This document shows, in pieces, positions 1 to 60,000 of a stretch of DNA of 60,000 bases. Position 1 is the first letter of the stretch, and each line of letters begins with the position of its first letter. Origin of the DNA: Malacoraja senta (Eukaryota); contig CM075992.1 in assembly GCA_038087875.1 (NCBI GenBank), forward strand, positions 5,706,001 to 5,766,000, in the 5' to 3' direction. The position numbers were made by a program, and so were the translations under genes. The notes below the pieces were generated by a model that was not told where the DNA came from, did no database searches, and saw only the letters and a program-made list of their open reading frames with translations.

Positions 1-244
1 AGTAAGTCATGAGGGCTATTTTAAGAAAATAATGTACATTTTGAAGTATATTTAATTGAAGTTTCTTGGATGCGGCCTTATTAGATTACAGCTAACTTCC
101 AACATGAAAAGGTTCCCTGCCCCTGGTTTAGGCTTTCTCAGCATCTGATGGCCACACTCCCCGACACTTAGGCTGTCAGCAGTCAGTCTGGTGGAAGATC
201 TCACTTGGTTTGGAGGACAATGACTAGGCCAACACTCCAATACA

Positions 245-1005
245 GCAAAGGCAGATGCAAAATGCGGCAGTAACTCAGCGGGTGAGGCAGCATCTATGGA
301 GCGAAGGAATGGGTGACGTTTCGGGTCAAGACCCTTCTTCACCCATTCCTTCTCTCCTTAGAAGGTACACAAAAATGCTGGAGAATCTATTGCATCCACT
401 GCTCTAGATGTCAGCTGATCTGCATCGGTGAGACCAAGCGGAGGCTTGGCGATCGTTTCGCCGAACACCTCCGGTCGGTCTGCAATAACCAACCTGACCT
501 CCCGGTGGCTCAGCACTTCAACTCCCCCTCCCATTCTGTATCTGACCTCTCTGTCCTGGGTCTCCTCCATGGCCACAGCGAGCAACACCGGAAATTGGAG
601 GAAATGCACCTCATATTCCGCTTGGGCAGTCTACATCCTGTGGGCATGAACATTGAATTCTCCCAATTTTGCTAGCCCTTGGTGTCTCCTCCCCTTCCTC
701 AGCCCTCTGGTTGTCTCCTCCCATCCCTCAGCCCTCGGGCTCCTCCCCCACCTTTTTTCCATTCTTCTCCCCACCCCCTATCAGTCTGAAGAAGGGTTTC
801 GGCCCGAAACGTTGCCTATTTCCTTCGCTCCATAGATGCTGCTGCACCCGCTGAGTTTCTCCAGCATTTTTGTGTACCTTTGATTTTCCAGCATCTGCAG
901 TTCCTTCTTTAACACTTCTCTCCTTAGATGCTGCCTCATCCGCTGAGTTACTCCAACATTTTGTGTCTACCTTCGATTTTGACCAGCATCTGCAGTTCTT
1001 TCTCA
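245..1005. mobile_element. Fold-back Penelope-derived non-autonomous element (minus arm ~245-341, plus arm 341-361 and 928-1005), interrupted by a younger Penelope insertion
   Basis: Minus arm 'gtaactcagcgggtgaggcagcatct...gtttcgggtcaagacccttcttca' is complementary to 'gatgctgcctcatccgctgagttact' at ~927-952. Confidence 0.75.
362..914 (+). mobile_element. 5'-truncated Penelope-like element: C-terminal GIY-YIG endonuclease fragment plus 3' terminal repeat
   Basis: Translation IYCIHCSRCQLICIGETKRRLGDRFAEH...VAQHFN...GMNIEF matches the Penelope GIY-YIG pattern (CxxC, GET, R..EH, HF, GxN). Flanked by the duplication cttctctccttaga (349-362 and 915-928). Confidence 0.85.
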
Positions 1006-2134
1006 CACTACAATACAGCACCCTAAGAGTGAGAGATTATAGTCCATAAAATGCCTCTGAGCTTCCAACATCATGATGGGCGATTGTTCTTCAAAAATAG
1101 TTCTGGACGCACTTTTGGAGATTATGTGGTTGCGTCAGAAATGCAACTCCTTTCCCATAGATCCAGAGTATTCAGGTTCAGATTGATCAAAGTCAGGTTA
1201 TAGGCATCCTAAAGATCCACAAGTGACTTGGGTCCAACTGTAACCTTTCCACCATTATTAATATTTATGTATAAGGTTAACTGCAGTGAGAAATATCTCA
1301 GACAGATCTCAGGCACCTTTAATGATTCAGCGTGATTGCTCAATCATCAAGGGAACCCAATGTCATTTGCTTGGATAATGCGGAAGTTCCTTGTATGTTG
1401 CAAAACATACTTGGCTAATAAAGTAATATTGTATTGTAAGTTAATTTGTTTTGAATCTTCTGTGCCCTGTTCTTTGTTTTAACGACTGCCTTCCCAAGAG
1501 TGCCAGTCATTTGACAAATAAACAATTTAAACCCAGGGATATCAGAGTAGAAACAAGGGACTCATGATGAATTGTTCAACTCCTGCGAAGTACAAATTAT
1601 CTCTATAAGCACAATGAGTCAAAGATTATCAGGAAGAGAGAAGCTTTAGTTTTTTTCCTCTCTCGCTCAACCACAAAGACATCAAACACTCAAGTATATA
1701 CCAGATAAAACAGCCTGCATTTATATAGCTCCTTTAATTGAATAAAATGATTCAAGATTCTTCACAAGAGTGATTATTAAACAATATTTAACACTAGGCC
1801 ACATGAATAGGCATTGGAATAAACTTTTGGTAAGTTGATCAAGAATGCATTTAAGAAGGAAAGTGACATTGGAGAAGGGTCAGCTGGGAAGATGTAAAAA
1901 CAATTTTTGACCTTGTCCATTCTAACCAGGGGATTCTAGGACATCTCATTTAAAACTAGTGAGTACAAGGCCTCCCAGGTTTGTGGCAGAGCTCCCCTCC
2001 TGAAAATTATTCACAACCCAGACAGTTCATGTCGGAAATGGAACCACAAACCCAGTTCCTTCCTTACCCTGGTTCCGCTATCGCCTGCAAGCCGCACGCC
2101 TTTCCTCTCCCTCTCACCATTCCACCAAAATTGG

Positions 2135-3380
2135 TGGAGTTGCAAACAGTGAGGAAGGTTATCAAAGTATACAGCGGGAGATAGATCCGCTGCAGAAACG
2201 GGCGGAGAATAGGCAGACGGAGTTTATTCAGGGCAAGTATGAGGTGTTTGACATCGCAAAGAGATTTGGGATGTGGAATGTAAGTGGACAGCATACAATT
2301 AAAGGCAAGATTTTGAACAGCACTAATGCACAGAGGAGCCTAGTGGTACAAGTCCATAGCTTCCTACCAACGCAAGGAGATAGAGTGGTAAAAACAGCCA
2401 AGGGTATGCTTGCCTTCATAGGTCGGGACATTGAGTATAAGAGTCAGGAAGTCATATTGTATTTTTGTAGGATTGCATTTGGAGTATTCTGTGCAGTTCT
2501 GGTTTACCCATTACAGGAAGGATATGTTGTTTAAGAAGGAACTGCAGATGCTGGAAAATCGAAGGTACACAAAAATGCTGGAGAAACTCAGCGGGTGCAG
2601 CAGCATCTATGGAGCGAAGGAAATAGGCAATGTTTCGGGCCGAAACCCTTCTTCAGACTGATGGGGGGTGGGGAGAAGGAAAAATGCGGAGGAGGAGCCC
2701 GAGGGCTGAGGGATGGGAGGAGACAGCCCGAGGGCTGAGGAAGGGGAGGAGACAGCAAGGGCTAACAGAATTCAATGTTCATGCCCCCAGGATGCAGACT
2801 CCCCAAGCGGAATATGAGGTGCTGTTCCTCCAATTTCCGGTGTTGCTCGCTCTGGCCATGGAGGAGACCCAGGACAGAGAGGTCAGATACGGAATGGTAG
2901 GGGGAGTTGAAGTGCTGAGCCACCGGGAGGTCAGGTTGGTTATTGCGGACCGAGCGGATATGGAGGCTTTGGAAAGGGTGCAAGAGAGGTTTGCCAGAAT
3001 GCCGCTTGGATTAGAGGATATTAACGACAAGGCGGGACAAATTTGGATTGATTTCTCTGGAGCGTCGGAGATTATACATGATAGAAGTATACACATTAAT
3101 GGGAGGCATAAATAGGGTAGACGGTCAGAACCTTTCTCCCAGGGAGGATATATCTAAGACTAGAGGACATAGCTTTGAGAGAGGGGCAAAGTTTAAAGGA
3201 GATGTAAATGGCAAGTTTTTTTTTTAAACAACGGTGTGAGTGCTTCGAACATCCAGCCAGGGGAGGGATAAACGGGCTTTTGGATAGGAACGTGTTTAAG
3301 CAGGGAATGGAGGGATATGGATCATCTGTAGGCAGAGGACATTGTGGGCTGAAAGGACTCTTCCTGCACTATACTGTTCC
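2135..3380 (+). mobile_element. Degenerate CR1-type LINE 3' fragment, split by a Penelope insertion at ~2532-2955
   Basis: Residual ORF2 motifs KAKGMLAFIGRDIEYKS, HLEYSVQFW and ALERVQERFARM; CR1-like 3' tail 'gggctgaaaggactcttcctgcactatact'. Confidence 0.8.
2532..2955 (-). mobile_element. 5'-truncated Penelope-like element (GIY-YIG end plus terminal repeat) nested in CR1
   Basis: Minus-strand peptide RSVRNNQPDLPVAQHFNSPYHSVSDLSVLGLLH...GMNIEF is nearly identical to the copy at 362-914; ggatatg occurs on both sides. Confidence 0.85.
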
Positions 3381-4574
3381 ATCTCCTTTACTAACTACAT
3401 AGGTATTAGTTACTTGCTACCTCCCATCCACATTCTCAGTTCTGATGTAGGGTCTCTATCCAAAATGGCGACTATCCATGTACCTCCACAACTGCGGCCT
3501 GACCCTCTGAGTTCTGTCAGTGGCTTGTTATTTGCTCCACCGATGAATTGTCTTGTTAGGAGTTTATATTAGCTGGAAATGAACGAGTCCTCATGGGAAT
3601 CTGAACATCACCAGACCCTCCCTCCCACCAGAGCCATGCATGAACTCCTGGCATGCACCAGTTGTGCCAGGTGCCCGGATGAATCCATAGTATGCGTGTT
3701 GATACATATCTTCTCCTTATGGCCACCAGATGTTTCAATACCTCGCTATCTGTTCGGAGATTTGTATGGGAACTCAGAACGTATGTAATTACAAGGAATT
3801 GCAGATACACCAACAATGGCCACAATAATGTTGGAGTAAATTGGCGGATCATGCAGCATCCCTGAAGGTGACGTTTCGGGTCGGATCCCTTCTTCAGACT
3901 GATTGTAGGGGGTGGGAAAAAAAGCTCGGAGAGAGGAATATCATGGTTTTGGAAGTGTGGAAATAACTGTGGTACAGAAAGGAAAGAGGGGAGTGGATCA
4001 GAGAGATCAAATTGAAAAAGAGGCAGAACGACAAGTCCTAAGTGTTTCCATCGACCCCTATCCAATCTCTTGAGGCTCTTGAAGTTCATGAATAGCACAA
4101 GTAAAATCACAGATTTATCCTATACAAAATCTTTGAATCTGATACAAAGCACTAATTACTTACCGAGGATCAGATACGTGGAGGCTAGTGCAACCATGAT
4201 CTTCAGAGATGTGATGTGCCAGGCAGCATTTCCTACAAACTGAACACTTTAGCACCGCAGCATTGCTTCATCTCCTCCACAGGAGGTGGTTCCTTCACTG
4301 ATGGGGAATTACATTACTGATATTGTGTAACACTTTTAAAGGGAATTTTTCCCCTAGGTCAGGATTAGAAATGCTTAATCACAGTGTTGGGTTTGGGTGT
4401 GTCAGGTTGACAACAAGCAGAATTCATCTTCGGCAGCAGGGTTGCTTCCAAACTGATTCAGGAATGAACCAAAGTATGTAGGACAGTATTGCATTGCCCT
4501 AAACATCTACCTTTCATTGATTAGGAAGTGTAAATAACTTAACAGTTGTTTTTGGACTGCTTTGCCCACAGAGA

Positions 4575-6336
4575 GTATTCTAAGCGATAAGCATTTGGAC
4601 AAGGACTGATTAAGGATAGTCAGCATGGTTTTGTTCGAAGGATGTTGCGTTCCATGAACCTGATTGAGTTTTTTGAAGATGTGACCAAAAAGGTTGATGA
4701 AGGCAGAGTGTAGATGTATTATATATGGATTTCAATAAAGCATTTGACAAGGTTCGGCATGGTAGGTTGCTGATGAAGGTTAGATCTCAAGGAGAGATAG
4801 ATTCAAGATTCAAGAGTTTATTGTCATGTGTCCCATAGGACAATGAAATTCTTTCTTTGCTTCAGCACAACAGAATATTGTACACATAAATAAATGCAGA
4901 ACAGATCAGTGTGTCCATATACTATTGAATATATATATATGCACACACACATAAATAACCAGATAAAGTGCAGTAGGCTATTAAAGTCCAGATTTTTGTT
5001 TGAGTTTTTAATAGTCTGATGGCTGTGGGGAAGTAGCTGTTCCTGAACCTGGATGTTGCAGATTTCAGGCTCCTGTACCTTCTACCTGGAGGCAGCGGAA
5101 AGATGAGTGTGTGGCCAGGATGGTGTGGGTCCTTGATGATGGTGCCAGCCTTTTTGAGGCAGCGACTGCGATAGATCCCCTCGATGGTAGGGAGGTCAGA
5201 GCCGATGATGGACTGAGCAGTGTTTACAACTTTTTGCAGTCTTTTCTGCTCTATAGCTGAAGGGATAGAAAATTGGCTTCATAAAAAGAAGCAGAGGGAA
5301 TGGTGGAAGGATGTTTTTCAGACTGGAAGCCTGTGACTAGGGGTGTGCCTCAGGGCTCTGTGCTAGGCCCATTGCTGTTTGTCATCTAAATCAACGATTT
5401 GGATGAGAACGTACATGGCATGATTAGCAAGTTTTCAGATGATGCTAAAGTGGGTGGTATTGTAGATACTGAAGATGGTTGTAAAATATTATAACAGGAT
5501 CTTGATCGGTTGGGCAGATGGGCTGAGGAATGGTTAATGGAATTCAATTCAGAGAAAAGTAAGTTGTTGCATTCTGGGAAGTCTAATATGGTCAGGACCT
5601 ACACAATGAATGGTAGTGGCTCTGGGGAGTGTTGTGGTGCAGAGGGATCTAAGAGTGCAGGTGCATAGTTCCTTGAAAGTGGTGTAACAGGTGGTAGGGT
5701 GGTCAAGAAGGCTTTCAGCACATTGGCCTTCTTCAACCAGAATATTGAGTATATAAGTTGAGAGGTCATGTTTCAGTTATATAAGATGTTGGTGAAGCCA
5801 TAATTATAGAGTATTGTGTTCAGTTTTGGTCACCATGTTATTGGAAAGATGTTGTCAAACTTGAAAGGATTCAGAGATTTACCAAAATGTTGCCAGGACT
5901 TGAGGGACTGAGCTAGGGGGAGAGATTGAGCAGGCTATGACTTTATTCTATGGAGCACAGGAGGATGAGGGGTGATTTTATAGAGGTGTACAAAATCATG
6001 AGAGGAATAGATTGGGTAAACGCATAAAAGTATTTTGCCCAGAGTTGGGGAATTGAGACCTAGATGTCATAAGTAAGGTGAGGAGGGGAAAGATTTAATA
6101 GGAACCTGAGGGGTAACTTTTTTACACAAAGGGTGGTGGGTGAGTGCAACAAGCTGCCGGAAGAGGTAATTGAGGCAGGTATGATCGCAACGTTTAAGAA
6201 ACATTTAGACAGGTACATGGATAGCGTAGGTTTAGAGGGATATGGGCCAAAAGCAGGCAGGTGGGACTAGTTGAGGTGGGGCACGTTGGTCGGCTTGGGC
6301 ACGTTGGGCCAAAGGGCCGGTTTCCAAGCTCTATGA
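4575..6336 (+). mobile_element. Degenerate CR1-type LINE (RT region and 3' tail), with a minus-strand LINE 3' fragment nested at ~4800-5250
   Basis: Sequence encodes remnants of QHGF, MDFx[26 protein letters not shown] and EYCVQFWSP, with stops and frameshifts. Confidence 0.85.
4800..5250 (-). mobile_element. Rex1/Babar-like LINE 3' fragment
   Basis: Minus-strand end 'catgacaataaactcttgaatcttgaat' (AATAAA plus short tandem tail), preceded by coding remnant similar to 56950-57190. Confidence 0.6.
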
Positions 6337-6705
6337 CCCAATAATTAAGAATAACATACATAAGAGTTATTGAGTAAACATTTGGATTGCTCAATCTAGA
6401 CTGAATGTATGGCGAAACTGTCATCAAGTGCAGTAGAGATTACATCTATGGGGTTAAATTGGAATATCTCAAATACCGCAGAGGCCGTGATGTTTGGTAA
6501 ACTGCACCTCATTGATGCATTGCTGCCTTGTTACTAATGACTGATGTATGGCAAACAGTTATTTTCAATGACTGGGAGCCTAATATTGCATTCCCTGTGT
6601 TAGTTAAAGGCAGCTGAACCTCTTAAATGGTCCATAAACAATGAGGAAAGTGACCTTTCAATCTTTCTTTGAATGTGTCATTGGCCACATTCAGAATATT
6701 TCACA

Positions 6706-6955
6706 TCTACATTCCTGGGGGCATGAACATTGAATTCTCCCAATTTTGTTAGCCTCCTCCCCTTCCTCAGCCCTCGGGCTGTCTCCTCCCATCCCTCAGC
6801 CCTCGGGCTCCTCCTCCGCCTTTTTCCTTTCTTCTCCTCACCCCCCCCCCCCCCATCAGTCTGAAGAAGGGTTTTGGCCCGAAACATTGCCTATTTCCTT
6901 CGCTCCATAGATGCTGCTGTACCCGCTGAGTTTCTCCAGCATTTTTGTGTACCTT
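6706..6955 (+). mobile_element. Penelope-like 3' terminal fragment nested in a degenerate CR1 (~6640-7570)
   Basis: Near-identical to 632-880; flanked by the 14-bp duplication ttcagaatatttca (6690-6703 and 6954-6967). Confidence 0.85.
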
Positions 6956-8304
6956 CAGAATATTTCATGCAGTTCTGCTTGTCCTATTACAGGAAGGATG
7001 TGGAGCTTTGGAGAGGATGCAGAAGGGATTTACCAGGTTGTCTCTTCTCGCTTTCTTTCCCCCATCGGGATCCTTCTTAGGCAAACGAGATTGTTTTCTC
7101 TGGAGCATTGGAAGATGTATGGTAGAGTGATGGAAGCAGTACTGCTTTCATGAATCTACGGGTTAGTACTGCGTAGTGACACCTCTACAAAAATTAAAAA
7201 CTAGATTGAGGTACAGCAGCCAATAGAATGCGTAAGATGTTAGCACTTTTTGTCTGCAAAAAAAGCGCTGGGTAGAAGTATATAAAATTATGAAACTTAG
7301 AGAGTAGATAATCAGTGTCCTTTTCCCAGAGTGGAAATGTCAAAGGGTATAAGGCAAGTTATTTCAGACTTATAGTGCTAGTTGCCTGGAACACACTGCC
7401 TGGGAAAATGGTGGATATACAATAGCAACATGTAAGAGGCATTTAGACAATAAACATGAACAGGCATGGAATGGAGAGATACTGACCATATGCAGATGAA
7501 TGCAGTTTAAATTGGTGTTATGGTCAGTACTGATATCATGAGCCAAAGTGCCTGATCTTGTGCTGTTCGATGTATTATCTCAACAATTCAGTGGGTTAAA
7601 AAGTAGTATTATAGATAAAAACTATAGTTAAGAGTCTAATTTCTACATCGGCAGTAACAGTATATTTTAATACATCATTTGTAAAGGTTCTACCTATATT
7701 CCTAACATTTTTTGAATCCGATCCTAAACTGGTCCTCTCTACTGCTTGGGTGGCCCTATTCCAGGGGAACTGTTCCAGGCAGAACTGCTTGTTCTCCATG
7801 TCCTGCCAATACTTTGTGCTCAAGAAGCACAAGCAAAGTGATGATTCATTTAATTTGTATGTAAATTGGCTACCACAAATATGTAATAGCAGTGACTGCC
7901 CTTCCAAAGTATTTTACTGGTGGTCTAAAATGTTCTGGAGGTGGGAGAAGTATGATGCCATGCTTCATTATTACCCCGATACATTTGCTTTTCCCTGAAC
8001 TCACCTACTCTCCAAAATGCAATCACATGTCTTCTTCCTGGTTGCTCCTGTAATTACTGCATGCTAACATATAATACTTTTCTTCCTCTCTTGCATCACC
8101 CTTCACAATTGTTCTGATTCATGCATTTGATAGATCTTAGTTAGCCTAGTGTTGCCTCCTGCTGTTGACTTGAGGTGGGTGTAAAGAGAGATGGAAAAAA
8201 AATGTTATGTCTTCCTTTCTTTTGCAGGAATCACAGCTTATTTATTATGTTCTAAGTTCTTGTTCTTTTCCTCACTACATGTTCTATCCATTTCCACTTT
8301 TAAA

Positions 8305-8537
8305 GAAGGTAGACAAAAGTGCTGGAGAAACTTAGCGGGTGCGGCAGCATCTATGGAGCGAAGGAAATAGGCAACGTTTCGGGCCGAAACACTTCTTCAG
8401 ACCCTCTGAAGTCTGAAGAAGGGTTTCGGCCCGAAACATTGCCTATTTCCTTCGCTCCATGGATGCTGCCGCACCCGCTGAGCTTCTCCAGCACTTTTGT
8501 CTACCTTCGAATTTCCAGCATCTGCAGCTCCTTCTTG
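8305..8537. mobile_element. Palindromic (fold-back) Penelope-derived element
   Basis: 98-bp inverted arms 8305-8402 and 8411-8508 with an 8-nt loop; 14-bp duplication tccacttttaaaga (8293-8306 and 8538-8551). Confidence 0.85.
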
Positions 8538-8969
8538 TCCACTTTTAAAGACTTTGGCATATCCAGAAATCTACTCAAAATGTTAATCTAAGGAAATATA
8601 AAATCTACAGCCTGCTTTGAAATTTCTAACCAAATCACCCGTACATTTTATTTTCCTTAATCAATTTCTTTGTGAAATCTGAATATTCCCATTTGATCCT
8701 TGTCTGCATTCTTGAAATTAATCTAACCTTAAGTTTAAATGGTAAAAACAGATCATAGAAGAGCAATCCTAAATCCTAAAATTTCATTAGCTTCTGCCAG
8801 TCCCTAAATGCATTAAGCAAGATGGGAAGGAGGTCTCCTCAGGAAGCCTTTCCCCCGCTTGGTGCTGGTGGTTCAGTTCGTCACCCATCGAATAAGTGAA
8901 ATCCCAGTCAGTTATCATAATTTTTATTTAGAAGATTTGACATATACTACACATATTACAAACAAAATT

Positions 8970-9099
8970 GTTAAAGAAGGAACTGCAGATGCTGGAAAAT
9001 CGAAGGTACACAAAAATGCTGGAGAAACTCAGCGGGTGCAGCAGCATCTATGGAGCGAAGGAAATAGGTAACGTTTCGGGCCGAAACCCTTCTTCAGAC
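8970..9099 (-). mobile_element. Solo Penelope terminal repeat
   Basis: Reverse complement of ~784-912; acaaaatt occurs on both sides. Confidence 0.85.
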
Positions 9100-10673
9100 A
9101 AAATTATTCTTTACATTAATGTCAATTCTCTCTGCTAATTACAAATAGTAGATGCTTGATCTTCAACTCTTAAAAGTTGCAATAATTAAATAACGGTTAA
9201 TACTTATCGTTAAAGGCTTTGACGCATTGGACTGGAAGATTTCGTCCATTGCATGTGTGTATGGCACAATTCAGTCAACAGATCCATTGGATCAATTACT
9301 CTTTTTTTAAGTACTTTGATCAAGTGCTAATTTGACATAATTAGAAATTAGTGCTGCATCAGCTCCAAAACCATCTCACTATCCTTGTTCCGAGTTACCA
9401 CTGTTAAATGGAATTGTGCTTTTTAAATTACAAAATTGACCATCCATCCATTGCACTTCCTTAGTTGGAAAGCACCTTTGTACATGCTGCGATTGTGAAA
9501 TTGCCTATATAACTTTGACAAATGTACTTTGTGCTGAACTATTAGTTGGTGTTTAGCAAGCAGTGAGGTGAAGGGAATTATATAGGTGTAATCTCGCCAC
9601 ATCTTCCACCAAATTTTCATCAAATTGAGTATTCTTTCGTCCATTCACAATAATGCGATATGAAAGCGTTTAAATATTGGAAGATCCATTATCAAAGAAT
9701 GAGGCTTTTAAAAAATTTCGCTGCAGCAGATCTGAGTTGTAAGAGGTAATTTGGGCATGGAATGATTCTACGAGACCACAAGCAATTGATGAGCAAATGC
9801 CGTGTTAAACAATACTAGTTGAGTTAAAGATATTTGTTATGAATGGGAATATCCCTAATCGCCTTTTGAGCTACACCTATTTGGGAGGGCAGAGTTTTAG
9901 GCTTAATCGTTTAAGGCAGATCCAAGAAGATGATGCAAGGAGTATAGGGAGTTCTTAGGCTGCTGATGTTACAGCTGTTGGGATTGGGGGAGAGGGTGAG
10001 CAAGAGTATCGAGGCAAAACTTCCAGGTTTAGTTTAATTTAGTTTAGAGATACAGCATGGAAACAGTTCCTTTGGCCCACCAAGTCTGCGCTGACCACTT
10101 CATTTTAGTTCTGTTATCCCACTCCTTTACAGCTTGGGGCAATTTACCGCGGCCAAATAGCCTACCCCCCCCCCCGCCGAATGACATACTGTCTGGGGAA
10201 GAGTCCCGACTAGAAACGTTACCTACCCATAACCTGCAGAGATGCTGCCTAACCCACTGTTACTCCCGCACTTTGTTTCTTTTTTTGAATCTTAGATTGG
10301 CCTGATTTGTTATTTACAGGCTCGGTATTAGAGAGGCTGCTGTGTAAAAGGCAGGAAACTTAGCCACAGTATTCTGAGATAACAGCGAGTGAACAATGCG
10401 TTGGCATGACAGTTAACTATTATTTTAATAGATAAGCATCTGCAGATCCATTGGGTCCATAATAACCAAGTTCTTGTTTTATAACGAGGATGGAGCCGTG
10501 TGCCATTATGAAGCTCATTATATAACAACATTCAAATAGAAGATTCTAAAATTATTTTTACTAACAAATGTGCAAATTCTTTTCATTCATGATAAATTGT
10601 GTATTCTATAATCTGAAATTAACTATAATTTCACCCAAGTAAAGGTGTGGCATGCGTTTGTGTGGATTCAGGT

Positions 10674-10896
10674 CTACTTGTCGTTTTCCTCCAGGAACGT
10701 CCACATGAGTTTGTTGACCACATCGGGTTCGTCTTGTTGGACCCAGTGGCTGGCCCCAGGCACGACCTTCAGTTGGTATACATTCTGTATGTACTGTTCA
10801 ATGTGCGCAGTCATGCCAACTTCCAGGGCAATATCCTTGTCTCCCCAAATCACCAGGGTGGGTGCCATCACATTGTGGCACTTCGCTGGTTGGTTG
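10674..10896 (-). CDS. EPHX3: Epoxide hydrolase (EPHX3/EPHX4 family) exon 7, with TAG stop
   Basis: Acceptor tattgcag| in phase 2; NQPAKCHNVMAPTLVIWGDKDIALE...GASHWVQQDEPDVVNKLMWTFLEENDK*; contains the catalytic acid region (WGDKD) and His (ASHW). Confidence 0.93.
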
Positions 10897-10938
10897 CTGC
10901 AATAGAAGCAATCACATTCAGTCAACAATGACCAATGC

Positions 10939-11234
10939 TGCAGCACAGTGGCGCAGCAGTAGAGTTGCTGCCTTACAGCACCAGAGACCCAGGTTCCATC
11001 CTAACTATTGGTGCTGTCTGTACGGAGTCTGTATGTTTTCCCTGTGACCGAGTGTGTTTCCTCTGGGTGCTCCAGTTTCCGCCCACATCCCAAAGACATG
11101 CGGGTTTGTAGGTTAATTGGCTTTTGTAAGTTGTCCCTAATTTGTAGGATAGAACTAGTGTACGGGTGATTGTCTGTCGGTGCGGACTTGGTTGGCTGAA
11201 AGGCCTGTTTTCACACTATATCACTAAACTAAAC
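10939..11234 (+). mobile_element. tRNA-derived V-SINE (HE1-like)
   Basis: A box tggcgcagcag, B box ggttccatcc, V-domain 'ctctgggtgctccagtttccgcccacatcccaaagacatg', CR1-like tail ending taaactaaac. Confidence 0.85.
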
Positions 11235-12920
11235 TTCATTCAGTTGGTAACACGGCATTTCTTCAACAAGTATAATCACATCCAAGTGAAATCACCAATC
11301 AGGAACTGTGACCATTCAGTCCAGCCACAGCTTAATCCTTTCCCAATGCAGGCAATTTTGAATTAGCTTATTGTCACGTGTACAATGAAAAGCTTCGCCC
11401 TCACTCATGACCTTTTCTATCGTTCTCTTCTACACAGATAACTGGCTGAAGTTCTGACTGTTCAGAAATTCAGCTACTTGAGCAAATACCAAAAACAAAA
11501 AATCGATTAACTTCAAATTCACATTTATTGTCACATGCACCAATTAAGGTACAGTGATATTTGAGTTACCATGCAGCCATACAGTTAAAAGAACACAACA
11601 CAATTAAAAGAACGATAGAACTTAACATAAACATCCACCACAGTGATCACTGTGATGGAAGGCAATAAAGTTCAGTCAGTCTTCCTCCTTTTGTTCCAAA
11701 TGTTACCCAATAACACACCGGTGAAATCCTTGGAAATATTTCACTGTGTTACAGATGCCAGATAAATGCTGTTGCTTGTAGGGGCCAACATCAGTGTCTG
11801 ATTTTGTGCAAAATCTAGAATATGGAAATGTGATTAAAATTTATTCAAGAGGCTTTGCATAAAGCATTCATTGCCCCCATTGTGTATTGTCAGTTTAATG
11901 TTCCTCCGATGCAAAGGACTACAGTGCCCTTCATAATGTTTGGGACTTAGAAAAATAGTTTGACTGTAATGTAGGAAAGGTGATGAGTTCTAGGTAATGC
12001 AAGTAGTTGCCAAGGTGCAGTGTTGATGGTCTGAAGGATCATCGAGTCTGAAGACTGCATCAGATGGTTCTCAAAATGTCTGTGTCTTAAATGTTATCTG
12101 CCTCACTGTGAGGCTTTGCAATGTCCAAACGTGGATCAGTGGTTCAAATCCCACTTCAGAAACTCCGGCATCATACTCCAAGTGGACTCTTAACAAGAGC
12201 AAGGTCATCATTGTCACCCACCCCTACTCTGCTTTCAATGTATGGCATAGAAGCATACACAATACAGTCACAGATGGAGCATGATTTGAGCGAGCAGCTC
12301 ACTGGTTACATGGAACTGCAATACCTAGTCGTTCATGGTCCCTCCTCGATTCCAAAATGAACAGCTTCACTTCAGCACATTCGTGAAAAATACTGCTCCA
12401 AAAATACTACCTTCTGCATTAAACACTAAAGCAGATCCCGTTCCCCTAACTCAGGCCTATAGAAAACTGCCCATTAGTTTTCCCAGGAATTTTCCCCGTT
12501 GTACTCCCCATTCTTCATGGTATATACAGATTAATTAGTCATCACTATTTATGGGATCTTGCTGTGCGCAGATTGGCACAGCACGTGGCCATCTCTTGTT
12601 ATTAAGTTCCAATCAGTACAAGCTCCTCAATACTGCCCTTTACCACAATCATGGGTTTCTATGCTGCATTACAACAATGGGTACACTTGCAAAGTATTAA
12701 TTGCTTGTAGAGTTATTGGCTGCATCCTTGAGTTGAGCTGAGTGAAAGGACCCTGAAGAGGGGTTCCGACCCCCAAACGTCACCTATTTCTTTTCTCCAG
12801 AGATGCTGCCTGATCCTCTGAGTTACTCTAGCATTTTGTGTCTCTCTCTCTCTCTGAGTGAAAGAGATTTCTCTTTAAGGTTCTAAGCAAGAGGAAGAAG
12901 TTGAGTTGGCTTGGACTATA

Positions 12921-15526
12921 TAGATGCTCCTCGACTTACGATGCTTTGACTTACGATATTTTGCCTTTACGATGGTGCAAAAGCAATACACATTCAGTAG
13001 AAACTGTACTTTGTATTTTGAATTTTTATCTTTTCCCAGGATAGCGATATCCTTGTTTAAATCTTTTTATTTGAATTTCACAGCAATTTGCATACATACT
13101 ATGATAACAGACAATGACAGTCAAGGCATAATTGTGCAACAGTATGTAAGCGACCCTCAAAACCCTTACCCATACCCACCTTCAACCCACCCGAATCAGG
13201 TCGGAACCAAACGGGGACAGACAACACTCACATACGTACACATCCACACACATATGGTAAGATAAACGAAACAAAAAGTACAAAAAATAATAATTTGGGG
13301 TCACTAATAACAGTAAATAAGTAATTGAATAAATAATTGTGGGGAGGGGGGGGTTAAGGGGAAAGCAGCTGCTGTAGAGCAAAACAATGGTGGAGAGCAC
13401 TCAGTCCTCTTCCGAGTCCGGGGACAAGTTGAAAGAGTTAACAAGTTCCAAGAAAGGGTTCCATGTATCTAGGAATGTCTTGGTAGAGCCTTTGAGAGAG
13501 AACCTAAGTTTTTCAAGCTTTAAATTGTAAAGCACCTCCTTAATCCAACGGGCGTGTGTCGGGGGACAGGTGAGCCTCCAGTTAAGCAAGATCAGTCTCC
13601 GGGTTAACAAGGTTGTAAAAGCTAGGACCCGTTTCACCGCAACAGAGAGGTTGGTGTTGTGGGGGGTACCGAAAATGGCTGACATTGGGTTTGGAGGAAC
13701 AGTCTGGTCGTAGGCTCTGCTTATCAATTCGAAAGCACTCCTCCAAAAGGCTGCTAGCTTAGGGCAAGACCAAAACATATGGCTATGGTTGGCAGGGGAT
13801 TGATTACATCTGTTGCAGGTGTCCCTAACAGCGGGGTACATTCTAGATAATCTTGCATTTGTGTAGTGGACTTTGTGAAGGACTTTGCATTGGATTAGGC
13901 CATGACGGGCACATATTGAGGAAGAATGGATCAAATCCAAGGCAGAGTCCCATTGCTGGTCTGTTAGTTTCGTATTCAGCTCTCCCTCCCACGCAGCTTT
14001 TAATGAGGTATGAGGTTTCAATATAACCGACCCTAGCAAATTATACAAAATAGAGATGCATTTCTTCCGGTTGGGATATAGAGCTAAGATGGTATCGGTC
14101 AGGGTTTCAGGGGGGCGATTTGGGAAATAGGGGAATGTCTTCTTCACAAAATCCCTAATCTGGAAAAACCAAAAAAGGTGGGAGTTTGGGAGGCTGTAGT
14201 TGGACGAGAGCTCCGCGAAGGACGAAAAGACGCCATACTTGTATAGGTTTTTGATACTACTGATACCGTTGCTATGCCAGGTTTTGAATGCGTGGTCTGT
14301 ACTTGAAGGTTTAAAGATGTGATTTTTAAGCAGTGGGGTCAAGATGGAAGGGCCTTGTAAACCGAAGTTTTTCCTGTTGACTCCATATCTTGAGCGAGAG
14401 GGACGCAATTGGGCCTACACCCACAGATGTTATAGAAAGGGGGAGTTGGGAGCATAGGACAGACCGCAACGGGAGATGTGAACTTGCCTTTTCCATGTAT
14501 ACCCAGGTCGGTAGGTGGTTGCAATCATCATTCATCCAATACAGGAGTTTTTGCAAGTTAGCTGCCCAATAGTATTGCCTAAAGTCAGGAAGTGCCAAAC
14601 CGCCGTCACTCTTAGGAGACTGCAGTATCGCCTTTTGAATTCTAGCCGGTTTGCTACCCCATAAAAATTTATATATTGTCCTTTCTAATTTATCAAAAAA
14701 AGATTTAGTGATAAGTATAGGGACGTGCTGGAAAAGATACAAGAATTTGGGTAGGACGACCATCTTGACCAGATTTATCCGGCCCACGAGGGATAGCGGT
14801 AAAACTGACCAGCGGTCAAAATCTCTTTCGGCTTTCTCAACCAGAGGCAGAAAGTTTGTGCGGAACATATCAGATACGGGTACGATATCCTAAAACAGGA
14901 GTTGCAACGGCTTCCAGAGCTGCAGCAAATCCGGTCGGCCAAGATAAAGAAAAAAGAAAGAACTAATGAATCCCTGAAAGCCGAGTGTCTTCTGCAAAAC
15001 GGACGGCTAAAGGAAGCTGGCGTGGATCTGGTAAATGATGGCGGCAAATCCCAGCAGCGGGACCCTGCAACAAAACCCAACAACTTTCCGCCTGGGCAAG
15101 CAAACGGCAAGGAAGAACATAGAGCATAACCTAGAGCACCTCAGCTGGTGCCTGCCAATGGGAAGGACCTCAGAGTGGCCCAAGCCCCAGCTCAACGGGA
15201 GGGGAAGGTCAAGCAGCCTGAGACCAAGAGCAGCCCAGACACCAGGGCAGTACAAAACAAAGTCAATAACAAGCAGAAGTTAAAATCGCAGGCAACCAAA
15301 CCAAGTGTTGAGCGGCACTCAAAGCCGGCCAAGGGCTTCAGACCCTGCGACGTGCACCAGAAAACCTTGGTATGTCCCAGTGCCTTCTCCTACTATTCTT
15401 GAGTCTTATCAGAAGAGAGAGAATGTTTGGTAGGTTAGGTGTATTAAATGCATTTTCGACTTACGGGTTTTTGATTTACGATGGGTTTATTGGAACGTAA
15501 CCCCATCGTAAGTTGAGGAGCACCTG
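12921..15526. mobile_element. Tigger/pogo-family non-autonomous DNA transposon (ends at 12921-13050 and 15421-15526), interrupted by an L1
   Basis: TIRs tagatgctcctcgacttacgatg and catcgtaagttgaggagcacctg; TA dinucleotide on both outer flanks. Confidence 0.8.
13052..14868 (-). mobile_element. L1-clade LINE, 3' part of ORF2 (post-RT and CCHC zinc knuckle) plus 3' UTR
   Basis: ORFs 14326-14868 and 13401-14408 are joined by a frameshift near 14375: LSLVGRINLVKMVVLPKFLYLFQ, GGLALPDFRQYYWAA, CNRC...HMFWSC. AATAAA at 13066-13071 (minus). Confidence 0.92.
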
Positions 15527-15571
15527 TATTCCTTGGAGCTTAGGAGGAGGATGGGTGATCGGATAGAGATG

Positions 15572-15620
15572 TACAGTGCCCTCCATAATGTTTGGGACAA
15601 AGACCCATCATTTATTTATT
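15572..15620 (+). mobile_element. Tc1/mariner-like TIR fragment (a second short copy at ~11920-11946)
   Basis: TA-CAGTGCCCTCCATAATGTTTGGGAC occurs twice in the window and has the TA|CAGT Tc1 terminus. Confidence 0.55.
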
Positions 15621-15639
15621 ACAGCTGTGGTTATACATA

Positions 15640-16130
15640 GTCCCCACACAGTTTATACACAGGCCACACTTGCGCCAGTTACAGCAGCCCCGAGAGCACG
15701 TCACACCTGATGACCAAATTTTCCCCCCGTTATATTACAGCTCCAGTTTCTTCCCCACCTTGGCTATCCGCTCCAGCCAATCCTTGTCACACGCCTCTAC
15801 CCCCCGAACCAGATCCCCAGCACCTTCAAGAAGTTAGGCTTGATGGTGAAGGGGATAGAAGATCGGTCGGGCCAGTTACCAAAGAGCATGGCCTCGCTCT
15901 TCCTGCGGTTCAACCTGGCTCCCGTGGCCAACTCAAACTGGTTGCAGACGCTAATCAATCTGCGGACCGACCCTGGATCCAAGCAGAAGACAGCGACATT
16001 GTCCATGTAGAGGGAGGGTTTGACCTGAGTGCCCCCACTGCCTGACAATGTCACTCCTCTTATGCTCGCATCCTTCCTTGATGGACTCGGCAAAACAAGA
16101 CAGGGGATCAATGTCATATTGAGGCATAAA
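15640..16130 (-). mobile_element. Tx1/L1-type reverse transcriptase fragment
   Basis: LYMDNVAVF (degenerate YxDD), FELATGARLNRRKSEAM and LKVLGIWFG. Confidence 0.8.
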
Positions 16131-16161
16131 GCCAAGTCCAGTCATTGGTTGAATTCCCTAC

Positions 16162-16310
16162 CTGAAAATGTTCCTGTAGTAGTTGTAGGGACCCACCAAT
16201 GCTCCAGGCCGAGAAAAACTGAACACGTAGGCCTCCAAATCTTCTTCAGTCAATCTATTATTTTTATTTTTGATCCCCATTCGTTTACTCATATAAACAC
16301 TCTTCAGGGT
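16162..16310 (-). CDS. EPHX3: Epoxide hydrolase exon 6 (149 nt)
   Basis: ttattag|ACC...TTC AG|gtagg; TLKSVYMSKRMGIKNKNNRLTEEDLEAYVFSFSRPGALVGPYNYYRNIF, including the NYYR lid tyrosine. Confidence 0.93.
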
Positions 16311-16833
16311 CTAATAAACATGACACAGCGGTAAATGTTAAAACATTTTTTAAAGCAAAATAAAACCTGGGGAATATAAGTATATGATATGAAATGATCA
16401 AAATGCAGTTGAGAAAATAAATGTTAGAACAGCACCAGCACCCCCTCGCAACCATGTTTCTGCAATGGCCACATCATAATTCCAAGCATTGATCCATAAG
16501 GAAATGAGGAACAAATTGAGGCAGTAAAAGCGACCAGGGTCCATAGAGCACTTCAAATGTAGAAACAAGGAACTGCAGATGCTGTTTATAATAAAAGACA
16601 CAATGTGCTTGAGTAACTCAGCGGGTCAGGCAGCATCTCCGGAGAAAATGGATAGTTGGCATTTTGGGTTGGGGCCCTTCTTCAGATTGAGGATCTCGAC
16701 CCAAAACGTCACCTATCCATGTTCTCCAAAGATGCTGCTGATGTGCTGTTACTCCGGACGTTGTGCCTTTTTAAAAAATAAAACATGTCAATCAGGAAGT
16801 AATCAATATTTTCAAGGCAGGAAAATAGTGTAC

Positions 16834-16937
16834 CTTGAAATCTTCCATATGCATCATAAACTCTGGAAGTTTTGGTACTTGGAAGAAGAATATATAGCTG
16901 GATTTCAGCAGCTGGGATGGATGTCGTTTCATGTAGC
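16834..16937 (-). CDS. EPHX3: Epoxide hydrolase exon 5 (104 nt)
   Basis: ttcag|GC...AAG|gtacac; YMKRHPSQLLKSSYIFFFQVPKLPEFMMHMEDFK. Confidence 0.93.
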
Positions 16938-17625
16938 CTGAAACAAAGAAAGTCAACTCACATTACCTGCTCTAAACCTTTACATAAAAATAAAACAGAA
17001 TCCCAGTACGCATCTTTCTAATTTGATATTAACGAGTGTATGTGTGTTGGTTTAGCAAGAACCAAATCGCAAAGACACAAATTTATATACCATTTTAAAA
17101 CATTGCTCATAAATATCTCTGAGAGCTTTGACTAGCTTTTGTGGTCAATTCAGATTACAATCCCACATCCGGCGGTAATTAATGCTAGTTAAAGGTTGAA
17201 AACATACTACTTCAGGTCCCCCTGGGGTCCTGCAGGATATAGCCTCCACTTAAAGTAACCCAAGGAGACAACGGAACTCGCTCCTACTATTGGGAAGAAA
17301 TGACAGGACCCTGAAAACCCTGACCACCAGTTTCAACAGCTTCTTCCCAACAACCATCAGGCTTTTGAACACTACGCAACACCAACTTCAGCAACTATGA
17401 ACTTCAATCCACTGTCTTTGGTTGCACTTAGCAGTTCAGTTTTGCTCAGCTAATATTAGTTATTAATATATTGAATTAAAAAAACAATATTTTATCTGTG
17501 TGTATTGCGCTTACAGGCCTGTTAAGATGCTGCTAGCAAGAATTTCATTGTTCCATTGTCAGTACATGACAGTTAAACATTCTATCTATCTCTCTCCTGG
17601 AAACAAACTGTGGCCTTCAACTCAC

Positions 17626-17754
17626 GAAAAAACACATCTGGATGTGGCGCATTCATGATGATTAATTTCTCCACCAACTCTGGGTTGTGAATAGCCAAAC
17701 TCCAAGCTAAGGCGCCTCCCCAGTCATGTCCAACGAGGATACAGCTGCTATATC
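17626..17754 (-). CDS. EPHX3: Epoxide hydrolase exon 4 (129 nt)
   Basis: ttcag|GA...C|gtgag; [17 protein letters not shown]...NAPHPDVFF with the nucleophile elbow GHDWGG. Confidence 0.95.
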
Positions 17755-18245
17755 CTGAAAACACAACAAAATAGCATTATTAGATTGTTGAGTTAGGCTA
17801 CATTAAGCAGGATGTTAATCCAACTTGTTACTAGTTGTAGACAAAGACCACTGGGTAAATCTAACACCAGGTTCAAAGCCCCAAAAAAATACAGCACAGA
17901 AACAAGCTAGTTTGCCCACATTCGGCCCATATCCCGCTAAACCTTTCCTATCCACGTACCTGAGTCAAATACCTCCACTGGCAGCTCATTCCATATATCC
18001 ACCACCTTCTAAGACATTGACAGTATAACACCCAGCCAATCTTATCCATTGGACAAGGAATGAGAGATCTAACAAAGTTCTTGACGTATCCTATTCTTGT
18101 ACTGTTCTGGTATTTCCAATGCACCAGAAGAAGCTGCCATATTCCAAGTAATTTCTAACTGTCTCTACCTCCGTACAGCCCTATGAAGGTGTTTTAATTC
18201 TCCTTCCACACCAGTAAGTCTCTGGAGTTTTCCTTGGGATTCTTA

Positions 18246-18439
18246 GGGGCCTGTCCCACATAGGCAATTTTTGGGCGATTATCGCAAAATTTTCAACAGG
18301 TTGAAATTTTTTCGGCGACAGTGGCGAGTTTTTGCTGTCGTAGGTGCTGTCGTAGGTTGTCGCCAGGTGTCGTAGGTGAATTCCATTAAAACTAGTCCCT
18401 GGCAATCGCCTAAAGAGTCGCCTAAGTGGGACAGGCCCT
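18246..18439. mobile_element. PIF/Harbinger-type MITE
   Basis: TIRs ggggcctgtcccacataggc and gcctaagtgggacaggccct; TTA duplicated at 18243-18245 and 18440-18442. Confidence 0.8.
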
Positions 18440-19891
18440 TTAGAAACTCTTTGCAGATGTAAAGAAAAGCTAGAACGATGCTGAAATTAGTAAATTATTA
18501 AAAATAGACGGAGCAAGCTACTCCACCCACAATACGAACACGGCTGATCTGCCCCACGTCTCATTTTCTCTGTTGAGTAGGTTTCCCCTTAAACTTCAAT
18601 TCCCTGGACTTCCAAAATGGTATCTACTTCCTCATTAAATGCTTCCCAATGATGTTTGGGGGAAGAGTTCCAGAAATTCACTACCTTCAGAGAACGTTTT
18701 TGCTGGGGTGTAAACGTCAAAGACTAGAGGGCATACCTTTATGGTGAGAGGGGCAAAGTTTAAACATATGCGAGGCAAGTTTTTTTTTTAAAGAGAATGG
18801 TGGGTACCCGAAACATACTGCCAGGAGTGGTGGTGGATGCAGATATGAAAGCAGCATTTAAGGGGCTTTTAGGTAGGCATATGGATATGCAGGAAATTGA
18901 GCGGTATGGATCATGTGTAGGCAGATGAGATTAGCTGATCTTGGCAAGCCGTTCAACACAGACATTGTATTACTGTGCTGCAATTTTCTATTCCAAGTTC
19001 CCAGTTTTAAATGATCACTCCTTAATCTTGCAATTATGTGCCCAGATTCTTCTGCTGGTGGAAACATCTCGGCAACTACCCTGTCCGCCCTTTTTATGTT
19101 TCAATAAGATCTCCCTCGTGCTTTTAAACTCCAGAAAATATATATATAATTTCTTTAGTTGCTCATGATGGACAACCCTCTCATCCCAGTAATCAGCCTG
19201 CTAAAACTCCAGCAGTGAGTGTAACACTGTTTACCAGTTGTGCTGAAAGTAATTCACCTGAAAAAGCAACTGTCTTTTTCGCTTCACAAATATTGTCTGA
19301 TTTGCTCAGTATTTCCTGCACTTCTATCTCCTTATTGTTTCCAGCACCTGTTGTTTTATTTTGTTGCTCTTTTAGCAATACACCAAAGCATAGAGTGGTG
19401 GAGTAACTCAATGGGTTAGGCAGCATCTCTTGAAGACATGGACAGCCAATGTTTTGTGTTGGGACCCTTCTTCAGAAAAGTTGCCTATCCATGTGCTGCC
19501 TGACTTGATGCGTTACTCCATTACTTTGTGTTTTGCTCCAGATTCCAGCATCTACAGTTCCTTGTTTCTCTTCCACGTATGCGAATGTGAGTTAGTTCCC
19601 TTAATGGCTGCCAAGTGCAACTATTAAGTAAACTCAGCTTTGGATCAATTGTATGCTTAAAAAACTGCAGATTGCAAGTTTTAGGCTCCAGATCAGCATA
19701 CATTTACTAAATTTAATTCTTCATTGGTGACCCATTGGAGCTGCACAAATTCTGAAAAAAAAATTACAACCTTCAATATTGTAAGATCACGGGTTTACAG
19801 AAAATCAAATTCCACATAAATGCTATTTGCATGCAGCAGTCCTGAACTACCCCTATGAAAAATGCAAAAAATAATTTCGTTTTTAGCATAC

Positions 19892-20049
19892 CTAGAGCTT
19901 CAATCATTCCCCTGATATCAGCCAGCAAATACTCCATCTTATAGTCATTTCGATCTTGGGGTGCATCAGAATCCCCGTATCCACGCAGGTCCATAGCCAC
20001 CACTCGGTACTTACTTTTGAACTCCCGCAGCTGGTAACGCCACGAATAC
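19892..20049 (-). CDS. EPHX3: Epoxide hydrolase exon 3 (158 nt)
   Basis: cacag|G...CTA G|gtatg; YSWRYQLREFKSKYRVVAMDLRGYGDSDAP...EAL, with the DLRGYG motif. Confidence 0.95.
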
Positions 20050-20334
20050 CTGTGACACAAACAGCATCAATGAGATGGTAATCCACTGATAACGCAGCAA
20101 CAAATAACAAGCTAGGGCCTGCGGCACACTTTGGATGATTACATGCAGATTTTGCCCTTGGTAACAATGTACCTGCAGCCACATACTGAAGAATCAATAA
20201 GGGCTTTCATTCCTATAAACAGCATAGTATTTTTTCTTCATCCGGAAAGTTTTGATTCCTTGCTGTTAAAAAAAAAGATTTCTTTTCAGTGGTCACACAA
20301 TCAAGGAGATGTATTCATCAGGATAAGTCAGATT

Positions 20335-20645
20335 GGGGCGGCACTGTGGCGCAGCGGTAGAGTCACTGCCATACAGCGCCAGACACTCGGGTTTGATCCT
20401 GACCACGGCTGCTGTCTGTATGGAAGTTTGTACGGTCTCCCTGTGACCGTATGGGTTTTATCCGGGTGCTCCGGTTTCCTCGGCACTCCAAAGACATACA
20501 GGTTTGCAGATGAATGGGCTTTAGTAAAAATTGCAAATTGTCCCTAGTGTGTAGGATAGAACTAGTGCATGGGGGTGATCGCTGGTCGGCACAGACACGG
20601 TATGCTGAAGTGTCTGTTTCCATGCTGTATCTCTAAAGTCTAAAG
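20335..20645 (+). mobile_element. tRNA-derived V-SINE (HE1-like), full length
   Basis: A box tggcgcagcgg, B box ggtttgatcc, V-domain and tail 'gctgtatctctaaagtctaaa'. Confidence 0.85.
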
Positions 20646-20862
20646 ATTCAAATGTTTAATGTCACTCTGCATCTCATGACATCCTAAATTGCTTTATAGT
20701 AAACAATGTGGACTGTGTGGATATTACGGGCTGAAGGGCCTGTTTCTGTGCTGTACAGTTCTATGTTGAGTCCACGTTAGTATTTATTTTGCTATGACTA
20801 AATAGGGCAATTCTCTACTGACAGGAGAAATTGGTAAGTAAATAAGAGGGGACAGTGTTTAC

Positions 20863-20948
20863 CAGATTTCAGGAAAGCCATGGAGTAGCAACATCAACTG
20901 TTTGTTCCTCTCGCCAGCTGCCACATAGTGAAATCGCAACCCTGAATC
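20863..20948 (-). CDS. EPHX3: Epoxide hydrolase exon 2 (86 nt)
   Basis: ttctatag|GAT...TG|gtaaac; DSGLRFHYVAAGERNKQLMLLLHGFPEIW with the oxyanion motif HGFP. Confidence 0.95.
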
Positions 20949-22509
20949 CTATAGAAAGAGGATCGAGAGGTCAGTTACCATCCAACACAACTGTCGCTTA
21001 GGAAACCACAGCTGTAGGTTTCAAACAGAAGGACTTCCATCTTTTAAGTTATGGTAACCCTTGTAATTATTACATTCTAACATGCATTCTCTAAACAAGA
21101 GTCTTTCAAGCACCTTCAGGTGGCTATAAAAGTCAACATTTGTCCACAGTGCAGGACCTCAATACCCATCATTCTGGGCAATATGAATGGCTCAATTAAT
21201 GTTACTGAAATAGTTGATATGTTCAGTCATGTTGCTGCTTTAGTGGTGCAGGAAGTGAGCAATTGGGGATATACTGAGTCACACAGTCAAAGGCTTAGCA
21301 GAGGGTTGTAAAAAATTGGAAATATCTTACGCAGGCAGGTACATTTAAAAAAAACATTATTTCCCAAATTAATGGATTAAAAAAAAATCATTTAGGAACT
21401 AATCTGGTGAATCTTTGCTGCATTCCATCTAAAAGCAAATCCTTTTATTTGGAAGGAGACCAAAACTGTACAATACTGGGGGAAAGGCGATGTTTATGTC
21501 ATCATGGATCATGCATGACTATTACGTGATGAACAAGGGTCTAAATGACTTTGTTTTACTCCTGTCTTCATCAACAGGATGGTGGTGGAGAGTCAATAGA
21601 TTCAGCATCTCTCTGATGATCTATCCTGCAGCCAGCACAATGAAGCAAAGAAAACTCACCAATGCTCCGACTTCCTTAGAAGCTTCAGCATGTCGCCAAA
21701 TATGCTACCAAACTTCTGCAGGTGTACAGTGGAGAGCCTGAGGCCTGCTAAGGTAACTTGAATGCCTATGAATAAGGAAGTCTGTAGAAAGGGTGGACGT
21801 TGCCTGGTGCATAAGGGCATTGACTTCCCCACCATCAAAGTGATCTACTGGAAGCACTGCTTCAAAAAAGCAGCTAATATCATCACAGACCTACACCAGC
21901 CTAGCCACACTGTCATCATGCTGTTAATATTAATATCAGAAATAAAATAGAGTATCTCGATTTCCATTCAGGAACAATTTCTTCCATCAGGTTCCTGAGC
22001 TACCTTTATAACCCTACCTCAGCTCTAAACTAACATGAACTTTGTACCGCGAAGATTGCGCTATGTACTTTGGCTTGCACTATTGTGATCTGGTTTATCT
22101 AATTTAAGCGATCATTTACTTTATGTTCATTTGGTGTGCTATTGTGTGTAAAGTTCTGTGAAGCTGCCGCACCCATCCACACTAATCCCATTTTATTTTA
22201 CAACATTCCCAACATCTCCTTCAGCACCAAATTGAAGCCACATGACAAGCAAATTGGAAGACGTGTACCTCATAATCTGCTTGGGTAAATTTAAATCCAA
22301 TGGCGTGAATGTTTTCTCCAATTTCAAGTGAAGCATCTTCTCTCTCTCTCCCCCCTTCCCCTTCCCCCTCCCCCCTTCCCCTTCCCCCTCCCTCCCTCCC
22401 TCCCTCCCTCTTCTTATCCACCATCACCAAAGATCACCACCACCACCACCACCATCTCTGTATACACTGAGGCCCCCTGTTGGGGGAGGGGGGGACACTC
22501 TCCCCCAAC

Positions 22510-22960
22510 AGGGTGCACGTGATGCATGCGCGCGGCGGTTTGAAAGGCGGCAGTTTAACGGTCCCCACCGCGCGTACCTTGAGGCGGACGAAGCCGTGAG
22601 TCCCCAGCGACGGGTCGCTGAGGCAGGCGGGCGGGCTCTCCCGCACCCGCCACTCGAAAGCCCGCCGTCGCTTCCTCACCACCACCACGGCGGCCCGCAG
22701 CAGGAAGACGGCGCAGATGACCGCGGTCAGCGTGTGGACGGCCAGCCAGGACAGGGCGGCCCTGGCGGACAGCGCAGCGCGGCTGGGCAGCAGCAGCAGC
22801 CAGCGGGACCGCAGCGTCGCCATTCCCCCTCCAAGTCCCGCCTCCGCTCCCCCCCCCCTCCCAAACCCATTGGCTGGCGCCCCCGCCACTCAGCGGTGGG
22901 CGGGCCAAGGCCGCAGGTGAGGCGGGGCTCAGGTGACCGGAGGCTCCAAAGGTCATACGT
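22510..22960. promoter_or_regulatory. CpG island / probable promoter of the epoxide hydrolase gene
   Basis: Very GC- and CpG-rich block over exon 1 in an AT-rich background; GC-box-like gggcgg motifs near 22898 and 22921. Confidence 0.7.
22578..22823 (-). CDS. EPHX3: Epoxide hydrolase exon 1 (coding part, with N-terminal membrane anchor)
   Basis: ATG at 22823; MATLRSRWLLLLPSRAAL...hydrophobic segment...PPACLSDPSLGTHGFVRLK|gtacgc. All seven exons join in phase to 1095 nt (364 aa). The symbol is assigned by adjacency to BRD4; the sequence itself resembles EPHX4. Confidence 0.9.
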
Positions 22961-23688
22961 TGCTTGAGGATAAGGCACAAAATGCCGGAGTAACTCAGCG
23001 GGACAGGCCCTGAGAATCAGGGGAGAGGGAGACACAGATAAAGAAGGGTAAAATGTGTGGAAACGAGAAATCAAAAGAGATGTGGGTCAAAATATAGAAT
23101 CGATCATTGTTAGCTAGAGAAGGTGACATCAAAGCAACTTAAGCTTGGGCAGCTTCCAACCCAGTGGCATGACTTGATTTCTCTAACTTCAAAGTAACCC
23201 ATGCATTCCCTCTCTCCCCCACTCACACCAGCTTCAAAGTTGTCTTGTTGAGTCTCATTGTCTGTAACTCGTTCTCACCTGACTCACAGCTAACAATGGC
23301 CAGTTTTCTTTATCATCGTTACTTTTTTGCATCTTTCATTCATTTGTTCATTTGTCCTCATTCATGAGGAGATCCCCCAGCCCCGACGCCGGACTTACAT
23401 AACCCCGGCGAGCGGGCCTGAACATCGGGCCGCCCGTAGCGGCGACTGTGGAGGGCTCGGGGAGGCCCCGACCACGGGTGAACATTGGGGAACATTAGAG
23501 GATGAGACTGACTTTGGTGCCTTCCCTCACAGTGGGAAACTTTGATTCTGCTGTGTGGGGATGTTTTATGTTTGACTCTATCGTGTGTTGTGTTCTTTAT
23601 TTTTATTGTATGGCTGTATGGTTATCACATTTCACTGTGCCAACTGGCACATGTGACAAATAAATGTATCTTGTATCTTACATAGATA

Positions 23689-23857
23689 CATAGAAAATAG
23701 GTGCAGGAGTAGGCCATTCGGCCCTTCGAGCCTGCACCGCCATTCAATACGATCATGGCTGATCATCCAACTCAGTATCCCGTACCTGCCTTCTCTCCAT
23801 ACCCCCTGATCCCTTTAGCCACAAGGGCCACATCTAATTCCTTCTTAAATATAGCCT
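23689..23857 (-). mobile_element. CR1 3' tail fragment
   Basis: Reverse complement is similar to the 38430-38571 tail ('gaatggcctactcctgcacctattttctatg'). Confidence 0.75.
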
Positions 23858-24264
23858 TGATCCCTAATTTCTCTTTCCCCTGACTCTGTCTGAAGAAGGG
23901 TCTTGACTCGCATCACATATTCCTTCTCTCCAGCAATGCTGTCTGACCTGCTGAGTTACTCCAGCTTTAATGTCATTCTTTGTGTTCCATTATCATATGC
24001 CCCAGATCCAAGGCTCCAAGTCTTTATTGTGGAATATTAGCTGCGTATCAGTTAACCCATCGGGTTGAAATGATTCCAGTTATGTGGAAAATAATTCCTT
24101 AATCTATCTCCTTTCCTAGTCCTTACACCCAATCTATTTTTTTAAATAAATGTGCAGGCAGGCAGGCAGCTGAATTTAGATCAAGATTTGTACCCATAAA
24201 TGAAAACATCTGTATTATAGGAAAATCACAAAGGAATGAAGATTAGAGGACTCGCAACTGTTTG

Positions 24265-24476
24265 TACGTTCTCCCAGTGACCGTGGGCTTTCTCCGGGTG
24301 TCGAGAACATGTCCTCCCATATTCCAGACATGCAGGTCTGTTGGTTAATTGGCTTCTGTAAATTGCCCCTAGTGCATTCGATAAAAACTGGGATAGCTAA
24401 TGTACGGGTGATCATTGTTCAGCACGGACATGGTTGGCCAAAGGGTCCGTTCCCATGCTGTATCGCTAAACTAAAC
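24265..24476 (+). mobile_element. 5'-truncated HE1-like V-SINE
   Basis: Aligns by eye with the 3' two thirds of 20335-20645; ends taaactaaac. Confidence 0.75.
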
Positions 24477-27400
24477 CGTTAAAAGTTCAGTGTGGGAATG
24501 ACTTCTTGAAGTATGTGAAAGGCCTAGCTTGTGAGCTAATTCAAGTCACTGGCTTTCTTAAAAAAAAGGCTTGTAGTTATACAAATTCTGCAATGTCAAA
24601 ACATGACAAAGCATTACAAGCCAATGGTATGTTTATTTCAAGTGCAGCCAGATTGATAATATACATAATATTAAATATCACAAGGAGCAAGAAATACTTC
24701 TTCAATACTATACTTAAATTTAGCATAAAACTTCAATCAGATTAAAGGATGACGATGGAACCCATTAGTTGAAGGCTTGTCATTATTTTTTCCTGATTGC
24801 ATGTGTAGGGGTTATAGTAAAATAAACAAATTAAACAATTTTCACTTCATTCAGCTGCAGTATAATTTCTGACAATGCACGACACAGATTATATTTTTGT
24901 TTAAAAAGTAATTGTGGCAAAACTTTTTGTTACTGTTCAATTTGATTTTCACACTTTATATTGCACAATTCAATCACATTATCCCAAATTTGAATTAGTT
25001 ATTCCATATTCAGTAAAAATGTTTATTTCAACAATAACTGCACAAAAACTAGGAAAATCTAGTAATTTCTTTCTACATATATTCAAAATGTTTAATACAA
25101 GCATTTTCATATTTAATATAATTAGAACTTGAATATGAGTGACATTGTGTTGCATTTAAAAAAAAGCTAACTATTTCATTTGATTACTGGTTTACATCAC
25201 ATTGATGCCATTAATCTGCATGTAAAATTGCCCACAAAAACATTAAATAGTGTGTAAAGTGTGCTCAGCATGTACAACGCAAACATGAAAATTAAACTAA
25301 ATATGCCTGATGTATCCAAGAACAAGACAGTTGTATTGTCTACCAAGCAGTCCATTTAAGGGGTGGAGTGCACACAAACAAATTGAGCAGGATACAAATA
25401 AAGTCACATTATTGGAAAACGTAAAAAAATACACTGGAATAATATCCATAAATGTGTACATCTGAAAGTTTTAAGTGTTTTGATCAGAATAGAATGAAAT
25501 CACCTCAGTCTCAGACTGAAAGGCTAATCTATTAACAAATGACAATATTTGGCAAATTCAAAGTACAATTGAAAACATTAAAAAGGCTATTATTCTAATA
25601 TCTGAATACAAATATTTTGTTCTCTGCATACATATACAATTTAAATACATAGTTTTTTTCACCCCAAATGTGCCTTTGGGGTTTAACATTAAGGACTTGC
25701 AATCCATTATGATATGCATTGATATCAGTTCAGAACATATTTATACCACTGTGCGCAAAGTACCCACTGAACCCTGAGCGTAGACAGCAAAGCAACTCAT
25801 GTAGAAGGAAAAGTGAACTGCAATTGCCCTTTTGTCCGAAATATCACTTGTGCAATAAATGGCGCCATACTTGAAAAAATTGCTTAGAAGGAGTAGACAG
25901 TCAACCATTGTATGTTACAAATATTTCTCATCCAAAGATAATTTGAGGCTGTTGCAAATGAAAGCCTAATAAAATTGGAAGTGATTCCCAGATAATTCCC
26001 ACAAAAATGAAATGCAATAGAACACCAAAAGAGGATGGTTTTGGCCCTACCTCCTAACAAGCCATTTTCAATTGCAAGTACAAGGAGCGACTGAAACATC
26101 AAAAGTATAAGATGCACTGATCTACAAAAAAAAATGGTATCGTTGGAACTTTTCAGAAGTAGTGTCTCTGGTATAATTGGAACGTCATAGAACAAGGGAC
26201 AATTGTTGTCTTTGACCAGTCTAGTTGCCAAATAAATAGATTATAGTTTGATAGTTCTGTATATAGTAATAGTAAAGTAATTACCAGCCATTTTAAACTA
26301 GAAGCCCAATGTTATCAGAGTATCTACTTTTAAAAAGGCAATGTATCTAAATTGTCAATAAATGCTCAAACAAAACATGGATGGAAATTCTGTGAACCAA
26401 ACTAATGGGCAATATAAAACCAGATTCAGCTGGTTTTGGTGTGGTGCAATATTCGTTGATAAAGGGTTGTTAAAGGTGATAATAAAGTTAATTAAACACT
26501 TCCTGTCAAGTTTGCATAATCACAAAAGCTTTCTTTTCCTGCCTCCTAGTGGTAGAACGTTCACACTTTGTAGCAATAAAAATAACAATCTAATCCTCCA
26601 CACTGGGTATACTGGTAGGGTAAACTATTTGTTTAGGGTGGCCCCAACAGATCATCAGCTACTTGGCAAACCCCAAAAATCAATGGAGTCAAGGAACTGC
26701 GGAAGCTGGAATCGTGGAGGAACTCAGTTTGTCAGGCAGCATCTGTGGAGGGATTGGACAGAAGACACTGAAGAGGGCCATTACCAGAAACATCACCTGT
26801 CCATTCTCTTCACACTATTGGCCTTGCCCTATAAATCATTGCTTTGTTAATGTGCATAAATTTTAAGATGTAAATATTTGACAGATCACATTTTGATTTA
26901 GAATTTATCTACAAAAGAGACAATTCTACCAATAATCCAATCCTGCCACCCGAATGACAAAACTATAGTTATGGATGGAATAGATTTGCCCAAGCTGCGC
27001 AGGCTAGTGTGACAGAGTTCGCAGGACTATGATCTATGGGCTGTTGTTTCAACCTCCCAGTCAAGGTCAACTGCCGTGCTCAGATTATTGCTTATACTGA
27101 AAAAAAAACCAAATGCTGCACAGGCACTTAAATTTACCGTTTTAGTCCTTGGTTAAACAACACTATTTAAGCAAGAGGACACACAAACCAAGAAAAAGAT
27201 CAGATTAGAGTATAGATGCATATTTACATGAGACTGCAGAAGTAATATCCATTTTTCACGGGACATAATACGAGGTTGGTGAAAATTATGTACAGGAATT
27301 AATGTTTTAGTCAAAATCCACAGGTGTCCTTTTACAGGACGCTAAATAACTGCCATAACTACGGTCAGTATTTTGTTTTGAAGCAGAGCAGATGTGTGTG

Positions 27401-29725
27401 CTTGTGCGTGGGGGAGGGTGAGATAATTAAATATTAATCACCAAAATCCCTATTTCACACTAACTGCAGAAATCAGTGCCATAAACCACCAACTCTTTTC
27501 AAGTATCTCCCTTGCAGTAATGAGGCTCATGGACTAATGTTTCAAAGAGAGTACTACAAATAAATACTGTAAGCTTCCGAAATGCATGCTCTCCGACTTC
27601 ATGAAACTTTTACAAGATAAATTTATATTATAAGTGCCCCAATTTTCTAACACCTTAGTAAACTTATACAGGGCATTAATGTCACCAACTAAATATTATT
27701 TAAATGCACAAATTCTATTTATTGCTGCGAAAAACTCCAGCATTGGTAAACAAAGCAAAGCATCTCTCAAATGCTAAGACTGATAGGCTATTTCATCATT
27801 GCTCTGCTGTCCTGAGGGACAGGGACTCTCCCGATCTCAAAGCTCATTGTAACAGCAGCCTACAAAATCCCTAAATGTATTTTATCTCGGTTAAGCATCA
27901 ACCTGGGGCCAATTCTGTGATTCGATTTACACCCAGCGACATGCCTTCTTCCTGTGTCTCTACTACAAGTTATAAATAGCATAACTAATGTGGACAGATA
28001 AGAGGGATCTGGTAATTTTTTTTCTCCTTTGAGAATTGGTTAAAATACCTTCCAAGTAACTGAAGTAATTGGAAATGTTGATTTCAAGTATTTCTTCATG
28101 AAGTTGTTAATCAGAGAAATCAGATTTAAATGACTTGGTGGAAGAACAAGAGGGAGGTGACAAGTATTCTTTTTACACTTCTCAAAACATGTCGTCTGAA
28201 GAGAGGTCAAAGTAAAATTGCCAACTTTCAAAAGGGAACTGAATTTAAACTTGAAACGTTAAACATTTACAGGGCTATGAGGAAAGATCAGGGATATGGG
28301 TCCAATTGTGCAACTCCTTCACAGAGTCAGCACAATCATGAAAAGACAAATGGACTCTACTCATTCAGGATGATGCTGTGAATCGGTTGAACACTGACAT
28401 CACGCAACATTTTTGACAAGCACCTGTATCATAATTTTGCACTTTTCCAAACGTCCGACTGTCTGGGTTTGAGAAATTTTTCTGGAAGCAATAATTTTGA
28501 TTTGGAAGATTAAAAAATTCAGAATTTATTATGAAACCATTTTATATATGGCTGTGAATAAACAATTTTGGGGGGAAAAAAATCAGCTTTGTTTGCAATC
28601 AAGATCAAAAGATCCCATTTTGGCTGAGATAAGTAAGCATGCTGTAAATGAATATAGGCAAGATACAAATTACAAAATTGGTTTTCACATAATAATCTTT
28701 TGAAGATCAATTCCTCCGCTTCAAGTTCCAAACTCAGCATCACGAAGAAGTTAAACTGTAAACATTTCCCTACCTTATAACTAGATGCACCTCTTTATAA
28801 ATCAGTTCTTAAGTGCATCATTATACTGGTGTATGGAGATAATAGAGACTGCTGCAATGGATATTAGTTGAGCTAAAAGTTTCTTCAATTCCTTTCTTTC
28901 TGAAAATGTTTTGATAACACTTCTTTAGTTATATGCACTCATTCTGTTACTGATATTGGAAAATATCCATGATTTTTCTTTCAATATCTTAAGAGGAAAA
29001 CTAAATTGAACCAAGTCTTTAACTCAATCTTGTCCTTGCATTAACAATGGAAGGACTCATTGCCGAGAGAAGAATATTCAGGCTTTAAGAGACAAGTTTC
29101 TTTGACTAATTCAAACCCAATTATATATCTTGCTCTCCTACTAGACGCCCGTATCTTTCTCCACTTTCCAAAATTTCTTGGCACCAACTTCAGGCAATAG
29201 ATTGGAAAGTAATTTCCAATATTTCTGGCACAGCCAACTAAAAAAAGTGCATCTCTTGTGCAGAGTTGTCTGTGGAATAACTTTCGCCAAAGCATTTTTA
29301 TATCAAAAGGCATGGAAAGTTGGCCCATGAAACAAATGAAATTATTGCAGGGTCCAATTCTTCCAAATTCATCAGATTTACCATGTTGACATCTATTTTA
29401 TCAACATCATGTACTGAGCTACCCAGCTGACTATTTTTCTAGCAAATACCTGAACATTTGTCAGAACTATAGTCCTGGCACCATGTTGACAATTAACAGC
29501 AGGGTTGTTTAAAAGTGCTTTTTTAAAAATAAAAATCACTTTTTTCCTGTGGCAAATGTGTCATTTAACTTTTAATAATGGAGTAATTTTAGTCAAGATG
29601 TATCATAAGCAAGCTACGTTATCAGTGCATTCTGAAAGCATGATCATTAGGTATAGGTGATCACTCCAATGGAACAGATTCTAGGCTAAAGAAAAAAGAC
29701 ACCAGTGTATTGTATAAAAGGTGTG

Positions 29726-29731
29726 TTTATT
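29726..29731 (-). terminator. Candidate proximal polyadenylation signal of BRD4
   Basis: AATAAA on the minus strand ~1.55 kb after the stop, with TGTA upstream and T-rich sequence downstream; not proven. Confidence 0.4.
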
Positions 29732-31284
29732 CAATAATCGATACAGACCAAATGCAATTTTTCTGCCTCTCAGTAAAACCGACTTTAAACTGAGGTTACC
29801 AACACTGGAGCTGGTACTGTATAGTGGGTATTTTGGCACATTAAAATATGTTCATTTAAAAAAAAAAAAAAAAAGGTTAAAAACAGCTGAAAAAATAAAA
29901 TTATATTTAAAGGCAAAGACGAGGAATGGTACATTAATTTAAATTTTGCCATATTTGCCATAAAACAATCACTCGTCTAATTCTTGCTGCAGAGTTTAAC
30001 TAGGAGAACCAGCACTTCACTTGATGCTTTTAGCGAATACTAAAGAGACACTTGCACAGAAACAGCTCGTATATTTTGTACAACCCTCTGAAGAAAAAAA
30101 AGGAACGCCCAGAATCGACCATATAAAGATAAAACTCACACCTGGGCCTCCAAATCGTATGGAAGTCTGCTACATTAATAAAGTAAGTTTTTTTAATTAC
30201 AGAAAACATACAAGTTAAGCATCGCACACCAACCATACCCACTATACAGCATCGGTTGAACTACTCAAGGGCAGCTGAAACCTCTGGTTATTTGCAGAAA
30301 AGAAAGTCAGCTCTTGTATCTTTACTATTCAGAGGGACAACAGTACAAAACAGTTTCAGCAGTGCCATTCAACATTCGTATCTCCTGAGGTAATGAGACA
30401 AAACAATTTTACCTACTTTGGTTGGTAGTCCAGCTTTGATCCCAAACACTGCAGAAAAGAAATTAAAACAGGGAAAAACAAAAAAAAATGCTTTAGTTGG
30501 GACAGCTGTTTAAACTCATAACCTCCGACATACGATTTTTTCCCTTTTTTGTATTGCCATAACCATCACATGGCTTGTCAGAACATACCCAGCCTAGTAT
30601 GTGAAAACTCTGTAGATAAACAAAACCCGCAGACAGCACTATGCACTGTAAAAAAAAAATGAACACATAGTTGCACTGCTTAAATAGTCCATCCAGATTA
30701 TACTGTTGTAACTTAGTGAAGGGGCCAGTTTTCCCAATTACAGGGGAATCCACCCATATATATCATAGTATTGCCCCGTTCTCTCATGAGCAGTGAAGGA
30801 GACGAACTAGATTTATGGAGCCAATGCAGCAAAACTGTTCAGGAAACAGGGCCCTGACACTGTAACAGTGAAACCCTGTTTGATTGAGTACATCAGAATG
30901 TTATTGTGTCTTTTCATACATAGTGAAGGAGTTTGGCGAGGACAGCCTTGCAGCTAATGGGTAACCCCTCCCTACCCTCTTTACAGTAGTATCATTCGGA
31001 AAGCTGGACGCACATTTGTGCACGTGTTTTCTAAACAACAATAAGTTTTTTTTTTGTCTATTTGTTCATTCCTATATTGTGGGTTAAATGTAAGGCAGAC
31101 TTCTGTCCATCCATGTCCATCCATCCATTCAAGGCATCGACTGAACGATTCGCTCACTCACTGGGTCACACATGCAGAAAGACCGTGCACCATGAACCTG
31201 GCCCAAACACTACGGTGCCACGCAACTCATGGAAAACAGTTTCGTAGTACTTTCAAAAGTCAGGATATCCAGGAAAAGGAGTCC

Positions 31285-31353
31285 TCAGAAGAGATTCTCT
31301 TCAAATATTGCCATTAAGTCGCTCTGAAAATTCATGTCAATCGTAGCCGCCAT
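31285..31353 (-). CDS. BRD4: BRD4 last coding exon (C-terminal P-TEFb-interacting motif)
   Basis: ttttag|ATG GCG GCT...TTC TGA = MAATIDMNFQSDLMAIFEENLF*. Confidence 0.97.
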   Translation of the reverse strand: MAATIDMNFQSDLMAIFEENLF

Positions 31354-32573
31354 CTAAAACACAAAAGAAATGTGTGAGAAAACAATCACGTACGGTTTGT
31401 CTATTCTGTCAGTAATGTAAAACATTTTTTTCCCCAGAAATCTTCAAATGATTGCTTGCTATACAGTCTCACTAATATAAGAAACAGGCAAAGTCAATCT
31501 TTAGCTGATCAAAGGGCAAAAGTAGAGTTAGATGGCAGACCCACTATGATTTGACTGGCAGAACAGACTTAGAGGCTGTGGCCTGCCCTGCTCCTGTTTG
31601 TTAAATGGCAAGGGGGTTGTATTTCCAACGTTTGCTCAGAATTTCTATTGCCTATTCGAGGGCCATGCCCAATGGATGCATACATCAAGGTTAGTTTACT
31701 TGAATATTCCTTTCTAAACTCAACGAGGATCAATGGAAGACCCCTATGAGGGATTCATAACCAGGAGGTCAAAACTTTAAAGTGAAGGGCAAACGATATA
31801 TTTTAATGACAAACCTGTTAATTTGTCAACTTCACCTCTGCATTATTGCACTGATAACCCAAGAGAACACAATCATTATCAGCTATAAAATAATGATATA
31901 GTGGATCCTTAATTAAAGATCCTAGCTTTCCCCTATTTTAGTATCACATCCCTTTTTTGTACCCGTCAGTCCATAACTCAGGGGCAGGTAAAAATCAAAT
32001 CCCCATCAACTAGCCAGAGTCCCTTCTGCTTCAAAGAATATTTTTAGATGGTTCTTATTACTTCACCATTAAAACTTTAACTCGCTAAATGGTTGCTGGT
32101 CAAAAATTCAAAGTATCACCTTAATATATCAAGATTTCAAATGCTAATCAGTATTTTCATACTGATCCTAATTTTAACAATTTGTGTATTTAATCATCAG
32201 TATCCAATGAAAACAATCCTGTAAAAAAAATATTTTCACCAACTCCCAAATGTACTAATAAGTCCCAAAGGTGTACTAATATTCCCAAAGGTACTAATAT
32301 TGCACAAGTGCACTGGCCCTTCAGTAACAGCTTATTTAACACACACTGCAGAAATGTTGAACCTATTCTATACTTTTACAATATTCATCCACAAAATTCT
32401 TCTGGCTGATATCAATGGATTACATATCACAAAAAATCAGGGCCAATTGTTTCCCCCTCTGAACCCACAGCAAACTTTCTAAAAAGTTATCACAAACTAA
32501 TAGGCCTGGTTCTAAGGGACTGCAAATCCTGTTCAGCATTCCATCCCATCTATGAGTTGCACTGGAAACTTAC

Positions 32574-32877
32574 TGCTTCCTTCCGCCTTCGTTCTTGCTC
32601 CCGCTTCCTTGCTAGTTCTCGCTGCTGATCCAGCATAGACTGTGAGGTGGGCTGAGAGCCCTGCTGCTGCTGCTGTTGCTGCGCCTGCTGCTGCTGCTGC
32701 TGTTGCTGCTGCTGCGCCTGTTGTTGCTGTTGTTGTTGCTGTTGTTGCTGTTGCTGTTGTTGTTGCTGTTGCTGCTGCTGCTGTTGTTGCTGTTGCTGCT
32801 GAAGATGCTGCTGCTGTCTTTTCACCTCCTCGTGAGCTCTCCGAGCACACTCCAAAGCATCCTCCTCATCTCGACTT
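32574..32877 (-). CDS. BRD4: BRD4 penultimate exon (304 nt, polyQ)
   Basis: ttccag|A AGT CGA...GCA|gtaag; SRDEEDALECARRAHEEVKR-polyQ-SQSMLDQQRELARKREQERRRKEA. Confidence 0.95.
32662..32816 (-). repeat. Coding CAG/CAA trinucleotide repeat
   Basis: Encodes QQQHL-Q28-A-Q10-A-Q7. Confidence 0.95.
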
Positions 32878-34149
32878 CTGGAAATTCAAACCAATATTCG
32901 GTCAAAAGCATTACAAGGGCAGCAAAGCGCCACCTGTTGAATTCTTGATCAGTCAGCTGTAGATATATTCAATACAGTTGAGCAATTGTTTTGAGTTTTA
33001 GTTTTGAAGATACAGCCAGAAACAGGCCCTTCTACCCACCGAGTCCGTGCCAACCAGCAATCCCAACAAACTAACACTATCCCACATACACACTCAGGAC
33101 AATTTAGCATTATACCCAGGCAATATGCCTACAAATCTGCACTTCTTTGGAGTAAAAGCAATACCGAAAGCAATGGCTTAGAGTTTTCTGCTAAGGAACA
33201 TCAAAGAAAATCTGATGACCTCTGGTCATTTACTTGCACATTTAAAATTTTCCCCATAACATTGACTGAAAACCCGAGTTAATAATATGACCAGGATAAC
33301 AAAGCAGTTTGGAGCCAGAGAGGAAAAGCAAGCAATCACACATCTCCTCCACCAAGTTGATTAGGAAATAAAAAGTGACACAAGTATCAATAGGAATGGT
33401 GATTTCAATGTTAAATTAGATCTAAAAGAATCAATGGAGGGGAAAAAAATAATGAATTGAGGACAAAAAGTATTTTAAAGCCTCAATCAACACATTATTT
33501 TTGAAGGGAACGACATTGCAATCTTTCCCTTTTGGTACTATTGAGATTGATTTGCTTTATTAATGCACAGTGGTGTTAAATGGGCATTTAGACAGGAAAT
33601 GAATAAACCTCTGTGCATTGAATTTGTATCTGATATGCAAACATACAAAACAGTCTTCAAGGATGAGAGGAACAGTGTGATGCAACTCCTACGGCAACTT
33701 TACCAATATTTCAAATAGGTCTTTTTGTCAGAAGAAGCTTGATAATAATTGTTCAAAGATTCAAGTTTCTTCTGCTGCATTCCAAAGACTCAACGTGAAA
33801 ACACAGCGCAGGCCAACAATGACTACTTAGTAGACAAATCAAGAAAGGTAATCTTCATCCACAATGGGTCTTCCTTGTAACAGAGAATTGCTCCTTTCCA
33901 TCCGCATGTTAACCTGGCACACTTCTACAGGTGCTGAGGTGAGAACATTGTGTGCACAATGAGTTCAGTGGCAATAAGCACTGGGCACCAAACATGGCTG
34001 GTATACATTAAGCTGGCTGGCAAGAAACAAAGGAACCAAGGCAAACCTTACAGTAAATACAAAAATGAATTTCACTGTGCATGTGACAATAAAGTACAAT
34101 TGAACTATATAGGCTTGATAGTGCTAAGAAATGGAAAGGCTAGACTTGC

Positions 34150-34376
34150 CGCTGTCTCTCCTGCTCCATGCGGAGACGCTCCTTCTCCGCTAACTCGTGT
34201 TGCATCTTACGGTACTCTTCCTGTGCTTTAAGCGCCTTTTCTCGCTCGTCTTTCTCTCGCGCCGCTCGCCTAAACTGCTCAAAGCTATCGCTTGATGATT
34301 TTGCCGTAGATGAGGGAGTGGAAGGAGTCTTCTTAACAAGACTTGCCCATGATCCCATGTTCTTGATCTTGAGATC
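34150..34376 (-). CDS. BRD4: BRD4 exon (227 nt) with a GC splice donor
   Basis: ttcag|GAT CTC AAG...CAG CG|gcaagt; [16 protein letters not shown]...[26 protein letters not shown]. Confidence 0.93.
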
Positions 34377-34756
34377 CTGAAACATGCACGCATAAAGAAT
34401 TTAGAACTCCAATATGGTAACAACGCACAATTAACTCAAGCTGAACAGGTCTGAGAAACCAAAATAAACGATTTAGGTACAATTTAAGACTTAGTAATTC
34501 AAAGAAAAGGAATTTTTGAACATTTCTATTTTAAAATAATATTTAACGTTAGTTCATTGATAAATAACTAAGTAGCTCATTCATCCAGTTTCATGGAGCC
34601 AAAAGATCACTGATTCAGAATGAATTACCAACCATCAGGGATACAATTCAGGAAAATAACAATCAAAATAAATATATTTTCCCACAATGGAGGAGTTCCC
34701 TAAGGGACTTCAGGACAGGAATAAAAACAAGTGGATTGGTCATCAGTTAATGGTAA

Positions 34757-35168
34757 GGGGCTGTCCCACTTGGGCAACCTAATTGGCGAGTTTAGAAGAG
34801 TTTGAAAAAATGACTAAACCTCTGTGCATTGAGTTTGTATCTGATATGCAAACATACAAAACAGTCTTCAAGGATGAGAGGAGCAGTGTGATGCAACTCC
34901 TATGGCAACTTTACCAATATTTCAAATAGGTCCTTACCATTAACTGATGACCAATCCACATGGATTTTTTCCATGGCGCCCTTTTTTTAACTTTTACATT
35001 TTGAAAAAAAATGCCGCGACCTAGCTGAGGCCTCGAGTACGTGGAGACCACTCTCAAGCATGAAGGAGAGCTACGAAGACGAACTCGTGTCGACCATTGC
35101 TGCGAGTATGAATCGAAGGCAAACTCGCCAGAACTCGTGGATTAGGTCGCCCAAGTGGGACAGGCCCT
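34757..35168. mobile_element. PIF/Harbinger-type MITE carrying captured host sequence
   Basis: TIRs ggggctgtcccacttgggcaacctaat and attaggtcgcccaagtgggacaggccct; TAA/TTA flanks; same terminal family as 18246-18439. Confidence 0.8.
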
Positions 35169-35230
35169 TTAGTTATCACTCCATATTGGAGTGGACATGG
35201 TCATCAGTTAATGCATGCAATGCCTCTCAC

Positions 35231-35360
35231 CTTTTTGGGAGCCACGGAGTTTTGGGCGTCTGTTGTTTGTGTTTGTCTTTGTCCTGAGGAGAAGGCTGCG
35301 AGCTGTGTTCCGGAGGCCGAATCACTGGCCCAGCAACTTCCATCTGCTTCATCTCCGCCC
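35231..35360 (-). CDS. BRD4: BRD4 exon (130 nt as given; apparent 1-nt deletion)
   Basis: ctgcag|GG GCG GAG ATG...AAG|gtgag; AEMKQMEVAGPVIRPPE...DKDKHKQQTPKT/VAPKK with a frame slip near 35246. Confidence 0.88.
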
Positions 35361-35487
35361 CTGCAGGAGAAAGAACCCAAAGTCCCTCAACACACATTTG
35401 AACAAAAACGATGGAAACATTCTGATCAAGAAGCCTCTGCGGAGGGAGAGAAAAAAAAGTGCAGACTCGATGGGCCAAAGATTTGTA

Positions 35488-35593
35488 GGAAAGAACTGCA
35501 GATGCAGTCTGAAGAAGGGTCTCGACCCGAAACGTCACCCATTCCTTTTCTCCAGAGATGCTGAGTTACTCCAGCATTTTGTGTCTACCTTCA
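35488..35593 (+). mobile_element. Penelope-derived terminal fragment with an intact hammerhead-like core
   Basis: ctgaagaagggtctcgacccgaaacgtcacccattcc at 35509. Confidence 0.8.
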
Positions 35594-35864
35594 ATGGGTC
35601 AAAGGGCCAGTTTCCACATTGTTTCTCTAAAATCTAAAGTAAATGACAATTTCAGTGGAAACAGACGTTGAGAAATGAGCTGATGCAGTCCTCCTGCTTG
35701 TGTTTGCAAGCGGAGTTCCTGAGACTATCTCTGAAGGGCAATGCACTGATTTTTTAATTATGTCTCTTGTTCTGAAGGAAGGTCATAATCAAAGCAGGCG
35801 AAGAACCTCCGTCATATCTGAAGGGATGATTATGACCCCTAAGGCCATAGAATGTGCTACTTAC

Positions 35865-36030
35865 TGTGACCAAGATGTGGAGGAGGTTTGTTTCCCTCCC
35901 TCGGCTTTGATGGCTCCTGGCGCATTGAAGGACTAAACGGCTCATTTCTGATTACGGGTGAAGAGTGACTCTTCTCTTCTTTCACGTGCACCATCGGTTG
36001 CGACTGTACTATTGACGGTGTTCGGGGTTC
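35865..36030 (-). CDS. BRD4: BRD4 exon (166 nt)
   Basis: ttgcag|GAA...CAC A|gtaagt; [40 protein letters not shown]... Confidence 0.93.
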
Positions 36031-37446
36031 CTGCAAGAGAATAAATATTTCTCAGACCATAGCAATCCAAATTAGACTGTTGAGATAAAAGTATCCAAGC
36101 TACTGTGAATCAGTGGAGTTTCCATTCATGCTACACTAATATACACCCATAGCAAAACGAACGCAAGTAAACAGCAGAATCAAACAGAAAAGGGCACCGT
36201 CTGGCAGGTTAGTGTGGACGAATACTGTAGTCTACATGCTGGAAACAAATCAGGTCAGGCACCTTCTTAGAAAAGATAAACATTTAAGGACAGAGACCTT
36301 TCGCTCTGAGTAGTCAGGTTCACTGCATTTTTCTGAAACACAATAGTTGCGTCAGTTCCAAGCAAGTTTGCAAAGATTGCTCCATGCATCGGAAATCTGT
36401 GCCCATTTCTGACAGGGAAGATTTTCCCAGGCTCAGAGGGGAGGAAGATTTAGAGGACAAGTCACAACAGGCCTTGTACAAAGCTGGAGAATTAGTATGC
36501 AGAGAAACTAAACTGCCCAGATTATATGCACTCAAAGTAAAATAGGTCAGTGTTCATTTCTCTACAGTGTTGATGCCCAAATACCATAACTATGCATGAG
36601 AATGATAGTTTTAGCTCATTACTATATAATTAGTTTCATGTTAATGGATAGGTTTAGAATTTCAGGGTCATGATAACTTTCACAAAACTTCAATTTGCCT
36701 CAAATAAACTCTCAACTGGAATCCCTGTTAAATGAGAGGTTGCCTGCAAAGTGTATTGTGCAAACTCATACGTACAATTACACCAAATTTAACAAAGATT
36801 GAATGCACTTTCCTGTCGATTACTTGAATTTGCCTCTGATAGAGGCTTCATTATCAAAGAACAGCTTTAGGAAAAATGCAGGTGAAGTTGCACAGGGCAC
36901 GTGAGAGCAAGAGAAAAAATAACTTTTAAAGGAATGAGTCAATTTCCAGAACAACCATTCAATTGGTTCGATTCTTGTTGCTGAATTTGACAAGCTGAAT
37001 CCATTGAACTATTGACAAGCTTAAATTCATTATATTGTGACTGTTGCTGTACCAAACATTCATTATATAAAGTGTGAGAACATTCTTCATGAACAATGCT
37101 TCTCAAAGATTCCATGATTAGGACAATAAGTGAAATTGTAAAGGCATCTGGCTTGATCTCAAGTCTATGACGATCTCAACACAAATAGTGACAGGAGAAT
37201 TAAAACTGGACAAAGTTCCTGCTCTTCATCGCTAGCCACTGAACCTTCATGCAAGTCTAAGTGTGCGTAGACAGATTATTAGTATCGTTTTTTTGAAATG
37301 CCCAGCAAAGTTCACTTTATTAGATGCATATTTTTAACCAAATGTCTTTTCACCATGTCCTGCAAACACTAATCTTTTTGTAGATGCTGATTTAAAGGCT
37401 CCCAAGGAAGGTGCACAGAAAACTCAAAAATATTTGTGCCTTTGGA

Positions 37447-39079
37447 CAGGCATGTTATTCACCTCCAGAAAAAAAGTGGGAAGTATTGGCCAGGGGTCCT
37501 AGAGGCCGGCTAGGCCCCCGGCGGGGTCCAGGGGTGGGGGTTCAGGGGGCTCCTGCATTTTCAATAAATTGAAAGTAATTCCTAAGCTTTCTGCTGGTAG
37601 TTTACTTAACAGACGCTTAGAATTTTTTTCTAACACATAACCAGTAAAATCACCCCCAAAAGATAAATATTTCATGAAATAATTGACTTCTTTAAAAAGC
37701 AAAAAAAAAGCGTTACAAAAAAATGTTACCCTGAATTTCTAAATGAGCTATTTGTAGAGATGCCAAAAGAACACAAAAGTAAAACCTACACATCACCTTA
37801 GAAAGGTACCATCTCAAGGCGTAATTATGCACAATACTGCAAGGCAGTTAACTGTCAATACACTGATGTCACATTCTACAACGCTAAGGTAGAACACTAA
37901 AAACCCTGTCAACAACAATGAAAACAAATATTCCCTAATATAAACAGAAAATCACCAGAAAGGGGGTAGTCGCTGCCCCGGCCCTACCTCCCGGGCAGCG
38001 GCTACAGAGCCCTAGTGAGACCACACCTGGAGTATTGTGTGCAGTTTTGGTCCCCTAATTTGAGGAAGGACATTCTTGCTGTTGAGGGAGTGCAGCGTAG
38101 GTTTACAAGGTTAATTCCTGGGATGGCAAGACTGTCATATGCTGAGAGAATGGAGCGGCCGAGCTTGTATACTCTGGAGTTTAGAAGGACGAGAGGCGAT
38201 ATTATTGAAACATATAAGATTGTTAAGGGTTTGGACACGCTAGAGGCGGGAAACATGTTCCCGATGTTGGGGGAGTCCAGAATCAGGGGCCACAGTTTAA
38301 GAATGAGTAAGCCATTTAGAACGGAGATGAGGAAACACTTTTTCTCACAGAGAGTGGTGAGTCTGTGGAATTCTCTGCCTCAGAGGGCGGTGGAGGCAGG
38401 TTCTCTGGATGCTTTCAAGAGAAAGCTAGATAGGGCTCTTAAAAATAGCGTAGTCAGGGGATATGGGGAGAAGGCAGGAACGGGGTACTGATTGGGGATG
38501 ATTAGCCATGATCACATTGAATGGCTCGAAGGGACGAATGGCCTACTCCTACACCTGTTGTCTATTGTCTATCCCTCTAACGCCCACTATCATCGCCGGT
38601 AACATTCCCTTTCCAGTCGCAGCTCCATATGGGAAACACAAAACACTGTTGTGTTAATTTATTTATTTTCCCCACAAGAGAGGAAGGGGTCAATGCGCCG
38701 CAGGCATCACCCCCGTCTTAGCTGTCCGGGCGTCCTGGTCACCCGAGCCCGCGTCTTATCCGCTCCGGTTCCCTCCGACAAACGGGCACCGTCACAGCTC
38801 GCACGGTGCCGCCGGGCTGATCTCAGCTGCAACCAAAGAGCGTTGTTGTGTTCCCCCCCCCCCCCCCGCTATTGGCTGATCTTGCTGACTTCCATCATGA
38901 ATCACAAGCTTGCCTGCCTCCAGACCAGTACCTCCACTGACTCATCTTCCCTCACCCTTTTATTTTACGATCTTGCCAACTGTGTCAAAATCGGGCGCAA
39001 ATAATTGAAAAATCTGATTAATTGTTAGGAAAAAAAAAAAATTGGAATTCCAATTTAAATCAGGAGAATATCATGCCTG
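37447..39079. mobile_element. Non-autonomous TIR DNA transposon with a 6-bp TSD, containing a nested CR1
   Basis: TIRs caggcatgttattcacct and aggagaatatcatgcctg (16/18 match); tttgga at 37441-37446 and 39080-39085. Confidence 0.75.
38003..38571 (+). mobile_element. Young CR1 LINE 3' fragment
   Basis: Open frame RPHLEYCVQFWSP...LAVEGVQRRFTRLIPG...RGHSL...FFSQRVVSLWNSLP; tail tctattgtctat. Confidence 0.92.
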
Positions 39080-39129
39080 TTTGGAATCGACTATGCTTTG
39101 CTCCATTATATGGAAAATATGTTTTTTAC

Positions 39130-39236
39130 CTGTTTTTTAGTCTGTACATTTCTTGGTGGTGACTGGACAAGGGATGGAAATTGTGGCAGTGGTGGGGAAT
39201 GCATCAGGAGCGGAGAAGACACATCTGCCATATGAG
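39130..39236 (-). CDS. BRD4: BRD4 exon (107 nt)
   Basis: ttctcag|CT...CAG|gtaaa; HMADVSSPLLMHSPPLPQFPSLVQSPPRNVQTKKQ. Confidence 0.9.
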
Positions 39237-39429
39237 CTGAGAAAAGCAAGCAAGAAAAATTAAAACCACAATTTTCCACCAAAGGAAATATAATCTAGCA
39301 CTTTTTGTACCTTCAGAATTTCCCAAGAACTTTGCAACTTAAAAAAAAAGTTGTCACTTTTTTTATGCACAGTTATTATGATGAGACATTTTTTCAAAGT
39401 AGTTAACGGGTAAATATTTACCAGAACAA

Positions 39430-39935
39430 TGGGCTTTTAAAAGGCCTAGATAGAGTGGACGTGGAAAGGATGTTTCCATTAGTGGGAGAGTGCAGAACCC
39501 GTGGGCAAAGCCTCGCAATAAAATCAAATTGGATTGATTAGTAGGACTGGATGTTACAATCCCTAAGGGTTTTCACTACAATTTACATTCTTGGGGATGA
39601 CCACTAGGTGATTTTGCTACCAATCAGACACATCTTCAATTGTGTACCTCAACGTCACTGGGAGAGTGCAGAACCCGTGGGCAAAGCCTCGCTATAAAAT
39701 CAAAATAAGTTTGGAATGAAGATGGAGGTATTTCTTTAGCCAGAAGGTGGTGAATCTGTGGAATTCATTGCCACAGACGCTGTGGAGGCCTCAATTGGGC
39801 CTTTCTAAAGCGGAGATTGATAGATTCTTGATTAGTAAAAGTGTCAAAGATTACAGGTAGAAGGGGTTGAGAGGGGAAAATAGATCGAATAGCGGAGACT
39901 CAATGGGCCGAATGGCCTAATTCTTTCTAATGCCT
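39430..39935 (+). mobile_element. Degenerate CR1 3' fragment with an internal duplication and filler
   Basis: KGLDRVDVERMFP..., FFSQKVVNLWNSLP and tail 'gggccgaatggcctaattct'. Confidence 0.75.
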
Positions 39936-40311
39936 TATTCTTCAAATTCTTCAATTTCTTCAAAACAGTATCAAGAAATCTTATGTTCATTTGAGTGAAA
40001 ATGGACTGCTTAGAAAATTATTGTTTAATGAGTTTATCAAAAGGTGCACCATTGATTTTTTTAACTTAAAATTGAACTATTATTTCAATGATTTTTTTTT
40101 TCATTTCAAATACTACTTTACGATTATGTAGTTAGGCTTGTTTTGGACCAAACATCCTTTAGTTTAAATTATTCTGAAAAATCTTCACGATTTGTAAAAT
40201 CTTGCTTAACAAAATATTTCCCAGGAATTCATCCCTTTTGTAAATCAAGGATTATTTGATTTGCTGCATAAATGACAGAGTAAGAGACGGATGTTTTTTA
40301 AAACTCCTTAC

Positions 40312-40893
40312 CTGTGGAGTAGGGATCAGGTTTTGGCTGCCGTGGAGAGTGGTGATGCTGAATGACTTGCTGGGGTTTCGCCTGCGGGGGAGGTTGGTGG
40401 GGAGGCTGCGGGTGCTGGATGTGTGGTGGAAACTGCATGGGCTGCATGTGAAGTGGCCTTGGCTGCTGCTGCTGCTGCTGTTGTTGTACCTGCTGTTGGG
40501 AGAGAGGCTGAGGCTGGGGATGTGGCACAGCCTGAGTGTGGGGTGGAGGTTGGGGCTGCGCGTGAGATACCTGGGGTTGGCTGAGGATCGTCTGGGGCAG
40601 AGGCTGGGGCAGGGACGCAGTCTGGACCGTGGAGAGAAGCGGGGTGTGACTCTGGGCCTTTTGCAGCTGCTGCAGATACAGGTGCATCTGAGAAGTATTT
40701 AGGGGGATCGAGAGATGAGATGGTAGTTCTTCCTCTTCTAGAATAGCTGGCGGCTGTGTCATCTGTGGGGGCTGTAATATAGGCTGTGGGACCATGGGCG
40801 GGGACTGTGCAAGAGGACGAGGCTGTTTGGGAGGTAATGGTGCCGCTTTACCACTGGGTCTGGATGGCTGTTGAGGCAGACTACTGTGCAAGG
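40312..40893 (-). CDS. BRD4: BRD4 exon (582 nt, P/Q-rich)
   Basis: ttttag|CC TTG CAC...ACA G|gtaag; [13 protein letters not shown]...[13 protein letters not shown]...[23 protein letters not shown]. Confidence 0.93.
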
Positions 40894-42337
40894 CTAAAAA
40901 AAAGAAAACAAAATTATATTTATAGCAGAACGTTGCAAGGTAAATATTGATATGTATAGCCAAACCGCACACCTATAGTCAGTTCTTAGATCACAAGGAA
41001 GTACAATGCTGGAATCGTAAGGAAAACACAATGTGTTGGAGTAACTCAGTGGATCAGGTAGCGTCTCTGGAGTGGATAAATAAATCACATTTTAGGTCAG
41101 GATGTCTGAAGAAGGGCCCCCACTCGAAAAAGAGTCCGAAGGAGAGTTCCAACCCGAGATATCGCCTATCCATGCCCTTTCATTTTTATTATTTATTGAA
41201 CTTTTTTTGTTGTCAATTTCTTGTGTTATCTATTGAATACTGCATTTACAAAGCTGTTATGGTGTTGATGCACGTAAGAATTTAATTGTTCTGTTTAAGG
41301 GTCATATAACAATAAAACACTCTTAAATGGAGCTCTCTTAATTGACTATCAGATGCCACCTAGCCTGCTGAATTATTCCAGTGCTTTTAATATAGACAGA
41401 AAGATACTGGTACTCATATAACAGTTCACGCAAAGCTATTGGCTGCTGTACATCAATCTACACTTTAAACTTTTTAGAGATGCTGGTATGCCATATAGTC
41501 ACTAAACAAAAAGCACTGCCTAGTCATCCTAGAGTGTCTTCATTTTCTCCTCTTATTATTTGCTCCCGAAATATTGGCACCTTCACTTTTCAATTTTAAA
41601 ACTGTATTCCAATCATTGACACTATTTCACCACAAGTCAAGAATGATTTCTTGACCAGCACAAAATGTACCCATCACCAGCAGTACACATCCCCATCCCC
41701 ACCCCCTCACCCCAACGTCTGCAATCAAATGTTTGGAAGGTGGCACACACCATTTGCATTTCCTCAACCATTTTACACATCCTGACAAAACTCAGCCCTT
41801 TTTAATCAACTATGGGTTTTCTCTTTATTTGCTGAAAGGTTTTCCATCATTACCACTCCATCCATTTTGCAAGCCACATCAACAGCAGAATCAAACATTA
41901 ATAAGCACATCTCTTCATGCGTTTGGGAATTCGGCTGGTCTTGGTGAATGGCAATGAGATGCAGCAGGATGGTAGACAGAAGGTAAGGATGGAGGTCCAA
42001 TATTATGGTAACATTTATTCAATACACTGGTGGAAACCACAAGATACTTTAAACCTTGTGATCTTCCAAGCAGAGTACACGGTATAAAGATTAAGACAAA
42101 AAACTAGATGCTGAAATCTTAAGAAAAAATCAAATGCTTTTGGCACTCAGTAGATCAGGCAGCATTCCCTTTTGACCAGTTGGATTCCTCCAGCACTGTG
42201 TGTTTTACTCAGAAGAAAAATTACCCAGCATATCATTTCAGTGAAATCTAGAGGAAAAATTAATATATTCTATACAATTTCCAAAAGGTTTCTCAGGTGC
42301 TAGACCTCACTAAAAGGCGGTGATGCTAGCCACACAC

Positions 42338-42578
42338 CTGGTGGAGACACCACTGAATGTTGGGTGAGGTGAGGGGGCGAATGCTGTTCGGGTGGTGGCG
42401 GCAAATGCGTCTGCAGCTCGCTTTGGTGAGGAAGGTGCATTATGGGCTGTCCAAAGTGCGGCATTGCATCATAGGCATTGGTCAATATCTGTGGCTCCAT
42501 GATTGGAAGGGGAGTAGGTACAAACTGTGGAGGTGATTGCGTCATCGGCTGTGGAAGCTGATGGTGGTGGTGATGTTG
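42338..42578 (-). CDS. BRD4: BRD4 exon (241 nt, His tract)
   Basis: ctgcag|CAA CAT CAC...CCA G|gtgtg; QHHHHHQLPQP...PPHLTQHSVVSPP. Confidence 0.9.
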
Positions 42579-44952
42579 CTGCAGAGAAAAAGATAAAAAT
42601 TCATTAAAGTTAAGTTTTTGTCTTAAAAAACACATGTTATTTTAATGTATGCATTTGGATTTATGCTGTATGCATTTTCCTAACATTTCTTTTCTAATTT
42701 CCTTGCCAATTTTCTCTCGAACCTTCCAATATTTGGAACTAATTTTCACCCAGTCCACAGAGCCAGTTGTCGGCACGTTCAAGTGATCCAGAAAGCACAA
42801 CCTCACTCCAGTTTTTCCAACTCGTCAAGCTTTTAAAGTAGATAGAACTGGCCTCCATCTTCATAACTAAAATATTGAACCGGGAATGACCATAAGCCCG
42901 AAGAATCAGATTGACTTCTACCCAATTCTAACAGCCTAGTGCAAAATACTATTCCACAACTTTACATGGTCAGACCATTGTGAACTGCATGCTGAGACAT
43001 TGCTATTGACAGAATTGACAGAATTATATTGGAAAAGCCTTTGACAGAATTATATTGGAAAAGCAGTCTGAAACTCAGTTATAAAAATTAACTAGAACTT
43101 GAGCCACTGTGACAATGACATTAATTTTCTCCCTTCTGGTCTTGGATGTCGTGAGAAGAGAGAAAATTATATCTGAGTTTATGTTCTTAATCAACATCCT
43201 TCAGGAAAGAGGAAGGGAAAATTTGTTAGGTTGGGAAGGAAAGAAGCTGTTGACTCAGTAGAGAAGACTCTTAACACCTGTCCAACGTAAGAATCATTAA
43301 GGAACATGCAAAATAATATTTAGCTGTGCTATTATTTCCAGTCAATCCATCTCACCACTCTTCAATCAAAGTACCAATTGGACAGGTCTTGCACAGCCAA
43401 CACTAAATGAAACGTTCCTAAGTTCAGGAGCACAGAGAACCACTCATTAGCTAGCAGTTTCTGCCAGTCTGTTGAATTTCCTACAGCAATGAATGAACTG
43501 CACGGGATCGAAATGTCAGGAGTTTGTGAGACACTCGTGCAGTAATAAAATCATTCTTAAGAAGAAAAAAGAAGGAGCACCTAGCTCTCAGTCGAGTAGA
43601 CTGGAAATATTAAGGTATTGAACTTGTATTATAATGGAACTTTTAAAATCAAGCCTTTACAATACATGTTGTGGATACAATACATTCCACCAGATCTGTG
43701 TCCTCTACAATGATAACTACAGGAGTGATTCTTAACTTTGTGCACAGAAGATGTAGTAGTGATCACATTAGGCAGTTTAAAAATGTTAGAAGAATTTCAT
43801 AAGGTAAATATAGAGAAGTAATTCTGCTGCAGTAATCAAGAACCAGGAGGTATTTGTTAACAATGAAAGCGAGGCCATTTCAGAGATATTTTTAAAGGAC
43901 TGCTAAAACTAGTAACCGCTTCCCCTAAAGACTTCTGGGGAGGGGGTGGACTTAGAGCTCTGGGGACTAAGAATAACAATGGTTAATTGTGGATTAGAGC
44001 AATAAGAAAATGTCTAAGCAAACAATTGCTATTCTGACCTAAATAAATGTCAGCACAAAAGAATGCAAGCAATGCAATTTCAAAAGTTCTGAATTATGGA
44101 TTTTGGCTAGAATTGAAAAAATGCCATGTGGTGAAAACTTGGGATATCTCAAACATGTTTATTTGAAGCTTTATTTGGAAAGTTAACATTTATTGAGCTT
44201 CACCTTTGGCCATGGTACAAATAGCAAACACTTTCTTATTTTGTACACTTCTCAGCAAATTATCATTCATTTCAATTTTTTGCTATTTTTTCATTTGGAG
44301 GGAGACAACTTTCTTCCTCCCAAATACAAAACTGCACTTTCAGCCCAGTGTTTTCCATTATTTTCTACCACATTTAGTTTCTGCATCATTAATGGCTCAA
44401 GCTAAAAAAAAAGTTGACAATCAGTTCAAAAGGACATCAAGAAGAACTGAGTGGTGTATAGGAAGGAATGAAGGAATCTCCAGTAAAACATATGCTAATT
44501 AGCCAAGCAGAGGTTGCTGAGATTATGGGCAGCTTCTGGGAGAAATGTATCTGGGAACTTTCAAGGTCTCGAGCTGTGCAGCTATTTCCTGTTAGTAAAA
44601 AGTTACAAACCTTCTTATTGTTACTTAGGCAGAAAGGCAAATGGCTGGATCATGCTCTTAATGCCCTCCATCCAGACATATATCAACACAAAACACTTTT
44701 CAGGAAACTTGCAAATACAGTTTTAAAATAAATTAAGTTGTGTTGGTTGGTTGTCTTTCAAATAAAACAGGTCAAGGTTGCAGAATCATTAACATGCTGG
44801 GACAGGAGAGGTGGAGGAAAGAAATACCAGAGGAAAGGATTCCAAAATATGTTTAGTTTCTTTTAAGCGGCAAATGAAGAAATGCTCAAAACCCAAGCCA
44901 CCCCCACCAGTAAACAAACAGCACAGTGTCTCAGACCAATGTTCATTCCTAC

Positions 44953-45014
44953 CTTCTTTTGCTCCCGTCCAGAGCGACTCTTGTGGCTGCCATGTTTGGT
45001 TTTAGGTGGCACCT
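44953..45014 (-). CDS. BRD4: BRD4 exon (62 nt; first long-isoform-specific exon)
   Basis: ttctgcag|AG GTG...AAG AAG|gtagg; EVPPKTKHGSHKSRSGREQKK, whose GREQKK end matches BRD4; phases fit the next exon. Confidence 0.85.
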
Positions 45015-46322
45015 CTGCAGAAGAGAGTTGAAATTGAGATGTGCTGCCTGATGGACAACTAAATCTAAACTATACTATACACACAAGAGCTCCAGGTGAT
45101 GATTTAAAAAACTCTAACAGAGGACCTCCTTGCAGCAAAGCACGACAGGAGTTGTGTATGCAACAATATAAATCTATAGGTTTTTGTTGCAGATTGTGAG
45201 TTGTATTTTTCAAACCGCTGTTGGTTAAGTATTTTCATCTATTTCCTTTGTTTTATCATCTTTTCATCTGCACCCCAAAAGAGAGGCATATGATATCCTA
45301 TTAACTACCAGTTTTTGACCAGTTGAAGATTTTACCAGGAGATCCGTATTATGTTTCCATACCCTTGCACATTCATTTCCAGTTTGTCCACAGCATTTCA
45401 CTGGAGACAATTATCCGATCACAGAAATGGCTACAATTGAAGATTGAATTTGTACTTCTTGATCAAGTATATCCTTGTCATTTGATGGTGCCCCTGCCCC
45501 TGCAGAATAAAGTCATCTATATCTCCATTAATCACAGGCAACTCATTTCTAGGTTGTTTAAACTAATGGCACAGAGTGGATCATAGTGGTTCATCTGCCA
45601 TTTCCCCCCTACAATGAGGAACTGGTTGGTTTCAAACAACATGCATCTTTTGTTCAATAGATGTTCTGTAATAGGACGAGCCTACTGCCCCATGCCTTTA
45701 AGTTTGACTTACCCCGTCACCTTAACCCCCACTGAAACTAAATCAAGCTAAAGCTGGCAATTATACAACTTCAATTCACAACATGAACAGTATTTTATAA
45801 GAGCATGAAATAGGCATTAAGGCACTGTATCTGGTTAACTATATTTTTCATTGCTTCCTTCCAGATGCTGATCAAATGAATAAAAAGACCATTTTTCAAA
45901 TGCTATGCAAAAGTTAATGTCCCTTGGTACATTACTGTTTATTTAATATTTCCATTAACAATGTATGTATTACATCATATTGCACTGCAGATTAATAGAA
46001 TCACAATTAAACCAATTGCTTGGATCACATCACAGGTTTCAAGTGCAAACTCAATTTATATTGTATACAGAAGGTTGTCCCACAGGGGTTAAAGCAGTCC
46101 CCAGAAGTTTACAATAGTAAAGTTGATGCTGATAAGACATGGGTTCTTTATTTCCACCATTGCCTCCCTAATGATCCTGTCTGCACAGGGGCACCAAGCT
46201 TTATACATTACGCAGCAAAGATGATGGTTTAATAATTCCGCGGCAATATATAGCACATTGCAAAGCAGTTATACTTAAAATATGATGAAAAGATATGCAA
46301 AGCTTTTACATTATGACAACTG

Positions 46323-46324
<2 letters not shown>

Positions 46325-46362
<38 letters not shown>
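46325..46362. repeat. (TA)n microsatellite
   Basis: About 19 TA units. Confidence 0.95.
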
Positions 46363-46365
<3 letters not shown>

Positions 46366-47645
46366 CAAGGGGGACCCGTCCCTTCAACGAGCGGTTGCCC
46401 GGGGGGGGGGGGGGGGGGGGGGGGGGGGCCTTCGGCGTCACACATACACACTAACCACCCCCACACACACATTAACATCCCCCCCTTGGTATTATATTAA
46501 TAATTTGCTCCTTTTACCCCATCCCTCGCCCTATCCACTCACGCATAACCCCCAACTGCGCAGGCGCGGCTAGAGTTGGGGGGTGGAGGTAGAGAGGGAG
46601 AGGGAAGGGGTAGAGATTGAGGAGTGGGGGTGGGTGGTGCGGCGTCACAGGGGAGGGCTGGTTCCCGAACGCAATACTCCACCACTCACCCATAGGCCCC
46701 AATATTCACCACTCCCTAGGAGGGGGGTGGGGCAGAGGGAGGGGGGGGGCTGAGTGGGAGGAAGGGGCAGAGAGGGATAGGGGGCAGAAAGGGGAGGGGC
46801 AGAGAGGGATAGGGGGCAGAGAGGGGGGGCAGAGAGGAAGTGCCCCCAACCCCCTCTACTACCCCTCCCTCTTCTCCCCTCCCTCCACCTCCCCTCTCTC
46901 TCTCTGCCCCAGGGAGGGGATAGAGAGGGAGAGGGAGGGGGAAGGGGTAGAGGCAGCACCTACCCAGGTCGTAGAGCACAAGCCTCCCCACCAGGCGCCG
47001 GACCCGAGCTAGGCTGCGGCCGGCATGGACCAGAGAGAGGTCCCGAGCGATCTGAGAATGGTCAAAAGCAGCGGAGGGCCGGCTGATCGTGGCTTCCACG
47101 AGGGTAAGCCCACCCACCAGCGTGACAGACGATCGGGCGGGGGAGACGGAGAGGTCGTCCCCTGTGACGGCCACTTTTCCACTGTGCTTGTCCGCGCACA
47201 CTCTGCGATAACGGCCGCCGCCGCCGCCATGTTGTAGAACTTCAAGGAGCCCAGCGGAGCGTGCAGCACGACTTGAGCACGTGTTCAACGGCTTCAATCC
47301 AGAGCCCGGGGGGAGGGGGAGGGCGGCTGGGCCATGTAACTCACAGCTCGTGGAAAACAGTGGGGCTGCGCGTTGAAAATTCTGCGCAGCTTGCCGTGAG
47401 GAGCAGAGGCATTGTGACGTCACCCATTTCAGATTGGTGAACAATTTGAGTAAAAAACTCAGGAAATAATGAATCAAATTTTCAGATGAGGGGGTTTTTT
47501 AAACCATGAGGTAAATCTCCACCGGAATATGTAAAAATTTCACCGTTGCCGCGTCGGGTTTTCGAGGAGATGTGAATCAAAGAAAAAGTTTAAGCAAGCA
47601 CACACACAAGTAAACATCCAAGATCAAGATCTATAATAATATAGA
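46361..47645 (-). mobile_element. Probable non-autonomous Helitron-like element with a GC/purine-rich interior
   Basis: Minus strand begins A|TCTATATTATTATAGATC and ends ...gacgggtcccccttggtCTA next to (TA)n; no TIR or TSD; sharp composition shift at both ends. Confidence 0.5.
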
Positions 47646-50600
47646 TTTACACACACATGCACACATCGAACAAAACTAAGCAGAGGGTGGTAATTTATTT
47701 AAGTGCTTTATCTACGCTGCCAAGTGCGATGCCAAATATCAAAAGATGCAATCACCTCCATCCCACCTACATCAATTTCCTCTTTACATTTGCAGACCGT
47801 GTTAAAATATTTGGGAAAAGCATCATTGACCATGAATACTTGCAACAATAGGTAAGTATAAAACAGGTACAATAGCCAATCCTGAACTTATTGCAATTAC
47901 TTTCAATTTCCAAGAACATGCATGGATGTGAAATATTTCCAGATGGTAAATACCATCTTGTGATGCATATTCTTAAGTTCAAAGCAACAATTTACAGCTT
48001 TCTCTTACAATTTTAACCAAGTAACATATTTGAACATACTTCTATGAAGCTTAATGAGAAACATATTGGACAATGCTCAAGGGTTGTGTTTGAAAATATG
48101 GCAAAAGATTAATCAAAGAATCAGCTTTTAAAGGCAGGGTGCGAGGGAAGTAACTGGTTTTGGAAGGACGTCTGGATATTAAGCCTCTGACAACTTGGAA
48201 GCCAAAGGGAATGGAAAAGCAGCCAAATGTAAGGAACAATGATGTTAAACATGGTTTTGGTAGTTAACTCAAAGCAGACTGTCATTTTACAAGAGACAAT
48301 GGATGCAGTTTCTCATATTAATCACCTTTTCGTTACATAAATTTGAACAACTCTTTAATGGTTGACATTTTCACAGGCGTCTTGCTTGATGAACTAGCAA
48401 AATCTGAAGTATTCCATTAGACTGTGACTTGTTCAGATTATAGGATCATGACCTACTTCCATTTTGTGGAAGTGAAAAGTGAATACACAATTTTTATATT
48501 GCATCATGACAATACTTCAAGGATACTTGATGAGGTACTTTAGGACATCATGAAACTAATGCAAGAGGTGTCATATAAATGCAAACCTGTTTTTATTTAA
48601 ATATATTTTGACCACACAAAGGTCTACATTTTCAAAAAATGTTGTTTTTAACCTTAGGCCTCTTTCTTCTACACTTGATCAAATGGATGGGGGAAATGTA
48701 ACAAGTGTATCAGGAAGTGGTGAATAGGAGCCAAAGTGTTGATATCCAATGAGAGGGAAAAAAAGAATCAGGCAAGAATAAAATAAGATATAGAGGAAAA
48801 GAGCAAGAAAATACACCTGGAAACCTTTGGTTCACAAAACACCCCCTCAATGTTTATATTCAGGATAATGGCTTCATTGAACTTCCAGATTGAAAAGATA
48901 ATTACAAATGAGAAGTTTATATTGTCCACTTTAAGACCTACATGGTTCTAATATAGGAACATCTGGATTGTCCAAAATGCAATATCAACATAATTATATG
49001 CAGCCTCTGCTTGATTCTGACAGACCTGGACAGTCTTTAAGGTGCAATCCCTGGTAGAGATGTGTCGGACAAGGTGCAATTATTAAAATATGAGGGTAAT
49101 TATTTCAAATCAGAATTGGAGGAAGAAGAATTGCTTTGGCAGGTTTGAAAATTTGGGGAATTCTTTATCTAAGAGAGCTGTAGAAGCGGATACATCAAAT
49201 ATATTCAAGACCAGTAACAGGTTTATGTGAACATGAAGGAAAAAAGGAGTGACAGCCAAACGGCAGAGTGTCTGTAATTAATACTTTAAAGTATACTCGT
49301 CGTTATGTGACAAATAACTTAATATATAATATCAGAAGCTGATTAAGAGAGAAAATAGTCAACAGGTCGAGAGGTTTAAAGAGGGAACTTCAGTGTGTGG
49401 CCCTTTGGAAGCTGAAAGCACAGACGATAATGGAGAACGATCAAGTTGAAGGAATTTGGGGAAAGTAAATATACTGGAGCACTGCAAAATCAGAGATCAA
49501 GGATTAGGGAGATACAAGGCTATTGCTTTTATTGCCATAATCAAAAGGCAGTGAACAGAGTTAACAGATGGGCAAGAAAGCTAGACCAAGACTGCGTGGG
49601 AATAGTCAAGTCACATGGTAACAAAAAATTATTGGAGGGTTTTGCTAACAAGCAGAGATACTGATTCTGGCAAAGTTCCCAAATTTAAACAGAAGTCGAG
49701 TTGGATGCTTTTCTTAGTCAAATATGACACTATGATTATGAATGATCTGGTTCAGTTACAGGAAGGTAAATGGAAGCAGTAGCTAGGCTTATTTGAATGG
49801 AGGGAATTACGGCCCATTTAAAACTCAGATGTCAAACAAAGCATTGCAACTTAAGAGTCAGTGGAAGGTCAAAAATGGTGAAGTGGCTTCACCTTGACTA
49901 TTCTTGCCAGTAGTCCATTCCTAAGTTGTCTTTCTTCACAGGAAATTTGTACATACCCATCATAAATTGGGATTAAGAGTTTTGAAATGAGTTGTCTGTT
50001 TCTGACTTGTTTTCTTGGTGAAATCTAGTAATTGTTCTAATGCCTAAATATAATCTTCCATTTGTTTCTTTATTGAATGCGCTCAAATGGTAGAATCTTG
50101 GAACAGATAGAGCTAAATAATAAATTCTTCAAGAAACAGTCAATTAGAGTGAAATCATGAAGGTGAAAAGTGTGTCACACCACATGGTGTTTGATGGTCA
50201 GCAGCGACTCCATAGACCGAAAAGCCTATATCCTTGCTGTATCTCCCTGTAAATCCATGACCGTGCAAACAAAGCCTACAAAAAATAAGCAATGCAAGTG
50301 TTGATTTTTAATTAAATGGCAATATTCCCCTACGAATTACAGGGACGGGTGTGAAAGGCATTGAGATTTTGGATAGCAATCAATCTTTAACTTTCATTAA
50401 TAAACCTGAGAAGTACTTATTTATGAGGTTCATTATTTTCTTGCCATTGCTTTCTAATTTCAATTATCTTTTATGATAAGACCGGACATACTTAAATCTA
50501 GCTCAAGTACAATACCAATGCAAACTGGCATCCTTTCCACTTCCAAACTTATACATTACACCACTGCTCTAATCATTTAGAACAAACTGCATACTAATAG

Positions 50601-50872
50601 GGTTGCATCAGTCTCCACTATTGTTCCTGTATCCAGAAAAACAAGGATTACTGGTCTTAATGACTACAAGCCTGTCGCACTGACCTCTGAAATCGTGAGA
50701 ACCCTTGAAAGACTTGTGCTGGCCCACCTGAAAAGTATCACAAACCCCCTGCTAGATAAATAGATCATAGAAGCATACAAAAATAGGTGCGGGAGTAGGC
50801 CATTCAGCCCTTCAATATGATCATGGCTGATCACCCAAAATCAATACCCCGTTCCTGTTTTTCCCCCATATC

Positions 50873-51626
50873 CAGAGCTGCCAAGTTTTGTCAGAGCATT
50901 TCAGTATTCTAGTACCTGAAAATCAGTATTTTGCTGAGGAAATCAGTACTTTTACGAGGTGCCATTTTGCTGAAAAAAAGTTATTTATGTGCAGTCATAC
51001 CCATGTACGAGTACAAGAATGCATAACTTTGCTACCAATTGACATGTCTTCTACGCACCTTACTTGACAGTGCATTCATTGCCATCTCTTTGTATACTGC
51101 TGTTTGAATGGCTGCTTCCTGCTTTTAGCACCAGATGATGTAGAAGCCATTTTGGAAGCCTCCCTCTCCCTCCTTCCTCTCTTTCCCTCCCACCCTCCCT
51201 CTTTCCTTTTTTTCTCCCTCCCTCTCTCCTTCTCCCTCCCCTAACAGTCTGTGACCCATAGCACTGTGGCCATAGCGTTATGTATAAAGGCAATAGTGCT
51301 CCAACTGGGAGCGCTATTTTTAGAACCCATAGCGCTGTTCATTTAAATTCCCAAGCGTTAAAACCTGGAGCAGGACAGGCAGATCAAAGCTTACAAAAAT
51401 AATCATCCAGATTTGAAATTTAAAATACGAATAGATTTAATCTGCTATAATTTTTAGAGATACAGTATGACTTTTTATATCCTTGCATTTTTTAAGCAGC
51501 AAGATGAAACAGGAAGTCGGGCAGATTTTTGTTTAAATCCGCATTTTACAAAGCAAATCCGTACATCCGTATTCTGATCGCATTTCCGTACAAGATACGG
51601 AAAATCCGTACTACTTGGCAGCTCTG
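50873..51626. mobile_element. Non-autonomous TIR DNA transposon (hAT-like) inserted into a minus-strand CR1 tail (50765-50872 and 51627-51705)
   Basis: Perfect 14-bp TIRs cagagctgccaagt and acttggcagctctg; flanks catatc and catatt; subterminal atc(a/c)gta repeats. Confidence 0.8.
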
Positions 51627-52265
51627 CATATTCCTTGATTCCGTTAGCCCTAAGAGCTAAACCTAACTCTCTTGAAAACATCCAGTGAATTGGCCTCCAC
51701 TGCCTTATGTATCTCCACATAGATGTATGGCAGCTTTTTTTTTCCCTTCTGGTTACACGGTGTTAACTGTTGCATACTGCCTATCACTTTCCATGAGTGC
51801 ATTACGACTCAATGGTAATGAAATATGCAGGACAATTCCACCAACACTTTAGTTGGGATGTGCTACGTCTTCTATTACTAGACGAGCATTTGATTTGTGT
51901 GTTCTAGCTACGACAATTGCTGGGATCCTGAAAGTTGTCTCATAACTCAACTATGATTGCCAAAAAGAACCAGGGTTCTCGCCTTAATTTGCAAGGTTGT
52001 GCTTGAAAGTGCATCTGGGTGAATATCATGACGACGTTAGGATCTGGTAATAGCATCAGCCCAACAATTGAAAGCTTGGACCAAACACTAATGGATAAAG
52101 TCCAAAACAGCCAATTTTTTTCTTGTGAAATAATATCCAAGTACAAAGACTTATTATTCCCGATTAATAGTTTCAATTACTGATGACACTGCTTATCTGG
52201 TTACTTTTATTTTGATTTGTGATGCATTGGTCCTGGAACTTTAATAAGTCTCCCCCATTGTTTTT

Positions 52266-52574
52266 TGGTTTTTAGTTTTAGAGATACAGCATGGAAACAG
52301 GCCCTTCAGCCCACCGAGTCCACACCGTCCAGCTATCCCCACACATTAACACTACCCTACATGCGGGACCATTTAAAAAAATATATCGAGCCAAGTAACC
52401 TACAAACCTGTATGTCTTTGGAGTGTGGGAGGAAACCGAAGATCTTGGGGGAAACCCATGCAGGTCACGGGGAGAACGTACAAACTCCATACAGATAGCT
52501 CCCGTAGTCGGGATCGAACCCACGTCACCAGCGCTGCATGGCAGCAACTCTACCGCTGTGCCACCATGCTGCCC
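52266..52574 (-). mobile_element. HE1-like V-SINE, full length (partial minus copies also at ~10027-10160 and ~33000-33150)
   Basis: Reverse complement has A box tggcacagcgg, B box ggttcgatcc and tail gctgtatctctaaaactaaaaa. Confidence 0.85.
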
Positions 52575-55554
52575 ATTGATATCAATTTCTTGCAAGATGC
52601 CTCCAATAAATATCCCAATATTAGACCAGTTTTAGCAGCCCAGGTGACAACCATTTTCTAAACAAAAAGGTTTTTTCCAGAGAGACCACCTGCCACGAAA
52701 CTCCAAAAATTCCATCTGCCCCTATGGAAAAGTTAGTCACAGAATAAGGTTGGTCAAATCCCTCTACTATATGCTATGCAAGATCAATGGAGCACATTTT
52801 ATTTTACATTTCCCTAGCCAGCTTATTGATACATATTTAATAGTGCTCTTCAACCACTACTGACAACAGTCGAGAACTCAAGGACATTCTCAACTTCAGC
52901 AGAATTAATTAGATTAAGCTGTAAAAGACAGATTTTGGGAAATATTGATAATTTTGTATTTCTTGTTTCAAGAGGAACAATTCACGCAGTGAATTCACTG
53001 AAAATAATTTTCCTGCTCTGGATTAGCAATGTTGACTTTGTCAACCAGTTATCCTCTACCTAATCTTAATTTTAAAACAATTACTTGGTAAATTAACAAT
53101 GATTGAGGGGAGGTATTAAGAGTTCTTCTCATTGACCAGACATGGACAAGAGCCAACGCTTTCAGGATGCAAACATTTCCTTTCCTTTCTATTTGAAAGC
53201 TAAACTCCAGTTTCAGATACTCAAAAGCTCACGGTTACATTTCATCTCATTGTGAATATCCAGCTGGGATGTGGGGAAAGAACTGGAAGAACATTTCTCT
53301 CCTCCAACTCTATTAAATGGTGACCGGACTTTCAGCACACAATTAACTGCTCCAGGATCCATTTACTGGACAGAAAAAACTTTTCTCCAACTAAACATTG
53401 ACTGGTCACCGTCGTTACCATTTTTCTTTACGATCTGAAACTATTCACCAATGTTAATGCCATGTTTGACCTCCAACCATACACCTTTGGCATCACAAGA
53501 AAATGAACCGTGCAGCACAAAGACAGGCTCCAGGCCACATGTCTGCGTTGAACAGATAGCACTTTTTGCCAGCTATGTAATGTCACACAACTCTGCCTTC
53601 CCACGCTCAATTGTTGCCAAAAGCCTCATCCATATATTGTTAACTTTAGGCTCAACTTTCCCAGTGCTGTTTCAGCTACCTCCCATGTTCCATCATATAA
53701 ATACAAGAGGTCATTCTTGCCACAGTTCTCCCATTCAAGTTCTGTACATCCATCATCCTGTAAACTCCCTGACCTTTATTGGTTACTTGTTAAGCAGAAA
53801 TCCATTTTAAAATTTAGCATCATTGTCATATTGTTCTACAGCCTCATCTCTTCCCAGTAATCCTCCGAGTCCGACTAATTCCTCCAAATCTGTCTTCTTG
53901 AAAATCCCAAATTTTAATCACAAGCCCACACCTACCAAGACACTAAGCTTTGGTTATCCCCAATTGTTTTTTTCCATCCTTCAAGGTGGTCCTTAAAACC
54001 AACCCGTATCAGCCCTAACATTTTATATGGGTCCACATTAAGGTTTGTTTGACAAAGTTCCTTTGAAGCACGTAAATAACTCTCAATAAAGAATAACTTT
54101 CAGACTGGATCCAGTATCCAGCCCAATATTTTACCCAGCATATTGGTGCGGACATTGGTGCACCCATTGACATTGTAGACTATTCACGAGCACATTCGAG
54201 TTAAACGTGTGTGACCAACACTTGGATGATACAGAAAATATTAACTAATTTGATTACGGAGGGATACGGGAAGGAGCATTAAAAATTCATCTAAAATGTT
54301 AATTGACTTAACAAACAACTTCCCTGCTGGAAAGAATACTGTAAGCTGTTGCAATGACCATAGGTTGCAAAGTACATGTCAACTAAAGACATCTGCAGTC
54401 CTTGTGTTACTTGACAACCCACTATAACTAAAAATTTCCATGACCCAAGAAACAAGCCAAATTCTTTAAATGCACATGAACAATTTGATCAAAACCACAG
54501 AAATCTACTCTGCAATATAAAGGGTGAGCAACTTTTGATGCCAATTATAGGAACCATAAAACCCTTCTGTTAGGCAAAACAAAGAACATCTTCTGGCACA
54601 AGAAATTTACAGACCTATTCCACCACCAGAAATACATATAACACAGTACAGCACAATACAGCACAGGAACAGGCTCTTCAGCCCACAATTCTGTGCCAAA
54701 CATGGGAATTTTAGACAATTAAAAATACAAATTAAAGAGACACCTCTTAATCTTTTTCTCTAACCTTGCCTGAAAATACCAACTCTCAGGGTCACACTTT
54801 CTGAGGCCCATTCCATCTTATCAAATTCTTGACCACATTAATTATATTGTTAACCAAGTACAAGAGCAAGCCCAACTCCTGCATCTATAGACATTCAGGA
54901 AGGAGAAATGGCATTTTTTCCTCCTCAAATTGGAACTGGAGTATTAAAGAATGACAACTTGAGGCTGCAAGTTGACGGCAATATCTGAGTAAGTTTGGAG
55001 AGGGTGGCAGAATACTGGTTGGGTAAGGAGAAGAAAGCAGATTGAAAGAATAGCAAGAGGAGTGAATTACAGGGAGAAGATAAATCAGCTGGCCTATTCA
55101 TTGTACATAACCACTCGGCATGGCTCATTATTTCTTTGCTACATTCATGACCCTGCCTTTGTTTATTTCCAATGACACTTGCTTTCAGATGATAAATTAT
55201 CCTGTTTTTTTTTTTTTTTTTAAGTTGGCCATTTCAGCATGGAAACAAAGGCCATATGTCATTTTGCAGTCAGGGAACCAAAGTCCTTTATGCACAAAGA
55301 GGGCAAGGCAGATGTGAAGGCAATAAATTCCCTTCCCTTCAGATGGCTCACGCATCCCTTTTGAAGCAAGTTCATATTTATTATTTCAGTTGCGTCCAAA
55401 TCGCAATCAATAATTAAGGACATTTCTATTTCCAAAGCAACATTTGATGGTCTGATCTTTTTTTCAGGTAACTACATGCGTATTACTAGCAACACTACTA
55501 CTAGTGTCTGTACACAACACACTACTACTGCAGCTCCTAGACTGTGGAACAGCA

Positions 55555-55780
55555 TCCCCCTTCCCATCAGAACTGCCCCCTCCATCGACTCCTTTAAGTC
55601 AAGACTAAAAACGTATCTATACGCCCAAGCCTTTTTTGACGTCCTCTGAGCGAGGGCTATATGTATATATGTATGTAGTTTGTTTGTTTATACTATTCTT
55701 ATAACAAATGTAAAGCACTTTGGCCAACGAGAGTTGTTTTTTAAATGTGCTATATAAATAAATGTGACTTGACTTGACTG
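55555..55780 (+). mobile_element. L2-like LINE 3' end
   Basis: '...IRTAPSIDSFKSRLKTYL' C-terminus, 'tgtaaagcactttgg...tgctatataaataaa' and (gactt)n tail. Confidence 0.65.
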
Positions 55781-55984
55781 TTTGAATTAACCAAGCTAAT
55801 TGTAGATTGTTTAAACTACTATTATCGTCTTGCAAAAATGTACTCTTAAAAAAAAAAAAAAAAGCTTGATCTTGCCTCAGTTTTTAAGTCATTTTAAATT
55901 GGATGCGTCTGCACTCAAGCCACAAATTTAGCATTGACAGTATCTTCCAGGAACATGGCAAATGTCCAACCAGTCCCTGCAAAC

Positions 55985-57424
55985 CTGTACTGTCCCTGCC
56001 TGCTGCAGTCTCCACTATTGTCCCTGTACCCAAATAGACAAGGATTACTGGTCTTATTGACTACAAGCCTGTCGCACTGACCTCTGTAGTCATGAAGACC
56101 CTTGAAAGACTTGTGCTGACCAAGCTGAAAAATATCCCCTGCTGGACCCTCTGCAGTTTGCATACCGGGCCAATAGATCAGTGGATGACGCAGTCAACCT
56201 AGGCCTGCACTTCATCCTCCAGCACCTAGACCGCCAGGGGACCTATGCAAGGATTTTGTTTGTTGATTTTAGCTCTGCATTCAACACCATTGTGCCAGTG
56301 CTACTACACTCCAAACTCTCCAAGTTGACTGTGCCTGAACCCCTCTGTCAGTGGATCACCAACTTCCTGACAGACAGGAAGCAGCATGTGAGGCTGTGAA
56401 ATCGCATCTCGGACCCACTGACCCTCAGCGTAGGAGCACCGCAAGGCTGCGTACTATCTCCTCTCCTTTACTCGCTCTACACCAACGCCTGTACCACCAG
56501 ACTCCTCTGTCAAGCTTCTCAAGTTTGCGGACGACACAACCCTGATTGGACTGATCCAGGATGGGGAGGAATCTGCTTACAGACAGGAAGTGACACAGCT
56601 GGCGACCTGGTGCCTTCGTAATAACCTGGAGCTCAATGCTCTTAAGACAGTGGAATTGATTGTAGACTTTAGGAGAGCTCCCCCTCCCCTCCCCCCACTC
56701 ACCATCAACAACACCACAGAAACATCTGTGAAGTATTTTAAGTTCCTTGGAAACATCATCTCCAAGGACCTGAAATGGGGGGCCACCATCAACTCCACAG
56801 TCAAAAAGGCCCAACAGAGGATGTACTTCCTGTGGCAGCTGAGGAAACACAATCTGCCACAGGCAATGATGGTCCAATTCTACACTGCCATCATAGTCTG
56901 TCCTCACCTTCTCCATCATGGTCTGGTTTGGCTCAGCCACCAAGCATGACATCCGAAGGCTGCAGCGAAACGTCCGATCAGCTGAAGAGGTTGTTGGCTG
57001 CAACCTTCCCCCCCCCCCCATTGATGAACTGGACACTGCAAGGGCCAGGAAGCGAGCGGGTAAGATCATCTCTGACCCCTCTCACCCTGGCCACAAACTT
57101 TTTGAAGCATTTCCCTCTGGAAGGCAACTCCGGACTGTCAAAGCCGCCACAGCCAGGCATAAAAACAGCTTTTATTCCCCACGAGTAGTAGCTCTACTCA
57201 ATAACCAAAAGTCTGTAGCCTCATTTTGCTCTGGTATTTTATTTCATTCACATGTTTAAACTGTAATGTTTTATTATTAATGTTTAATGTTACGTGTCAC
57301 TCTTAATTGTCACTGTATGTCGTGTTGTTACTTGCGAGCGGAGCACCAAGGCAAATTCCTTGTATGTGAATACTTGGCCAATAAACTTATTCATTCATTC
57401 ATCCATTCGTTCATTCATTCATTC
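55985..57424 (+). mobile_element. 5'-truncated Rex1/Babar LINE (RT and 3' end); a related fragment lies at ~50595-50755
   Basis: DYKPVALTSVVMK, LQFAYRANRSVDDAV, ARILFVDFSSAFNTI, GAPQGC, KFADDTT, NNLELNALKTVELIVDFR; AATAAA followed by a (ttca)n tail. Confidence 0.92.
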
Positions 57425-59854
57425 AAACAAAAACTAGGTTGATACTTTCATATAATGCTTTGAGCACGGTGGAGTGTCAGAGATCCCATAAATTGATAGA
57501 TGATTGATGCAGAAACATTAATTTGATGGTTCTTCAAGAACTGCAGTGTGCAATCAAGGTCCTGCTTCACCTCACTGTTTCTTGTGGAGCCCAGTTTATT
57601 TATGTCTGCTTACACAACAACATTGTTCACTTTGTGATGCCATGTAAAGTTCCATACAGTCTAAATGACTACTGGGAAGGGACCTCTTCTTTCAGGTACA
57701 CAAAAATCTCTTGTGAATCATAGAGCAACTTTAAAAAAAATGAAATGGAACTCTTAAGCACAGGGGTGATAATATGTTCCAGCTCAGCTTTGCAGAATCA
57801 ACTTACTTTAAAAATCATTTAAACTTTTAACAGATGGCTCTCAAGAGCCTCTCTCGCTCACAATATGTATGATAGTCTGAGAAAGTAACAATTCGCAAAT
57901 GAAAATTACCCAATGATCCTTATTCCCAATCTGTTGATTACCAAGTCAAAATACCAAGATTAATGGTTTAATGTTTAAGATGCAAGCAGTACAAATGCTT
58001 ACCATAATTTTATTCACACACAGATACATTGACGTCCCACGAGTTATGAATTGCTAACTGAAGTCATTTGTGTCACATTTAAAATCCCAAAATAGTTTTC
58101 GCAGAATTTTCTTGAGGTTTCTGCTGATGTTTACCACTAACATTTCTCAGCTGCAGCAAACAGTAACCACACTCCACCTTCCAAATATTTTCCCCACTCA
58201 AGTATTTTCTTAAAACACCATCACACTATTCACTGCTTGAAATGAAACTACTCAATTTGCAGACAAGGGCAACAGGCTGAGATGAGTAAACAGCATTTTG
58301 TACAAGAGCTTGTTAGGATCATTAAAATCAAGTTGAAGAAATTACATTGACGTGGGAAATTAAAAAGATAAAGGGCTTTCTGATTGCATGTGGTCATGTT
58401 AATTATTTATGTGACTTGTGATTTTCATTCTCATGTACTGGATTTGCGGTATATTTTCACCAGAGCTTTGTGGAAAAAAATCAGTAGGAATAGAATATTT
58501 ATGAAAGTTATGGCAATCGTTTATCATGTGATTTTTGATGGTACATCTGGTATAAATTGATCATTTTTGATGTTTTGCCAACTTACCTGTGTTGGTGGTC
58601 ACCAAAAACAATGAGGTATATTGCAGGACATAGAAATGTGCAAGATAATTCAGGGACCTATGCGGACCTGGACAGTCTACAACTCAACCCAGCAAGCAAA
58701 CACATTCTTGTTTGTAAACTTGTTTTATTTGAGAAATAATGAAAATAGAAAACTATACAAAGTAAAAAAAATACATATAATTTAACCCCAAATATAGAAA
58801 GTCAACATGCATTGGATACATATTAAACGAGAAAGTAGAAAGAGTAAATAAAATATACCACAAAAGCTGCATTTCTGGTAACAAATATCCAGCTAATAGT
58901 TCATTTTGAAAGGGGCACATTTGACAATTCTGGTCATCAGCTAAGGATGTTGGCGAGTTCACTTAAGCACAACCTCTTCCACCACATATTCAAGCAACGA
59001 TGTTAAACAACTTTTTAAATAACTTTCTGGGATCTCTGAGGCTGAGAGGCAGTTAGAAAACATCCATAAATGCATTTACTCAGCAGTTCACACTTCATAT
59101 AAAATCCAGATTTATTGCAAACCAAGCCAAGTCTCTGTAATAACTGAAAATATTTAAACAATCCTAACTATGGTACATTTAGTTCTGAAAGATTGATTAT
59201 GTACTTTATGCCTCAAATCTAGTTGATGTAATGATGAGGCACATTTGGGAGAAGGGGAGGATATTTCTAATTAGCCTTTGAAAATACCAATTCCCATGTA
59301 CAAACTCGACATTATTGAGATCCACATGAATGCTGTATTGGGAACTCTTGGCAGACTCAAGCGACTTAGAATGGATGTGTTTAAATCTCACAAGAAATGG
59401 TTTGCAGCCATGCCAATTCCAAAGCCCATTGTCACTATGTTCCTGCTTGTACTATCAACAGTTGACAGCAAATAGATTGTGGGATAATTTCAATGGACTC
59501 TGCCTTTTGCATTCCTTCAAAGGTAACACTTCAACTCTTTGGGAGCAAAAATAAACTATGGAATATTAAACGCTTGGATTCCAAGCACAGGCTAACATTC
59601 CTAATTTCCCAATAAACTGAATTCCACAATGCAAGAGGCTGTAATGGAACCAAGTTGTGCAACATTATAAGAATAGAAGAGTGGCAGTTGCCTAGAATGC
59701 CTGGGAGGGTAAAGTTTCCTAAATGATACACCAGTTGGCTTTAGGGATGTCATGATTAAGGAAAGAATGTGGTCTAATATCTCATGCTTACCAATACTAT
59801 CGACATTCTTACGTCAGAGTCCAGCATTGACCCGTTATGAGAGTACAGGCAAAT

Positions 59855-60000
59855 CTAAGGTGGACACAAAACTCTGGAGTAACTCAGCGCGACAGCCAGC
59901 ATCTCTGGAGAGAAGGAATGGGTGGCGTTTCGGGTAGAGACCCTTCTTCAGACTGAGATTGAGAAGGGACTCAACTCGAAACGTCACCCATTCCTTCTCT
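59855..60000. mobile_element. Fold-back Penelope-derived element, running off the window end
   Basis: Minus arm to 59953 ('cgtttcgggtagagacccttcttcagac'), then a plus arm 'gaagggactcaactcgaaacgtcacccattccttctct'. Confidence 0.75.

Follow-up and report, generated by a model that had tools for sequence, protein, structure and literature searches.

Introduction

Minimal hammerhead ribozymes in Penelope-like elements (PLEs) were described in 2014 by Cervera and de la Pena, with a consensus of the form NNN CUGANGAH G..C GAAAN palindrome NUH; a CGU helix III, a 4-bp helix II and a 2-bp helix I each occur among the published examples, and the 2-bp helix I cases consist of G-C pairs (PMC4209133). Single minimal hammerheads were inactive in vitro, and the motifs of S. 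mansoni offer a cleavage precedent for slow cutting as dimers (PMC4209133). Homologous motifs from other species have been found to cut in vitro (PMC4209133, PMC11167929). For the anole element, uncut RNA is reported as the main substrate and two internal reverse transcriptase (RT) starts define the tail; its ribozyme cuts only with protein, and the cut site is not marked by read ends (PMC11167929). A CX2-5CxxC linker marks the Neptune and Nematis clades of PLEs, and what hammerheads do for these elements has been called unclear (PMC8557442). Non-LTR retrozymes, in turn, have been proposed to derive from the pseudo-LTRs (pLTRs) of PLEs (PMC7229834), and a 2026 preprint by Li et al. describes retrozymes in one chondrichthyan (10.64898/2026.07.22.740005).

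Here we compare with these systems a repeat that recurs in a 60,000-nucleotide stretch of genomic DNA (the window). Our reading, to which we give a probability of roughly 0.7, is that its motif represents a minimal type I hammerhead carried in the pLTR by a Penelope-like family, likely Neptune and likely from a shark or ray, predicted to be a weak cutter as a pair or with protein, with most copies likely inert by-products of the copying of uncut RNA.

Results

An intact minimal type I hammerhead motif

On the plus strand, nucleotides 786-813 of the window read CTGAAGA A GGGT TTCG GCCC GAAA CGT T. The parts of the motif, as assigned from the sequence, an intactness check and the consensus in Fig S3 of PMC4209133, are as follows.

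784..815, plus strand: intact minimal type I hammerhead motif
784-785, plus strand: 5' strand of stem I, GU
786-792, plus strand: CUGAAGA box, followed by the extra A at 793
794-805, plus strand: stem II, GGGU-UUCG-GCCC
806-809, plus strand: GAAA, with the palindromic ACGU at 809-812
813, plus strand: U813 as H17, with the predicted cut after 813
814-815, plus strand: 3' strand of stem I, GC

The preliminary description of this DNA had read the core as a hammerhead, and that reading agrees with the published minimal consensus in its CUGANGA box, extra nucleotide, GAAA, ACGU and NUH (PMC4209133). We built six subfamily consensuses, each from a cluster of at least 18 among 226 near-full matches (clusters of 12 and 5 were left out), and in all six the type I order CUGANGA ... 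GAAA ... UH is invariant. Helix II begins with G10.1-C11.1 after the unpaired extra A, as GGGU with either ACCC or GCCC, and the palindromic ACGU (positions 15.1-16.1, the dimeric helix III) is present in the six larger subfamily consensuses, with CpG decay in old copies.

All 15 copies that had been named earlier are present at their places, the first bases of their CUGA boxes lying at 786, 6861, 8413, 12753, 23890, 35509 and 41106 on the plus strand and at 342, 2656, 3897, 8400, 9097, 16685, 19475 and 59951 on the minus strand, and the five stem II variants quoted with them all occur in the window sequence. A search with the 27-letter motif returned 11, 12, 16 and 21 matches in the window at up to 3, 4, 5 and 6 mismatches, respectively, against means of 0, 0, 0 and 0.25 in 20 dinucleotide shuffles of the window. 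A gapped exact pattern gave 7 window matches versus 0.00 across 100 shuffles, and a repeat-unit profile found 23 pieces. We also applied a general hammerhead descriptor to a sample of 90 arbitrarily placed 10-kb stretches of the genome (897,800 bases), which yielded 38 matches, 37 of them from one sequence family, and 0 in three shuffles. The sole match outside the family (sampled stretch L117:1200, plus strand), with a 5-bp stem II and a 3-bp stem I, may be a chance match or a second hammerhead family. With Rfam covariance models we found no match to a hammerhead family, whether we scanned the complete window (E<=1) or just 740-930 (E<=10), and the other Rfam matches in those scans were far under their gathering scores; the motif monomer has neither helix III nor a long helix I.

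The copies and associated parts of the element in the window are listed below.

229..341, minus strand: inverted copy, lying upstream of the truncated ORF, with G in place of C3
385..675, plus strand: 3' end of the ORF, 5'-truncated, GIY-YIG endonuclease region, stop at 673-675, from the translation
676..780, plus strand: pyrimidine-rich spacer (3' UTR) from stop codon to hammerhead, unrelated among subfamilies
781..785, plus strand: TCAGT, the conserved 5' edge of the repeat unit, where solo copies start
816..878, plus strand: remainder of the unit to the first common 3' end, with a conserved GAUGCUG...CAGCAU inverted repeat
879..914, plus strand: optional tail of ~35 bp that reaches the second common 3' end; the ATG of full units comes ~35 nt further on
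915..1010, plus strand: second partial unit without hammerhead, from the profile
2525..2962, minus strand: ORF end and spacer, then a hammerhead in which ACAT replaces ACGT, and the tail
3789..3902, minus strand: older copy, core intact, 3 of 4 stem II pairs
6706..6966, plus strand: spacer and hammerhead copy (ACAT)
8294..8543, no single strand: head-to-head inverted pair (8400 minus, 8413 plus) whose junction is the hammerhead 5' edge
8967..9099, minus strand: solo unit with intact hammerhead and tail, beginning at the GT before CUGA
12753..12848, plus strand: decayed solo in an EPHX-like intron, antisense to the gene
16563..16773, no single strand: decayed pair of head-to-head units within an EPHX-like intron; G12A and U16.1C in its sense copy, 16685
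19384..19565, no single strand: decayed pair of head-to-head units within an EPHX-like intron; G12A in its sense copy, 19475
23886..24003, plus strand: decayed copy between the EPHX-like and BRD4 genes
35505..35621, plus strand: solo within a BRD4 intron and antisense to BRD4; hammerhead intact (GUC)
41010..41140, no single strand: decayed rearranged pair in a BRD4 intron
59850..60000, no single strand: pair of head-to-head units within a BRD4 intron; U16.1C in its sense copy, 59951

Three of the 17 copies checked (786, 9097 and 35509) are complete in their core, stem II (all four pairs), ACGT and 2-bp stem I. In copies 8400 and 3897 the core is preserved and stem II retains 3 of its 4 pairs, and the remaining 12 have a core change or a broken ACGT. 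Other repeats share the window: a second dispersed, SINE-like repeat of ~300 bp has copies that are 67-75% identical (10940-11233, 20338-20644, 24260-24476 and 52271-52572), a broken LINE ORF2 fragment lies in an EPHX-like intron (13404-14889, minus strand), and fragments of another LINE-like RT occur on both strands of 55918-57256.

The repeat is the terminus of a Penelope-like element

The earlier attribution of the repeat to the terminus of a Penelope-like element is borne out by the ORF that immediately precedes it on that strand and encodes RT, Cys linker and GIY-YIG. In longer genomic copies, open frames of 588 to 1,093 aa contain an RT (YIDD), a CNRKRCNTC linker and a GIY-YIG domain (IYIG). 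When compared with the Pfam RVT_1 and GIY-YIG models, the 588-aa, 1,020-aa and 1,093-aa frames gave E values of 3e-6 to 1e-3, under the curated cut-offs, and one ORF fragment exceeds the curated GIY-YIG cut-off; the best three of 20 protein matches were to Rhincodon, Mobula and Stegostoma, which makes a shark or ray the likely host. Judged by its CX4CxxC linker only, a feature that Nematis shares, the element likely belongs to the Neptune clade. Traits of EN+ Penelope-like elements are also present, namely tandem or partial-tandem pLTRs, an inverted 5' pLTR and an optional 30-40-bp tail.

Head-to-tail tandems occur at two loci, with periods of ~3,870 and ~3,890 bp, ~99% identity and one hammerhead per unit. 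The order within the unit is hammerhead, hairpin, first 3' end, tail, ATG, ORF, stop, a pyrimidine-rich spacer of ~110 nt and the next hammerhead, the ATG being placed 163 nt after C3, beyond the tail, in a unit length of 3.87 kb. Translation of five units from that ATG gave frames that stop after 31-454 aa. The sense strand is C/T-rich along the whole element. At the start codon, AAG/GTATGC resembles a splice donor (L146:4545-4560).

Copy number and the ends of copies

The high copy number that had been suggested extends to the whole genome (1.94 Gb), which contains 58,296 exact core-plus-stem-II matches and 43,687 matches when the 2-bp stem I and H17 are also demanded; reversed control patterns gave 0 in both searches. 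The 897,800-base sample contains 214 motifs at up to 4 mismatches and 467 profile matches over 45,957 bases. Scaled by the 39 exact matches in the sample, which is biased to small chromosomes (43 exact matches per Mb vs 30 genome-wide), this gives an estimate of ~0.3 million motifs or 0.7 million pieces, decayed ones included. Density is uneven, with several stretches of the two largest contigs, C1 and C2, free of motifs (L032-L037 and L078-L079) and up to 11 motifs per 10 kb on small chromosomes. Published counts, obtained by methods that differ from ours, are ~4,000 minimal hammerheads in coelacanth and ~9,000 in Xenopus (PMC4209133), and up to 120,000 copies of axolotl retrozymes (PMC7229834).

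About half of the copies are solos of 95-135 bp that start 0-5 nt before the core; such solos make up ~5% of sampled bases, and their misannotation as SINEs is possible. Among 183 copies with up to 3 mismatches, 90 have unique flanking sequence, 42 an inverted unit as neighbour (head-to-head and mostly no more than 10 nt away), 46 extend upstream and 6 are in tandem. The match to TCAGT in the 90 unique-flank copies is 0.80, 0.73 and 0.60 at positions -1 to -3 and 0.47 and 0.43 at -4 and -5, falling to background further out. As the 183 copies had been selected by their motif, we also used 312 profile matches (score at least 60) as an unselected set, which agrees: 211 start at profile positions 1-8, 88 at 9-30 and 7 at 31-38, around the cut site. 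No pile-up of copy ends at the cut site was found among the window pieces and sampled profile matches. Since the starts of solos lie just ahead of the core (0-5 nt) rather than at the cut site, the copied RNAs were likely uncut. The 3' ends of 220 high-scoring matches fall mainly at two places ~35 bp apart, with 85 at profile positions 98-112 and 106 at 128-142.

We take the TCAGT at 781-785 to be initiator-like, its CAG also being acceptor-like. TCAG-T-CTGA forms a palindrome at the present junction, and self-priming at junctions of this palindromic kind has been suggested elsewhere as the origin of head-to-head pairs (PMC3846280).

Constraint between families and decay of single copies

The subfamily consensuses vary at 0 of 23 constrained columns versus 5 of 9 tolerant ones (Fisher p=0.0006), in a post hoc test on related subfamilies whose clusters were built from the same columns. 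Variation is seen at the first base of stem I and the 3' base of the closing pair, each of which gives U-A or U.G, at H17, which is C or U, and at two bases of loop II. The downstream hairpin is conserved likewise, 11 of its 48 columns varying. When the 46 upstream-extending copies were grouped into spacer families, the 60 nt before the motif were 55% identical between families, compared with 53% in shuffled sequence, and the 60 nt from CAGT onward were 82% identical; the swapping of terminal modules between families could be another source of this raised identity. These patterns in the sequences point to a motif that is under constraint between families and mostly unmaintained in single copies, the latter because the core decays by 4.1% versus 6.4% downstream in the largest subfamily, where CpG sites reach 15.7%.

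The stem II variants, which the preliminary description had noted as changes of loop and closing pair with pairing kept, do not amount to covariation, as the changes are one-sided (U-A vs U.G) or lie in the loop. Within the family no two-sided covariation rose above slid controls (best stem II pair p=0.012, slid control p=0.016), in a test of low power on one young lineage. Variants at the free base N7 number 1,056, compared with 593 at A6 and 549 at A9, a 1.8-1.9-fold excess. Two non-core sites with the same contexts show 531 vs 378 (~1.4-fold), and the comparison of N7 with the core is a weak test of selection because the excess is partly one of sequence context; a second context estimate, from ORF copies, comprised 6 and 8 events, too few to use.

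Stem I, folding and RNA reads

The caveat attached to the motif from the outset, a stem I of about 2 bp in cis, proved correct, with 2 bp in 34 of the 37 descriptor matches and 3 bp in the other three. The 2-bp stem includes a U-A or U.G pair, which makes it weaker than the published 2-bp cases of G-C pairs, and fold, descriptor and end checks of sampled copies found no longer stem I in cis. The energy model places the active dimer frame at ~-13 kcal/mol versus ~-21 for an inactive duplex, and 40-81-nt monomer folds have z values of -0.2 to 0.5. The preference of energy models for inactive folds agrees with a ribozyme that is usually off.

We then compared two natural copies with four raw-read runs, two of which look unstranded, from a related organism that shares ~0.6 of sampled words and is perhaps not the window's species; the libraries are ill suited to detecting cleavage ends. 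The repeat unit is present in ~0.1-0.3% of reads, and because 81-97% of these run on into unlike sequence, they derive from copies inside host transcripts. Past the tail and into the ORF start, read depth is ~1-2% of that over the unit. Loose read ends fall at repeat-unit borders, including TCAGT. Nowhere on the two copies, the cut site and TCAGT included, did the four runs of this relative contain a read-end pile-up of at least one fifth of depth, so the start site is placed from DNA ends only. As for circular RNA monomers, a few 'goes back' joints with low read counts were seen, which genomic duplications could explain.

In the single-cell runs X21 and X22, reads favour the strand opposite the element ~3-14-fold, and do so from one end of the element to the other. 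We considered this skew as evidence of cleavage and rejected it: it is as strong over the hammerhead-free ORF (3,273 vs 227) and thus has no particular tie to the hammerhead. Its source can be priming by oligo-dT on the antisense strand, which is purine-rich, the strand convention of the libraries not being shown.

Host genes in the window

As previously described, BRD4 and EPHX-like genes lie on the minus strand of the window, with a BRD4_CDT exon at 32553-32885, EPHX-like hydrolase (Abhydrolase) exons at 10677-11000 and 19776-20066, and a BET exon 26 kb past the window end. The accompanying hint of pre-mRNA cutting by sense copies in their introns does not hold in the window, because the sense copies 16685, 19475 and 59951 are all core-changed and the single intact intronic copy, 35509, is antisense. 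Intronic copies in the window are too few for an orientation test, and there is no sign of a role in the BRD4 or EPHX-like gene.

No bromodomain or BET exon was found at 42.7-60 kb in the 53 of 74 frames scanned, and the BET exon beyond the window was found with 73 of 103 frames scanned. From that exon to the next Pro-rich BRD4 exon seen is ~50 kb (42700-60000, L156-L158), a span in which short exons may be missed. The C-terminal BRD4 exon (32553-32885, minus strand) encodes a very long poly-Q run before the CDT motif. A possible internal promoter, or start of a nested gene, is the GC-rich island that occupies 46700-47500 within BRD4's long intron; TGACGTCA and ATTGG words occur in it around 47420-47440, and its G-rich/C-rich inverted stretch (46744-46911) gave weak matches to miRNA models.

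Discussion

In the arrangement that we favour, transcription would begin at the initiator-like TCAGT, a start that would leave only AGU for stem I. A hammerhead alone would be without helix III, and two RNAs, or tandem units 3.87 kb apart, would pair via ACGU as stem III. Hammerheads paired in this way would cut after GUC or GUU, slowly or aided by the element's protein. The element's RT would start inside the RNA at two sites before the ATG and run to the uncut 5' end, producing the 95-135-bp solos, and fold-back at that end would produce the head-to-head pairs.

It is unlikely, if well worth entertaining, that the motif descends from a hammerhead, no longer cuts and is kept as a core promoter (TCAGT with a DPE at ACGT, at ~+27 to +30) or as a protein-binding site. 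Conservation does reach further out than the 2-bp stem I, its edge being the (T/C)CAGT that begins as much as 5 nt ahead of the core, and a minimal stem I and copies made from uncut RNA would both suit such a role; in addition, the DPE of the D. virilis Penelope internal promoter, RGACGTGY, shares ACGT (PMC2377424), A. vaga pLTRs have an Inr-like TCACT (PMC3846280), and Naiad elements thrive without canonical hammerheads (PMC8557442). However, 11 of 11 core nucleotides, G10.1-C11.1 and a paired stem II are kept across subfamilies, with changes only where a hammerhead tolerates them, whereas a promoter needs neither an H17 that avoids G nor A/G swaps that preserve the pairing of both stems, and the in vitro cutting of homologous motifs in other species (PMC4209133, PMC11167929) also argues against a purely non-cutting role. 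In a very improbable alternative, a pLTR intron has its 3' splice site at the CAG ahead of the core; splicing would then attach a new 5' strand and lengthen stem I, and only spliced RNA would cut. The spacer of long copies is 83% pyrimidine at -40 to -7, although the sense strand has this bias along the whole element; CAG occupies -4 to -2 in 93-96% of the 46 upstream-extending copies, and CTGAC, CTAAC or CTCAC stands just upstream in many otherwise unrelated spacer families, but this branch-point-like word is merely 4-7 nt before the AG, after the pyrimidine tract. The intron of the D. virilis Penelope pLTR ends at the 5' end of helix I (PMC4209133), yet here there is no conserved donor, and no splice joint into CAG appeared among the best-supported joints of the four RNA runs (the best 15 of 187 and the best 15 of 297).

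We regard it as very improbable that intact solos, lying sense in introns and UTRs, cut host transcripts in trans via ACGU and so act as a genome-wide RNA brake. The supply of 43,687 intact motifs, the presence of the unit in 0.1-0.3% of the relative's RNA reads, mostly embedded in other sequence, and the ~3-14 times commoner single-cell reads on the opposite strand are what such a brake might lead one to see. Nevertheless, that skew is equal over the ORF and read ends do not pile up, the sense intronic copies of the window are broken, the core decays at nearly the rate of other positions (4.1% vs 6.4%) with hundreds of A6 and A9 mutants, and single minimal hammerheads are inactive in vitro (PMC4209133). 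A wider claim would combine one of the densest loads of intact hammerheads recorded in a vertebrate (~22 per Mb), its origin in the copying of the first 95-135 nt of uncut RNA, and the cutting of host RNAs in trans via ACGU that shapes insertion orientation and RNA levels genome-wide; taken as a whole it is a long shot. A genome-wide test is possible, since host cutting, if true, would leave intact copies depleted in the gene sense relative to core mutants.

For the minimal, weakly cutting hammerhead of a PLE that we prefer, the class is already known, and what is notable is, more modestly, the density of copies and the record of uncut templates. With tens of thousands of intact copies and young tandems that are ~99% identical, the family is an unusually large natural record. 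Its uncut-template signal agrees with the only in vitro study, on anole Poseidon, and extends it to a Neptune-type element. Our literature search found no publication on the present family; Lunse, Weinberg and Breaker 2017 may list cartilaginous-fish examples (review PMC6765202), and the supplements of the 2026 preprint may name the family (10.64898/2026.07.22.740005).

Like the minimal hammerheads of metazoan PLEs, the present motif combines the consensus with its extra nucleotide, a G-C opening of helix II, an ACGU without loop 3 and NUH, and it shares with them a location in pLTRs, mostly as dispersed singles with some close pairs on opposite strands (PMC4209133). It differs from the set in that report in several respects: the species in its Fig S3 include no cartilaginous fish, most of its listed stems I have 3-5 bp where ours has 2 bp with a weak pair, and its families are diverse, whereas one sequence family here supplies 37 of 38 descriptor matches (PMC4209133). 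With anole Poseidon PAc (Frangieh et al. 2024, PMC11167929) the element has in common tandem loci, a hammerhead at the junction of pLTR and ORF, two fixed 3' ends, a 30-40-bp tail, an apparent template of uncut RNA and the lack of read ends at the cut site. PAc is known by biochemistry, however, and the present element from sequence and reads alone; the PAc ORF starts in stem II, with RT starts 111-118 nt into it (PMC11167929), whereas here the ATG lies beyond the tail and the ORF has a Cys linker of Neptune type.

That ORF, with RT, CX2-5CxxC linker and C-terminal GIY-YIG, resembles Neptune elements, as do the tandem and head-to-head inverted pLTRs, the optional tail and the solo pLTRs (PMC8557442, PMC3846280). 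Finally, short non-coding hammerhead repeats in very high number recall the non-LTR retrozymes (Cervera and de la Pena 2020, PMC7229834), which, in contrast, consist of units of 150-450 bp in tandem array, have canonical hammerheads and give circular RNAs. The short copies here are dispersed solos or inverted pairs, only 6 of 183 being in tandem, carry the minimal motif and, unlike retrozymes, match the start of an autonomous element.
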